This document shows, one piece after another, positions 1 through 64,000 of a stretch of DNA of 64,000 nucleotides; position 1 is the stretch's first letter; each line of letters begins with the position of its first letter. Under the pieces are notes generated by a model, which was given only the letters and a program-made list of their open reading frames with translations, had not been told where the DNA came from and made no database searches. Position numbers and translations under genes: made by a program. This DNA comes from Chlorokybus atmophyticus (Eukaryota; Plantae; Mesostigma and Chlorokybus algae): assembly GCA_009103225.1 (NCBI GenBank), contig RHPI01000026.1, positions 305,210 to 369,209 on the forward strand, written 5' to 3'.

Positions 1-804
1 GTAACGCCTCAAAACTTGACGAGACAAAATCATTAGATTTTACCTGTATTGCAGTGCACAATCTGAGTACTTGTGCACTTGCTAACGGCTGTCTTTGGGC
101 AGATGTCTGACCAAGGAGAGGGAGGTGAGAAGTACTTTACCGTCCCTGACTCATCGTCATCATACGAACCATCAAGTGATGACAAAGTGAGAGACTCGGA
201 CACGAGTGAGAGCTACAAGCTCACTGAGAGTGACAAGGAGGAAGCTGCGCAGGATAGCGAAGCTTCTCCCAATCAATCTACTCAAAGTGGGCCAGCTACA
301 ATGGACACACAGTCTGTCATTGGTGGGGCTATTGAGAAGTATGTGCAAGAGCGCAAAGCCTTGATCGATGTTCACCCACAGCTTCGTCAGGAAGTGTGGG
401 ATGCATGGGCGTGTTGAAGGACTAGCATGCACATGTAGTTGAGGCAAGCATGGATACACACGGACAGAGCTACCGCCACCAGAGCATACACAGGTCACAT
501 CACATTCATCTATTACAAGTTGTCCGCTGGTTCTTATACCAGCCAGTTACACACACGTCTACGTTTGCAAGCACTGCGTAAGCTATACTCAGCCGTTTGA
601 CGCGCTCTAAGCTGCGTTGTCTTCCTTACAACCAGAGCTTTCCAACAAGCTCTTACACGCCTGAAATGAGTAAGTATACGCGGAGATACGAAGCAGTTAG
701 TAAGGCTCCAATCTGGAGTCCGGAGTCTGGTCCGACGACGCCATCTTGCTAAGTCCGGACCTAGTGCTCGTCCTTACGACCTTCTACTCCTGTGTGGAGG
801 GTCG

Positions 805-1775
805 ATGCTGATCGTATGTAGGAATACTCTCAACAGGGCTCAGACGGTTCGTGATGGCTATGAGACAGACTTTGCCACACTCCCTCGTGCAAGCAAGGAG
901 ATGGTGATCCGCATGCTCGAGCATGAGCTGACGAACAACATCCCGCCACTCGTGCGAGGTGATCCAAAGGTGGCTGCTATCATGACCGTATATGATAAGC
1001 CTCTCCCTTACCAAGGCAAGCGAATGGCGTTTAAGGCTTTGGCCAACTTGGGAGTGGAAACCTCACAGCGTTGCAAGGACGTGTTCTGGTATTTGGGACC
1101 TAACTTGGAAGACAAGTTGACTGGCCGAGTGCAGTTGACGGCACGCCTTGATGCTATGCAGGCTGAGTTGGTGGCGCTGCGCCAAAAGGTGGCGGGTGCT
1201 ACTTCAGCAGCTGGTGCATCAGCGGGGCTGCCGGTTACAGCACTAAACAAGCCTGAGAAGTTCAAGCCCAACGGCAGTGTCAGCATCCATGATTGGGTGG
1301 TCACTGTTGAGCACTATTTGACAGCACTGAAGCGCCCAGTTGGTGAGCACATTGCTGTTGCTGAGTTGCTCATGCCATCTGACGCTCTCGCCGAGTGGGC
1401 GAGGCAGACAGAGGATGGTGCGGCTAAGACAGTGGAGGCACTATTCAAGTTCCTTGTGGAGCGCTATGGTGGCATGGATCCAGCTACTCAGGCTCGCAAC
1501 AAGCTCAACAAGCTGCGACAGAATGGCAGGACGGCTTCAGTCTATCTGCAGGAGTTCCAAGCGTTGTGGGCCGCGTGAACAGTGGCCTCATGCCCATGGA
1601 CAACGCTGAGCAGTTTGACTTGTACAAGCGCGGCTTGGATGCGCGTGTGCGCGATCAGCTGCAGTACAACACGGCAACGGGACTTCCTTGGGTTCCTGAG
1701 GACTTGGCCAAGCTGCAGAAGCTGAGCGTGTATCTGTACAGTGATTGTGGTGATGGTGCCAAAGTATCATGGTGA
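805..1775 (+). pseudogene. gag: Retrotransposon gag (capsid-like), frameshifted near 1570
   Basis: ORF 805-1578 (KPEKF..G....HDW...VEHYL; ARNKLNKLRQNGRTASVYLQEF) continues in another frame as ORF 1566-1775 (FDLYKRGLDARVRDQL). These are typical retrotransposon gag motifs. Confidence 0.75.
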
Positions 1776-4700
1776 TATGGTGGTGATGGTGCCAAAGTAT
1801 CATGGCCCATGGTTAAAACATACTCGCGGAGGGTCTGTGTTGAAGCAATTCAGCAAGCGTGAAACAAGGACAGTACGGTTGTCAGCCATATTGATCAACC
1901 CTCGCATTAGTCACGGACTCTTGGCTACATTTCAAGGACGGGTGGTACCTCTGTTGTGGACATTTAATGGCACAATGCAAGGTGTAAACAGTTCGTTCTT
2001 GATTGACACTGGTGCAACACACAACTTCGTTGAGGAACAATGGGTTGTGCGCAACAAGATAGCGTGTAAACCCTCAGCATTTTCAGCTGCCGGTGCGGGG
2101 GGTGCGTTGCCAGTGAAAGGGGAAATAAAAATGAAAGTAAAGATTGGTAATTATCATGCCACTCTTACTTTCATAGTGGTATCCATCGACATATCAGGTG
2201 TTGATGTGGTATTAGGACAGGAATGGCAGGAAAATGTCAAAATGACATTGGATACTGGCGCACGCTTGTGCACAGTACAGAAAGGTCGTAAGCGTGTAAC
2301 ATTGTCTGTGAAAGGGTCACATAGCTTGGACCACAAGCAGACCGACCCTGCGCTACTCACTGCACTGCAAGTGAAACGTGCGTTGCGCAAAAATACACCG
2401 GCTTTTCTGGTACATTTGACGTCGTCGGACGACTTTGTGCCGGGAAATACAGAAGGTGTTGCAGACATCATTGAGGAGTATCAAGATGTGTTCTCAGATA
2501 AGTTGCCAGGCTTACCTCCTGATCGAGGTGTCGGACACACAATATCACTCATTCCTGATAGTGAGCCTCCGTTTCGGCCTATATATAGGCTGAGCCCCCG
2601 AGAGAGGGGGGAAATGGAAACTCATATCAAAGAGTTATTGGAATAGGGATTGATTGAACCCGAGTTCTTCACCCTTTGGCGCGCCTATCTTGTTTGTGAT
2701 GAAAAAGAATGGAAAGCTGCGCATGTGTGTGGATTACCGTGCTTTGAACAAGATCACGGTAAAGAATCGATACCCGCTGCCCCGGATTGATGATGTGTTT
2801 GATAAACTGTCGGGAAATGCGTACTTTAGTACGTTGGACTTGACGAGTGGGTATCATCAAATCCGGATTCATCCTTCTGATGTTTACAAGACAGCATTCA
2901 GAACACCTTCGGGCCATTATCAATACAAAGTGTTACCTTTTTGATTGACTAATGCGCCCGCAGTGTTTCAGAAGGAAATGAATAAGATTTTTGGTGGCAT
3001 ACTTGGCAAGTATGTTTTGGTTTACTTGGATGACATTATTGTCTTTAGTAAAACCAAGGAAGAGCATAAGCAGCACTTGGAAGCGGTGTTCGCCTTGCTG
3101 CGTACACATCGCTTGTTTGCCAATCTTGCGAAGTGTGACTTCTGCAAGACGGAGTTGCCATTCTTGGGGCACATTGTGAGCGGTGCGGGTGTGAAACCTG
3201 ACCCTCGCAAAGTGCAAGTTGTAAAGGATTGGCCTCAACCTAAGAATATCCATCAGCTGCGATCATTCTTGGGATTGGCAAACTACTTTCGCAAGTTTAT
3301 GATGGGGTACTCCACAGTAGTGGTGCCTTTGACAAAACTGTTGCGAAAAGATGCTCCATTCTTATGGACAGCTGAACAAGAAGCTGCTATGCAACAGGTG
3401 AAGCTAACTTTAACTTCTGCTCCAGTGTTGGCATTGCCAAACTGGGACAAGCATTTCACTGTGGTTAGCGATGCGTCCACCCTTTGGTGTGGTGCAGTAC
3501 TGTTGCAAAATGGCAGACCATGTGCTTATGAGAGTAGGAAGTTCATCCCAGCAAAGGTGAATTACACTACCACCGAGCAAGAGTTGCTTGGTATAGTACA
3601 TGCTCTGGAAACATGGCGATGTTACTTGGAGGGGGTTCAGTTCACAGTGGTGACTGATCATAATCCATTGGTGTATTTCTCAACACAGCAAAACTTGTCA
3701 CGAAGGCAAGCCCGCTGGAATGAGTTTCTGTCTCGGTTTACCTTTGAGTGGGTATACCGGCCAGGCAGAACCAATGTTGCTGATCCTCTGAGTCGTTGTC
3801 CATCATTGTTGGCAGCTATGCGTGCGCAATTGCTTGCGACGCGCGGTACATTGCCACCGGATGATGAGTTTGTGCAAGCTGTTGTGCAAGGGTATGCTTT
3901 TGACCCATGGTTCTCGTCAGAGGACAACGTGCAAAAGCTGAGCAAACGAGACAACTTGTATTATGTGGGCACCAGCTTGGTAATACCTGACCATGCTGGA
4001 TTGCGTGCGAAATGCATAGCTGATGTACACGATCCACCGTACGCTGGGCACTTTGGCAGTCGCAAGACTATTAAAGCAGCGCAACAGTTGTATTGGTGGC
4101 CATCGTTGCCTGTTGACGCAAAACGGTATGTGGACACGTGTGACAAATGTCAGCGTGATAAGCCGTTACGTCAAAAACCCGCTGATTTGCTGCGACCATT
4201 GCCTATTCCTGATGGCAAATGGGAAAGTGTGAGTATGGACTTAATTACTGAGCTGTCAGAGACAGCATTAGGTCACACTGCGGTTGCAGTTTTTGTGGAT
4301 CGTTTGACAAAAATGGTCCACATTGTCCCTTGTCGCACGGAGATAGGCTCCCGTGAGTTGGCGATGGTTTTTGTCGCGTCTGTGTTCAAGTTGCATGGCT
4401 TGCCCCGCAACTTCGTGTCAGATCGCGATCCGCGATTTGTGGCTCAGTTTTGGAAGTCGCTATGCAGCTTCTTACACATTCAGCAGAACATGAGCACTGC
4501 TTACCATCCACAGACGGATGGTCAAACAGAACGCGCCAATCAAGTGATTGAGGAAACCATCCGGCATTATGTGAGCCCGAATCAGAGTGATTGGGATATT
4601 TATCTCCCAATGGCTGAGTTTGCGATCAATAATGCATGGCAAGAGAGTGTGCAGGAGACTCCGTTCTTCTTGAATTACGGAGTGCATCCACTGAGTCCTG

Positions 4701-5299
4701 CGAACATTATGTTGCCCGCTACTGACGTGACTCGCGTACCTGCAGCGCGCGAGATGGCTTCGGCCATGCAGGATAGGTTAGCGTTGGCAAAAGCCTGTCT
4801 GCGCGCAGCGCAAGACAGACAAAAAGCCCAAGCTGATGCGCATCGTAGAGAGGCCAACTACGATGTGGGCTGTTCGGTGCTTTTAAGTACCAAAAACGTA
4901 TCCATCAAGGGAGTGGGTACCCGCAAGTTTTTCCCTCGCTGGATAGGCCCTTTCAAAATAACTGATCGGGTCGGCACTCACGCGTATCGTTTGGACTTGC
5001 CAAAGTCGATACGCATTCACAATGTGTTTCACGTGAGTGTACTGAAACCATACCGTTCTGACGGTCGGGTTCAACCTCCTCCACCCCCCGTTGCAGTGGA
5101 TGGCGACGATACTTTCGAGTATGAGGTGGAAGCAATCCTGAGTCACCGTAAGCCTCGACGCGGACGCGCGCCGTCTTACTTGGTGAAATGGAAAGGGTAT
5201 GGTGTTGAGCACAACACGTGGGAGCCCGAAAAGAATCTTACCAACTGCCAAGAGATTCTTCGGGGGTACTGGAGTGCTGTGTCCACACGCGGACGGTAA
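1741..5299 (+). pseudogene. pol: pol: aspartic protease, RT, RNase H, integrase and chromodomain, disrupted
   Basis: PR FLIDTGATHNF; [29 protein letters not shown]; RH VSDAS, YESRK, TDHNPL; INT HDPPYAGH..CDKC, SMDLI, DRDPRF, DGQTERANQ, WIGPF; chromodomain YEVEAIL..YLVKWKGY..NTWEPEKNL. Lesions: TAG at 2644-2646, a +1 frameshift near 2660, and in-frame TGA at 2942-2944 (LPF*LTN for LPFGLTN). Confidence 0.95.
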
Positions 5300-5422
5300 A
5301 AGGGTGCTGGCAGACATCTTTACCGCTTCGGCCCTGGTTCTCTCACTGCTTTGGTTATCGGTACTCATGGTGGGGCTTTGCTAACCCTTCAATGAGGACA
5401 TTGAAACCTAAGTGGGGGGGAA

Positions 5423-5832
5423 TGTAACGGAGTGCTACCTCTATAGAGGTTCCCCGCCCTTATTTAGGATTTTAAAAGGGTCCCAACGGGTATATACAGC
5501 CAATTAAGCCGTATTAGGGCCGTTAACCTAGTGTTAAGGCCCTAATGTAGTGTTACTTAACTGTAACACTGATATCGACATGAGACATGAGTCTCATGTC
5601 GATATCAGCTGTATGGCGGCACTGTTAACGCAGCAGCCGCCATAGCCAGGGGATCTTCTGCTTCGGCAGTTGCCCCTGGCGGCGGCGGTGTGGTCGACGT
5701 GGCTGGTGGTGGTGTTGGGGTAGGGGATTAAAGGGAGGAGGTAGCACCCCCTCTCCTTACACATACCATCAATGTGCGCATGTTTTATAAAGAACTCGCT
5801 CTGTACATACGCATACGCATACTTATATATGA

Positions 5833-5877
<45 letters not shown>

Positions 5878-6052
5878 TATGTACATACATCTATACATAT
5901 GTGTACATATATATACATATATATGAGGTGTGTGTGTTGTTGTTGTGTGTGTGTGTGTGATGGTGTTTGCTGAGCACGAACATCAAAATCCCTTACACAT
6001 GCACGCAGTGCCTAATGTTGATATACGCATGCCTTGCAGATTGTAAGTTACA
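5423..6052 (+). repeat. Candidate 3' LTR with clustered palindromes and an internal (GT)n
   Basis: Starts TGTAAC right after the PPT; GTTACA at 6047-6052; (GT)n ~5836-5874. The right boundary is inferred. Confidence 0.6.
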
Positions 6053-6189
6053 AGGCCCGTCACAACAACTAATGTTATCGTCACTGACAGCATCGTACCA
6101 TTGCCGATGGTAGTGTACAGTGGATAGTACCGCACTAGGGTACGTATCTGTAACGTTTGTAATAAGAATCGGTACGGCTGGTAATGACA

Positions 6190-6560
6190 GTCGCGGCGGT
6201 GGCCTTTTCGTCTCCTACCGGCGGTAGGCTACCGCAACGGAGACGGAGACGGCCGGCAAGCACAGCATCTATCGGCCGGTATTGTGTCGGCCATGGTGAG
6301 GCCACTGAGTGGTACGCAAAGTCGGCCGTCTCAATACGTCGCCGAATAGACACGGCGATGTTCAGAAAGTAGGTACGTGTACGTTGATATCTGGTAGTTG
6401 CGGTGGCCTTGTGGCAGCCGGCGCGCTGCAGATGACAACGGCCGGCAAGCGCAGGCCAGAACACCTGACGGCCAATTTTGTGCCGGCCATGGTGCGGCCA
6501 TTAAGAGGTATGACAGGTTGTCGGCCGTCTTGATAAGTCGCCGAGAAGTTACGGCCGTCC
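6190..6560. repeat. Diverged ~200-bp tandem duplication rich in CGGCCG
   Basis: Paired motifs: GCGGTGGCCTT 6196/6400; ACGGCCGGCAAGC 6249/6438; CGGCCATGGTG 6288/6484; GTCGGCCGTCT 6321/6520; GTCGCCGA 6338/6537. Confidence 0.8.
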
Positions 6561-6787
6561 AATAACCCCATATTCAGGCGGGATCAGGCACCCTCAGGTA
6601 GCTTAGTCACTGGTCAGGCACCTTCAGGCAACTAAGTCCATGTTGAGTCACGGTGGCGGTTTTGCGACGCAGCTGACACCACACTTCGGAGTCTCCGGAG
6701 TCTTTAGGCTGCTTTCACGACGTCACAGAGTTTGCGTCTGTAGCAGGACTTCACCACAGCCATTGACACCACAGCTCGCGCTCACCT

Positions 6788-6793
<6 letters not shown>

Positions 6794-6832
<39 letters not shown>
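6794..6832. repeat. (TA)n microsatellite
   Basis: Direct reading. Confidence 0.95.
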
Positions 6833-6835
<3 letters not shown>

Positions 6836-6859
6836 TTGGCATTGATTTCTGTTGCGGAC

Positions 6860-7656
6860 GCTGCTCGCTTGCAGTTGGCTTCGGGAGGAGGCTCAGGTGC
6901 TTGGTTGACGGCGGTTCCTATGCATCTGTAGATTAGCGTTTCTCAGACTCCGCTGTTCGCACAGCCATGCGTCAACTGCTTGGTTGGCCACACCCACTCC
7001 TTCTTCACGTGCAGCTTTGTTCATGTGGTAATCAGCTTACCAGTACCCGAGACGAGCATATGACATCTTGTATACGCCACGGCCATCGCATTGTAACACA
7101 CGATGCTGTTTGTGACGATGTTGCTGGCATCATGCGGGAGGCGAGCTACACTGTCCGTTGCGAGCAGACAGGGGTTGCCTGTCCGTGAGGGTGAGCGTTA
7201 AGGACGCGGTCTGGACATGGTTGCCTCGAATTGGGGCCGAGACTTGCGTATGCTGCTCTACGTCACTATCACCGGTAGCCACTACCTGGCGGGATCAGTT
7301 GCACAGAGTGCGGAGCGCGAGAAACAAGCGCTTCAAGTACTCGGACCATTTCCCAACAGACACGCTGATCCCGTTGGCGATCAAGTCGCACGGTTGGATG
7401 GGTCGCCCGTTGATGGACTTGTTGGCCACTTGTGCGCGCCGAGCGTTTGATGGATGCTCGTGAATTAGAGACACGGTATATATCACGTTTTGTGACTGCC
7501 TTTCGCCAGCGCATATTTGTCACGTTTCAGCGCGCGCATGATACGGCCATTATGGCTCTAGCTGCAGCTGCAGTGCATGCAGCCCCCTTCTTGCGTGTAC
7601 ACGATAGACAGCATGTAGCGTTTGAGGACATTGGTCGTGTACAGCCCATTGTATGA
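6860..7656 (+). mobile_element. 5'-truncated non-LTR retrotransposon fragment with zinc knuckle and restriction-like endonuclease (CRE-like), frameshifted
   Basis: Across frames: ARL...SGAWLTAVP; SDSAVRTAMRQLLGWP; CSCG..DEHMTSC..HRIVTHDAV (CCHC plus HD); LYVTITGSH..AERE/KRFKY; LIPLAIKSHGWMG; FRQRIFVTFQRAH. This matches the C-terminal layout of RLE-clade LINE ORFs. The RT core is absent. Confidence 0.75.
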
Positions 7657-8559
7657 TTGTCTTTGAGTAGGGTAGCATTGGACACTACACACCACAACCG
7701 CCAGCTGGCACCCGTGTAATGTATGCATGTGATGAGAGCAATCGCATTTCTTTCAAGGAAAGCCTTGCGTGTAGTCTCGGTTGATGCGACATCGTTTGAC
7801 CGAATTGTTGATACGATAGCATTATAGCGCTATGTATTTTGTGTTTATATTACAGGACTTCAAGTTGCGGGCACGGTAAGTGTTGAAACGCGTTGTATGA
7901 GGCTTGTGCAACTCACCTCAAGCATGCATACACGTTGTGACGAGACACTTTCGCAAGCTGTAAATGTTTGGGTTTGGGTGCTTCTCACTGTTACAACAAC
8001 GCAGGGAGTTGAGTAAACTATCACACCACGCATCACATGCTCCACCATGACACAAGCATGCATGGACCACAACACACATACCCAAGCGCACACAGCACAC
8101 AATACGCCACGTTTCACGTGAGCTTTCAGTCGTTGTATTGCTGTTGCTGCTGCCCTCATCATCACCACGATTACACTAGCATCGCTGCAAAGGTTGGGAC
8201 CTACATTTGTCTTGACATGTAGGGCAGTACCGCTGTTGCAGCAATTGTTTTGTCACAAGTAAGCAACCCACTGAGCACGATGGAACTCGCTACTGTACGT
8301 ACACATGCAACATGCGGGTTGACAGAGATGTGCAATAAAAGCTATTTGTTATGCACAACTTCAAATGGCCAAAACACAACTGTCACTAAGCATATCACAC
8401 TGCCCGCGGACATCCAGAAATATCTCTCAAGGGTATGCTTACAGTGCCCAACCAGGTCTCTCAGTACTACACAGCAAAAGTGTGTTCATGCTATGTAGCG
8501 CTCTCCATGCCTACTCCACACACCACAACACACATCATGCAACAACACAGCGTCTACAC

Positions 8560-10200
8560 TACACTGCTGCAGCCGCCAGCAATGTGTCCTCTTCGCTTGT
8601 CGGTGCAGCCGTGGGCATGGGGCCACAGCACGTGCACAGCGTCGATGACGAACCAGGTGCATTGCAGTAATGTCGACAGCGTCCACAGTTGAGTATGACG
8701 CCTATATTCATCTAAAAAACCCAATAAATCAGTTGCATTGCATACCCGTCATTTTGGTTTGCTACACACACACAGAAACAGCAACAATTACGACGTACAC
8801 AAGAAGTGTACCAATCAACAGCTTTTCAAGGCAGCACAACCTCTGCATGCAAGTGCCTCTGTCACAACGGAAATCAACATGCTAATGCGTACGGGGTGTT
8901 ATATGAGTCTTCTGGAACTCGCCAAGGCATCAGCTATTGCACGTTATCATCAAGAACCTTTTCATTAATACAACATTGCCGGCCGGGTTTGCTTCAAACG
9001 AGACAAGGGGGCGGAGGGTTTGCGATTACTGAACATACCCTAGCAAGAAAGACTCGCGCTTCTTTGTTGCAAAACGTTCAACACTTCCACCTTGACGCAA
9101 TCGTTACCGCGTATCGCCCATCTTGTCGACGTATGTTCTGCAGGAAGGGGAATTACATGCATGTGAGAAGCATTGCACTCTGAGGACACAAAGCAAGGCG
9201 CGACTCATACATACTGCATTGATATAGACAATGATCTGGCGTAGGAGAACTGTAGTGTGCGCAAATAGCATGAAACTCACTACCAGAATTGAAAGCATGC
9301 AGGGGCTCACCTTGAGAATCAGTGCTATACAGCCATGGTGGAAGTCCAAAGAAAACCTTCATGCCGGCAGTGGCTGTACGTTTCATGGGTGAAAGGTTTG
9401 AATTGGTGAGCATGAAGAGTGGTGCGCCGACCAGTGTGAGCATGGCGCTGCTGAGGCTCAGCAGCTTGACCCCTTGACTGTTCCCGACATGCGGCCACTC
9501 TATATAAACACGGGCTTGCCTGCTTGTATATTGTCGTCTCCCTTCCCACCCCCTCCCGAGACATTAGCTGAATTCTCCGTTGCTGATAGTGTTGAGGTTA
9601 TCGAGCATACACAAACACTGATGCACTCTGAAAGACTTGATAGCGACGTTCTTTTAAAATTTGTGAAGGTGGCTGAAAGGGAAACTGTGCAAGGAATTGT
9701 GTAACCGCCTGGTTGTGATGTAAACTCCGTGCGTGGGCCTTGACAAGTGGATGCAAACGAACCAAAGTCGCCTGTAAAAATGGTCTTGACATCAGCATAT
9801 AACCAGCTGTGCAGAGGAATGCCATTGCAGAAATATACAGACAAAGAGCTTGGCTTGACTGAATTGAGTTGTCATGCAGCGCAGGATGATGCGTCAACGC
9901 ATTAGAGTGCTTAAACATTGCGTTGCAGTATTTGGGCGATTGTTTGTCGGCTGCTGGCATCATTGCTGGCAGCAGGCAAAAGCGCGTGCAACAAGCTGTA
10001 CTCAACTCACAAATAATGAAGGACCGGACAATGCACAGTCTACAATGCTAGCATCATGCATGTTCCAAGCAGATTATTTGGCTGCGTGCTACTGTGCTGA
10101 GAGTATTGACAGATTGGCATCACCTCTGTGACCGGCATGCTGCAGCGCCATCATCGGCAAGTAGCTGTCGGCCGCGCCGAAGACGCCGGGCGGCATGCGC
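8560..10200 (-). CDS. Possible multi-exon gene of unknown function
   Basis: Exon-like open segments: 9500-9844 (YFCNGIPLHSWLYADVKTIFTGDFGSF) and ~8700-8560 (VILNCGRCRHYCNAPG...LLAAAAV, TAG), plus a CpG-rich 5' region at ~10.1-10.3 kb. No family recognised and the model is not fully assembled. Confidence 0.25.
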
Positions 10201-10534
10201 CTCATGCCCCTCCAACCCAACAACGAAGCTTGGGCAGCCACGCGCAAAGCCATCTCCGCCGCCTATTCCTCCTCCTCCTCCTCCTCCTTCTCCTCCTGCT
10301 CCTCCTCCTGCTCCGCCGCCGCAACAAGGCAAGCTGAGATAATCTTTCCTCTCCGCGCCTTTCTCTCAGATGTTCAAAATACGAACTGTAAACGGCTAGA
10401 AATCCTAATCAGCAATCAGCTTAGCGGGCGTTGGCGGCGTTGGCGTTGGCGTTGGCGACGGCCGCAGCAAAAGGAGCAGACGAAGGGGAGGAGCAGGAAG
10501 AGGAGCAAGCGGGCCGCACGGTAGTATGATATGC

Positions 10535-12481
10535 ATGGCCGCTCGTGCTGCTGCGGAGGAGCGCCGGCGACGGCAAGAGCAGGCTGCAGAAGACAGCAAG
10601 GCAAGTAGAGCGGGAAAGTGGCTTGTTTGCCGCTGGAACTTGCCACAATGCAGGGCAGTGTTTGTGAAGAGCTTTGTTTGCTGCACATCACGTCAACATG
10701 TGTGCAGCAAGTTCACCTGTCCAGCGGTGGCAGTCACTGAGACCAGTTGGCAGATTGTGTGTGTGCCATGCCAGGCACACAGAGCTGAGCCTGTCGAGAG
10801 GCCCTCAACGGCTTCAGCACGCACAGCGCCCACGGAGCAGTGGCAGCTGAGCAACTTTGAAGTTGGAAGGCCTTTGGGAAGAGGAAAGTTTGGCAATGTT
10901 TACTTGGCACGTGAGAAGCGGGTAAGCCAGCACTGCATCATAGTCCTTACTCAGCAGCTATGCAGTGTACGTTGTGTACACAAGGGCTGGCATCTACTTT
11001 GTGACCACGCTGATGTGATTTGGGTTTTATGATGCAGACGAAGTTTATCATAGCATTGAAAGTGTTGTTCAAATCGCAGCTCCAGCACTCACAAGTTGAG
11101 CACCAGCTGCGGCGTGAGATTGAGATCCAGAGCCACCTACGGTACATCACTTAGCAGCAACTCGGAAGCATAGCATGAAGCAACTCCAGGAGTTGTCCAT
11201 TCAGCACCACTCTTTGCCAACGCCTCACACAAGTTGCTTTCTTTTGCAGCCACCCCAACATTCTGCGCCTGTTCGGGTACTTTTATGACGAGGTGAGATC
11301 GCATGTTCGTCAACGTGTGACTCGCCTGCTGGATTCACATATATGCTGTGTTGTTCAGTCGCGCGTGTTTCTGATCCTGGAGTATGCGGCGCGTGGCGAG
11401 CTGTACAAAGAGCTGCAGCGCTGCAAGACATTCAGCGAGCGCCGCACTGCAACGGTGAGTGATGGTTGCCTTGTCTTGTATCTTACCTCCCTGACACCAA
11501 CTTTGCTGCAATTGCACTGAACACATATGTTGTTTGTGAGCAGTACATCGCTGCTTTGACCAAGGCCCTTGTCTACTGCCACTCCAAGCACGTCATCCAT
11601 AGAGACATTAAGCCAGAAAACATACTCATCGGTGCAAAGGTACGTTTCAACAAGGCATGCACTAGTGGAACAACACTGCAAGTGACATTGTTTTTAGCCA
11701 CCAATGTTTTAGAGAAGTGAGTGAGCGTGACAAGTCGCATGCAGGGTGAGCTCAAGATTGCAGACTTTGGCTGGGCGGTACACGCCTTGAACAGCCGCCG
11801 TCAAACACTGTGCGGCACACTTGACTACCTCCCACCTGAGATGGGTGAGCTTACATTTGCAACTGCCTGCATGCATTTCACCTTCACGCATGTCGCATCT
11901 ACCTCGCACATGCGCTGACTGTTAAACATTTGTTTGGCTGCAGTGGAGGGCAAAGAACATGACACTTGCGTGGATGTGTGGTCTCTAGGCGTCCTATGCT
12001 ATGAGTTCTTGTTTGGCGATCCGCCGTTTGAGGCCGCCGGTCACAGCGAGACATACAAACGGTAAGCATTCAACAACAAGCTTTTGGCATGACATGCTTT
12101 GCTCTAAGTTGTACAGTGGCTTGCCACTTACCAATGCATGCGCAGCATCACTCGAGTGGATTTGCGCTTTCCGGAGATGCCTGCAGTCAGCGCTGATGCG
12201 AAGAATCTCATTGTCAAGGTAATCTATGTGTTTATGTGTGTAAAGAATATGCACGTGATGTATGCAACATGCACAACATGTGTGCGCACATTGTGCTTTG
12301 AGACCATGTGTCCGCCAGTATAAGCAGTTGTACAAACTTTCTGTCAGCTTCTACATGACTCTTGTATGTTATGTGCCAGCTGCTAGCAAAGGACCCAAAG
12401 CAGCGGTTGCCTCTTGCGAAAGTGTTGCAGCACCCATGGATTGTCGCAAATGCGGATCCGTCAGGAACAACAAGAGAATGA
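10535..12481 (+). CDS. AUR: Aurora kinase (about 10 exons)
   Basis: Exons read [162 protein letters not shown] at 12479-12481. Confidence 0.96.
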
Positions 12482-13023
12482 CAGTTAACTTCAGAAGCAC
12501 AGCCGCAGCGCATTGGGCAATCCAAGTTTTCTGTTGCTGCGGTCGCTCAGGCTGCACAGGAAGTAGCCTCGTTGTTGTTTTACGCTGCCTGTAAGTTCGA
12601 TCGTACGCGTACAGCATATCTTGTCCACTACTGTACATAAAACGAAGACAGTATTGTATTAGCAGGCAAGGCTATCACTTACACATGACAGGTTGCCCAC
12701 CTACAAGTGACATCAGTGACATCACAGCGCAACCATGCGGATGCATTTGATGCAACCTGCACAACGTATCCAATGGAACCATGTGCCCCAACTATCAACG
12801 CATGACGTCGTGCAAGATAACAACAGTGCGTATATTCAGCAAAGCATCGCACTCGCATTAAAAGGCTTTGAGAGTGTTGATGAAAACTTTGCTTACAGCA
12901 AGATTGCTGTTACCCAAAGCGCAGCACTCGCACACAACAAACCGAGGGTGTGTCCAGCAGTGAGGAGCAGACAACTGATCCATCAGCTAAGTTAACATGG
13001 ATGTGTCTCGCACTGGTCCTGTG

Positions 13024-15526
13024 TCACCTTCGCTTGTATATGCAGGGCTTCAATGCTGGCCAGACAGGACAGGCTGGGGCATGCGCCTGTTATGAACACA
13101 ACATCAAGAGACGGTTGCGCTATTTGCGCTAACATAGGCCACTCTCGCCTTACCTGCTTTTTCTTGCGCAGCACAAAGAGGATGAACATCTTGTTTGTTG
13201 CGTCCTGTATGAAGGTCAATACCCACACCCGGTAGCCAAACGACATAATGCACAGGCAGTCTGACATGGTGTAGCAGCTCAAGGCTCACCTCACTAATTA
13301 GTTCGAAGTTGAGAGCCCCCAAGGCTTTCAAAAACTGCTCTTTGCAGTTGTCGCCCTCAAATCTGCTTCGGACCTCTGCCACCAGCAGCCAACCTCTGCA
13401 GCAGTCAAGACCTCGCGTTGGGATGGACTGGATAGCTAGCAAGATGATATGACACAACACAACACCACAAGTTCAGCGCACTGCGAGATTGTTACCAACC
13501 TTGGCTTTAGCACGCGGTGAGCCTCCTGCAGGAAAGTGCCATAATCTGTGCCCATCAAGGATAGGCAGAACACAGCCACGTCTACCGCCGATGGCTGTAG
13601 GGGAGTCTGCATCACACATGTTGACTTCAGTCGCACACTGCTGTGGCTGAGCAGACAACCGACCCCAGACACACGACGCTTACGTCTGCAATGTTGCATG
13701 CGGTCACTGCAGGATTGTATGCAACCAGATCCATAGAATACACTTTGTTTGGAGCACTGGCAGCCAGCTTGGCCTCGCCTAGTAACAATGCGAGTGAGCA
13801 TAATACACCACGTTTGCACCACAAGCAAGTAGTTGCCCAGCAGTGATTCCCTGCACATACCACAGCCAAAGTCGCCAATAACCAGCGAAGCAGGCTTCTG
13901 CTTCACCCACTGAATAATGACGTCCAATGGGTTCACCGGCCAGGAGTTGACTTGTTGCTGATAACCGTCATGGTACTGACGGCCCAAAACTATGTTAACT
14001 CTTTTATTGAGACGAGCCAAGAGTGCTAGAGATATCCAGAGGCACACAAGCCACAGGTGAAGTGTACAAACAGCAAGGCACATGAAGCGACAATGTGACT
14101 TGCCTGAGCAAACTGCGAAGGATCCTCTTTAAACGCTTGTAGTGCATCCTCTCCACTGTAGAAAAGTAAACATATTGGTACTCAGTAACACCCAAGAGCA
14201 GCGCGTTCCAACATGCAGTTTACGAGGCAAGAATACCACATGTTGTCAACGCATGTAGTGTATCCTGCCCAACAGATGGACTACATGTGTTGTGCGCACG
14301 CGGTCGCACATGCGCGCGACACATGTAGTGTCTTGCTTTCACGCGCGCGCCAACATGCAGTTGCATTGTGCAATTGCTTCCCGGTGCCGATTGCCGCATG
14401 CACGGGTGAAAACTAATAGCGTGCCAAATAAAAGTTGTAAACACGCACCTGCGTGTGTACAACAACTCATTCAGCCACCGAAACTGCCCTCCACTGAGCT
14501 TTGCGCGCATCTATCCAGTGATAGAAGGTTAGACACGACAGCAATCAACGAGAAGCTGCCAAGCTGCTGGCCACGCGATGTGCACCTTGTCGAGAAGTGT
14601 TGTCTTCTGGCTTTTGCTTGACCCTTTTGCCTTGCTCGGCAGGGATGTTCCAGCAGGCAGCGGCTCATCCTCCGTCTCCGCCACTGCATGCGACCGCTGA
14701 AGGTTTTACCAATGTGAGCCGTTTGCTTGCATGCTGTAATGCTGTGGCGCTACTGCTTGGTTGCAAACACGTGAAGCAACGAAGCTTACCGTTGGCATCC
14801 GTCTGGGGTGCCACGACCGCTGTAGCTGTCCTCATGGCTGCGCGCTGGCGCTGCAATCTTCGCCGTTGGCTCTTGCGAACCCTTGCACCAAGCTGCTCCT
14901 CCACACTTCTTTCCTTGTCACTGGTGCTAACTTTTGCTTGCACCTGACGACACTTCCACTTCGGCACACAACTTGCCCAGCATTCAATTACAATGCAGCG
15001 AATTCCACGCATATGGAATGGAACATGTCATGCAATTACACGCATGCATGCCAGTCTGTGCGTGATGGCATGCATGCTCACAGAAAAGCACAATGCTGCA
15101 ATGGTGGCTCTGCATGCAGACGCGCACCGAAGGAGCAGGTTCATTTTTGTGAGCTGCATGCTTCACATCCTTCTTGCGCTGCTTCCCCTTTCCTTTGGCT
15201 GTGCTCTCATTGCTGGTGCCCATACCGTCCGCGGCAGGCGGAGCCTCGGTTTCTCTGCCCTTTTGCTTGCGCCTTTTGCTCTTGCCAGAGCTTGGGACGA
15301 CGTCGTCAAGCACGCCGTTGACCTCAACCTCAACCTCAACCTCAACTTCGCCCTTATCCTTGCCGTTGGCATTCTGCAGATTGTCAGTTTGCTTCCGCTT
15401 CCGCTTCTGCCTCGGCTTTGGTGACAGTAGCTCCTGCTGAAACGCACGCTGATCCATCGACGGCCAGACTCCCTCGCCACCCGCAGCTCCTCCCTCAAAA
15501 GGCGGCACTTCCAGCATCAGCGACAT
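13024..15526 (-). CDS. RRP8: rRNA-processing protein 8 (SAM-dependent rRNA m1A methyltransferase)
   Basis: LRAKLSGGQFRWLNELLYT; YHDGYQQQVNSWPVNPLDVII; VIGDFGCG; VYSMDLVA..VTACNIA; VDVAVFCLSLMGTDY..FLQEAHRVLKP; LLVAEVRSRF; NKMFILF; terminal LKPCIYKRR with TGA at 13024-13026. Lys-rich N-terminus. Confidence 0.95.
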
Positions 15527-16284
15527 GCTGCCCGACCACACCACCACCAGCGCCGCCGCCGCCTCCGCCGCCGCTTGAATTAGGGTCTAATCGCCACCGA
15601 ACCAGTTTGCAGTATCGCGCTTCAATCTGGAACCTTGATCCAGATCACTGAAAAAGGATCTCACGCCTGTTCGGTTTATCGCGTTGAGGGTATCGCATCG
15701 CCGAAGATATTTCTGGCCGGTCGCAAGCAGGAACGAGTGACACTCGGGATATTAGCGCGCTATGCAGATCACATGCGCCTTGGATGTATAAGTTGTGCTG
15801 CAGATATCACGACCACAAAATATCTCACCGGCTCAGAGTACAAGATGTACGCAAACTCATACGCCATATCGCAAGCAGCCACCTTAGTTAGGTTACCACT
15901 TAGCTAGTTTTTGTCGCTTGACTGCGGTGTTGACTGTGCCGCATCGGCCAAAAAGTCCGAACTTATTGCTATGATGCCTATCCGAGTCATAATCATAGAT
16001 CGCTTTCATGATTGTAGCCAAATTGCAGGGCGTTCTACAGCGGCGGTGCGTTCAAAACTATGGTTGCGATCATGCAGGGAGACTGAAAGACTTGTTTGGC
16101 TGCTCAGCCACAAGCTGTTGAGCTGCTTGCCAACAAGCTTGCAGATGAGCTAGTGCATGCTAGTGGCATTGAGCCTGGCGGCGTCGACGGCGGTGGAGGT
16201 GGCGCGGTTGTCAGGCTGAGCAGTCAAGTCGTGGTGGGCGCTACAGTGTAGCTTGTGGAGTGTGGAAACTTGCAGCTTGCAGAC

Positions 16285-19200
16285 ATGGCGGTGGCGCCGT
16301 CTTTGGCATGGGCTCCGTCCGTGTTGAGGGCCTCGGCAGCGGCGTCGGCGTCTACGTCGTTTGCGACGCCCTCGTCTGCATCGTCCAGGAGAAGGGCTGC
16401 TTCGTCACAGCTTCCGTCATCATCCAAGTGGACGAGTGGTGAAGCTGGAGCTCACTCGCTGGCGGAATGCATGAGCACTGGGCGCAAGCGCAGCCCGCAT
16501 GTTCAGGGCATCACATGCTTGTCCACGCTTGAAGCGCCGTCGGCGCCCACTTCTATCAAGGACGAGGCTGTCGTCTCGAAGGATTCCAACCGTCCTCTGA
16601 GAGTGCTCGTCGCTGGTGGTGGCATTGGCGGGCTCGTGTTTGCACTTGCTGCCAAGCGCAGGTGAGCACCAAGGCCATCCAGCTTGCACTGTAGTATCTG
16701 TTATGGCGTTCCCACGCTTTGTATGCATGGGGAGGTCAACAGCTGTCAACTGCCTATCTGTCACTGCTAGTCCGTTCAGCACCCTGATGGCTTACACAGA
16801 GCTCACAGAGAGCTTGTTTAGGCAGAGTCTAATTGACAGGCGTTAGTAAGCGTGCATGGCTCATTCAAAGTGTTTTGTCTCGCAGGGGTTTCGACGTGCG
16901 GGTGTATGAAAGAGAGAGCGAAATTGTGCGCGGGGAGGGCAACAAGTACCGAGGACCCATCCAAGTACAGTCTAACGCGCTTGCTGCACTTGAAGCCATT
17001 GACCAGGACGTTGCGGAGCGAATCAAAGCCGCAGGCACCGTCACGGGAGACAGAATCAATGGTCTTGTGGACGGCCTTACCGGCAAGTGGTACTGCAAGT
17101 TTGACACATGGCATCCTGCTGTGGACAGCGGGCTGCCAGTCACACGCGTGATTTCCCGCTTCACTCTTTTGGAGATCCTCACCGAGGCTGTTGGACCCGA
17201 CTGCATTGAAGTCGGAAGGGCTGTGGTTGGGTTCAAGGAGGATGCAAGTGGCAAGCAGGTGCGTGATGACGCCTAACAGTCGACCATCACTTCTCCAACA
17301 CTTTCAGAGTTGTGAATCGCACATACTCTTGGTCTTGTTTGCAGGTCACTGCTATTTTTAACGATGGGTCGGAGGAGACAGGTGATCTTCTCGTTGGAGC
17401 AGACGGCATCTGGTCCAAGGTACAGGTGGCCTGCAAAGGCTATGCATGTTTGCGAGTCGCCTAGGTATCAGCCCAGTACAAACAGCTCTGCGCAGGTGCG
17501 CAGACAGCTGTTTGGGCACAGTGAGCCGGTCTACTCAGACTACACCTGCTACACTGGAATTGCTGACTTCCGCCCACCTGACCTTGATGCAGTCGGGTGA
17601 GCAGTCAGTGGTGTCGATTATGTAATGGTTGCGTAACACAGAAGGATGACTGACACTGCGTAGGCTACTCAATTGCCATGCTGCAGTGCCACTCTGATGG
17701 TAGACATGACTGGCGTGTTGTTTCTCTCTGTTTCTCTCTGAGCATGAGGTGCTTAACCTTTCAGTAGACCGTTATCAATACTCGGTTGCAACACAGGTAT
17801 CGTGTGTTTCTTGGCAACAAGAAGTACTTCGTGAGCAGCGATGTGGGCCACGGCAAGATGCAGTGGTACGCATTCAGCTGCGAGCCAGCTGGAGGCAAGG
17901 ACGAGCCTGACCGCAAGAAGCAGAGAATCCTGGAAATCTTTGATGGATGGTGAGTTGCATCCACCAGTGGTGGAGGCCTTCCTGTTGTCTGCATTGGTTG
18001 CTCACTTGCGATATGCATACATAAAACCGGTCGAGAGAATCTGCGCGTTTACATCACATACATCTTTCAGGTGTGCGGGTGTCACAGACCTGGTCGAAGC
18101 CACACCGGAACCAGAGATCATCCGCCGCGACATATATGACAGAGCACCCATCTTCAGCTGGTCCAAGGGACGAGTGGCTCTTCTGGGTGACTCCGCTCAT
18201 GCAATGCAGCCCAACATGGGACAGGGCGGTTGCATGGCTATTGAAGACAGCTACCAGCTGGCTTTGGACCTGTGTGAGGAGTTGGAGAAGGCCAGCGAGA
18301 AGGGTGAGTCTCTTGAAGTCAACAAGTGCGCATATCAGCCGGTACAACCAATGAGTGGTGCGCATGCTTACATGGCGCCTCGCAGGGTTAGGTGTTGACG
18401 GAATGAACATGGCATCGGTGCTGAAGCACTACGAGCGGGAGCGCATCCCGCGCGCTGGGGCCATCCACGGCATGGCGCGCATGGCTGCCATTATGGCGTC
18501 CACATACAAGGCATACCTCGGTGAAGGGCTAGGTCCCCTGAAGTTCATCCAGCAGCTGAAGATCCCGCATCCGGGCTCCTTCGGCGGTAAGGTCGCCATG
18601 GGCCTCTTCATGCAGCCCATGCTAAAGTGGGTTCTTGGCGGCAACAACTCCCACTTGCTGAGGGACAGAGCTCCACGGTGTAGCATTACAGAGCTGGTAA
18701 GTCCTTGTGAGTGATTTGCTGATGTAAAACTAGCCATAGTGGCTTACCACCTGCATGATGTGCAGTCAGCAAACAAGTTTGACGAGTTCTACAAGGACGA
18801 TGATGCGCTCGAGAAGAGTGTCCAGGCAGACTGGATTCTAACCCCGATCGTGGGCGGCTTCGACTCTGTGACGGGGCTCCCGAGCCCGCACTGCATGAAC
18901 GTGGTCTCCAGCAGGCCCTTCTTTACTCTGCCCAGGTCTGGCCAGAAGCTTGTCATTGGCAGCAGCCTGTGCGACAGCTCCAAGGATGTGGGTGCTGTCC
19001 TGGACCATGACGCTGTCTGCCCGCAACACGCGTGCATCGAGTGCTTTGACGACGCCTTCTTTGTCACTGATTTGGGCAGCAAGAAGGGCACCAAGCTAAA
19101 CAGGTAATAGCAGTATCAATGTGCTACCACTTGCATTCGGGCTGCAACATCATGCAATACACCTGCATGCATCGAGCAAGTACCAAGATTACATCAGTGG

Positions 19201-19432
19201 CATGCACTGCCTTCTGGCTTTGTTAATCTGTCATATTGACATTTGTTCATCCGTCTCGTCATAACTTACTGTTCAATGCAGGAAAAAATTGGCGCCTTTC
19301 GTGGCCATGCGCATCCATCCTGGCGATGTGCTAGAGTTTGGTGCGGTTGAGAACGCCAGCTACCGCATCAAGTTTGCCACGGAGCCGGTGATGCAGGATG
19401 CGCAACAGCCAGCATTGACATCAGCAGCTTGA
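16285..19432 (+). CDS. ZEP: Zeaxanthin epoxidase, plastid-targeted, with C-terminal FHA domain
   Basis: Ser/Ala-rich transit peptide; LRVLVAGGGIGGLVFALAAKRRG; RGEG..YRGPIQVQSNALAALEAID; GDRINGLVDG; LPVTRVISR; DLLVGADGIWSKVR; YTCYTGIADF; GRVALLGDSAHAMQPNMGQGGCMAIED; DDDALE; FVTDLGSKKGT (FHA). TGA at 19430-19432. Confidence 0.97.
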
Positions 19433-20729
19433 AGATCCAGTGTCTGTCAGTATTGTGATTTTTGGCTCAGCAATTATATACTTGCCTGGCTGCAAGTTTG
19501 CCAGACAGTTGCCTGTACATTTGTATTCTAGCAACAGACTGGGTTGCTAGTGGAAGAAACCAGTAGACATGAATAACTACAAGAGACACAGCACCCTTCG
19601 TTTAGTGTTAAGTAGCCATTGATACTTGGTTTATTGTATGCATTAATGCAGCAGGTGTTATTTGTCCACGTTCGTCCATATCAGGTGTTGCTGCTAGCAT
19701 GCAGATGGCACCCACAGGTGTGTCCTGACCTTACACTGTGCAGTACTGACGTTGGCACTGCGCAGTGCGAGTGTTAGGGTACAGGCAGAGGAGGCAGTGT
19801 GGACACAGCAGCCGAGGAGGTGGTGGAGGGGAAGACGGAGAGCAGGAGAGAGGAAGTTGCTGTTTGACGCTTGCGCCATTGCCAGCAAGCACCAACAACA
19901 GCCCGTGTGGGCAGATAATGATCACCAATTGCTTGCATGAGCGTGTACACGACTGACAAGGGTGGTTAGTAGGTAGGTAATAGGTGAAACCATGCAATTA
20001 AGTGATAACTAGCTTGGTGGTTGTATGGTTGGTGCGTGTGTATGGTGTGTTGCTGTTTCGTTGCATGTGAAACACGGCATGTGTGGTTATGCATGCTCAA
20101 ACCTTCCATTTCTTCTTTACACATACAGCGTCTTTCGCGCAGGTGATACTAAGTGTAATTGCATGTGTGCATGATTAACATGGGTGGGGTGGTAAAAATA
20201 GTTTGAAATAGGTAGATTAGGTAAGCGAGTGTAGTATCCGGTAGTAATGTATGTTTTATGATGCGTGCATGTATGCGAGCGTAGTGGATGCATGAGCATA
20301 GCAAGCATTTGCAATGCATGCTACGCATGTATGGCATTGGTTCAATACCACTACGTTTTTATACACGTACAATATCACATCTACAAGTATGGTGTGTATG
20401 TGAGATTGCAAGCTACGGGCAACATGTAACGGTCTGTGTGTGAGATCACGTGCAACATGTAATGTATAATTGAAATGAAAGTAGTGCTGGTCTTGGGTCA
20501 ATAATGAGACTCGCAGCATAATTGTTGCAAATGTAATATTGTCCATACCTTAAGATGCATCTTAATCAATAATAGGCAGAAGCTTTTTCGGTTAGCTATC
20601 ATATAACTGCATACATTTCATTGAATTGAAGAAGATGCAAACCTGAGCAGCGTGCGTGCTTCAATTGGAATCCATCGGTTGGGGATTATGCTTTATTATA
20701 TTCTGTTACATTTTATACAATGGAACATG

Positions 20730-21300
20730 ATAGCAATGCCAATGCAAACAACATCAGACTTCAAATTTTATTATCTAAAGATGTATCAGTGCTTGATTAT
20801 ATTCAGCATCATAACGTGACAAGAATAAGTAGCATGTTATTAAAATTGAGTAATTGCATGATAACTGTTGCTTGATAATATTTCATGCTTTGTCAAAGCC
20901 ATGACATTGCTTGCAGAATCATACGCATATTTGCGATTTATGGTTGTTCAAGCCCTCATAAAAATGTCGCAACAGATTCTCACCGGTATCACAATGTTAT
21001 TGCAACCGACCATGCTCTTTGACGTGTACCGGTTTCATTGAATCGCATATATCATGCGCATTTCGGTACGTTCCGAAGTCCATGTATTGGGGCTTGTACT
21101 TGGTCATTCATGATATCGCACTTCAGCTGATACATTGCAACATGCCAGCAATGCTAATGCAACCAACCAAACCTGTAAAGGTTATAAATTCAATATGTAT
21201 CAATGCTTGATTGTATTCATGGCAATAAGTCGAGACGTTACGACATGCAATGAGATTGAAGCATCATATTGATCGCTTGACAATGTTTGCATCAAAATGT
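20730..21300. repeat. Diverged ~415-bp direct repeat in an AT-rich intergenic island
   Basis: GCAATGCCAATGCAA (20733) vs GCAATGCTAATGCAA (21148); ATGTATCAGTGCTTGATTATATTCA (20781) vs ATGTATCAATGCTTGATTGTATTCA (21195). Confidence 0.7.
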
Positions 21301-21719
21301 TGGCCCAAGGCATGAGCGCTACCATTGGTGAGGTGCATACAGAGGTACAGCCAAGCGTGGCAACATCGCGGCCATACCTTGGTCGACCTGCTCACAACAC
21401 ATCGATGTAGGCCACGTCGATGTCGGTGCAGACAAGCGTGGCATCATCCTCGCCATTCGCCATTGCTCCAACTCAGTGTGTTGCCGACGTCGACGGCACA
21501 TCGAGGTCACGTGGTGCCGGGCTGCAGACGACGAAAATAGACACACGCATGTCACTTTGTGATGCGGCCCTCTGCAGTGTCTTTCACAACGAATCCCAAC
21601 CCTAACGCCTGCTTGCTTGCTAACTCACGGTTGCTGGCCATTTACTGGCAGTTGTGCGTGGTGGTGGCGGCGGCGGCGGCGGCGACGTGGCTGACCCCAG
21701 TCCTTGGGAGGGGACAGCC

Positions 21720-25269
<3,550 letters not shown>

Positions 25270-27050
25270 CGGATGCTGACATGTTGAGTTGTTGTTGGGT
25301 TGAGTTGTTGGTGGGGTTTGGGAAGGATTGGAAAAGTGTCATGTGGCTTTGTTGTTCGGTCAGGTGTGTGCTTGGGAAGGGGGGGGGGAGGGGGGGGCAA
25401 TATGGGTGGCATAGTCATCAATGCCAGAATGTGCTGTCTAGAACGTCAGGAACGTATTCTGGACAATGCGATGTACGTGTAGCAGCAGCGCTCACGCGCT
25501 GCATACACACCGCACAGCACACACGCAGCAGCGCACAGACAGCGGCACAATGTTGACACATCACTACACCATGCACGTCATCATCAGCATGAGTGCAAAC
25601 AGCACGGCACGCGCATCAGAACTGAACACGCATGACACAGCACACACAGAAGCACGGCACGCGCGCACGCACGTACGCACGCGCACACACTTCCAATACC
25701 GAGACGGAATAGGTGTAGTTAGTGTAGCAACAACACCACGACATTCATGTTTGCCACAAACAGCTATCAGAAAAGAAATAAAGAAGAAACGCAAACCATT
25801 GCATCAACTGCCCAGTCCTACATCGGGGTAGGGAGACTAAAGATAACCTGTAGTCAGTGATTGTCTTGTGCACAGGCTTACCTAAACAACACTGCGTGCG
25901 TGCGCGCACGCGCACATAAGATGTCGGGTGGGTGAGTGCAAAGGAGGAGGAGGGGTATGGAAAATGTGTTTGTTGTCCGGTGCATGAGTGCCGACATGGA
26001 TCAATCAAACCGAGATGCGCCACCAACAAGTGCGCCTGTGAACACCCTTACGCACGTGCAACCACCCACGACACAGGCAGCTGGTGGCGTGGGCGTGTGG
26101 GCGCGTGTGTGCGTGTGCGAGAACACTAGGGCAGCTATTCTGCCCCGAGAGCGCCACACATGCCCAAACACATACAGACGGACTTTCCCTGTTGGCTCCC
26201 TCCTTATACGAATACGTACCCCGTCGCCGCCATGGCTGCTGCTACTGTTACTATGCACATGGTAGTACAGCTGATGCCCCCCCTTAGCCATAGCCCTTGT
26301 GTTGTACACAGCTAGCTAGCTATAGGTGATGGTGTTGTTGAAGTCTTCGTGGAGGAGGACGCTCCTCACAACCCCTGCCCGCTCTCAGATTTGAGATGAA
26401 TAAGTACACTGTGCATGCTTCACATGCTCGCAGAGTGTTGCTTTAGGCACAGCTGATGCAGTTGTGGGACAGCATACGTCTGCACCCTTCGCCCTCCGCT
26501 CCCCTACTACTACTACTGCCTCCTTGCTTGCCTGCCTGCTTGCTTGCTGATGCGGGAGCCAGGACTTGGGTCTAACCTCCCGGCCATGTGTGCTGAGTTG
26601 ATTGCATCAGAGCCACTGGAAAGGCCTACACATCCGTATTCGGTACACAACATACTGTGTCCGGCTGCGACAGCTCAACACGACATTGTGACACAAAGTG
26701 CACTGATATCCTGCCAAGCCATCGACTGGAAGTTTTGGTTCTTTGCCTTCCAACCTTTGGTGGATTCAGTCGCCACCAAAGCAGACAGACAGGCCAGTCT
26801 GCCTGCCTCTACACTGCCAACACAATCACTGTTGCTGCTGGGGGAATCAAATACTACCTACAGTACACGTCATTGCAGTGTCGCAATCGCTGCGAGCCAC
26901 TCGTGCCAATGCAGCACCATGCTGACTATCTAAGACAGCGGTCCATCTCGCCATCAATCTCACTCTCTCACTAACCCTTGCTATACCAACCAACACAACA
27001 ATAGCAGCTGTCGAATGTTCTACTTGCATCTTTATTGTTCTCATTCTCGA

Positions 27051-30000
27051 TCAATTGAGAACCTCCCCGTGCGGTTGCAGCGTGATGAGCGCCACGGCCT
27101 CCTCCAGCTACACATCAAGCAAGCATGCAAGTCAATACCATCACAAGGAAGCATGTCGCGGGTTGGTAGTTGTGTAGGATGGGTGTGCGGTGCTCATACG
27201 TGTAGCGCTGTCAAGTTGTGCGTTGGCGTGATGTGGATACGTGATGTGACTCTGTGTGTGTGTGTGTGTGGCGCACTCTCATGATAGCGGTGAAGAATGC
27301 GGGGTCGAGCGGCCGAGGCGGGATCAGCTTCGCGTAGCCGGCTTGGCCTTGTAGTTGGTACTTCTGTTTGCGGGTCACAAGCTAGATGTCAACATTGAAT
27401 GCAACGGGTGTATCCAGTGAGACACACAATCCCCCCTCCTCACCGTCTGTCTGCAGCGCGTCCCCGGCAGCGCGAACACCACCTCCCCCGCGTTCTCCGA
27501 GCTAACGGTCAGGTGGCCCGCCAGGGAGTAGGAGGGGCCGGGGGACGTCAGCTGAGGGGTGTCCTCAGCACCCTGTTAGGAGGTTAAAAGTGACTTGTGC
27601 CCTCGGGTACCACTCTGGTTGATGTACACAACTAAACAACGTCACTCATGTACATATCACCCCAGAACTCACTTCCATATTGAGATACACCGCTGTGGCC
27701 GTCCCGACCGCCTGCGCCAGCTGCTCCTCCGGCGACTTGGCCACCGCGCTCAGCGCAGTGAAGTGCTCATGCTGGTGCTGGTGCTGTTGTTGTTGTTGTT
27801 GTTGCTGTTGATGTTGTGGCGGGTGCATTGCGAACACGGGTGGCGCCAGCGCCGAGGCTGTTACCAATGACACAACGTACACACAGGTTGGATAAATGTG
27901 ATACGCGCAAGCACACTCGGACACGCGCACATGCACACGCACGTGCATAGATTGAGTGGGACCTGCCTATGGGCATGCCGAGAGCAGGCGGAGGGTAGAA
28001 GCTGCCCATGTTGTTGTTGTTGCTGTTGTTGTGCAGGAACTGCGCGGCTGCGAGGGCCGCAGACGCGTACAGCTCATTGTCATACACCTGCAAGAAGATT
28101 GATGTCAACACAACCACATTTACACACATACATAATTGTGACACCCACCAAGAACACATACACACACCTTGGCTGCCGAGTTGTCGTACACGCGGTACGA
28201 CTCGCTGCGGTGATCCCGATGCGGCACAGACTTCCCTCCGTTATCGTGGTTACTGCTGTCCTCATCATGGTTGTTGTTGGTCTGTCTCTTCTTGTTGTTG
28301 TGGTCTTTGTTGTCACTTGTGGTTGCGAGTGCCACGCAGCACCGAAACAGCCCGGCGACGATAGTCGAGAGGACGGAGAAGAGGGCGGAGAGGATGCCGT
28401 GCTTCCACAGGAGAAAGAGGACGAAGAGGCCTGGGAGGAAAGGAGGAAAGGAGGAGAGAGGGGTGATGTGGGGAGGTTGGGATGTTGGTGATGTGTTTCA
28501 TGAGACAGGGTGTGGATGAGACATTGATGTGGTTCATGTGCGCGCCCGCATGTTTGTGCGTGCGTATGTGCGTGAGTGTGCGTGCTGATTTTTTGTGTGT
28601 GTGCCGGTTTGTGCATGCATCCTCACCGATGCCGACGCCAAAGAGTGCGAAGACGGAGCCAAGTATGGAGTGCCAGCACCCGCGCTTGACGCTGCAACCC
28701 AGCTGTGCGCGCGCGTGCACAAAGTCAGCGTAAGTGATAAGCAATGCGGACGTCGTGGCGTACACGCGTGCACGTACACGTGCCATGCTGTGTTGCGCAG
28801 GTGCACGCGTACACATATCACACATACGCGCATGTGCCCACACGAACGCGCCAGCGTGCAAGCATGCAAGTGGACGCACTTGCACACGCAAACGCACACA
28901 CTCGTGCTTCCGCACATGCTCAGGCTCGCACGCACCCACACCCACACCCACACCCACACCCACATACCCACCTGCATGAACTTGCAGTCCGAGCACGTGC
29001 CCGTGCCATTACCATTGCTCCCTTTCCCCGTCCCCGGCGTCGGATCCACGGGGTTCTGAGACAAATAGCATTAGCATCTCACACCACCATACACACCAAT
29101 CACAACGCACACGCGGACAACAACTCACCGGCGTGTTGTACGAGTAGTCCGTGGCGTTGGTCTTGAACGTCACGGGGCTCGTGTCCGTCACCACGCCGCG
29201 CGAGTCGTACAGCACAACGATGCAAGACCTGGGGTGGGGATATTGTTGTTGTTGTTGTGGTTGTTGTGGTTGTGGTGGTGGTGGTGGCAGTGGCACTTTG
29301 GTACCTGTTTGTGCCTAGGTCGTCTTCGGTGTGGACGCTCCATGTGAGGTTGGCTCTCTGGCCCGCCGCTATGGACAGAGTTTTCCCCTGTGTGTGGGTG
29401 TGTGGATGTAAACATGCGTGTGCGTGTGTGCGTTGGTAAAGAGTGGGTGGGGCGACGACGGAAGGGACATATAGTTGAGTCGCAACTGGGGACTTGATGC
29501 ATGACGTTAGACTTTCCCCTTCTCAACTCTCGGGTCAGGTAGCAATATTCAGTGACTGGCTGCTATACACTACTGCTTACCATTCATGATGCTCACACGT
29601 ATCAGCAGGAGTGCTGCAACAATGGTAGTGATACCATACCATACCATCCTGACAACCATGACAACCCTGATTGTAGTAGTACTGATATTACTGGTACTAC
29701 TGCCACTGCTGCTGCCATCAATAAAAAGAAGATACTCCACACAGTACACACTGCCTGTGCTATACCAGCAGTACTGGCAGTGTACTGACAGTACAAGTAT
29801 CACACAAAACCATTCTTCCCAACCTATTACCCAGTAGTAGGTCCCAGCCAGCCCAGTAGTACACCCCAGCCCAGCAGCACACAACATCCCCCACATCCCC
29901 CACATCCCTCTCCCTCCCCTCCCTCACCTGCACCGGCGCTATCCCCACGGAGCAGTTGACCACAGAGACGGTGTAGTCCGCATCCAAAGTTCCGGAGTTC

Positions 30001-33000
30001 TGGCATTCGGCGGTGAGTGAACCGTCGCGCGACAGCGAGGAGAAGGTCGGGGCGGACACCGACAGGATCTTGCCGGGGGACCTGTGTGGGTACGTGTGCG
30101 TGAGTAACTATACACACTGGGTGGGTGAGAGTGAGTCGTAACTATACACACTGGGTGGGTGAGAGTGAGTCGAGTCTCTCTCTTGCCTGTTGATGACGAA
30201 GCGGATGTCGTCTGCGTTGAGCTCGAGTGTGAGGACGGACGTCAGGGTCTGGTCTACGTACAGACCCAACCACCTGCACGACGGCAGCAACACCACCAGC
30301 GAAATCAACGACAACATTACCGACATCGTCACCAAGAGAGAGAGAGAGGAAGAGTTGTTGTGTCGTACCTGTCTCCTGTGGCGCGTACGTTGGTGAATAG
30401 CTGCGTGGAGTTGTCGAGGAGGTAGATGGGCTGCTGACCCGCGGTGCGCTTTGCCATGTCAGCCTGAGGGTGACAGTGTGGGTGTGGGTGTGGGGCGGTG
30501 GGTGCTTGTGTGCAAGCGTGTGCATGTGCGTAAACTGCGTGTGCGCGTGTACTCGTGTGAATGCTTATCTGTGGGTTTGGGTTTGGGTGTGGGTGTGGGT
30601 GGATATGCTTTTGGGTGTGTGTGCTTGTGTGCGAGCGTGTGCATGCACGTAAACTGCATGTGCGTGTGAACTTGTGTGAATATGCCTATCTGTGTGTGCA
30701 CGTGTATATGAGGACGCGCACTTGAACGTGTGCTTGTGCGTGTTTGCCTACATGTGTCTGTGTGCACCTGTGTTTCAAGTGTGCCTATGTGTGCGATTGC
30801 GTGTGATCGCGCACGCGCGCGTGGGTCTGTGGTTGCGTGCGCGTGTGTGTGCATGTGTCGTTCTCTGTCACCGTGTCCACGTTACACTTCTTTTCTTCTC
30901 ATCATCAAGCTTACAGTGACAAGGTCGACAATCTGGTTATTGAGGCAGCTACCCACCGGGAGCGCGCACTTGCCGTTCTGCTGCCTGCATGACACGCGAC
31001 CGGTCGTGTTGATGCTACACATGTTGTGTTGATGAAAATGTGAGTGTGTTGTTCCGCACTTACTGGTAGGCTGGGAAGGAGGTGCCGATGAGGTTGCACT
31101 GCGAACCGTCCATCGAGAACTGCGTCTTGTCCACCACAAGCCACTGATCTCTCCTCGCATTCTGTGTGGGGGAACACACACACACGAAAGAGAGAGAGAC
31201 ACCAAGTCACCACATCTGTGGCAGTCATCTCACCTAAAAGAGCTTTCAAACATGCACGCATACCCAAGTTGTGAGGTGGGGTATGAGCAGGAGCTGCGAC
31301 GTCATCACCCTCAACGACTACACACGATACAACACACAATTGGTTAACAACAACTACCCACAACGACACAACGACACATCCACAACAACACAGTCGAGCC
31401 CCCAACCGTGTACGGCGCGAAGTCTCCCTGCAGCTTCGCGAGCAGCGTGCGGTTGGAGTCGACCGCGACGGGCGTGGAGGGACTCAACACCAGAGACTCC
31501 TGTGTCACATGTTGGGATGTGGGGATGTGGGGGTGTTGGAATGTTGGGAGCAAGGGAAGTGTTGCGTGTGTACCGATGTCTGGTAGGGTGTGGTTTGTTT
31601 CTGGATGGTAACGACTAGGTTGAACTCCAGCGAAGCCTCACCGATGGAGTAGGCAGAGTACCTGGTGTGTTGGATCAGAATCAGTGAGTCAGTGAGTAAG
31701 TGAGAGTGGTGCGCACACACGCACGCATATAGTGTGTATTCGTGCATGTGCGCGTGCGCGCGCGAGTTTGTGCGCGCATATCTGCGAGTGTGTGCGTGTG
31801 CTTCATCACCAACAGCACCTCCTCCCACCCCCCTCTCACCACAAGCCATTGAATCTCAGGCAATGGTAGCTCTCGCTCGTCCCTCCAAACAACCCCCCGC
31901 TAAACCAATTACAATCCAGATTCCCCCGCGTCCGGGTGTCGGGACCGTTGCCGAACGTGGAGTCCCAGGTGTTGTCGAAACCGCAGCCGCAGCAGAAGCC
32001 CTGGGACTGGGGGATAGAGACGCCCGAGGAGTCCTTGAACCTGAGAGGGGGGGGGGNNNNNNNNNNNNNNNNNNNNNNNNNNNNNNNNNNNNNNNNNNNN
32101 NNNNNNNNNNNNNNNNNNNNNNNNNNNNNNNNNNNNNNNNNNNNNNNNNNNNNNNNNNNNNNNNNNNNNNNNNNNNNNNNNNNNNNNNNNNNNNNNNNNN
32201 NNNNNNNNNNNNNNNNNNNNNNNNNNNNNGGGTGGGTGGGTGGGTGGGAGTGTATCTGTATCTGTATCTGTATCCGTATGTGTGTATCTGTGTATCCGTA
32301 TCTGTAGTGTATCTGTATCGGGATGTGTGTATCTGTATCGGGATGTGCTCTTGTGTATTTGCGGGCCTGTGTATTTGTGTATGCGCGTGTGCGCGTGTGA
32401 GTGCGGTAGTGTGTGCGTATCTGTATGTGTGCGTGTGCGTGTGCGTGTATGTGTCTATGTTACCATCCGCAGGTTGGGCTCGTGTCGAAGTCGCCTGCAC
32501 TGCAGCTGCTGCTGTAGTTCCACAGCTCGTAGGGAGCGTAGTTGAAGTCCTGATGTCAAGGATGAGAGCATGTGAGTGAGTGAGTCTCTCACTCTCGCGC
32601 TTTGCATCACACGCGCACACACCCACCTTGATGTAGTAGATGGGGTACGTGTTATACACTGGCGTCTTGACAACCGATATGGCGTATGGCACTGTCATGG
32701 ACTTGACTACGCCGTCCACGTCGGCAGCTTGCGTCACGTACGCCTGCACGCTCGTCGTCGCCAACGTCTGCAATGAGGGAGGGGGGACAAGGTTGCTGAG
32801 GAACACTCTCACACGCGGGTGTATGCAAACTCACACGTAAGCATGTGTGCACGTGTGCACATGTGCGCGTTTATACATGTGTACCTACACACGGATCCGT
32901 GCGCACCACACGTGCACGCGCACACTTCTGCCACGCACGCACAAAACAAGATATGTGCGTGCGCGCGGGGAAACAAGCGCGCGTGTGCATGTGCGCGTGT

Positions 33001-33303
33001 GTGTTTACTGCGCGTGCGTGCGTGAGTGTGTGTGTGTGTGTCGCACACGCACAAGCATCCCACCCCCACCCATCTACCCTCACTCACGTGTCCGCTCGTG
33101 ACGCTCATGGTGACGACCATCTTCTTGCTGCAGCTTATGGTCTCGTTCGCATTGATCCCAACGGTGCCGTCGTTGACGCAAGTGTTGATAGCACTCGAGG
33201 CCAGGATCGTGGAGTCACCGGCCACCGACACAACAAGAAGCAACAAGAAGAGTGGGATAGACAGTGTGCTGATGGGAGGTCTTCCAGGAGAAGGATGAGA
33301 CAT
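27051..33303 (-). CDS. HAP2: HAP2/GCS1 class II gamete fusogen, about 21 exons
   Basis: Signal peptide (IPLFLLLLVVSVAG); ILASSAINTC..CSKKMVVTMSV; DFNYAPYE..C..PTCGW; SQGFCCGC..RTRGNLDC..SESYHCLRF; LVLSP..LLAKLQGDF; WLVVDKTQFSMDGSQCNLIGTSF; C..PVGSCLNNQI; SVLTLELNADDIRFVINRSPGKI; NSGTLDADYTVSVVNCS; CIVVLYDSRG..DTSPVTFKTNAT; TM segment followed by CC. ATG at 33303, TGA at 27051-27053. No in-frame stops seen in the exons I traced. Confidence 0.95.
30104..30171. repeat. Exact 34-bp tandem duplication in a HAP2 intron
   Basis: GTAACTATACACACTGGGTGGGTGAGAGTGAGTC at 30104-30137 and 30138-30171. Confidence 0.9.
32057..32229. other. Assembly gap (N run) inside HAP2 intron 3
   Basis: The flanking exons join in phase 2 (TG|G = Trp, PTCGW-FKDS), so no missing exon is required. 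Confidence 0.95.
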
Positions 33304-33941
33304 GGTGGGGGGGAAGGAATGGGGATGGTGTGTATGTGGGTATGTTGGTGTTTGAGTGTGTGGCACTTGTGTCAACTTGACAGTGTTGAGGGTCTGTATG
33401 TGTGCATGGGTGGGTGGGAGGGTGGGTGGGTGTCTCTCAGTCAAAGGGTTGGGCTACGGTCCTGGGCTCGGACTAAGTTAATCAGTAGGGGTGTTGACTG
33501 AGACCTTATCCTGGGGTGGGATTCTCACTCTCAAGGGTTGACACAGACGATACAGTACCAATCATGTTGTGTGTGTGTGCGTGCATGTCAAGTGGTACTG
33601 ATGGTACTAACCCCTGCTGATACACTATTAGATCCAACTCAGTGCCAGTCACTGCTGCTCGCTGTTGCTTCTACAGGCAGTGTGGATAGGCCCTAAGCTT
33701 CATGTGGCACAGCAAGGTGGGATTGACTTAGTGACACAACAACGAAGTCCAATCCAACATTAAGTGCCAATGCAGCGCCTGTTCGTATCTCTGCTCGCAC
33801 CTGCGCCGACAATCGACGTCAATGTTAACGCCGACGTGAGGTACATGTAGTTTAGTAACGTCGGCGTTGTGGCGGAGAAAATCAGGGGTTTTGTGGCGAC
33901 GGCGACGGTGGTGGTGCCGGTGTCGGTGGGGTCAGCGTGGC

Positions 33942-34285
33942 ATGGATCCTGGTACAAGCGTGCCTGTGCGACCCGTGACGTACCTGTGTGGCGGTACGAC
34001 CCATTTGTCTCCTCTCATGTTGTTGGGTTTCTGTTGGCTGGTATTGCGGCAGTGTGACGCTGTGTGTTGTGGCATGGGCAGACTGCGGCGCTGATAACCA
34101 GCTCAGGCCCGGGGACGTCATTCAGTGCCGTGAGTGTGGCTACCGCATTCTCTACAAGAAGCGCACCAAGCGAGGTATGTTTGACACAGGATGCCAGTCT
34201 CTCCTGCAAGTCTCAACGGCTTGCATGCTTTCTGAGGCTGCCGTTTTCCTCCCCTTTTGCAGTTGTGCAGTATGAAGCTCGCTGA
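33942..34285 (+). CDS. RPB12: Shared RNA polymerase I/II/III subunit RPB12 (RPABC4), 3 exons
   Basis: [17 protein letters not shown]|[31 protein letters not shown]|VVQYEAR, TGA. Confidence 0.97.
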
Positions 34286-34665
34286 GCGCTAAGCAAGCGT
34301 GAACACCAGCTTCAGAGGGCAACAGCACCTTCATGTAAGACCTGACATATCCATGGCATGCGTGGTTCAGTTTGAAGACTCAATGCATGACTACCATGAA
34401 GGGACAGCAATTACAAACATGCCGCCTGTTCATATGCAACTGTTACGTGTTAGTGTGATGACTAGAGTCGTTTGCGCTTGAACCTGCAGCTTGATTGTGT
34501 TGCATGAATCTTTTGCTTACTCTGCTTCTACACAGCCAGCACGCATTACCATGTATGTTTCTGCATGTTGCTTGATCCTTTGCATTGTTTATAACTTTGT
34601 TGCACATGAACTTCGTTGCTCATTGCAGATTGCCTGTATGTGGCGACATCAGGCCTGACTTGCCT

Positions 34666-36130
34666 ATGTGCAGTGTCTCTGCCCACAACGCGTTTGACAT
34701 GGGCCACTACAGCAGCAAGGCGGTAACCTTCCCTCCCTGCAGGGCACAACAACAAGACCACCTCGTCCTCACCGACGAGGCTGCGGCCATAGCCGATCTT
34801 GTCCTCACCGACGACGACCTGCTCCTCTGCATCCTGCGCTTCCTGCCATCCCTTCAAGACTTGTGCGTCGTTGCGCGCGTGTCGCGCAGATGGAACGCGC
34901 TGTCCCAAGACAGCGTCGCGTGGCACGAGCACTTCAAGCGAGTTCACCCGCAACTCGGGAAGCAGTTGCAGCCGCGGGGGCCGGTGGACTGGAAGCGTGT
35001 GTGCAAGGCAGTAGGTGAGTGTTGATGGGCACTATACCGTTGGTACAGAACCTTGCATTCGTTTGCTGCTTGCTTATTCTTTACCGACTAGATTGCCTTC
35101 GATGCGATAGGCTAGGGCTTGACTTGGTTGACGTATACTCACCAAATCTATGTGTGCGCATTCTGTCTTCAGACGCCCTGTGGTCGAATAAGTATGTGGA
35201 GAGTCTTGCCATTGCTGGCATCGCGTCTTCTTCGCACGAGTATGACCAAACCATTGAGCACACCTGCCGGGGCGACTCCTACGGGTTTTGGTAGGTGGTG
35301 TTGTATGTTGCGTGCTGCATGTTGTAGTGCAATAGATGGTTACCTCTTCCGTTGCACTGTCAACTTGTGCTTTTGCGTGACTATTTTTGTTGGTCGATGC
35401 AGGAGCAGCGCACCATGCTTGGACAAAAATGGTAGCGAGTGGCTTAAGTACCAGCTGTTGGACGGGCCAGCAATCATAAAGTCGGTGTCGTTGATGCCAT
35501 TCGCCTCTAGGCGGTATGCACATGAAGAGTTGCACGGACGCATGCACCCGCACTCCCACACACATCTATGCGCATGCGCATGCACAGCACAGGCTGGGTT
35601 TGCTTGCTTTGTCATTCATCACACACTGCGTTTTGCATGCAGGTGCTATGCCCCCAGGGCGCTGAAGGTGTTTGCTGGCATGTCTTCAGATGATCAATGC
35701 CTCTATCCTGGCTCTCAGGAGTATTCGCCAGTCCGGAACAGGCCTTGTGAGTAGCTATTTCATGCATCACTTGCAGCTGTCTGTACGTGATGATGGCCAT
35801 CACACACTGGCACTTCACACATGGTTTGCTTTATCCATGTGCGGCAATTGGGAATGTCACGAGTGCCATCGCAACTGCCTTCTGTTTGAGCTTGTCCATG
35901 CTCGCTTCTTGCTTGTTATGCACTTGAGCAAGCATCAAGCATCGTCAGCTCGAGGTTGACCGACCAGTTGTTAACAGACATGGAAGAGCACCCTTTGCCC
36001 GATTTGGTGCTCGGTGAGTACGTCAAGCTCGACATGTACGGCTATCACGCAGCCCACTTTGTTTCCGGCAGAGAGCAGGACTACTACCAGTGCTTGATGC
36101 GCGTGCTGGTGGTTGGCCACCCGTGCGGTG
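34666..36130 (+). CDS. F-box protein with probable C-terminal galactose-binding-like beta-sandwich; 3' end uncertain
   Basis: F-box DDLLLCILRFLPSLQDLCVVARVSRRWNALSQDSVAW; later exons IASSSHEYDQTIEHTC..YGFWSS, EWLKYQL..AIIKSVSLMPF, CYAPRALKVFAG, YVKLDMYG. The layout recalls a plant F-box family with this domain (inference). Confidence 0.75.
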
Positions 36131-36699
36131 AGTAGCACACAAAGCTGTTTCTCTTATATCACTGGTGTCAGGTTAGACTAGACAAGCCTTCGCATGCTTA
36201 TGTTGTTGCAATTGCGCAATGCATATGAACACATATGATTACATACCTGATGCCTGCCTTGGTTGCGCAGATACGCTGAAGGACCAGTATTTGCGCCAAG
36301 TTGTTGCATCGTGCACTTGCAAAGCAAGTTGACTCGCAGCTGAGGCGCACTATGCACCTGTTCTCGCCAATGACAGTGTCTTGGCAACAGATTTCTCAAC
36401 ATGTTCTGCGGCGGCGGCAACACACGCAGCTGGTTTGTCATTGGTTCCTCATGCGTGCCGAGCATTATCCTTTTATGTTGGGGGGGTCATTGGCTTTGAG
36501 TAATTGGGGGGGGGTTTCCATACCATGACATGGCAGTAGTTGACGTTTGTAGTTCCCAACTTACTTGATTATGTACAGCGGTGTTTCAGTAGTTTGGTTG
36601 TTGCTCCTTCCCCTACAGTAGCAGCGGATTGCAGTGTCCGTTGTGGGGCGGATGCAGTCGTTTGCGGTTTTTGCTTATATTCTGTTTGTGGAAGACATG

Positions 36700-39600
36700 C
36701 ATTGTGTTGTTGTTGCTACACATGCAGCACGACCGCTGCACACGATGGTCATGTTCTGCCTGCTGACGGCTGTCGTGCTGGAGAGCACTGTGGTGACGGC
36801 CTGACTGACAGCTGACACACTGAGTGCAGCACCAGCGGCAGAATGGCGCAGTTGGCGGCCTCCAGAGCGGCCAACCGGCGCTTCTCCTTCTGCAGCCTCA
36901 TCAACCTGCTCAGTAAACCCCACCTTGAGCCAGCCAAAACGCATGCCATTGTGTAGTGTGCTCCAGTTTGCACGCGGGCGACATACCTCAGCCTTTGGCA
37001 AGGCTCAATACTTCCCGTGCTTCAGCTTGTATCCTCTTTGGCTTGGAGACCTTGCCTTTGCCATCTCTGCTTGCAAGGGCTTTTGGTCCATTACGACCCA
37101 GGGAGCTTTATCCACAACAATGCCACTGGCAGTTGCAGAGGTCGGCAAGGACTCTACCGGCCTTTCCCTGACAATCTGTGCCTTTTTCACTGCTGGCTTG
37201 ATCGGTGGTCGTGGTGCTTCCACCATAGGCTCCTCCTACTTGGGTGGTGGTGCAGGCTTCGTTGTTGTTTTCTCTACCTGCCATTGAGGAGTGCATGCAT
37301 ACACTCCCTTTTCTCGGCGCACAGAGCCTCGGCGTGCTGCTTGGCCTCAGCCATAGCCGTTACGGTGCGGATCTCATATGCCTAGTGTCCCGATGTTCTT
37401 TCCTGCCAGGAGGCGGCGAGTGATGAACAAGCAGATATGTTAGGTTTAACATCACACTCCCGGAGCGTTGCGCAGTTTCAAAGTAAACATTGCTAACAAT
37501 TGCTGTCCAGTGGCTAATCGATATGCTCACCTAACTGTATGTGGTCTGCTTCGCAACCCGGTGCTCCTTGAGCTCATCATGTTGCCCTCGATGTGGCGTA
37601 CCATTCCTGATACACTCAATCTGGGCATCAAAGGCAGCTGCTTTCTCACCAACGCTTGTCCAGGACCTGTGATTGAATGGCACCGAGGTTGATGGAATAG
37701 CCAACGGGTGTGCCAAGCCGCTGTAGAACCAGAGCTGAACATCGAACCGGACAACCCTGTTTAGCTCCTGATGAACAGCATGCTGACTGCGCAAAGATGT
37801 AGACCAGACGAAAATGTCTAGTATCGCTTCGCACAGCAAATCGATTAGCTACTAGCTAGACTGCAGACAATTCATTGTGGAGTAATATCATTGCAGCAAT
37901 TTGCTGTAGCGTTTTGTTACCTTGCTAGAGCTACAAATGGAGCTTGTCATGCTCTGCCTGTGTGCCAGACAACAAATCTTCTGACTGTCCAGCTGGCGCG
38001 CCATCTTCCTGCCTCCTGCAGCTGCTTACATTGCCTGGTGGATCAGATTCATCTTCTCCGCAAGAGCAATGCTTTTGTATTCTATGCAGGACTCGTCCTC
38101 TTGCAATGCTGCAGTCGGCGCAAGGATGCATGCAATGCTATGTGTCATTGGCAGGCAGTAACTACTGTAAAGATTGCTTGGGTCCTGCAACGAGTCACCT
38201 ACCGAGGCATTCAAATCTGCCAAGCTGTAGCACAGCAGCTCCAAAGACTTGGTGCGCACTTTTTTGGTCTTTTCAGCGCCGCGTTATAGTAAAGCCCGAG
38301 CAAATGCCATTGTGTGTGTCACAAAATGTTACCAACATGCTCCTTAGCCATGGCCCCTAGCTAGTAACTGTGTCTGGAGGTGGGAGCGGAAGGGTGGAGG
38401 TTTTGTACTTGCTTGCTTGTTTGTACGTTGCCTTGTGGTGCTCTGCTTGCTGTTGCTGCTCAAAACTCGCACATACATAACTACTGCAATCGACAAGCAA
38501 AGGCGACCTGCAGGAACGCAATGGTTGCCTGTTTGGCTTTAATCTCTGCTCGAGCCTTCTTCAGCCTTCCCTGCGCAGTCATGACGTTGCTGATCACCTG
38601 ACTGCAAGTCGCCGTGCAAAGCACAACCAACCTCTTACAAGTGCATACCCAATGGCTTCCTTGCTGCTGCTTGCTCACTTCTCAGACAATGGCATGAAGT
38701 AATGTACAGTTGCAATGTTCAAAGCAGTGTCATCGCTTACATCTAACCTGCTTCATTGAAAGTGCTACTTGGCAAGCTTCTGCCTTGCTCCCGTCAGTTC
38801 CCCTAACAAGTTATGCATGGGACGGGAGCTGCTGGCAACCGCATGTCAGCCAAACAGCCATACCACAAAAACCTTCACATCCCACACAGCCACACCAACA
38901 TGGCACTCAATGCACAAGATGGTACTCTTTGGCATGCATGATGCAGTCCAACAATGTAAGGCAATTCAGCCACAGTTCCCCACTACTAGCAATCGCAGCA
39001 ATATAAGGACGAATTGAGCGGATCAGCCTGCAGTCTCCAATTGCAATCCAGCGGCACTCCAGCAAGCCGAGCAGGGGCGACAGCGGCACCTAGGCTCACG
39101 TAGAACGCCACTCATAAAGTTCGACAACAAAACCCCTTGTCATCAACACATTACCACAACCAGCCAAGCGGTGGCATGCAGGCACATGAAGTCACGTACA
39201 TGAAGACATGCACATGCCGCGCAAGCAACGCTACCTAACTCTCACCCTGTGCTATAGGGGTTGTAAGCACACACGCCTGCAAACATATTGGGGAAGGTTC
39301 TGGCACTGTTCACAATCAACAGCGCGGCGGTGGTGAGCAAGTACCCTATGACGCACGAGCAACACGGTGCATGCGCCGGAGTGCATCCGCTACAACGGCC
39401 TCTCTTGCGGATCATAAAGCGCTCCCTTCAGAGAGCGCTCAACACCTCAAGGGACTTGTCATCATGTCCAACTGAACATGCTCTGCAACGGCATCTACAG
39501 CAACCATGATCGCGTGCATGTGCATGTCAACACACGCATATGCACTCGCATTCTCATATGTACGCGTACATGTGTAAGCACTCACACATATATGTGGGCA

Positions 39601-40636
39601 TGGGTATGCAATCACTTGTTCATCCAGCCTTTACGGGAACAACAGTCACTTCTCCACACACATAACTTACCTTTAGTGCCGGACAAGTGGGCGCGAAAGG
39701 CTTACCCTTCGCTCAAGCTGTTGTCTTCATGGGTGCACGCTTGCTCAAGGGCTGAGAGTTTGGATCATATAGCAAAGAAGAACGTGGCAGGGAGACAAGA
39801 GAACAAAGAGAGAAAACTTGCATGCAGCCCCTAGCTGGAAAAACTTGCATGCACAAACATCATGTACGAACACAGCACAAACAATGCGCGTCGCTTACAT
39901 TTTGTGACTTGAATGGCAACCAACTCAGTTGAGTCTCCACACTCATGGCAACAACAATCATGCATTAACTAATGCACAGTACGCGTACGCGTCTATGCGT
40001 GTCAAATGAGCTTCAGATTAACCCGCGGATCTTGCGGTTTGTAATGACATGCACAGTACGCTGTGCACCTTCTTCCAACATCGCGGGGGTGAAGTCTTCG
40101 CGCCTCCCAAGGGCCACCGCAAGAACAGCAGCTTCAAATGGGCAGAATTCCCACAAGAGCTTAAGACTGCGAGCACGTTGATCAACTCGCACGATATCGC
40201 TGACCGCGAGGGTCTCCACAGCCTCCACAATACTGGCAGCATGAAATGCAAATCCGTTGTCTAGTCGCTGTGGTGCTCCGCTCAACCAGCGGGTCAAAGG
40301 TAAATCTCCAACAATCTTTCCACAGAACAGCATATCAATGTTGTAGATGTCCTCCAGCTTACCATGCCACGCAGCGCGCTCTTGGTTATTGTTGAATTGT
40401 TGATGCCTCAATGCCACTTGAATGTAGGCATCCAACTGGTCTCCAGCCGTAAAAACTAGCTCCGTCGCAAGCGTGCCCAAGAACCGTTTCGGATTGGCAT
40501 TCACGTCAGCTGCAAATTGCTCATCCTGTGTGTCATCCACTAAACCCAACAGCCGCTCCTGCGCCTTCGCAATTGGTTCGAACCATCTTGGTGGCTCTGT
40601 CATCAGAAAGGTGCACGCAATGAGTTTCACGCAAAT
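36700..40636 (-). pseudogene. Decayed multi-exon orphan gene: ~189-aa unknown domain, two GCRCxxC repeats, coiled-coil region, P/K-rich tail
   Basis: In-phase exons 40636-40069, 39751-39706, 39494-39345 and 39089 onward. In-frame TGA in the 39494 and 39089 exons, TAA at 38284-38286, TAG at 37236-37238. Two acceptors are mutated relative to the + strand paralog. Confidence 0.6.
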
Positions 40637-41310
40637 CTGAGGAAGTGCATGCAGACAAATCAAACAAAACAAGTTACAGTACACAGTCGCTGCTCCTTTG
40701 TCTGACACACACAAACCAATCCTTGACGAAATCTCAAACATCCGCATTTGCACCCGCCTGCAACTGAGGAAGAAGAGGATGACTAGCAAGTGGTTATGGG
40801 TGAGGTGGCGGGACCGGCATCTGATGAGCGTGAAGCAGGAGTTCAAGCTGGGAATGCAGGTACACTGATCTGCTTAAGCCACCTTGAACTTCTGAGCATA
40901 TTATGTTGGTGGTACCTGCAGCTGCATCGTAGGATAGTGTGCAGTCTCTGAACTGCACCATGTGTGCCAGAGATAACCGTCCGGTGCATTATGTTTCATG
41001 TTGGTTCTGTTGGGATTGAGGAATTTCGCTGGTATTGCCGTTTAATATGTGATTGCCAACAGCAGCAGCAGCAGCAGCACTGCTGCGGCAGCTCCATTTA
41101 CACGCATTTAGTTCCTTGTTTGCATCCCCAAGCCCAAGGTTGACGATGCTCTCGCAGCAGGTTAGACGTGTGCGATGGCACTGCTAATGCGCAATATGGC
41201 AACAGCACAGCAACTCATGCCATTGTCCGAGACCAGGAGCAAGTTGCATGTGAAATTATTATTGGCTTATGCGCACGTTAAGGGTTGATTGACAAAGGCT
41301 GTGTTGCAGG

Positions 41311-42010
41311 TGGCTAGCAGTCAGGTGGTTACTTCAACATCATCGCTGTGCAGGAAAGGTTGAAGAAGTCTCGGGAAAAGATCAGGGCCAAGCAGGACAC
41401 CATGGCGCCCCTGCAGGTTGGCACTTCACTTGTCAGTCGGCGTTCTGGATACGCTTTGTGTTATTCACATACAATGACATTGTGTACTTCTTATACAACG
41501 ACGTTGCTCTCAGGTTTCATTGAAACGCGGTGAGGAGACCAGAAATGCGCGCACCAAGTTTGGGTAGATGCTGTGCGCTAGCGAGGCAGAATCAGATGCC
41601 TTGGTAATCAGTGATTGCGTTAATTGACCAAATGTTCAGCATGGTAGTTGATGCTTGCTTGTTGCAAATGTGTTTAGCATGCATGGTGCGTACATGTTGG
41701 TATCCGCCTGCCAAACTACTTCCAATTCCAAGTGGCAACTTGAGGAGTCAGAGCAAGCGTATGAGAAACGCCGTAAGGTACATATAGCAGTAATCATGCA
41801 GTGTGGCTGTGTATGCATGTTGCATGGTGTGACAACAGCACGTCATATGTTGTGTGCACCAATCAGCCACAAAGGAATGCACCTTAGGTGCATGACGAAG
41901 TGATAACTTGCACTGTACCTCCACAAATTGCAGGAGCATTAGTCAGGCATCAGAGGGAAGTAGAAGGCTAAATTTCCAGCTTGTTGCGGGAGAGTATACG
42001 AGGTGCTCCA
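41311..42010 (+). pseudogene. Partial inverted paralog of the coiled-coil exons of the 36.7-40.6 kb pseudogene
   Basis: 41317-41418 (VQERLKKSREKIRAKQDTMAPLQ) aligns with the reverse complement of 38506-38605 (AQGRLKKARAEIKAKQATIAFLQ). ~41524-41600 aligns with ~38207-38287. Stops at 41565-41567 (TAG) and 41969-41971 (TAA). Confidence 0.7.
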
Positions 42011-42231
42011 TCATAGTTTACAGAAAATGCAAGTGATGCATGTAACACTGGTGTGTTTGTGTCGCAGCTTACACGTTGCACCCTCGTGCATGACAAGATG
42101 ATGCTTCCCACTTGGATGGCATTTAGTAAGGAACTGCTTCAACCACACTACAGGAAAGTAAGAGGCTGAAGTGCAATATCATGTTGCGCGCGAGCACAGT
42201 GTGTATTTGTTGTAATATCCATGTTGCAGCG

Positions 42232-44423
42232 TCACATAAACCCTCGCCGCCTGTACTGCTTGTCATACGCGATATTGAACTTCTCCACGAGCTCGTTCGT
42301 CAAACTGCAAACATCATCAGTTATGTCGTCTCTGACTGTGCACCACACACCAACCTCCGATGCAAGCACACATAACATCAATTGCGCTTATGTTGGTACC
42401 TTGTGCCCTTGGTCATGCTGGCAAGATATGACGTCAAGAGCGTGTCATTGTACTCCTGCAACCAGACAGTTCACAGTCAAGCCCCGAGCAAATAAAGTGT
42501 GTTAGCACATGCATGCTTACAACACGTCCTCACAGTGGCAAAGTCGTCGTGGAAGCGCTGCGTGTCGATCGTAGGCAGTCTCTGCACGAGGCTAGCAACT
42601 TGTCTCAGCAGCGAGTGCTGGTAAGGCAAGTTGCCTGCAGCAGCATTGAAGGCGTGAGTAATCGACATGTTGGTGAGTGGTTGTGTCTACTCATCTCACC
42701 TGCGCGGATAGCCACAAGGAGGGTGTGAAGCTCCTTCACTCTGCTGTTGAGCATCTTGATCGCGCTCACCATGCTCGTCAAGTGCGCCGTTACTGCATAG
42801 TTGGGAATTAAAGAAAGCTATCCATGAAATACCGATACTGTCATGGAAACGCACACATGTATACACTTGCTTGCGTGCTCGCGCACGCGCATGCACCGTT
42901 GCAATGCATATCAACGTGCGGTCACGGCGCACGCACGCACGCATGCGCGTACACACACACGCAAGCACGTACCAAGACGTACGCAGATGTGTGTGCGAAT
43001 GCTGTCATCCATACGATAAACTACATGCAATGTGCACGTACGTTGGGTTGCGCCTGAGGTGCCGCCAGTTGGTGTTATCCTCGCCACATGGTCGACTGAT
43101 ATCCTCTCTGCCTCCACTGTCTGATACCGATATTGCTACTCAGCTGCAGTGTGCACACACCCACACAATGCATATACTTCCGCACAACATCACCTCAATC
43201 GTGTAAGACGACTTCACGAAGATGAGAGAAGGGAGGCCGTCGATGACATGCAGCTCACTCTCATATATTGTGATGGGCAGGTCTTTGCTCGTGTGCGACG
43301 GGATGGGGTCGAGTAGGAGGTAGACTGGGCTCTCGTTGTGCTCCATCATCTGAATCCCACTTTAGTTAGACACTAGCTACATGCCCACGTATATGTGTAT
43401 GTATAGATATGTTGTGTTTGCATAAGCATGCATGGGTTGTGTCTCCGGGCAACGTGAGCGCAGAGTGCACAGGCAAGTGCACATGCGACTGTACACGTTT
43501 GCAAGCACACGCCTATGCGCGCACATGCGCCCTCGCATGTGCAAAGGCGTGTGTGCGTGAGAGCGCACGAGCGTGCGTGCGTGCGTGCATGCGTGTGTGT
43601 GACCACACGCGCAAACACACACATTTACGCATGCACGCGCGCATGCTCGTGTGCATGCGTGCTCACATGCAAGTGCGCAAGCATGTGTACATGTGCGTGT
43701 ACTGCATACATGTATACGCACACGTTTACAAACAATCCATGAAACATGCATGCAGGACGGAGTGTGCATGAGCTCACATGCACGACAAGCGACAACACTG
43801 CAAAGCCCACGCCATACCAGTTTGTGGATCTGCATGTCATCATCCGACGCTTCGCTGCCCGTTGAATACCATCCCAAAATCTCGTATGTCGGAAACACCT
43901 TCTTGTCTGCCACACAACAGAGAAGACATCAACCAACACATACACATTGACACCAACAACAAACAAACCCTCACATTGCTCCGTCTTTTGTTGGAAAAAC
44001 TCCCGGTCGATCTCAACCGCGCCGCTGCTGACCGCGTCGTACTTGAGCTCGAACGAGTTGCAGATCTCCACCACGCGCCCGGACTGCAATCCTGCAAGCG
44101 TGTCACTTCAAACAACGCATGCATGAACTCATCCAAACGGCCTTGCATGCATGCGTGCTGTATGCGTGCATGCAGGCACGGTATAACACAAACAGAAGGC
44201 CAGTTGCATGCATGCGTGCAACGCATGAGTGCAGACTTGTGCGCGCGAGAGCGAGAGCGAGAGAGCGAGCGAGAGAGCGAGAGAGAGCGAGAGAGCGAGA
44301 GCGCGAGAGCGCGAGCGCGAGAGCGAGCGAGAGCGAGCGAGAGCGAGCGAGAGCGAGCGAGAGCGAGAGCGAGAGCGAGAGCGAGAGCGAGAGCGAGAGA
44401 GAGCGAGAGAGAGAGAGCGAGCG

Positions 44424-44501
<78 letters not shown>

Positions 44502-44838
44502 TACATGCCAAGCACTGACAAGACACACAGCTTGGACAAGCAGTAGCAACGAAACCCACAATCGTATCAGTGTAAACAACAAGCAGCAACTACAAGTGTG
44601 ATACGCTGATTACAATCAACCAGAAGTGAGTCATACACTACAACTGGCAGCAAGCTCAACAACACAACGAGTCCGTGGCCATGAAGCACACCACTCTCTC
44701 ACCCAGCAGGCACCCGATGACTCTGGGCACTCCCCCGCTCCCTGCAGTCTGCTGCGCCTTGATGCGCGTGTGGTGGTCGCTTATGCTCACGATCACCAGC
44801 GGGTGAAGCCGCAGCTCGAGCCCGCTGGTGGAACCCAT
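42232..44838 (-). CDS. CSN6: COP9 signalosome subunit 6 (MPN domain)
   Basis: SGLELRLHPLVIVSISDHHTRIK; VIGCLLG; GRVVEICNSFEL; YKKVFPTYEILGWYSTG; ESPVYLLLDP; DLPITIYESELHVIDG; TVEAERISVDHVA; AIKMLNSRV; HSLLRQVASLVQRLP; EYNDTLL..YLA; NELVEKFNIAYDK. TGA at 42232-42234. Confidence 0.96.
44246..44498. repeat. Compound (GAGAGC/GAGC)n grading into (GA)n in CSN6 intron 1
   Basis: Direct reading. Confidence 0.9.
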
Positions 44839-45177
44839 GACGGTCACTCCAGACCTACTACGCACAGCAACCTCAACCTCAACCTCAACCTCAACACCGA
44901 CGGCAACGACGGTGATGACAGCAGGTAAAATTACAAGTCCGGCAGTAGCATGCAAAGCTACGAGCACCGACACTGCCGCCCTCCCCGCCGCTGCCGACGC
45001 CGTCGCCAACAATCCAGCCAATGTCGCACAGAGGTAAGCATGCAAAACCCTTATAAAAACGCTTGGCTTCTTGGTTGCTTTGTTGCTCTTTGTTTGTTGG
45101 GTTGGGAGGCGGCGTGGGTGTTGTCGTCGTTGCTCTTGTTGTTGGTGTGGTCCTCGTGGTTGTGGTCACTGGGGGCG

Positions 45178-46538
45178 ATGGCGGCGGCGAGCCGGCTGGC
45201 GGCGTTTTGGAACCATCCTGCTGGACCCAAGACAAGTAAGCATCGTTCGCAATGTTTTCGGAAGGCTTGAACGCATGTGCAGTTAGCGGATTGACCTAAC
45301 AGAATGCGACAGTGAGTGAGTGGAGCGACTCACTGTCTCAGTGTCGCATTAGGAACGAGGAACGAGCTGGCTTTGCAAAGCTAGCGAATACAGTTGTGTT
45401 TGGTTGGCGGGTGTATATACTCTGAATCTAGGAGACAAGTTGGGATCAGCACTTTGCCATCAGAAGTGATGATTATATCTGTGCCGGCGCACAAGTCGTG
45501 CCTTGCTTGAAATTGTAACCTTGGCCGTTTGCTCATGTTAGCATGGACAGCTTGGATGCCCTGACAGGTTGCTTGTGACAGCACCCACACGTGCACGTTC
45601 ATTATGCTCTAACCATATAGTAGCAGCAGTGGGAATGAACCATTATATGCTGTTATGCGTAAGCCGCCTGCTCTTTGCACATTGCTACACACCGTAAGCA
45701 TGCTCGCAGACATGTACACATGCACACGCACGTGTACACACGCATGTGTACACACGCATGCGCGTATACGCACATGCACACACGCACATGACACTCTTGC
45801 GCACACACATGGCCGCGCATGTACAAGCGCTTGCTTTCAAACGGCACGCAGCAGACACCGCTTCTTTATGCACTTTATGCACTTTTTGTGGCACACGCAG
45901 TTCACTTCTGGGCGCCCACTTTCAAGTGGGGGATCAGCATTGCCAACATTGCAGACTTCTCCAAACCTCCTGAAAAGCTTTCCATGCCCCAACAATCAGG
46001 TGGGTCGTCCCCTGCAGTATGACAACATACAGTACACTATCAATGCGAAGTATATCGACAGCATTGTTGACTGTTGCTTTGTTGTTATCTTGTTTGGCTG
46101 TAAGTACTCCTTACAACAGCATTTTTCTTCTTTGAGTCACTTTCTATGCGTGTGCTGCAGCTGTCACGGCCACAGGACTGATATGGATGCGTTACAGCAC
46201 AGTCATCATACCGGTGAATACACACACTGCCATTGTTATTGTGGCTGTTGTTGTTGTTGTTGTTGTTGTTGTTGTCGTTGGTGATTTATTACTTTGACTT
46301 AATGGGCATTGGTGTGTCCGATTACAGAAAAACTGGAACCTGTTCAGTGTTAACACAGCGATGGCGGCAACAGGGCTGTACCAACTGGCCAGAAGGGCAA
46401 AGTAAGCATACACGCATAAACCAATACATACCACCTGCGCACTCCCATCCTTATGCATCAGCTGCGGAGCAATCATCTATCTTTCGTTTCAGATACGAGT
46501 TGGCAAAGCGGGACGCAAATAGCGCTCAAGCCGCATAG
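45178..46538 (+). CDS. MPC2: Mitochondrial pyruvate carrier, MPC2/BRP44 type, 5 exons
   Basis: MAAASRLAAFWNHPAGPKT|IHFWAPTFKWGISIANIADFSKPPEKLSMPQQS|AVTATGLIWMRYSTVIIP|KNWNLFSVNTAMAATGLYQLARRAK|YELAK..AA, TAG. Confidence 0.95.
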
Positions 46539-47287
46539 AGCTTCGGAGTGAACAATTCATAAGGAGGTGACGGTACACGCCTTTACCTTTCTTGTACGTA
46601 TTGTAAAGTCAATTTGAGTGCACTAAAACATTCAATCATCATGGCGGAGATTTGTGATTTTCAAGCGCAATAAGCAAGCAAAGGCGGTTGATGTTGACAT
46701 CACTTAGCCAGTGGAAGGGATCTGCGAACTCTGTTGTGGGTGTCATGGTCTTGTGGCATGAGAAGGGCAGTCGATATTTCTTCCCTGGTGTAATGCGGTC
46801 ACTGTTGCACCTGCATACCCAACCCAAACGATGCAACAAACAACGCATGTCAACATGTTGCTGTGCGCATCTCTTATGTGTGATTGCAAGTAACACCCGC
46901 TCAGGGCAGCGAATGTACGTACATGTTGCAGTAATTTGTGCGCCGAATGCAACACTAAAGTGTTGCAATACAGAATGCAACACTTGGATCTTACCGGTGG
47001 CTTCAGACCACGCATACTAGCAAGCCTGACAGAGCCTGAGCAGAAGCCAAACTGTTGTTATTCCAAAATCTGTTTGATATGCTATAGCTGTAATGCCAGC
47101 CTGTGCTAGCAGCTTATTGTTTGTGAGCTGATGCTAGAACACTTGCTGCTACATGCAGCAACTGTATCCTACTCCTACCCTTATTGCAGCCCTTACAGAA
47201 CGTCATAATAGGATATTGACAAACACAGACGGGACTGTACATGGCCGAAGCAGAGACTGTTACACCTTCAATGAGGCTTGGACCCAG

Positions 47288-49063
47288 TCAATACCACTCC
47301 AAGGGCAGCTCCTGCAGCGACCGGAGGAACTGCGGGTGGGTCATGATCTCGAGCGTGCCCGTTTCGTCATCATAGCAGCACGTCAGCGACATCTTGCTGA
47401 CCTTCAGCGGCACCATGCGTACGGGGTTGGGGCTCGGAGGCTGGTTGCCCGTGATCCATAGCGTTGCAAGCGTCTGGACATGGCCCAGGTATACCGGTAT
47501 ACTTGACACAAGCCACCTGTCACGACAGATCTGTTGGTGAGCGACTCCACCCCCAACAGGTGTGCATACAGTACGAGCGATAATATGTGCATGTATGGCG
47601 TGCCGCAGCATGTCAAGCTGTCAACATTGTGTGACATGCTTACTGAACAGAGTACCAGCAAACATGCAGCGACCATATGCATGCATGCATGTGTCTATGC
47701 GTGCGAATACGCAAGCATATGCATAAACACATACACATACCCTCACATATGCGTGACGTTGTGCATGCGTGTGCATCCACACGCATATGCGTTTCATGTT
47801 GTGCACATGTGCGCATAGACACACATGCGCACGGGCTCCAAATACACATGCACGCACGCATACTGCAGCAGGCAGGTATGTTGCTGCTTGTAATGTTGTA
47901 CGACAGTGCTGCACATGAGTGCTGCTCACCTCTGGTGACAGTCAGCTGTCCACGTTACATGCGTCTCAGTTAACCCCGCGCCACTCTCAGGTGCCACCTG
48001 CACGTACTCTTCCAAGTACGAGCTGTCTGGTTCAGCCTGCATGAGGCACGCCATCCTGTTGTCGTGATGCCGCAGCACGCTCCATGAGATCTTCAAGTTC
48101 TCCAAGTATTGCAGTATTGCGCCATCGTTTTCCTCATCATCAGTGATGACAGTACAAGGCACGGGTTCGGTATTGAAATCCACAGAAAGCTCAATGTGAA
48201 AGATAGGAGATCTCACAGAATTCTCTTCAACATAGTCTCTTGTGTCTTCAAGACTCGACCCCGGCACAAACTCTGATATGACGTGATGGTCTTTGTAGTA
48301 CACTTCCACAAAGAAGGAGTAGTCCCTGAGCTTGTGAATCATCGGCGGGTTGGCCAGCAGCAGATTAGCCGCACTTGACTTCATGCGCTTAACATAGAAG
48401 CTCCGGTAGCCGCCCTACCCAACCCCAAACAATAAGAATCAACCCTAAGGCAGGACTCCACAACAACTTTAATCTCGCACAACTGCACGAAGCCCATGTG
48501 TGCACAATGAAGCATAGTGCACAACAAGCATACTACACAAGTTGTAGGCAATCTCGACATGCACTATGGGGCGCAAGGTGTAGTCTATGTATTACATGTA
48601 GTACATGTGTTGCGACTACCCAGACGCAACACACGCGGTATACAGTGAGCCTGAAGTGCATGCTATGCTGTGAATGAACCACGCACGCACGCACGCACAA
48701 GTCACTGGTCACAGACGAGTTTCATACCTGCGGTATGAATGTTGCTGCATGTCTTGAGGACGGCCACTGTTCCGTGCACAGGGCTCGCCAGAGTAGGTCA
48801 TTGGCGGCCGTCTGCGCCCACGTTCTGCAGACGCAGGCTGCGTTGCTGAGTGATTGCGCGTCCAGGAACCTCAGGACAGCGGTGAGCATCCCCTCATCGA
48901 GCAACACCTCGTGCGCACGCTGCTGCTGCTGTTGCCGCTGCTGGGCGGCGGCAGCCCTGAGCGCCCGCTCGCTTGACGCCTCCCTCTCGCGACACATCTG
49001 ACTCGGACCCTTCCTCCCACGCGCTGTGGAACGACTTCCGCGGTGACGGGCTAATGCTTGCAT
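47288..49063 (-). CDS. F-box protein, 3 exons
   Basis: LLDEGMLTAVLRFLDAQSLSNAACVCRTWAQTAANDLLWRALCTEQWP; GGYRSFY; LRDYSFFVEVYYK; ISWSVLRHHDNRMACL. The last exon joins in phase 2 and ends LEWY with TGA at 47288-47290. Confidence 0.85.
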
Positions 49064-49564
49064 CTCATCTGCCCTGGGCGTAACCTGCAGTGGCATGATG
49101 ATAGTATGTGCTCACCCCTGAAAATGGAGTTGGGTATACAAAGCAAGGTTCATGTGAACATGTGCCAAACTTGCTGCTTGTTATGCCTGGTGTGCACAAC
49201 GAAATATGAGATAGCTATAACAGAACACAGATTAGAAGCAACCAAGCATCGCTCATAAAACAAAACCAGACGAGTTGACTTCTCATTGGTGTTCTCTGAA
49301 TATACTGTTGTGCCTGGTTTTGTTGAAGATACTTAAACTGCAATAGGCAAGGCAACCAAAAAAAACATCTACACCCAAGAGTTGCACCAAAACCATCAGC
49401 ACCGTCATTGCCGCCTAAAGTTGCCTGGAAAACAGTGCAACGCATAGCATGAACTAGCATGAAGAACCTAGGAATTGTTTGAGTCCTGGCAGACTGTTGT
49501 TGTAACCTGCTCTTGAAGCAATCAGGAACCAGAACATGCTAGCAACCATCATTTGGAATCATTG

Positions 49565-49629
49565 TTTCCTCTTGCGTTCCTTATGGTCATCATTACCATA
49601 ATGATGACGACCAGGAACGCAAGAGGAAA
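49565..49629. other. Intergenic fold-back hairpin (17-bp and 10-bp perfect stems)
   Basis: TTTCCTCTTGCGTTCCT (49565-49581) pairs with AGGAACGCAAGAGGAAA (49613-49629). GTCATCATTA (49586-49595) pairs with TAATGATGAC (49599-49608). Loop CCA. Confidence 0.85.
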
Positions 49630-50308
49630 GCAAAATGCTCCGGAATGGAACATACATATATACTGTCAAATCTCAGCATAACTTGGCATCATGCAATCGT
49701 GTCCTCCTGGGAATCAGCAAGAATACTATGACAAATTGTTATGAATAGATTGTGACCAGCAGCACAGAGGCAAGCCCACCTGCCGCCTTGATGTCGCACC
49801 CGCATGGAACCGGGAGGCGTCCCTGCCATGCACGCGGCGCACACAGGGCCGCTGATGTCTTACAGTGCACCGCTCCAGCTGTCACGTCAGCACACCAACG
49901 GTTCTTACCTCCCCACACAGACTAGCTGCTGGACACGCAACAAGAACACCACCCAACTGTCACCAGCTTCCACCAGAATCCCCCTCAATAAACAACAGCA
50001 TTCAAGCCCCTCACGCCTGTAACCGACATCAACACCGACACGTCCACCTCCTCCGCCGCCTCCTTGTACTCAACCGCCGCCACCGCCGCGCCCGCCCCAC
50101 CAAAGCAAAACAAAACCCTAAACAGTTTGTACTGAGACACGCGTTTAGCAATGCTGCACTGACTCAGCACACGTCTTCGCAGCAACTGCGGTCGCCGACA
50201 TCGTTGCCGCAAGCGTTGAAGGAATCGTAACAGTGGAACAATTCTTGCATTGTGCAGTCTACACGTGTCTATGCATTGGCTTTGCTACACGTGGCGTTCT
50301 GTGTAGCC

Positions 50309-52325
50309 ATGGCGGTGGCGGCGGTGTCGGTGGCGCAGCCCGTGCGTCTGAGCAATGGCGGGAGCTTCGCTGGGCGGCCGCTGCGGCTGCGGGCTAGCGC
50401 ATTGAGCGCGGGCCGTAGTCGGGTCGCTGCGCTGCCGGCCGTCCGGGCGGTGAGCGTGCTTGCATGCTGGCATGCTTGGGTGCTTGCGTGCTTGGGTGAA
50501 ACTGTCAGTAGGGTTCTTAAGCCTGTTGGCATACGATGTGCTGTGCTTGTATTTGCGTTTCTCAGACTAGCTGGTCGGAGTAACAGCCACGCACAATGGC
50601 AGGCTATCCTGATGCTTGTGGTGGACATGCAATGCCAGTGGCCTGGTGGTTCAGTCTACTGCGCATTGCATGCGACATGCTTCGCTGGCTTAAGTTGTAG
50701 GCGAATGAGCCGAGTGTGGTAATGCACTCTTGCGGTGTGCGCCTGTCAAAATCTCACGCATGTCATGTCTTGCAGGAGATCAGCTATGTGATGGTCAAGC
50801 CTGATGGCGTGCAGCGGGGACTGGTAAGACCTGAGCACGCACAACGCAGTTGCAGCATTGCGCATTGATAACAGCAGGAGGCCTGCATGTGTGGCACACA
50901 TCCTGTGTGGTCATGTGTCGTCGCAATATTCTTGACAACCACCTGAACTAGTAGCACTGGCAAGTCTGGCCAGCAACTGCTCAGTAATAATGGAGTTGAC
51001 TGGACGGTAACACTACCAGTCAAGTTAACTCGCATGTCACGCAGAGGCTATGCCATGCCAGTGAGCATCTTTAGCCCAGCAGCACTACTTTACTGGAAAG
51101 AACAAACAAAACGAAGTCTCGGCGCATGTGGACATCTGTGTGTATACGTTTGTAGGATGCATCACAAATAGTAGTACTACTAGTTCAAGTGCCACCCGCT
51201 TCTCAATACATGCGTGCACCAGTTGCAAGGTGCATAGGTGCATTATGCAAACAAGCATTTGTGTGCGTGCTTTTGTTTGTGCACACCAGCAGTGCGGGTA
51301 TCTGTTGACGTACAATCTGTCAGCCAGCATGCATGCGTGAGCATGCATTTCATGCATGTGCCTGTACATATGCCTAATTTGGAAGCTGGTTGGTGCGTTA
51401 GTGGGTGGGTGAGTGGGTGTCGGTAGGTGGGTTCTGATGATATGAAGAGTTTGCAGAACTTGCTGTGCTTGCAGGTGGGCGAAATCATCAGCCGCTTCGA
51501 GCGCAAAGGCTTCCAGATGAAGGGCCTGAAGCTGTTCCAGACACCCAAGGAGCTTGCTGAGGTGTGAGCCGCACAGCTGGCAGTTTATTACCTCATTGCT
51601 GTTGATCTTTGCTCCTGACACACTGCATTACACATGCTTACCCTCATGCACGTGCCTGCAGACGCACTACGAGGAGCTGAAGGAGAAGCCCTTTTACGGC
51701 AAGCTCGTTGACTACATCATCTCCGGCCCTGTTGTTTGCATGGTAATATCATAATACTGTTGCTTACATTGGTAGCAATGAGACCATCTTGCCAGCAGCA
51801 CCACAGACGCTTCATCACAATGTAAGTCAACACTGCATATAGGTACCCAAACTCGTGTCTCTGTACAGGCCTGGGAGGGACAGGGCGTTGTAGCCTCGGC
51901 GAGGAAACTCATTGGCGCCACGAACCCGCTCAATGCTGAGCCTGGAACCATCCGCGGAGACCTCGCCATTGAAGTTGGCAGGTTGGCAGGACTGATGTTT
52001 CAAGCTGTATATACATGTGTGTGTGAAAACAACTTGTCTCGACAGTTTACTAAGCGCTTGAGTTGTTGCAGGAACGTTGTACACGGGTCAGATAGCGTTG
52101 AGAATGGAGAGAGGGAGATTGGTGAGTTTCAGTTTGCAGCTGAGTGGTGTTTGCATACACATCTGCGCTGCATGTCCAACACGCATACGCTTCCACTGCC
52201 TTGTGTTCTTTGATGACTGCTCGACCAACCAAACTGAATTGAAACATGCTTTGCCAGGTCTGTGGTTCAGCGAAGGTGAGCTTGTGGACTGGGAGCCAGC
52301 CTTGACCGCATGGCTGCGCGAGTAG
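50309..52325 (+). CDS. NDPK2: Nucleoside diphosphate kinase, plastid type (NDPK2-like), 7 exons
   Basis: Ala/Arg/Ser-rich transit peptide; [15 protein letters not shown]|[13 protein letters not shown]; [26 protein letters not shown]; [28 protein letters not shown]|[16 protein letters not shown]; [18 protein letters not shown]. Confidence 0.97.
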
Positions 52326-52780
52326 ACAAGAACCGCACATTTCACAGGACAGTGCACCTTATGTCAGCGCTTGCACCTGACAAACTTTGCATAGGGCACT
52401 AGTGAGCAGCGCATTGCTTGCTTCACATATATTCAATTTTGACGGATATTTATACTCTGCAATTGCTAGCTGACTTTACAAGTTTTTTGATTTGAATTCT
52501 GCGTCAATCTGTCAGTCGTGGCAGCCTGATGCGAGTGCAGTGCAGTTGTACTTTGCTTCAAGAGTCTGTTCGCACAGTACCTAACTAACTCACATGGTGG
52601 CTGCACGAGAGCAAGCTCAAGGATAGCCCACCACAGTCCACTGTGATTGCCTCACTGCGCGATGCCAGACCTTGATAGCTTAGTTTTTGCAACATTCAAC
52701 AAATCAGGTCAGAACAACCAATTCCAACATGACACTTATAATGGCATTCTGACTGAACGATGACAACAATCGCTCGGCAT

Positions 52781-53063
52781 AGACACACTGCCGCTTGCGC
52801 ACAAGCGGCAGTGTGTTCTCCGCCCTTCCTGTGCTGCCCAGGTACCCGTTGGGCCCTACTCTCCTGCCTGCCTTTGCCTTAGGTACCGCATTCGCACATG
52901 AAAATCCAGCCCCATAGCTTTGTGTGTAACAAACATCTATTACACACAAAGCCTGTGCCTTGCGCTGTTTGTTTGCTGCTTGTTTGTTTGCTGCTATGTT
53001 ATGGCTTGCAGTCTTTCACCCTATACCCACACGCTGCCGCTAGTGGCAAGCGGCAGTGTGTCT
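52781..53063. mobile_element. Putative non-autonomous element (~283 bp) with 18-bp terminal inverted repeats, each end forming a hairpin
   Basis: AGACACACTGCCGCTTGC (52781-52798) is the exact reverse complement of GCAAGCGGCAGTGTGTCT (53046-53063). Inner copies at 52802-52816 and 53028-53041. No TSD recognised. Confidence 0.55.
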
Positions 53064-54213
53064 TTGACAGCAAGTGGAGTTAAGTAAGACACATTTCTCA
53101 ATCCACCCGCTCTAGATTGTGCACGATGGACATGTAAGAGGCGGCCACCTCGTGCTGCCGGAGCTGAGCCTGGTGGTACCGACCGCGAGCACGCCACGGT
53201 GGTCCTTATGAAAGCCCACCGCAACTTGCTTGTCAGCCGGTCGCCGGGGAGGCATGTCCGTGGTTGCAAGCACAACAAGCACAAGGCATGGAGCCCCACA
53301 GCGCAGGAGGGAAACGAAACCTCAGGCCAACAACAAGATTCGCACAAGCGAAGACATGCAACTGAGCCAGCAGCACCAGTGTGACGCTCAAAAGCTTCTG
53401 ATGATGATGATTATCAGAGCTCAGCTCATGCCTAGAATCACCCAGTACAAGTGCAAACACGCCAGCAAACAGCTTGCCGCGATGCATGGCTTGGGACGTG
53501 GGCGTTTGCAAGCTCTGGCTAGGCTTAATAATGATGGGCGCTTGTGACCAGGTGCCAAATGAAGCTATCAGCTGCTGTTCAAGTACCATCTACAATGCAG
53601 AAGCGCAAGCCGCTGCAACTACGATCACAACAGCACACGTATTTGCTTAAGCTGGCGTGCATGCAGTTGACAGTGCATGCAAACCAACTTGCTGGTATAG
53701 CTTGACTACATGGAGTACTACTGCTGGACTGTTCATGCCGCAGGTGAAGTATTCACAAAACCGTCCTCATTGCAATGCATTCAGCCGAAGCAAGGTAATG
53801 GTGGCAACTTGCACAACACTCGCTTGTATGCTCAGTGTGTGTGCAATACCATTCTAGAATTGTTGCATGAATGTCGCTTACTGATTGCACACACCACGCT
53901 AAGCTACCAGCACATGTTAAGAAAGCAAATTAACCAGGGCTTGTTGCCAAATGCCCAATTGGCCAATTGCAAAATCTTGCGCACAACAAACGGCGACACC
54001 TGCCAGCGCCTTCTGGACGCCTCGCTCTTAGGCACACGCTGTTACACTCAGTGTACAGAGTGTGCATGTGCATGCCGTGGCTGTGCCACAGTGTGCGGGG
54101 ATGGGCGCAATGCCGTCTGCAAACAGCACCGACAACCGTTGTCGGTGCAGGAATGACTGCATGCACAGGCATGCAGAGGATTTGAATCTTTGTTGACGGC
54201 CCACAGACACACC

Positions 54214-54245
<32 letters not shown>

Positions 54246-57200
54246 CAGTCACCTCATTTTTGGGCTGGAGGGACGCTAAGGAGGGAGGGGCCAGCAGCAG
54301 TTCTGGCCCTTGACGCAGTAATTGACTGTACCACCGTCAAGCGGGATGGATGAGGGCGCCTTTGGGGCACACTTCACACCTGGAGGTGACGGTAGTGGTG
54401 CGATGGGCAGCATCGATGATGGCCAGGATGGCGTCAGCAAGCTTATCACACATAAAAAGAAGTAATCTGGAAGGTACACTGTAGATGTCATTCATGCCGG
54501 CCCAGAAAATCAAGTGCTGTGCCAAAACGCACTAGCAGACGGGGCGACAGCAAGCGGTCTCCAGTCTTTGTGTGCTCATGAACAGCACCCCACACCATGA
54601 GCAACAGCGTTATTGTCTTTTCACAGCGGCCAATCCACCACAACAATCTACCACACTCCATGCTCATGCCGCCGCCGCCGCTGCCAATGCAAAGCACTGT
54701 GCCTGAGCTGATCGTATGTGCATCAACAGGTTGCTTGTCTAGTTCCCTGATTTATTTGAGACCTTGCTTGCAGTGCATGGAGGCGGCGGCGGCGGGGGTG
54801 GGCATGGAGGTGGCGGCACTGCTGCCACTGCAGCTGTGTGTGCAGGAGGCACGGTCGTGGTCGCAATCAGGGCCCTCACAGGCAAGCAGCCTGAGCGTGC
54901 GGGCATGGTGTTGTGCTGATGTCGTTGCTGCTGCCTACCACATGTAAGCAGGAATGTTCTCCTCATTGCCCTCGCAGCTGCTGCTGCTGTTGTTATATAC
55001 AACAGCGTAGTTGGTGTCGTGGTCAATGCCGTTGCATACATGCAGGTTTGACCAGTGATGTGGTGGCGCTTGTGTCGAGCGTGAAATGCTGTTGTCAGAA
55101 AGCTGCTTGCGCGTCTCACCCCCACAGTGGAAGCTCTCAGTTGGAGCTCTCCTCTCAACCCCCACGTTAAGAGCTGCAGTGCATGATGTATGGCAAGCCC
55201 TGAGTGCTTGCTGTTGTTGCCTTGCAGTGCTGTGCTGAGCTCACTGCAGACCGTCTGCACAGCTACATAGTGAGCTAAGCACAGCACTGCAAGTGACTTC
55301 AGCTGTGTATGCATGCTGGGGCCAGCAAGCTCCCTGCTTGCTCACCATGCCATGGTGCATGCATGCAAGCATGATGGCATGCTGTAAGCTTGCATGCCAG
55401 CATGGTGAGAGGGCAGGGCGCTTGCTGGGCACCTGTCCACAATTGCATAGCAGAGCCTGGCTGGTGCCGCGATAGGTGTCTGGAGTAACTTGGACACTTG
55501 GTCTTGAGTCAGTGTGGTTGATCACTTTGTTGGTAAGGGAAGTCTTGTCAATGGCATGTGCCGCACAATGACCAAACAAATGCTGTGTAGTGTTGGTTGG
55601 GCGATGCTTGTTGGAGTCCATATTTCTGATTAGTTTAACTAGATGTGCCACGTGCACATGTGTTGGTCGCAACGCAGACCATAACCTCCGTCCTTTTGAG
55701 TGCAAAGCCCAGGCTTCCGCGGTGTGTGCGACTGCAACCGTGGTGAGGAGGCCTTTGCAAGCTTTCCTGTGCTGCCAACTTGTTATGTTCAAGATGTGCG
55801 GGCAGATATCGACTCACTCTGTAAAGGTGCAGTATTGTTCACATATTGGTCGCTTGCATTCGCAGCAAGGTCGCTTGCCGGAAGTGCGGTCGAGGCCCGG
55901 CTCGCTGTGAACATGTTACCAGGTACACGATGTCACCTTTTGTTCATGCAACTCAACCTGTTGCAAGTACAGTGGCCATCGTCACGGTGTTTGCTACGAG
56001 GTTGAGCCATTGGGTACGCCTATGTGCCCTGCGGCAGCTAATGTAATGTACAGTAGTCAATGGCTAACTTACCGCAGTGCGCTGATGTCGCCATGGGCAT
56101 CTGCATAGTGTGCTCTCTGATGGCACGACTCAACTGCTGGTTAGCAAGTATCACCTATCCTTGTTTGTTGGCTTTGGGCATGGAGACCATCTTCTGGTGG
56201 CAAGGCAAGGTCACGTGTGCGGCTACGCAACTGGCTGCAAGCTGCGAATGCATTTGGCTGGTCCCCACATTTGTGCCGCAATCACTGCACTTTGACCATG
56301 GCGTAGCATAATGTGTGCAAACTGCCCATCAGTTGTCTTACAGTGCAAGTCGCAAGAGTGATATCGGGTGTTCAGGACTCGCACGGGATTGTTTGACTCA
56401 ACACATTCAAAACAACCACACTGCGATTGATCAGTAGGACTGGTCAATAGAAACACATGCTGATCAAAGACTGTGTCAACTGCCGTGTGGTTGGCTGGAA
56501 GTCGAGTTCGGTGCATCCAGATCCGGTTGCCACTAGCTATCACAGGCGAGAACCAATGGTTGATTCTCTGCTACACACTGCTGGCAGCTGTAGACTGAGT
56601 TGTATAAGTAAAGTCCTTAGCGGCCAGCACACCAAGATGATACTGTGAGTGGGAAAGAGTGTATAATAAATAGTGTGCAAGGATTGTGGCATGCATGAGA
56701 GTGTGTACACGCACGCACATGCACACAGTATCATACTCCTTGCCACGCAAGCAATAGCTTCTACGATTTCCTGTACACACACGCACACATACACAATAAT
56801 ATTATCACTCACCTCTACTGCTACACACATGCACATGCGCGCGCGCGCACCCTTGCCTCAGCTCAGCGGCGGTGTAATTGGGCCGCCTGTTCGGGGCACC
56901 ATCCAGCTGATCCGCTCGCCTTCCCCCCTCCCCTCTCTCCTCCGCACCCTTGCACCTGTGCCCCTCCTCTTGCCTCCCATGCAAGCGCCCAGCTGATCCA
57001 TCGCTGTCTATGGCAACGCCACGGTCTCCTCCACCCCCACCCCCAACCCCCACCACACATAGTACCATACCCTTTATATACACATCCCACCACACAGACA
57101 CACCCTTTACCCCCTCTATCGTCCCCGCCGCCGTGCCTCTGCGCCCCCACTCCTGCCTCACTGCCACAACCACGTCGCCGCCCATACCAACCTAACCTCC

Positions 57201-57642
57201 CCCTAATAGATTGGAATCACGGAGTTAAGGCGTACAGGCTTGTTGCCTGTCACCCTCTACCTACCCACCTTTGATGCTGTAGGGCGCTACAGGTCATCTA
57301 AAAAATTGAAAACTTCATGGGCATGAAGGTCAAGTACTCTATTTCGATTGTATGGCCGCCCAAAAAAACAAACACACAGCCCACCACAATCGTCACTTTT
57401 TATGGCAAAAGTCACGTACTCAGGGCACTTCATCCTACAATCAGCTGTGATCAGCAAACAGCGCAGCAGTACACTATGGCCGGTGGACAGCTAGTGTGTA
57501 CTGCCATGCTGGTATTTGGCTTGGAACATTGTGTATGTACAATCGTTCGGCTACCTGCTAGCGCAATGCTAAGCGTGAGTTCTGCTCTATTGCTACCCTT
57601 CACCATCACTACTCATCACATCAACAACATACTTTTATTACC

Positions 57643-59237
57643 TCACGAAGCTACAAAGCCCAGCCAGCTGCCGATGATGAACCATCCAGCAATCAACCCA
57701 ACAAACCCAGCCCACGCGATGAAGAACTGCCAACCCCCAAAGTACACGCCCACACCCATAATGACAGCGAACGGCACGAGCGAGCGCACGAACGAGGAGA
57801 GTTTGACGAACCGCCCCCTCAGGAACATCATGACAGCGAGGCGAGCGGCGTTCCAGCGGCCCCGCTGGTTGAGGTAGTTCATGTTGTTGAGGCAGTGCGC
57901 CACAAAAGAGTGGCAGTTGCTCGTGAGGATGTTGTACGTCACGTGCTGGTACTGCCGCGCGCGCGACCGAAGCTGCGAGTCCCAGTCCTCAACCCTACCC
58001 TCATTGGCCTGTGTGGTGATGTATTGCATGAAGTCAGTGTTGCAGTGGGATGCTTGTACCCGTAATGAGCCACTTGTAGACTCATGCATGATCCGATCGC
58101 TGACTTAGGTGTCTGTAGTTTCTGAACATGTGCACATACACCCACATGTAGCAATGACACACACACATACATGGAGTGAGGTCACGCACAGACAGCCACC
58201 CATGCACCCTCACATACATGCACACCACGCACGCACGCACCATAACACTGTCTCTTTTCCCTGCTCACCTGTGCAGGGTCGAGGCGCATGTATCTCAGCG
58301 GGGCCCCGAATGCAAACTGGTCGACGCTGACGTAGTAGTGTCCCGCGAAGTCCAGAATTACGCCGTCCGACATGCAGATGCCCAGGTGCCCCACGAACGG
58401 GGCCAGCCACGCTATCAGCGGCAGGGGCGTCCACACCAGACAGAATGGAAAACGTTTCCTGCGTGACGTGGTGTGCTGCATTAGTGACTGGCGTCGTGAA
58501 CACGGCTGATGTGAATGTGCATGTGTGTTACAGTGTGCATGCGTGTGTGCATGCATGCTTGCAAGTGTACGCGTGCATGTTTGTGTGTGCTGGTGCGCTT
58601 GCACGTGTGTGCACGGCTGTGCATGAGTGCGCATGCATGCTGCTATAGGGGTGTATGCATAGCTGCAGCGGAATGTACCAGTGTACCACACGTCCCAACT
58701 CGCCAACCACATATATGTATGTGTTGGGCGAGTTGGGACGTGTGAGCATATGTATGGGCATAACTACAGCCACAACTGTGATGTACGCATGGAGTGCTGC
58801 TGTACGGGTTCCTGTTCATGTGAATCAGGATTCAAACGCCTTGAACAACCATCTCAATAGCCGTAGTGTGTGTGCGCATCACCCCAATTCAAGCTCAACA
58901 CAACCAAAATGCGGAACAACCTTGCGTTCGTAACTCTTGACAACGCTCGTTCAAGCGACATATTGCAGAATGACAGAGACTTGAGAATGTCAACTAAGGG
59001 CTTGAGTGCATGGCAACACACGCATGCCACAATCAAACAAATTGTCTGTGTGCTGCGTGTGGGTAAATGTTAAGCTCCAGCTGATGCTTTGACAGTCAGC
59101 TGCTGCCTGTCGTACCTGGCCGGGTCCATCACTGCCGGTGCAGTTGACGCTGCTCCGCCCCCCGGCGACACCGCCGCCTTGCCGTCCTCCTCAACCTCAG
59201 AAGGCTGACCAGCAGCCGTCTCATAGTCGCTCCCCAT
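57643..59237 (-). CDS. TMEM222/RTE1-like (DUF778) membrane protein, 3 exons
   Basis: MDPAR|[59 protein letters not shown]; [29 protein letters not shown]; two C-terminal TM segments. TGA at 57643-57645. An alternative start at 59300 is possible. Confidence 0.92.
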
Positions 59238-59513
59238 AGCCACGACCCCAACACCACGGCCGCCGCCGCCGCTGCCGCCTGTGGCCGTTACAAGTGGCAT
59301 TTGTGTTCACTTGAGATCACTGAAAACATCAAAGCGATCACTGATGGCTGAGAGATGAGGTTACTGAACACTCCCAACAGTTGCTTGGAAGCACTTAGTG
59401 TTCAGTGATCCAGCCTGGGTGGCGGTGGTTAGCGTGTGGGTGGCGGTGTGCGTGTCGGCCGCGGGCGAGGCGCAGGCGCCTGTGTAACCGCTCGCATCTG
59501 CTTGCTTTGCGCA

Positions 59514-61442
59514 ATGGGTGCCTTTGGCCCGCTGACGGGCGTCTGGGAGCAATGGCAGGACGGCCTGCAGCAGGTGGCTGTGCAGGCGGCCCGGGTGGTA
59601 GAGCCGTACCACTCGCATGCAAGGGTTGTGCGAGACTTTCAGGCAAGCAAATGCCCGCATTGGGGGCTTTACCTCTTCTCTTGCATGCATTCAGCACACA
59701 AGAAGTGCTAGTCTCATGCATGCCAGCTGGTCTCATGCATGCCAGCTAGTGCAACGGCTTCCAACTAACAGCGGCGCAGCCATGCAAGCTTTGCAAAACC
59801 GGCTGCATAAGGAAGTTTCGTGAGCTTACCATGGCATTGAACCTGTGAGTACCTCACATACAAGTTTTGTTGCTTTCAGAATTCGCTACCATTTGAGCTG
59901 CTGCTGGTAGGCCACTGCCTGTTCATTGCGCTGCTCTGCCGAGGGCCTTACCGGGAGTTCTGGCTGGTGAACTACTTCGTCACATTCATGGCTGCGTTTG
60001 GGGGAGGCACCATTGCTTCTCTGCTAGCCTTTGTAAGTACAGCCAATGCATCATCCACCATAACACTCATGCCATACAATGCAAGGTGCTGACTGCTTTG
60101 GCTGCTTGCGCAGGAAGTGCCAGTTTGGTTTCACAACAACTTGTTTCCGGTTGTCTTCACCGTTTGCTGGTAATGATGCCTTGAAACATTACTGTACTCA
60201 ATGCCTCAGCACTTCCTGACCTATGAAGGTGATGGTTTCAGGTATCTGATTCACTACTCGCCGCAAGACATCATGTACAAGATCTGTTCATTCCTGCCCA
60301 TCAAGGTAGAGTGGTCATGCCACTGGCAAGTTCTATACCTGACCTATATACTGGTTTACTCGAACACTTAACCCAAGCTTACTTGCGTACGTGCCTCAGG
60401 CTGTTTGCCAGGCCTGCATGAACATACTGCGAGGCGGATTGATTGTGGCATTGGTGCGTGCGACGTCACATGACCATGCAAGCTGCATCTGAGCTTATGG
60501 CTTGGCAGCAACAGTCGCTAAATGCATATCTGTACTAGGTCCATTCCAAGAGCAAAGAGTTCCCGGGAGCTATCGTTGCACCATTGCTGCTTGGTACAAT
60601 AGGAGGTATGCCAGGAGCGTTTTCTTTTTGAGATGCTTGCTGTTTGTTGGCTGCGCTTTGCTCACAGTTTCCCCGCGTGTTTGCACAGGTTGCGCTGGGA
60701 AGTTCTTTGGCGACGCAGCTGCTTTTGCCATGGGAATCAAGCAAGCTGAGCCTGCTGAGTTTGCCAAGCCCTCTTGGTAAGCTTCTTGCATGCATGTTCT
60801 GGAAGCAGCGCTCTACAGATGAGTTACAGAGGCTCGCCCTCCACAGGATATTGAGGTCAGGCTTTGCTAGCGCACTTTTCTGTTGGGTCACCTCGGAGTA
60901 TCTGAAGTTCTTGCCTGGAGACGTTGCCGATGTACTCGTTATTTGGGGTCTGGTACGAGCCTTGCATGCATCTGCTTGTTATGTCCACGCATGTACTAGT
61001 ACATACGCACTATGCATGCATTTGTCCACGTGTATGGCCCATGTGTGTGCCCGCACGTATGTTTGTTCACATGTGCGCATGCATGTGTGCTTTTGCGCAT
61101 GCATGCACCTACGTGCATTGGTGCTTGTGTTACTACACCGTCACAGAGGCAAACATGCGCCATCACCAAAGTCTGCTTGTATCCTGACAGGTTTCGCACG
61201 GGCTCTTGTGCACCGCAATGGGGCGCTTCTGGGATCCGACGGCACCATTTGCAAAGCTTTTCCATCAACTAACGTACCATCTTTGTACTTTCGTTGTTAA
61301 CATTGAAGAGCGAGCGTCTTGTTGCCTAGAGGTAATTAACCTTTGCTTTGCATGCAGAGGCATTCCCGAGCCTTTCGGGCAACCATCAAAGGCCGCGAGC
61401 ACCTCTGCCTCGTCCGTATCAAGAAGAAAGAAGAAGCAATAG
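59514..61442 (+). CDS. TRIC/TMEM38-like trimeric intracellular cation channel
   Basis: PFELLLVGHCLFIA..FWLVNYFVTFMAAFGGGTIASLL; WYLIHYSPQDI; LLGTIGGCAGKFF; EFAKPSW..RSGFASALF; C-terminal basic tail RRKKKQ, TAG. Confidence 0.8.
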
Positions 61443-62113
61443 AAGCTGTCAGTGTTTTGGAGTTGATTGCCTGGACGACATCTACCAGCTCTCTCGCCTT
61501 GGGAAGTTGTATTGAACATGGAGAGTGCTTCTTTGAAAAGTGCAATATTTAGCGATCTCGGTTTAACAATCAGCACTTCACAAGCACACGCATGGGTCGA
61601 AAGGTGCTTAGCTGTGACTGCATCATGCAAGTGCGTACTGGCATATGCTGCATGCCTACGACTGAATGGCACATTAATCAGTTTGCACATAAGCGTACAT
61701 GGGATGACAATATCGTCACACCACGTCATCATCACTTTGCAGATAGACGCATTGGTCATAACTTCGTAAACCATACTGGGATTATGGTGCACTGCTTGAA
61801 AGTGCGCATTGGCATATGCTGCACGCCGTAAAGAAGTGGCACCTCAAAAGAGGTTTGCACATGAGTGTACACGAGATGAAGATTCAACAAGCCCTGTATG
61901 TGCTGCAGTACTTATTGATAATGATGGTCATTAATAATGGATATCTGGCTACAAGATCAAGGTGCAACGAGGCTGATCTTATGAAAGTCGACGTGCGCTC
62001 GGCTATCACTGCTTGAAGCGATATCGACAGGGCCGGCTTGATACAAAGCGCGATATCGAGTGCAGCCGAGCATGCATGCGGGCACTGGCGTCTGTGCTTT
62101 ATCCGTGGCGTTG

Positions 62114-64000
62114 ATGGCGGCGGTGGCAGCGGCGGTGTCGGTGGCGGGGTCTTTAAGGGTGGCCAGCAGCAGTAGCAGTAGCAGCATTGGTGAAGCTCGT
62201 ACGAGCGGTGCTGCTCCACGCAGCAGGCGCCGTAGCCGTTGCCACAGCCGCAACTCAGCAGCCTCTGCAGCGCCTCGTTCTAGGTGTCAAGTGGACAGCT
62301 GTGGAGGCGATGGTGGTGGAGCACATGAACTGCCTCCTCCGTCTCACAGGCAAGCTGCGGATGCTTCTGGAGCATTGCCCTTAAGGATCGTCCTGACGGC
62401 GTTGCTGTCTGCGGCGCCAATTGTCACAGCTGGCGCTTGCGAGGTGCGTGCATGCATTGTCGAGCTGTGCAATTCTGAGCGTACAACTTTGCCTACTACG
62501 TGCAATGCTGACCATAGTTTGTTTGTATGCATGCTCAGTGGTATCGCTGCTAATTTACCTTAGGTGGTTGTGCTGGTTACTGGCATGGCGACAGCCTGTG
62601 CTGTTTATGTAGGCAGTGGCTGCATGTTGAGCCAAGCGGCAAACAACTCAGTTTGGTCACTCAGCAGTGTAATTGTTAGCGGTGTTAGCTCTGTGCCATA
62701 GCTGTGAGCATGGTAGGTCCACCACGCCAACTGCCACTGCAGTTTATTGCCTATGCTTTGACCTACCTCCGCTGATACTGGTTTTGTTAAGAAATAGTCG
62801 GTAGCTATTCCTGCCAAGAAACACCCAGCGCAGGAGTCAGGTTCCAACCTGCAGATGTACACAGAACAGTTTGTAACTTGAGCTCACGTATAGAGGCTGA
62901 GTACCATGCCCTTTGTGCAGGCACTGCAAGCTCCGACAACAGCCGACCGGCCTGCCGCAGTTGCTGAGCCATCATTGTCAAGCACCACCACGTCACTAAA
63001 GCTACCAGACTCTCCCTTTCCAGAGGTGTCCGGAAGGGTCAGCTCTCAGGATGCTTCACAGAATGCACTGCAGCAGCGCACATTACTGCCTCGAGTGGGC
63101 TTGCCGGACCTTTCAAACATGCCGGACTTGTCCAGCAGCGCCACGGCGGCCTGGAATGATCTCGTGGCCAAGGGCAATAATGCGTATGACAAGCTCAAGA
63201 GCTTGAAGCTACCGCCACTCCCCACGCACAGGCTTCCGTCTCTGCCCGATGTGAAGAGTCTAGCTTCTCAGCTGCCAGCTCCAAATTTGAGCGGTCTAAG
63301 CAGCAGCGAAGCAGTTGCTCCGGCTGCGGTTGCCGCAGGAGGCCTCGTGGGCCTGCTGCTATGGCAACAGGCAGCTCTTGCCCGTGTCAAAAGACAGGTT
63401 GCGGCGTTGGAGGAGGAGCGAGCCGCTGCGCAAAATGCGCTTCAACAGTTGGCTTCTGCAAACGGTGTGTCCACTGCAGATGAGGTTCGTAGCACGATGC
63501 GTAGGACACAGCAGCATGCAGGATATGATTGAACAGACATGTTTTGGCTGACAGTCTGTCAGAATATAGACGCATGTGCTCGCACGTCTGCACGTGTGTG
63601 CGTGTGCATATGTATATATGTGGCTAAAGCATGCATAGCGAGTTCAGGCATGCACTCGCATTACTGGCTACGCAGATTTTGAGCAGCATCTGTTGTTATG
63701 TCGTCGTCTGCATTGCTTAGTATATATCACGATATGTAAGCATTGCATCGACGTTGGCGGAGATGTGTTGCTGAAGTACAAGGGCACCATGCAGGTTTCA
63801 CCAGGAAAGGCATGGCTGGAGCAAGCGGTGGGACGCCTGCAGGTGTCCTTGACATCAGCCGCGCAGGCGCAGCAGAGGCTGGAGGAGCAAGTCTTGGGAC
63901 TCCAGCACCTGCTTGAGACGGAGCGAGAGACCGTCGCTCAGTTGCAGGAGAGCTTAGCATCCACTAAGCAATCGCTGCAAGAGAGCCGAGCCTCGTATGC
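62114..64000 (+). CDS. Plastid/thylakoid-targeted protein with one TM segment and a long coiled coil (MFP1-like architecture), truncated by window end
   Basis: Ser/Arg/Ala-rich transit peptide, then a hydrophobic signal-like stretch (LRIVLTALLSAAPIVTAGACE), a low-complexity segment, TM AVAAGGLVGLLLW, and heptad-rich exons (ARVKRQVAALEEERAAAQNALQQL; RLEEQVLGLQHLLETERETVAQLQESL). The MFP1 assignment rests on architecture only. Confidence 0.55.

What the first reader, a model, noticed from the sequence alone, without database searches (positions are those of the whole stretch)
27051..33303. Complete, apparently intact HAP2/GCS1 gamete fusogen in a green-lineage alga
Seen: an in-phase ~21-exon model with a signal peptide, the conserved cysteine pattern, the fusion-loop exon 31840-32040 (SQGFCCGCGFDNTWDSTFGNGPDTRTRGNLDCNWFSGGLFGGTSESYHCLRF, with exposed W/F and the Arg preceding a Cys), the SPGKI junction into the Ig-like domain, a TM helix and a CC motif. 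Known: HAP2/GCS1 is the class II fusogen required for gamete fusion in Chlamydomonas, flowering plants, Plasmodium and Tetrahymena. Inference: the organism retains sexual cell fusion, which would matter if sex has not been observed in this species.
Basis: partly seen in the sequence, partly recalled or inferred. Interest (0 to 1): 0.7.

Follow-up and report, generated by a model that had tools for sequence, protein, structure and literature searches.

The report
Intact HAP2 gamete-fusion gene in Chlorokybus
The early-branching streptophyte alga Chlorokybus, in which sex has never been seen, carries a complete and unbroken gene for HAP2, the protein that fuses gametes; this is an ordinary conserved gene, but it adds a fusion gene to the published meiosis-gene evidence for hidden sex and appears to be missing from the public gene set.

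Summary
On the minus strand, 33303 to about 27115, lies a multi-exon HAP2/GCS1 gene. Exons 1-17 (663 codons: signal peptide, ectodomain, membrane anchor, CC motif) are in phase with no stops. Fifteen of their introns are GT-AG and one is GC-AG.

The assembly gap (32057-32229) lies inside intron 3. Homologues run from exon 3 into exon 4 without losing a residue, and the split codon restores the family's conserved Trp.

Eleven exons hit Pfam PF10699 in collinear order, three above threshold on their own. PDB HAP2 structures are the top hits. The 18 Cys positions conserved in the family and the Glu/Arg pair essential in Chlamydomonas are present.

The 3' tail (exons 18-22) is provisional.

The organism is Chlorokybus: a neighbouring gene is 100% identical to JGI Chlat1 model Chrsp57S09123. 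The genome paper calls sex unknown there and inferred cryptic sex from meiosis genes. It does not mention HAP2. No public protein containing the fusion-loop exon was found.

Function is inferred only.

The same scan earlier noted a broken extra HAP2 copy elsewhere in this genome.

Verdict: new member of a known family, of modest interest.

The parts
33088..33303 (-). Exon 1: ATG, signal-peptide-like hydrophobic core, start of domain I with two conserved Cys
   Evidence: Kyte-Doolittle maximum 2.75 over LSIPLFLLLLVVSVA. Homologues P0001 and P0027 align to its mature part.
32627..32767 (-). Exon 2
   Evidence: PF10699 positions 24-66. tblastn hits from Closterium, Spirogloea and P0002.
32464..32549 (-). 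Exon 3: beta strand b with the conserved Glu (Chlamydomonas E126 equivalent) and two conserved Cys; ends TG|GT
32041..32463 (-). Intron 3, which contains the assembly gap (N at 32057-32229) between C-rich low-complexity flanks
   Evidence: Homologues are contiguous from exon 3 to exon 4.
31840..32040 (-). Exon 4: fusion-loop (cd loop) exon with SQGFCC, the Arg (R185 equivalent) before NLDC, five conserved Cys and aromatic loop residues
   Evidence: PDB 5MF1/6DBS/6E18 at E 1e-11. PF10699 at 30.3 bits, positions 103-155. Alignment.
31574..31661 (-). Exon 5
   Evidence: PF10699 positions 158-181. The split codon gives the conserved Trp of the W-Y motif.
31407..31499 (-). Exon 6
   Evidence: PF10699 positions 195-224. 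tblastn 53-56% identity to Closterium and Spirogloea.
31264..31317 (-). Exon 7 (18 codons)
   Evidence: Phase and frame. Placed at Chlamydomonas ectodomain residues 293-328. Weakest exon, supported by phase only.
31064..31161 (-). Exon 8: first half of the classic HAP2-GCS1 signature (ij loop)
   Evidence: PF10699 at 28.0 bits, positions 249-279..
30915..30984 (-). Exon 9: second half of the signature, two conserved Cys
   Evidence: PF10699 positions 281-302..
30369..30463 (-). Exon 10
   Evidence: Phase. Placed at Chlamydomonas residues 378-412. No Pfam hit on its own.
30187..30273 (-). Exon 11: end of domain I; GC donor (CAG|GCAAGA)
   Evidence: PF10699 positions 339-365. The junction restores the family consensus N-R-S-P-G.
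29928..30081 (-). Exon 12: SPGKI linker and start of the Ig-like domain III
   Evidence: PF10699 at 34.9 bits, positions 367-415. PDB Arabidopsis HAP2 5OW3 residues 385-433, E 3e-5.
29305..29387 (-). Exon 13: domain III
   Evidence: Phase. It fills the 24-28 residue interval between exons 12 and 14 in Closterium and Chlamydomonas.
29129..29228 (-). Exon 14: domain III, R-x-C-x-V-x-LYD motif
   Evidence: PF10699 positions 445-472. tblastn 50-59% identity.
28972..29055 (-). Exon 15: stem, CxxC
   Evidence: By eye it gives, with exon 16, a four-Cys stem pattern like that of the homologues. The automatic alignment misplaced this short exon.
28627..28702 (-). Exon 16: stem Cys pair, C-W motif and first half of the membrane anchor
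28168..28430 (-). Exon 17: rest of the membrane anchor, RCC motif, basic/His-rich start of the cytoplasmic tail
27943..28087 (-). Exon 18 (provisional 3' end): tail
   Evidence: GC3 0.80. The best-scoring donor in the required phase is CAC|GTGCGT at 27942.
27673..27857 (-). Exon 19 (provisional): Gln/His-rich tail
   Evidence: The chosen frame has GC3 0.69. The alternative frame, which stays open from exon 18, has GC3 0.29.
27444..27572 (-). Exon 20 (provisional)
   Evidence: GC3 0.88; phase-0 GT-AG borders.
27277..27381 (-). Exon 21 (provisional, weak)
   Evidence: GC3 0.72; phase-0 borders.
27115..27207 (-). Exon 22 (provisional, weak) with TGA stop at 27115-27117
27031..27036 (-). AATAAA, a possible polyadenylation signal about 80 nt after the proposed stop
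   Evidence: Read directly from the sequence. Function not tested.

Best explanation
This is the Chlorokybus orthologue of HAP2/GCS1, a single-pass type I membrane protein of about 880 residues.

Its parts are a signal peptide, a class II fusogen ectodomain, a Cys-containing stem, a membrane anchor and a cytoplasmic tail. The ectodomain comprises domain I, domain II with a bipartite aromatic fusion loop held by an Arg-Glu salt bridge, and an Ig-like domain III. The tail starts with a CC motif.

By analogy with Chlamydomonas, Arabidopsis and others, it would sit on one gamete type and insert its fusion loops into the partner's membrane. It would then trimerise and fold back to merge the two cells.

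Shown here: the gene is complete, unbroken and keeps every family-defining residue that I could test. Inferred: that it is expressed and drives gamete fusion in a sexual cycle that has not yet been observed in this alga.
For: - Exon model: 17 exons are in phase over 663 codons with no stop, and all acceptors are CAG or TAG.
- Splice junctions: four split-codon junctions recreate family-consensus residues, namely PTCG-W-F, the W-Y motif, N-R-SPG and R-x-C..LYD.
- Pfam: PF10699 hits are collinear from profile position 24 to 472.
- PDB: HAP2 structures are the top hits for exons 3, 4 and 12.
- Coverage: exon 1 and exons 2-14 map onto Chlamydomonas ectodomain residues 0-36 and 37-559, with no missing block.
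- Cysteines: 16 of the 18 widely conserved Cys columns hold a Cys in the aligned exons. The two remaining stem Cys of exon 15 were read by eye, because that exon was misplaced by the aligner.
- Key residues: equivalents of E126 and R185, shown essential in Chlamydomonas (PMC5332557), are present.
- Codon bias: GC3 is 0.80 in the exons, against GC1 0.50, GC2 0.47 and intron GC 0.55, and is uniform across the exons.
- Biological context: the genome paper found the 10 core meiosis-specific genes in this alga.
Against:
- There is no selection test, because no close relative's sequence was found.
- Continuity across the gap rests on scaffolding, phase and homology. It is not read sequence.
- The 3' tail is only a prediction.
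- No public protein model contains the fusion-loop exon. A gamete-specific gene that is silent in culture would give that result, and so would a silent relic.
- Sex has never been seen in Chlorokybus.
Confidence: 0.72

Rival explanations
1. It is an intact-looking relic. Chlorokybus is effectively asexual, and this HAP2 is no longer expressed or needed but has not yet collected disabling mutations.
For: - Sex is unknown in the alga.
- No transcript-derived or annotated protein with this exon exists among the 1.84 billion cluster representatives, which stand for about 15 billion public proteins.
- No selection test was possible.
Against: - There are 663 or more codons over 17-22 exons without one stop, frameshift or lost splice site.
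- Every conserved Cys and the Glu/Arg pair are kept.
- The strong third-position GC bias (0.80 against 0.55 in introns) is not eroded in any exon.
- The meiosis toolkit is also kept.
Confidence: 0.18
2. It is an assembly chimera. The scaffold join at the N gap links the 5' part of one HAP2 copy (exons 1-3) to the 3' part of another (exons 4-22), so no single intact gene exists.
For: The gap falls between exons 3 and 4, in low-complexity C-rich sequence.
Against: - Orientation, order and reading phase fit exactly across the gap.
- The apparent intron, about 423 nt, is within the range of the other introns, 73-540 nt.
- GC3 is similar on both sides, 0.76 and 0.81.
- Both parts are unbroken.
Confidence: 0.05
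3. The gene is functional but serves a membrane fusion other than gamete fusion.
For: There is no direct evidence. It is simply not excluded, because nothing is known about when the gene is expressed.
Against: In every organism where HAP2 has been tested, it acts in gamete fusion (reviews listed; PMC5332557).
Confidence: 0.05

Closest known systems
Chlamydomonas reinhardtii HAP2 (PDB 5MF1, 6DBS, 6E18)
   Same: - Same domain order and same conserved Cys positions.
- SQGFCC motif, the Arg before NLDC (R185) and its Glu partner (E126), and aromatic residues in both fusion loops.
- SPGKI linker into domain III and a four-Cys stem.
- A membrane anchor followed by K-x-G, a short hydrophobic stretch and CC.
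   Different: - Only about 39% identity over exons 2-14.
- It lacks the Cys-rich C0D0 insertion that Fedry et al. describe as essentially algal-specific.
- Loop 2 reads N-W-F where Chlamydomonas has D-F-W.
- The tail is unrelated.
Predicted HAP2 of other streptophyte algae: Closterium (CAI5951715.1), Spirogloea muscicola (SM000049S16695), Mesostigma viride (Mv05193)
   Same: These give the highest summed similarity along the gene: 342 and 312 bits for Closterium and Spirogloea, with names. They are collinear over the same exons and of similar length (804-889 aa against about 880).
   Different: Identity is still only 35-41%. Mesostigma, the sister lineage, is not the closest, which suggests a fast-evolving protein or an imperfect Mesostigma model. 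Intron positions were not compared.
Arabidopsis thaliana HAP2/GCS1 (PDB 5OW3)
   Same: It is the best PDB match for the domain III exon, including SPGKI (E 3e-5). The cytoplasmic tail is basic and His-rich after the anchor, as reported for plant HAP2 (my own knowledge, not tested here).
   Different: The fusion-loop region matches only weakly (E 0.16). Plant HAP2 uses an amphipathic helix rather than two aromatic loops (title and abstract of PMC6089408 as listed, and my own knowledge).
Viral class II fusion proteins and EFF-1/AFF-1 (the fusexin superfamily)
   Same: The same three-domain fold and trimeric hairpin mechanism are expected, through membership of HAP2 (PMC5332557).
   Different: There is no detectable sequence similarity. 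The fold was not modelled here, because a joined protein could not be submitted.

Membership tests
HAP2/GCS1 (Pfam PF10699) | Significant match to the family profile | tested here: met
   Exons were scanned one by one. Exon 4 scored 30.3 bits, exon 8 28.0 and exon 12 34.9, against a cut-off of 27.4. Eight further exons gave sub-threshold hits. All hits are collinear from profile position 24 to 472 of 515.
HAP2/GCS1 | Conserved ectodomain and stem cysteine pattern | tested here: met
   Sixteen of the 18 Cys columns conserved in at least 15 of 16 homologues (12 of 12 for the two exon 1 columns) hold Cys in the aligned exons. The last two, in exon 15 (CxxC), were read by eye because the short exon was misplaced by the aligner. 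Only the chlorophyte-type Cys-rich insertion is absent.
HAP2/GCS1 | Arg (Chlamydomonas R185) at the start of helix alpha0, and its Glu partner (E126) in strand b | tested here: met
   The Arg lies in T-R-G-N-L-D-C of exon 4 and the Glu in P-Y-E of exon 3. Both fall in columns invariant in 12 to 16 homologues. Their role is described in PMC5332557.
HAP2/GCS1 | Hydrophobic or aromatic residues in the membrane-inserting loops | tested here: met
   W and F in the first loop (N-T-W-D-S-T-F) and W-F after the conserved Cys align with the Chlamydomonas loop residues. Surface exposure was not modelled.
HAP2/GCS1 | Type I topology: N-terminal signal peptide and one C-terminal membrane anchor | tested here: met
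   Hydropathy maxima are 2.75 in exon 1 and 1.8-2.1 in exons 16-17, and there is no other hydrophobic stretch in the exons as translated. No dedicated signal-peptide predictor was available.
HAP2/GCS1 | Complete domain I-II-III ectodomain with the class II fold and trimer formation | not testable with these tools
   Sequence coverage of Chlamydomonas ectodomain residues 1-559 is complete. The fold was not predicted, because the spliced protein may not be joined and submitted.
HAP2/GCS1 | Gamete-specific expression and requirement for gamete fusion | not testable with these tools

The most novel reading that the evidence does not exclude
Chlorokybus, on the deepest branch of the plant lineage and known only from asexual zoospores, has a hidden sexual cycle. 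In it, flagellate cells act as isogametes and fuse through this HAP2. The gene, absent from the reference gene set, would be the marker that lets the inducing conditions be found.
Probability: 0.5. Interest if true: 0.55.

Novelty: new member of a known kind. Interest (0 to 1): 0.35.

Why it matters
Chlorokybus and Mesostigma form the earliest-diverging branch of the streptophytes. According to the genome paper, sexual reproduction is unknown in Chlorokybus, and cryptic sex was inferred there from meiosis genes alone (PMC7027972).

An intact gamete fusogen supplies the other half of the sexual toolkit, cell fusion. It also gives a concrete, stage-specific marker: spliced HAP2 mRNA can be followed under starvation or zoospore induction to look for gametes.

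The finding also points to a gap in the public annotation. No protein containing the fusion-loop exon was found, although this genome's proteome is in the searched collection.

HAP2 is nearly universal in the green lineage, including Mesostigma, so its presence is expected rather than surprising.

Tried and rejected
There was no whole-protein search, no structure prediction or fold search, and no tree with a concatenated row. Everything was done exon by exon.
- dN/dS: no close relative was found. The exhaustive representative search with exon 4 gave at most 56% identity, and a metagenome scan with exon 4 found nothing.
- Public model of the gene: two profile word searches returned no Chlorokybus protein, and nothing retrieved is more than 64% identical to any exon. 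These word searches are lossy, since only 8000 candidates were scored, so absence rests mainly.
- Papers: Chlorokybus together with HAP2, GCS1, fusogen or gamete fusion appears in no relevant paper. The held supplements of the genome paper contain no HAP2, GCS1, GEX1, SPO11 or DMC1 strings. One PMC id that I recalled from memory was wrong.
- Exon 7: I rejected the frame reading V-V-E-G-D-D in favour of the frame that fits the phase and resembles the homologous segment.
- Exon 19: I rejected the frame that stays open from exon 18, because its GC3 is 0.29.
- Exon 18 donor: I rejected CAG|GTCCCA at 27962, which has the wrong phase and a score of 1.8, in favour of 27942.
- Looking up our earlier findings by sequence gave nothing.
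Full report
**Gap first**

The gene reads on the minus strand. Exon 3 ends ...GGA TG followed by GTAACA at 32464/32463. On the gene strand the N run (32229 down to 32057) is flanked by CCCA repeats on one side. On the other side it is followed by a run of C, then TCTCAG and the G at 32040 that opens exon 4.

TG plus G makes Trp, giving P-T-C-G-W-F, which is the family consensus.

Full-length homologues found later run across the junction without losing a residue:
- Spirogloea residues 137-166 lie on exon 3 and 167-234 on exon 4.
- P0002 gives 107-137 and 138-214.
- P0008 gives 57-85 and 86-150.
- P0013 gives 13-40 and 41-108.

Against the Chlamydomonas structure, exon 3 ends at chain residue 126 of 6DBS. 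The aligned part of exon 4, which starts at the fifth residue of that query, begins at residue 130, so no residues are missing between them.

The gap is therefore intronic low-complexity sequence, and no exon is hidden in it. Physical continuity still rests on the scaffold, not on read letters.

**Exon model**

From three-frame reading I placed 17 exons from the ATG at 33303 to 28168.
- They total 1989 nt, or 663 codons, with every phase consistent and no stop.
- Fifteen introns are GT-AG and one is GC-AG (exon 11, CAG|GCAAGA).
- All acceptors are CAG or TAG, and introns are 73-540 nt long.

Without RNA, the best support for the junctions is that split codons recreate conserved residues:
- the Trp after P-T-C-G;
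- the Trp of the W-Y motif at exons 4/5;
- the Arg of N-R-S-P-G at the GC-donor junction;
- the Arg of R-x-C-x-V-x-L-Y-D at exons 13/14.

Third-position GC is 0.80, against 0.50 and 0.47 at positions 1 and 2 and 0.55 in the introns. It lies between 0.69 and 0.94 in every exon.

The tail is less certain. The proposed exons are:
- exon 18, from 28087;
- exon 19, 27857-27673;
- exon 20, 27572-27444;
- exon 21, 27381-27277;
- exon 22, 27207-27115, ending in TGA.

These are in phase if exon 18 uses the donor CAC|GTGCGT at 27942. That donor is the best-scoring one in the required phase. The alternative, staying in the frame of exon 18, has GC3 of 0.29 and was rejected. This gives about 881 codons in 22 exons. 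An AATAAA lies at 27036-27031.

**What it is**

Scanned exon by exon, eleven exons hit the 515-position Pfam model PF10699 in strictly collinear order, from position 24 to 472. Exons 4, 8 and 12 pass the family cut-off on their own.

In the Protein Data Bank the top hits for each exon tested are HAP2 structures:
- Chlamydomonas (5MF1, 6DBS, 6E18), E 1e-11 for exon 4;
- Arabidopsis 5OW3, E 3e-5 for exon 12;
- the only hit for exon 3, which is weak (E 10) but collinear.

I added the exons as separate fragments to an alignment of 16 homologues. Exon 1 and exons 2-14 tile Chlamydomonas ectodomain residues 0-36 and 37-559.

Sixteen of the 18 widely conserved Cys columns hold Cys. The remaining two are the CxxC of exon 15. 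The aligner misplaced that exon, but by eye it forms with exon 16 the four-Cys stem pattern.

The Cys-rich insertion in the C0D0 loop is absent. Fedry et al. describe it as essentially algal-specific.

The Arg that is essential in Chlamydomonas (R185) and its strictly conserved Glu partner (E126) are both present, in invariant columns. Aromatic residues occupy both fusion-loop positions.

Exon 1 has a signal-peptide-like core. Exons 16-17 give a membrane anchor followed by K-H-G, a short hydrophobic stretch and R-C-C. This mirrors the Chlamydomonas arrangement.

Identity to any named homologue is only 35-41% over exons 2-14. The highest summed similarity is to the streptophyte algae Closterium and Spirogloea.

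**Organism**

Earlier notes of this scan named Chlorokybus. I tested that. A neighbouring RTE1-like gene (57646-58373, minus strand) is 100% identical over both its exons to the JGI model Chlat1/Chrsp57S09123. The only mismatches are where the alignment runs into the intron.

The window is therefore from scaffold 57 of the published Chlorokybus atmophyticus genome. To my knowledge that strain was later renamed C. melkonianii.

**Known or not**

The genome paper (PMC7027972) says that sexual reproduction is unknown in C. atmophyticus. It reports the core set of 10 meiosis-specific genes and concludes that the alga probably reproduces sexually. It does not mention HAP2 or GCS1 in the text or in the held supplements. 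No paper in the library links Chlorokybus with HAP2, GCS1 or fusogens, apart from a classification review.

An exhaustive HMMER search with exon 4 against 1.84 billion cluster representatives found HAP2 proteins only, none more than 56% identical. The Chlat1 proteome is in that collection, as the neighbouring gene shows. So the public gene set seems to lack a model containing the fusion-loop exon. Two further profile searches also found no Chlorokybus protein.

I cannot exclude a partial model without exon 4. The neighbouring published RTE1 model itself looks truncated at the N-terminus, so annotation flaws here would not be unusual.

**How it most likely works**

By membership of a family whose mechanism is established (PMC5332557), the protein would be displayed on one gamete. 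It would insert the two aromatic loops of domain II into the partner's membrane, trimerise, and fold domain III and the stem back to pull the membranes together.

Shown here: the gene's integrity and the conservation of the residues needed for that mechanism. Not shown: expression, gametes, fusion.

**Rivals**

- A silent relic in an asexual lineage (about 0.18). It is disfavoured by the complete lack of lesions and by the undecayed codon bias, but not excluded.
- A scaffold chimera at the gap (about 0.05).
- A role in some other fusion process (about 0.05).

**What could not be done**

There was therefore no whole-protein search, no fold prediction and no tree with a concatenated row.
- dN/dS needs a close relative, and none was found.

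**Verdict**

This is a new member of a well-known family and is very likely the functional copy. It is useful as a marker for the long-suspected cryptic sex of Chlorokybus, and as an annotation correction, but it is not surprising. The gene described here is the intact one.

Noticed in passing
window 57646-58763 (-): This is an RTE1-like (TMEM222) gene. The published model Chrsp57S09123 (156 aa) starts at a Met at 58373. The Pfam RTE1 match begins about 30 codons upstream in the same open frame, and homologues from Mesostigma and others align there too. The public model therefore looks truncated at the N-terminus.
   Followed up: partly
window 670-5296 (+): A Ty3/gypsy chromovirus-type LTR retrotransposon. 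It has gag, aspartic protease and an uninterrupted 784-aa stretch with RT, RNase H, integrase and a chromodomain, so it is possibly a young copy.
   Followed up: partly
window 30104-30172: A perfect 34-bp tandem duplication (2.0 copies, 100% match) inside intron 11, a few bases after the only GC donor of the gene.
   Followed up: no
window 32627-32767 (exon 2) compared with homologues: Chlorokybus HAP2 lacks the Cys-rich insertion in the C0D0 loop. That insertion is present in Chlamydomonas and about half of the aligned homologues.
   Followed up: partly
window 13439-14128 (-), 17835-18395 (+), 22246-22938 (-), 39418-39831 (+), 43380-43928 (-): Pieces of neighbouring genes, none obviously related to sex: an Rrp8-type methyltransferase (PF05148), an FAD-binding monooxygenase (PF01494), a weak presenilin-like match, a weak match to the dynein heavy chain C-terminal domain, and a weak JAB/MPN match.
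   Followed up: no
protein P0002 (ENA metagenome contig of 7,990 bp): An unnamed 719-aa HAP2 from a metagenome assembly. It is as similar to the Chlorokybus exons as Closterium is (41% identity over exons 2-14) and shares several exact 5-residue words with them, so it may come from an unsampled green alga.
   Followed up: no
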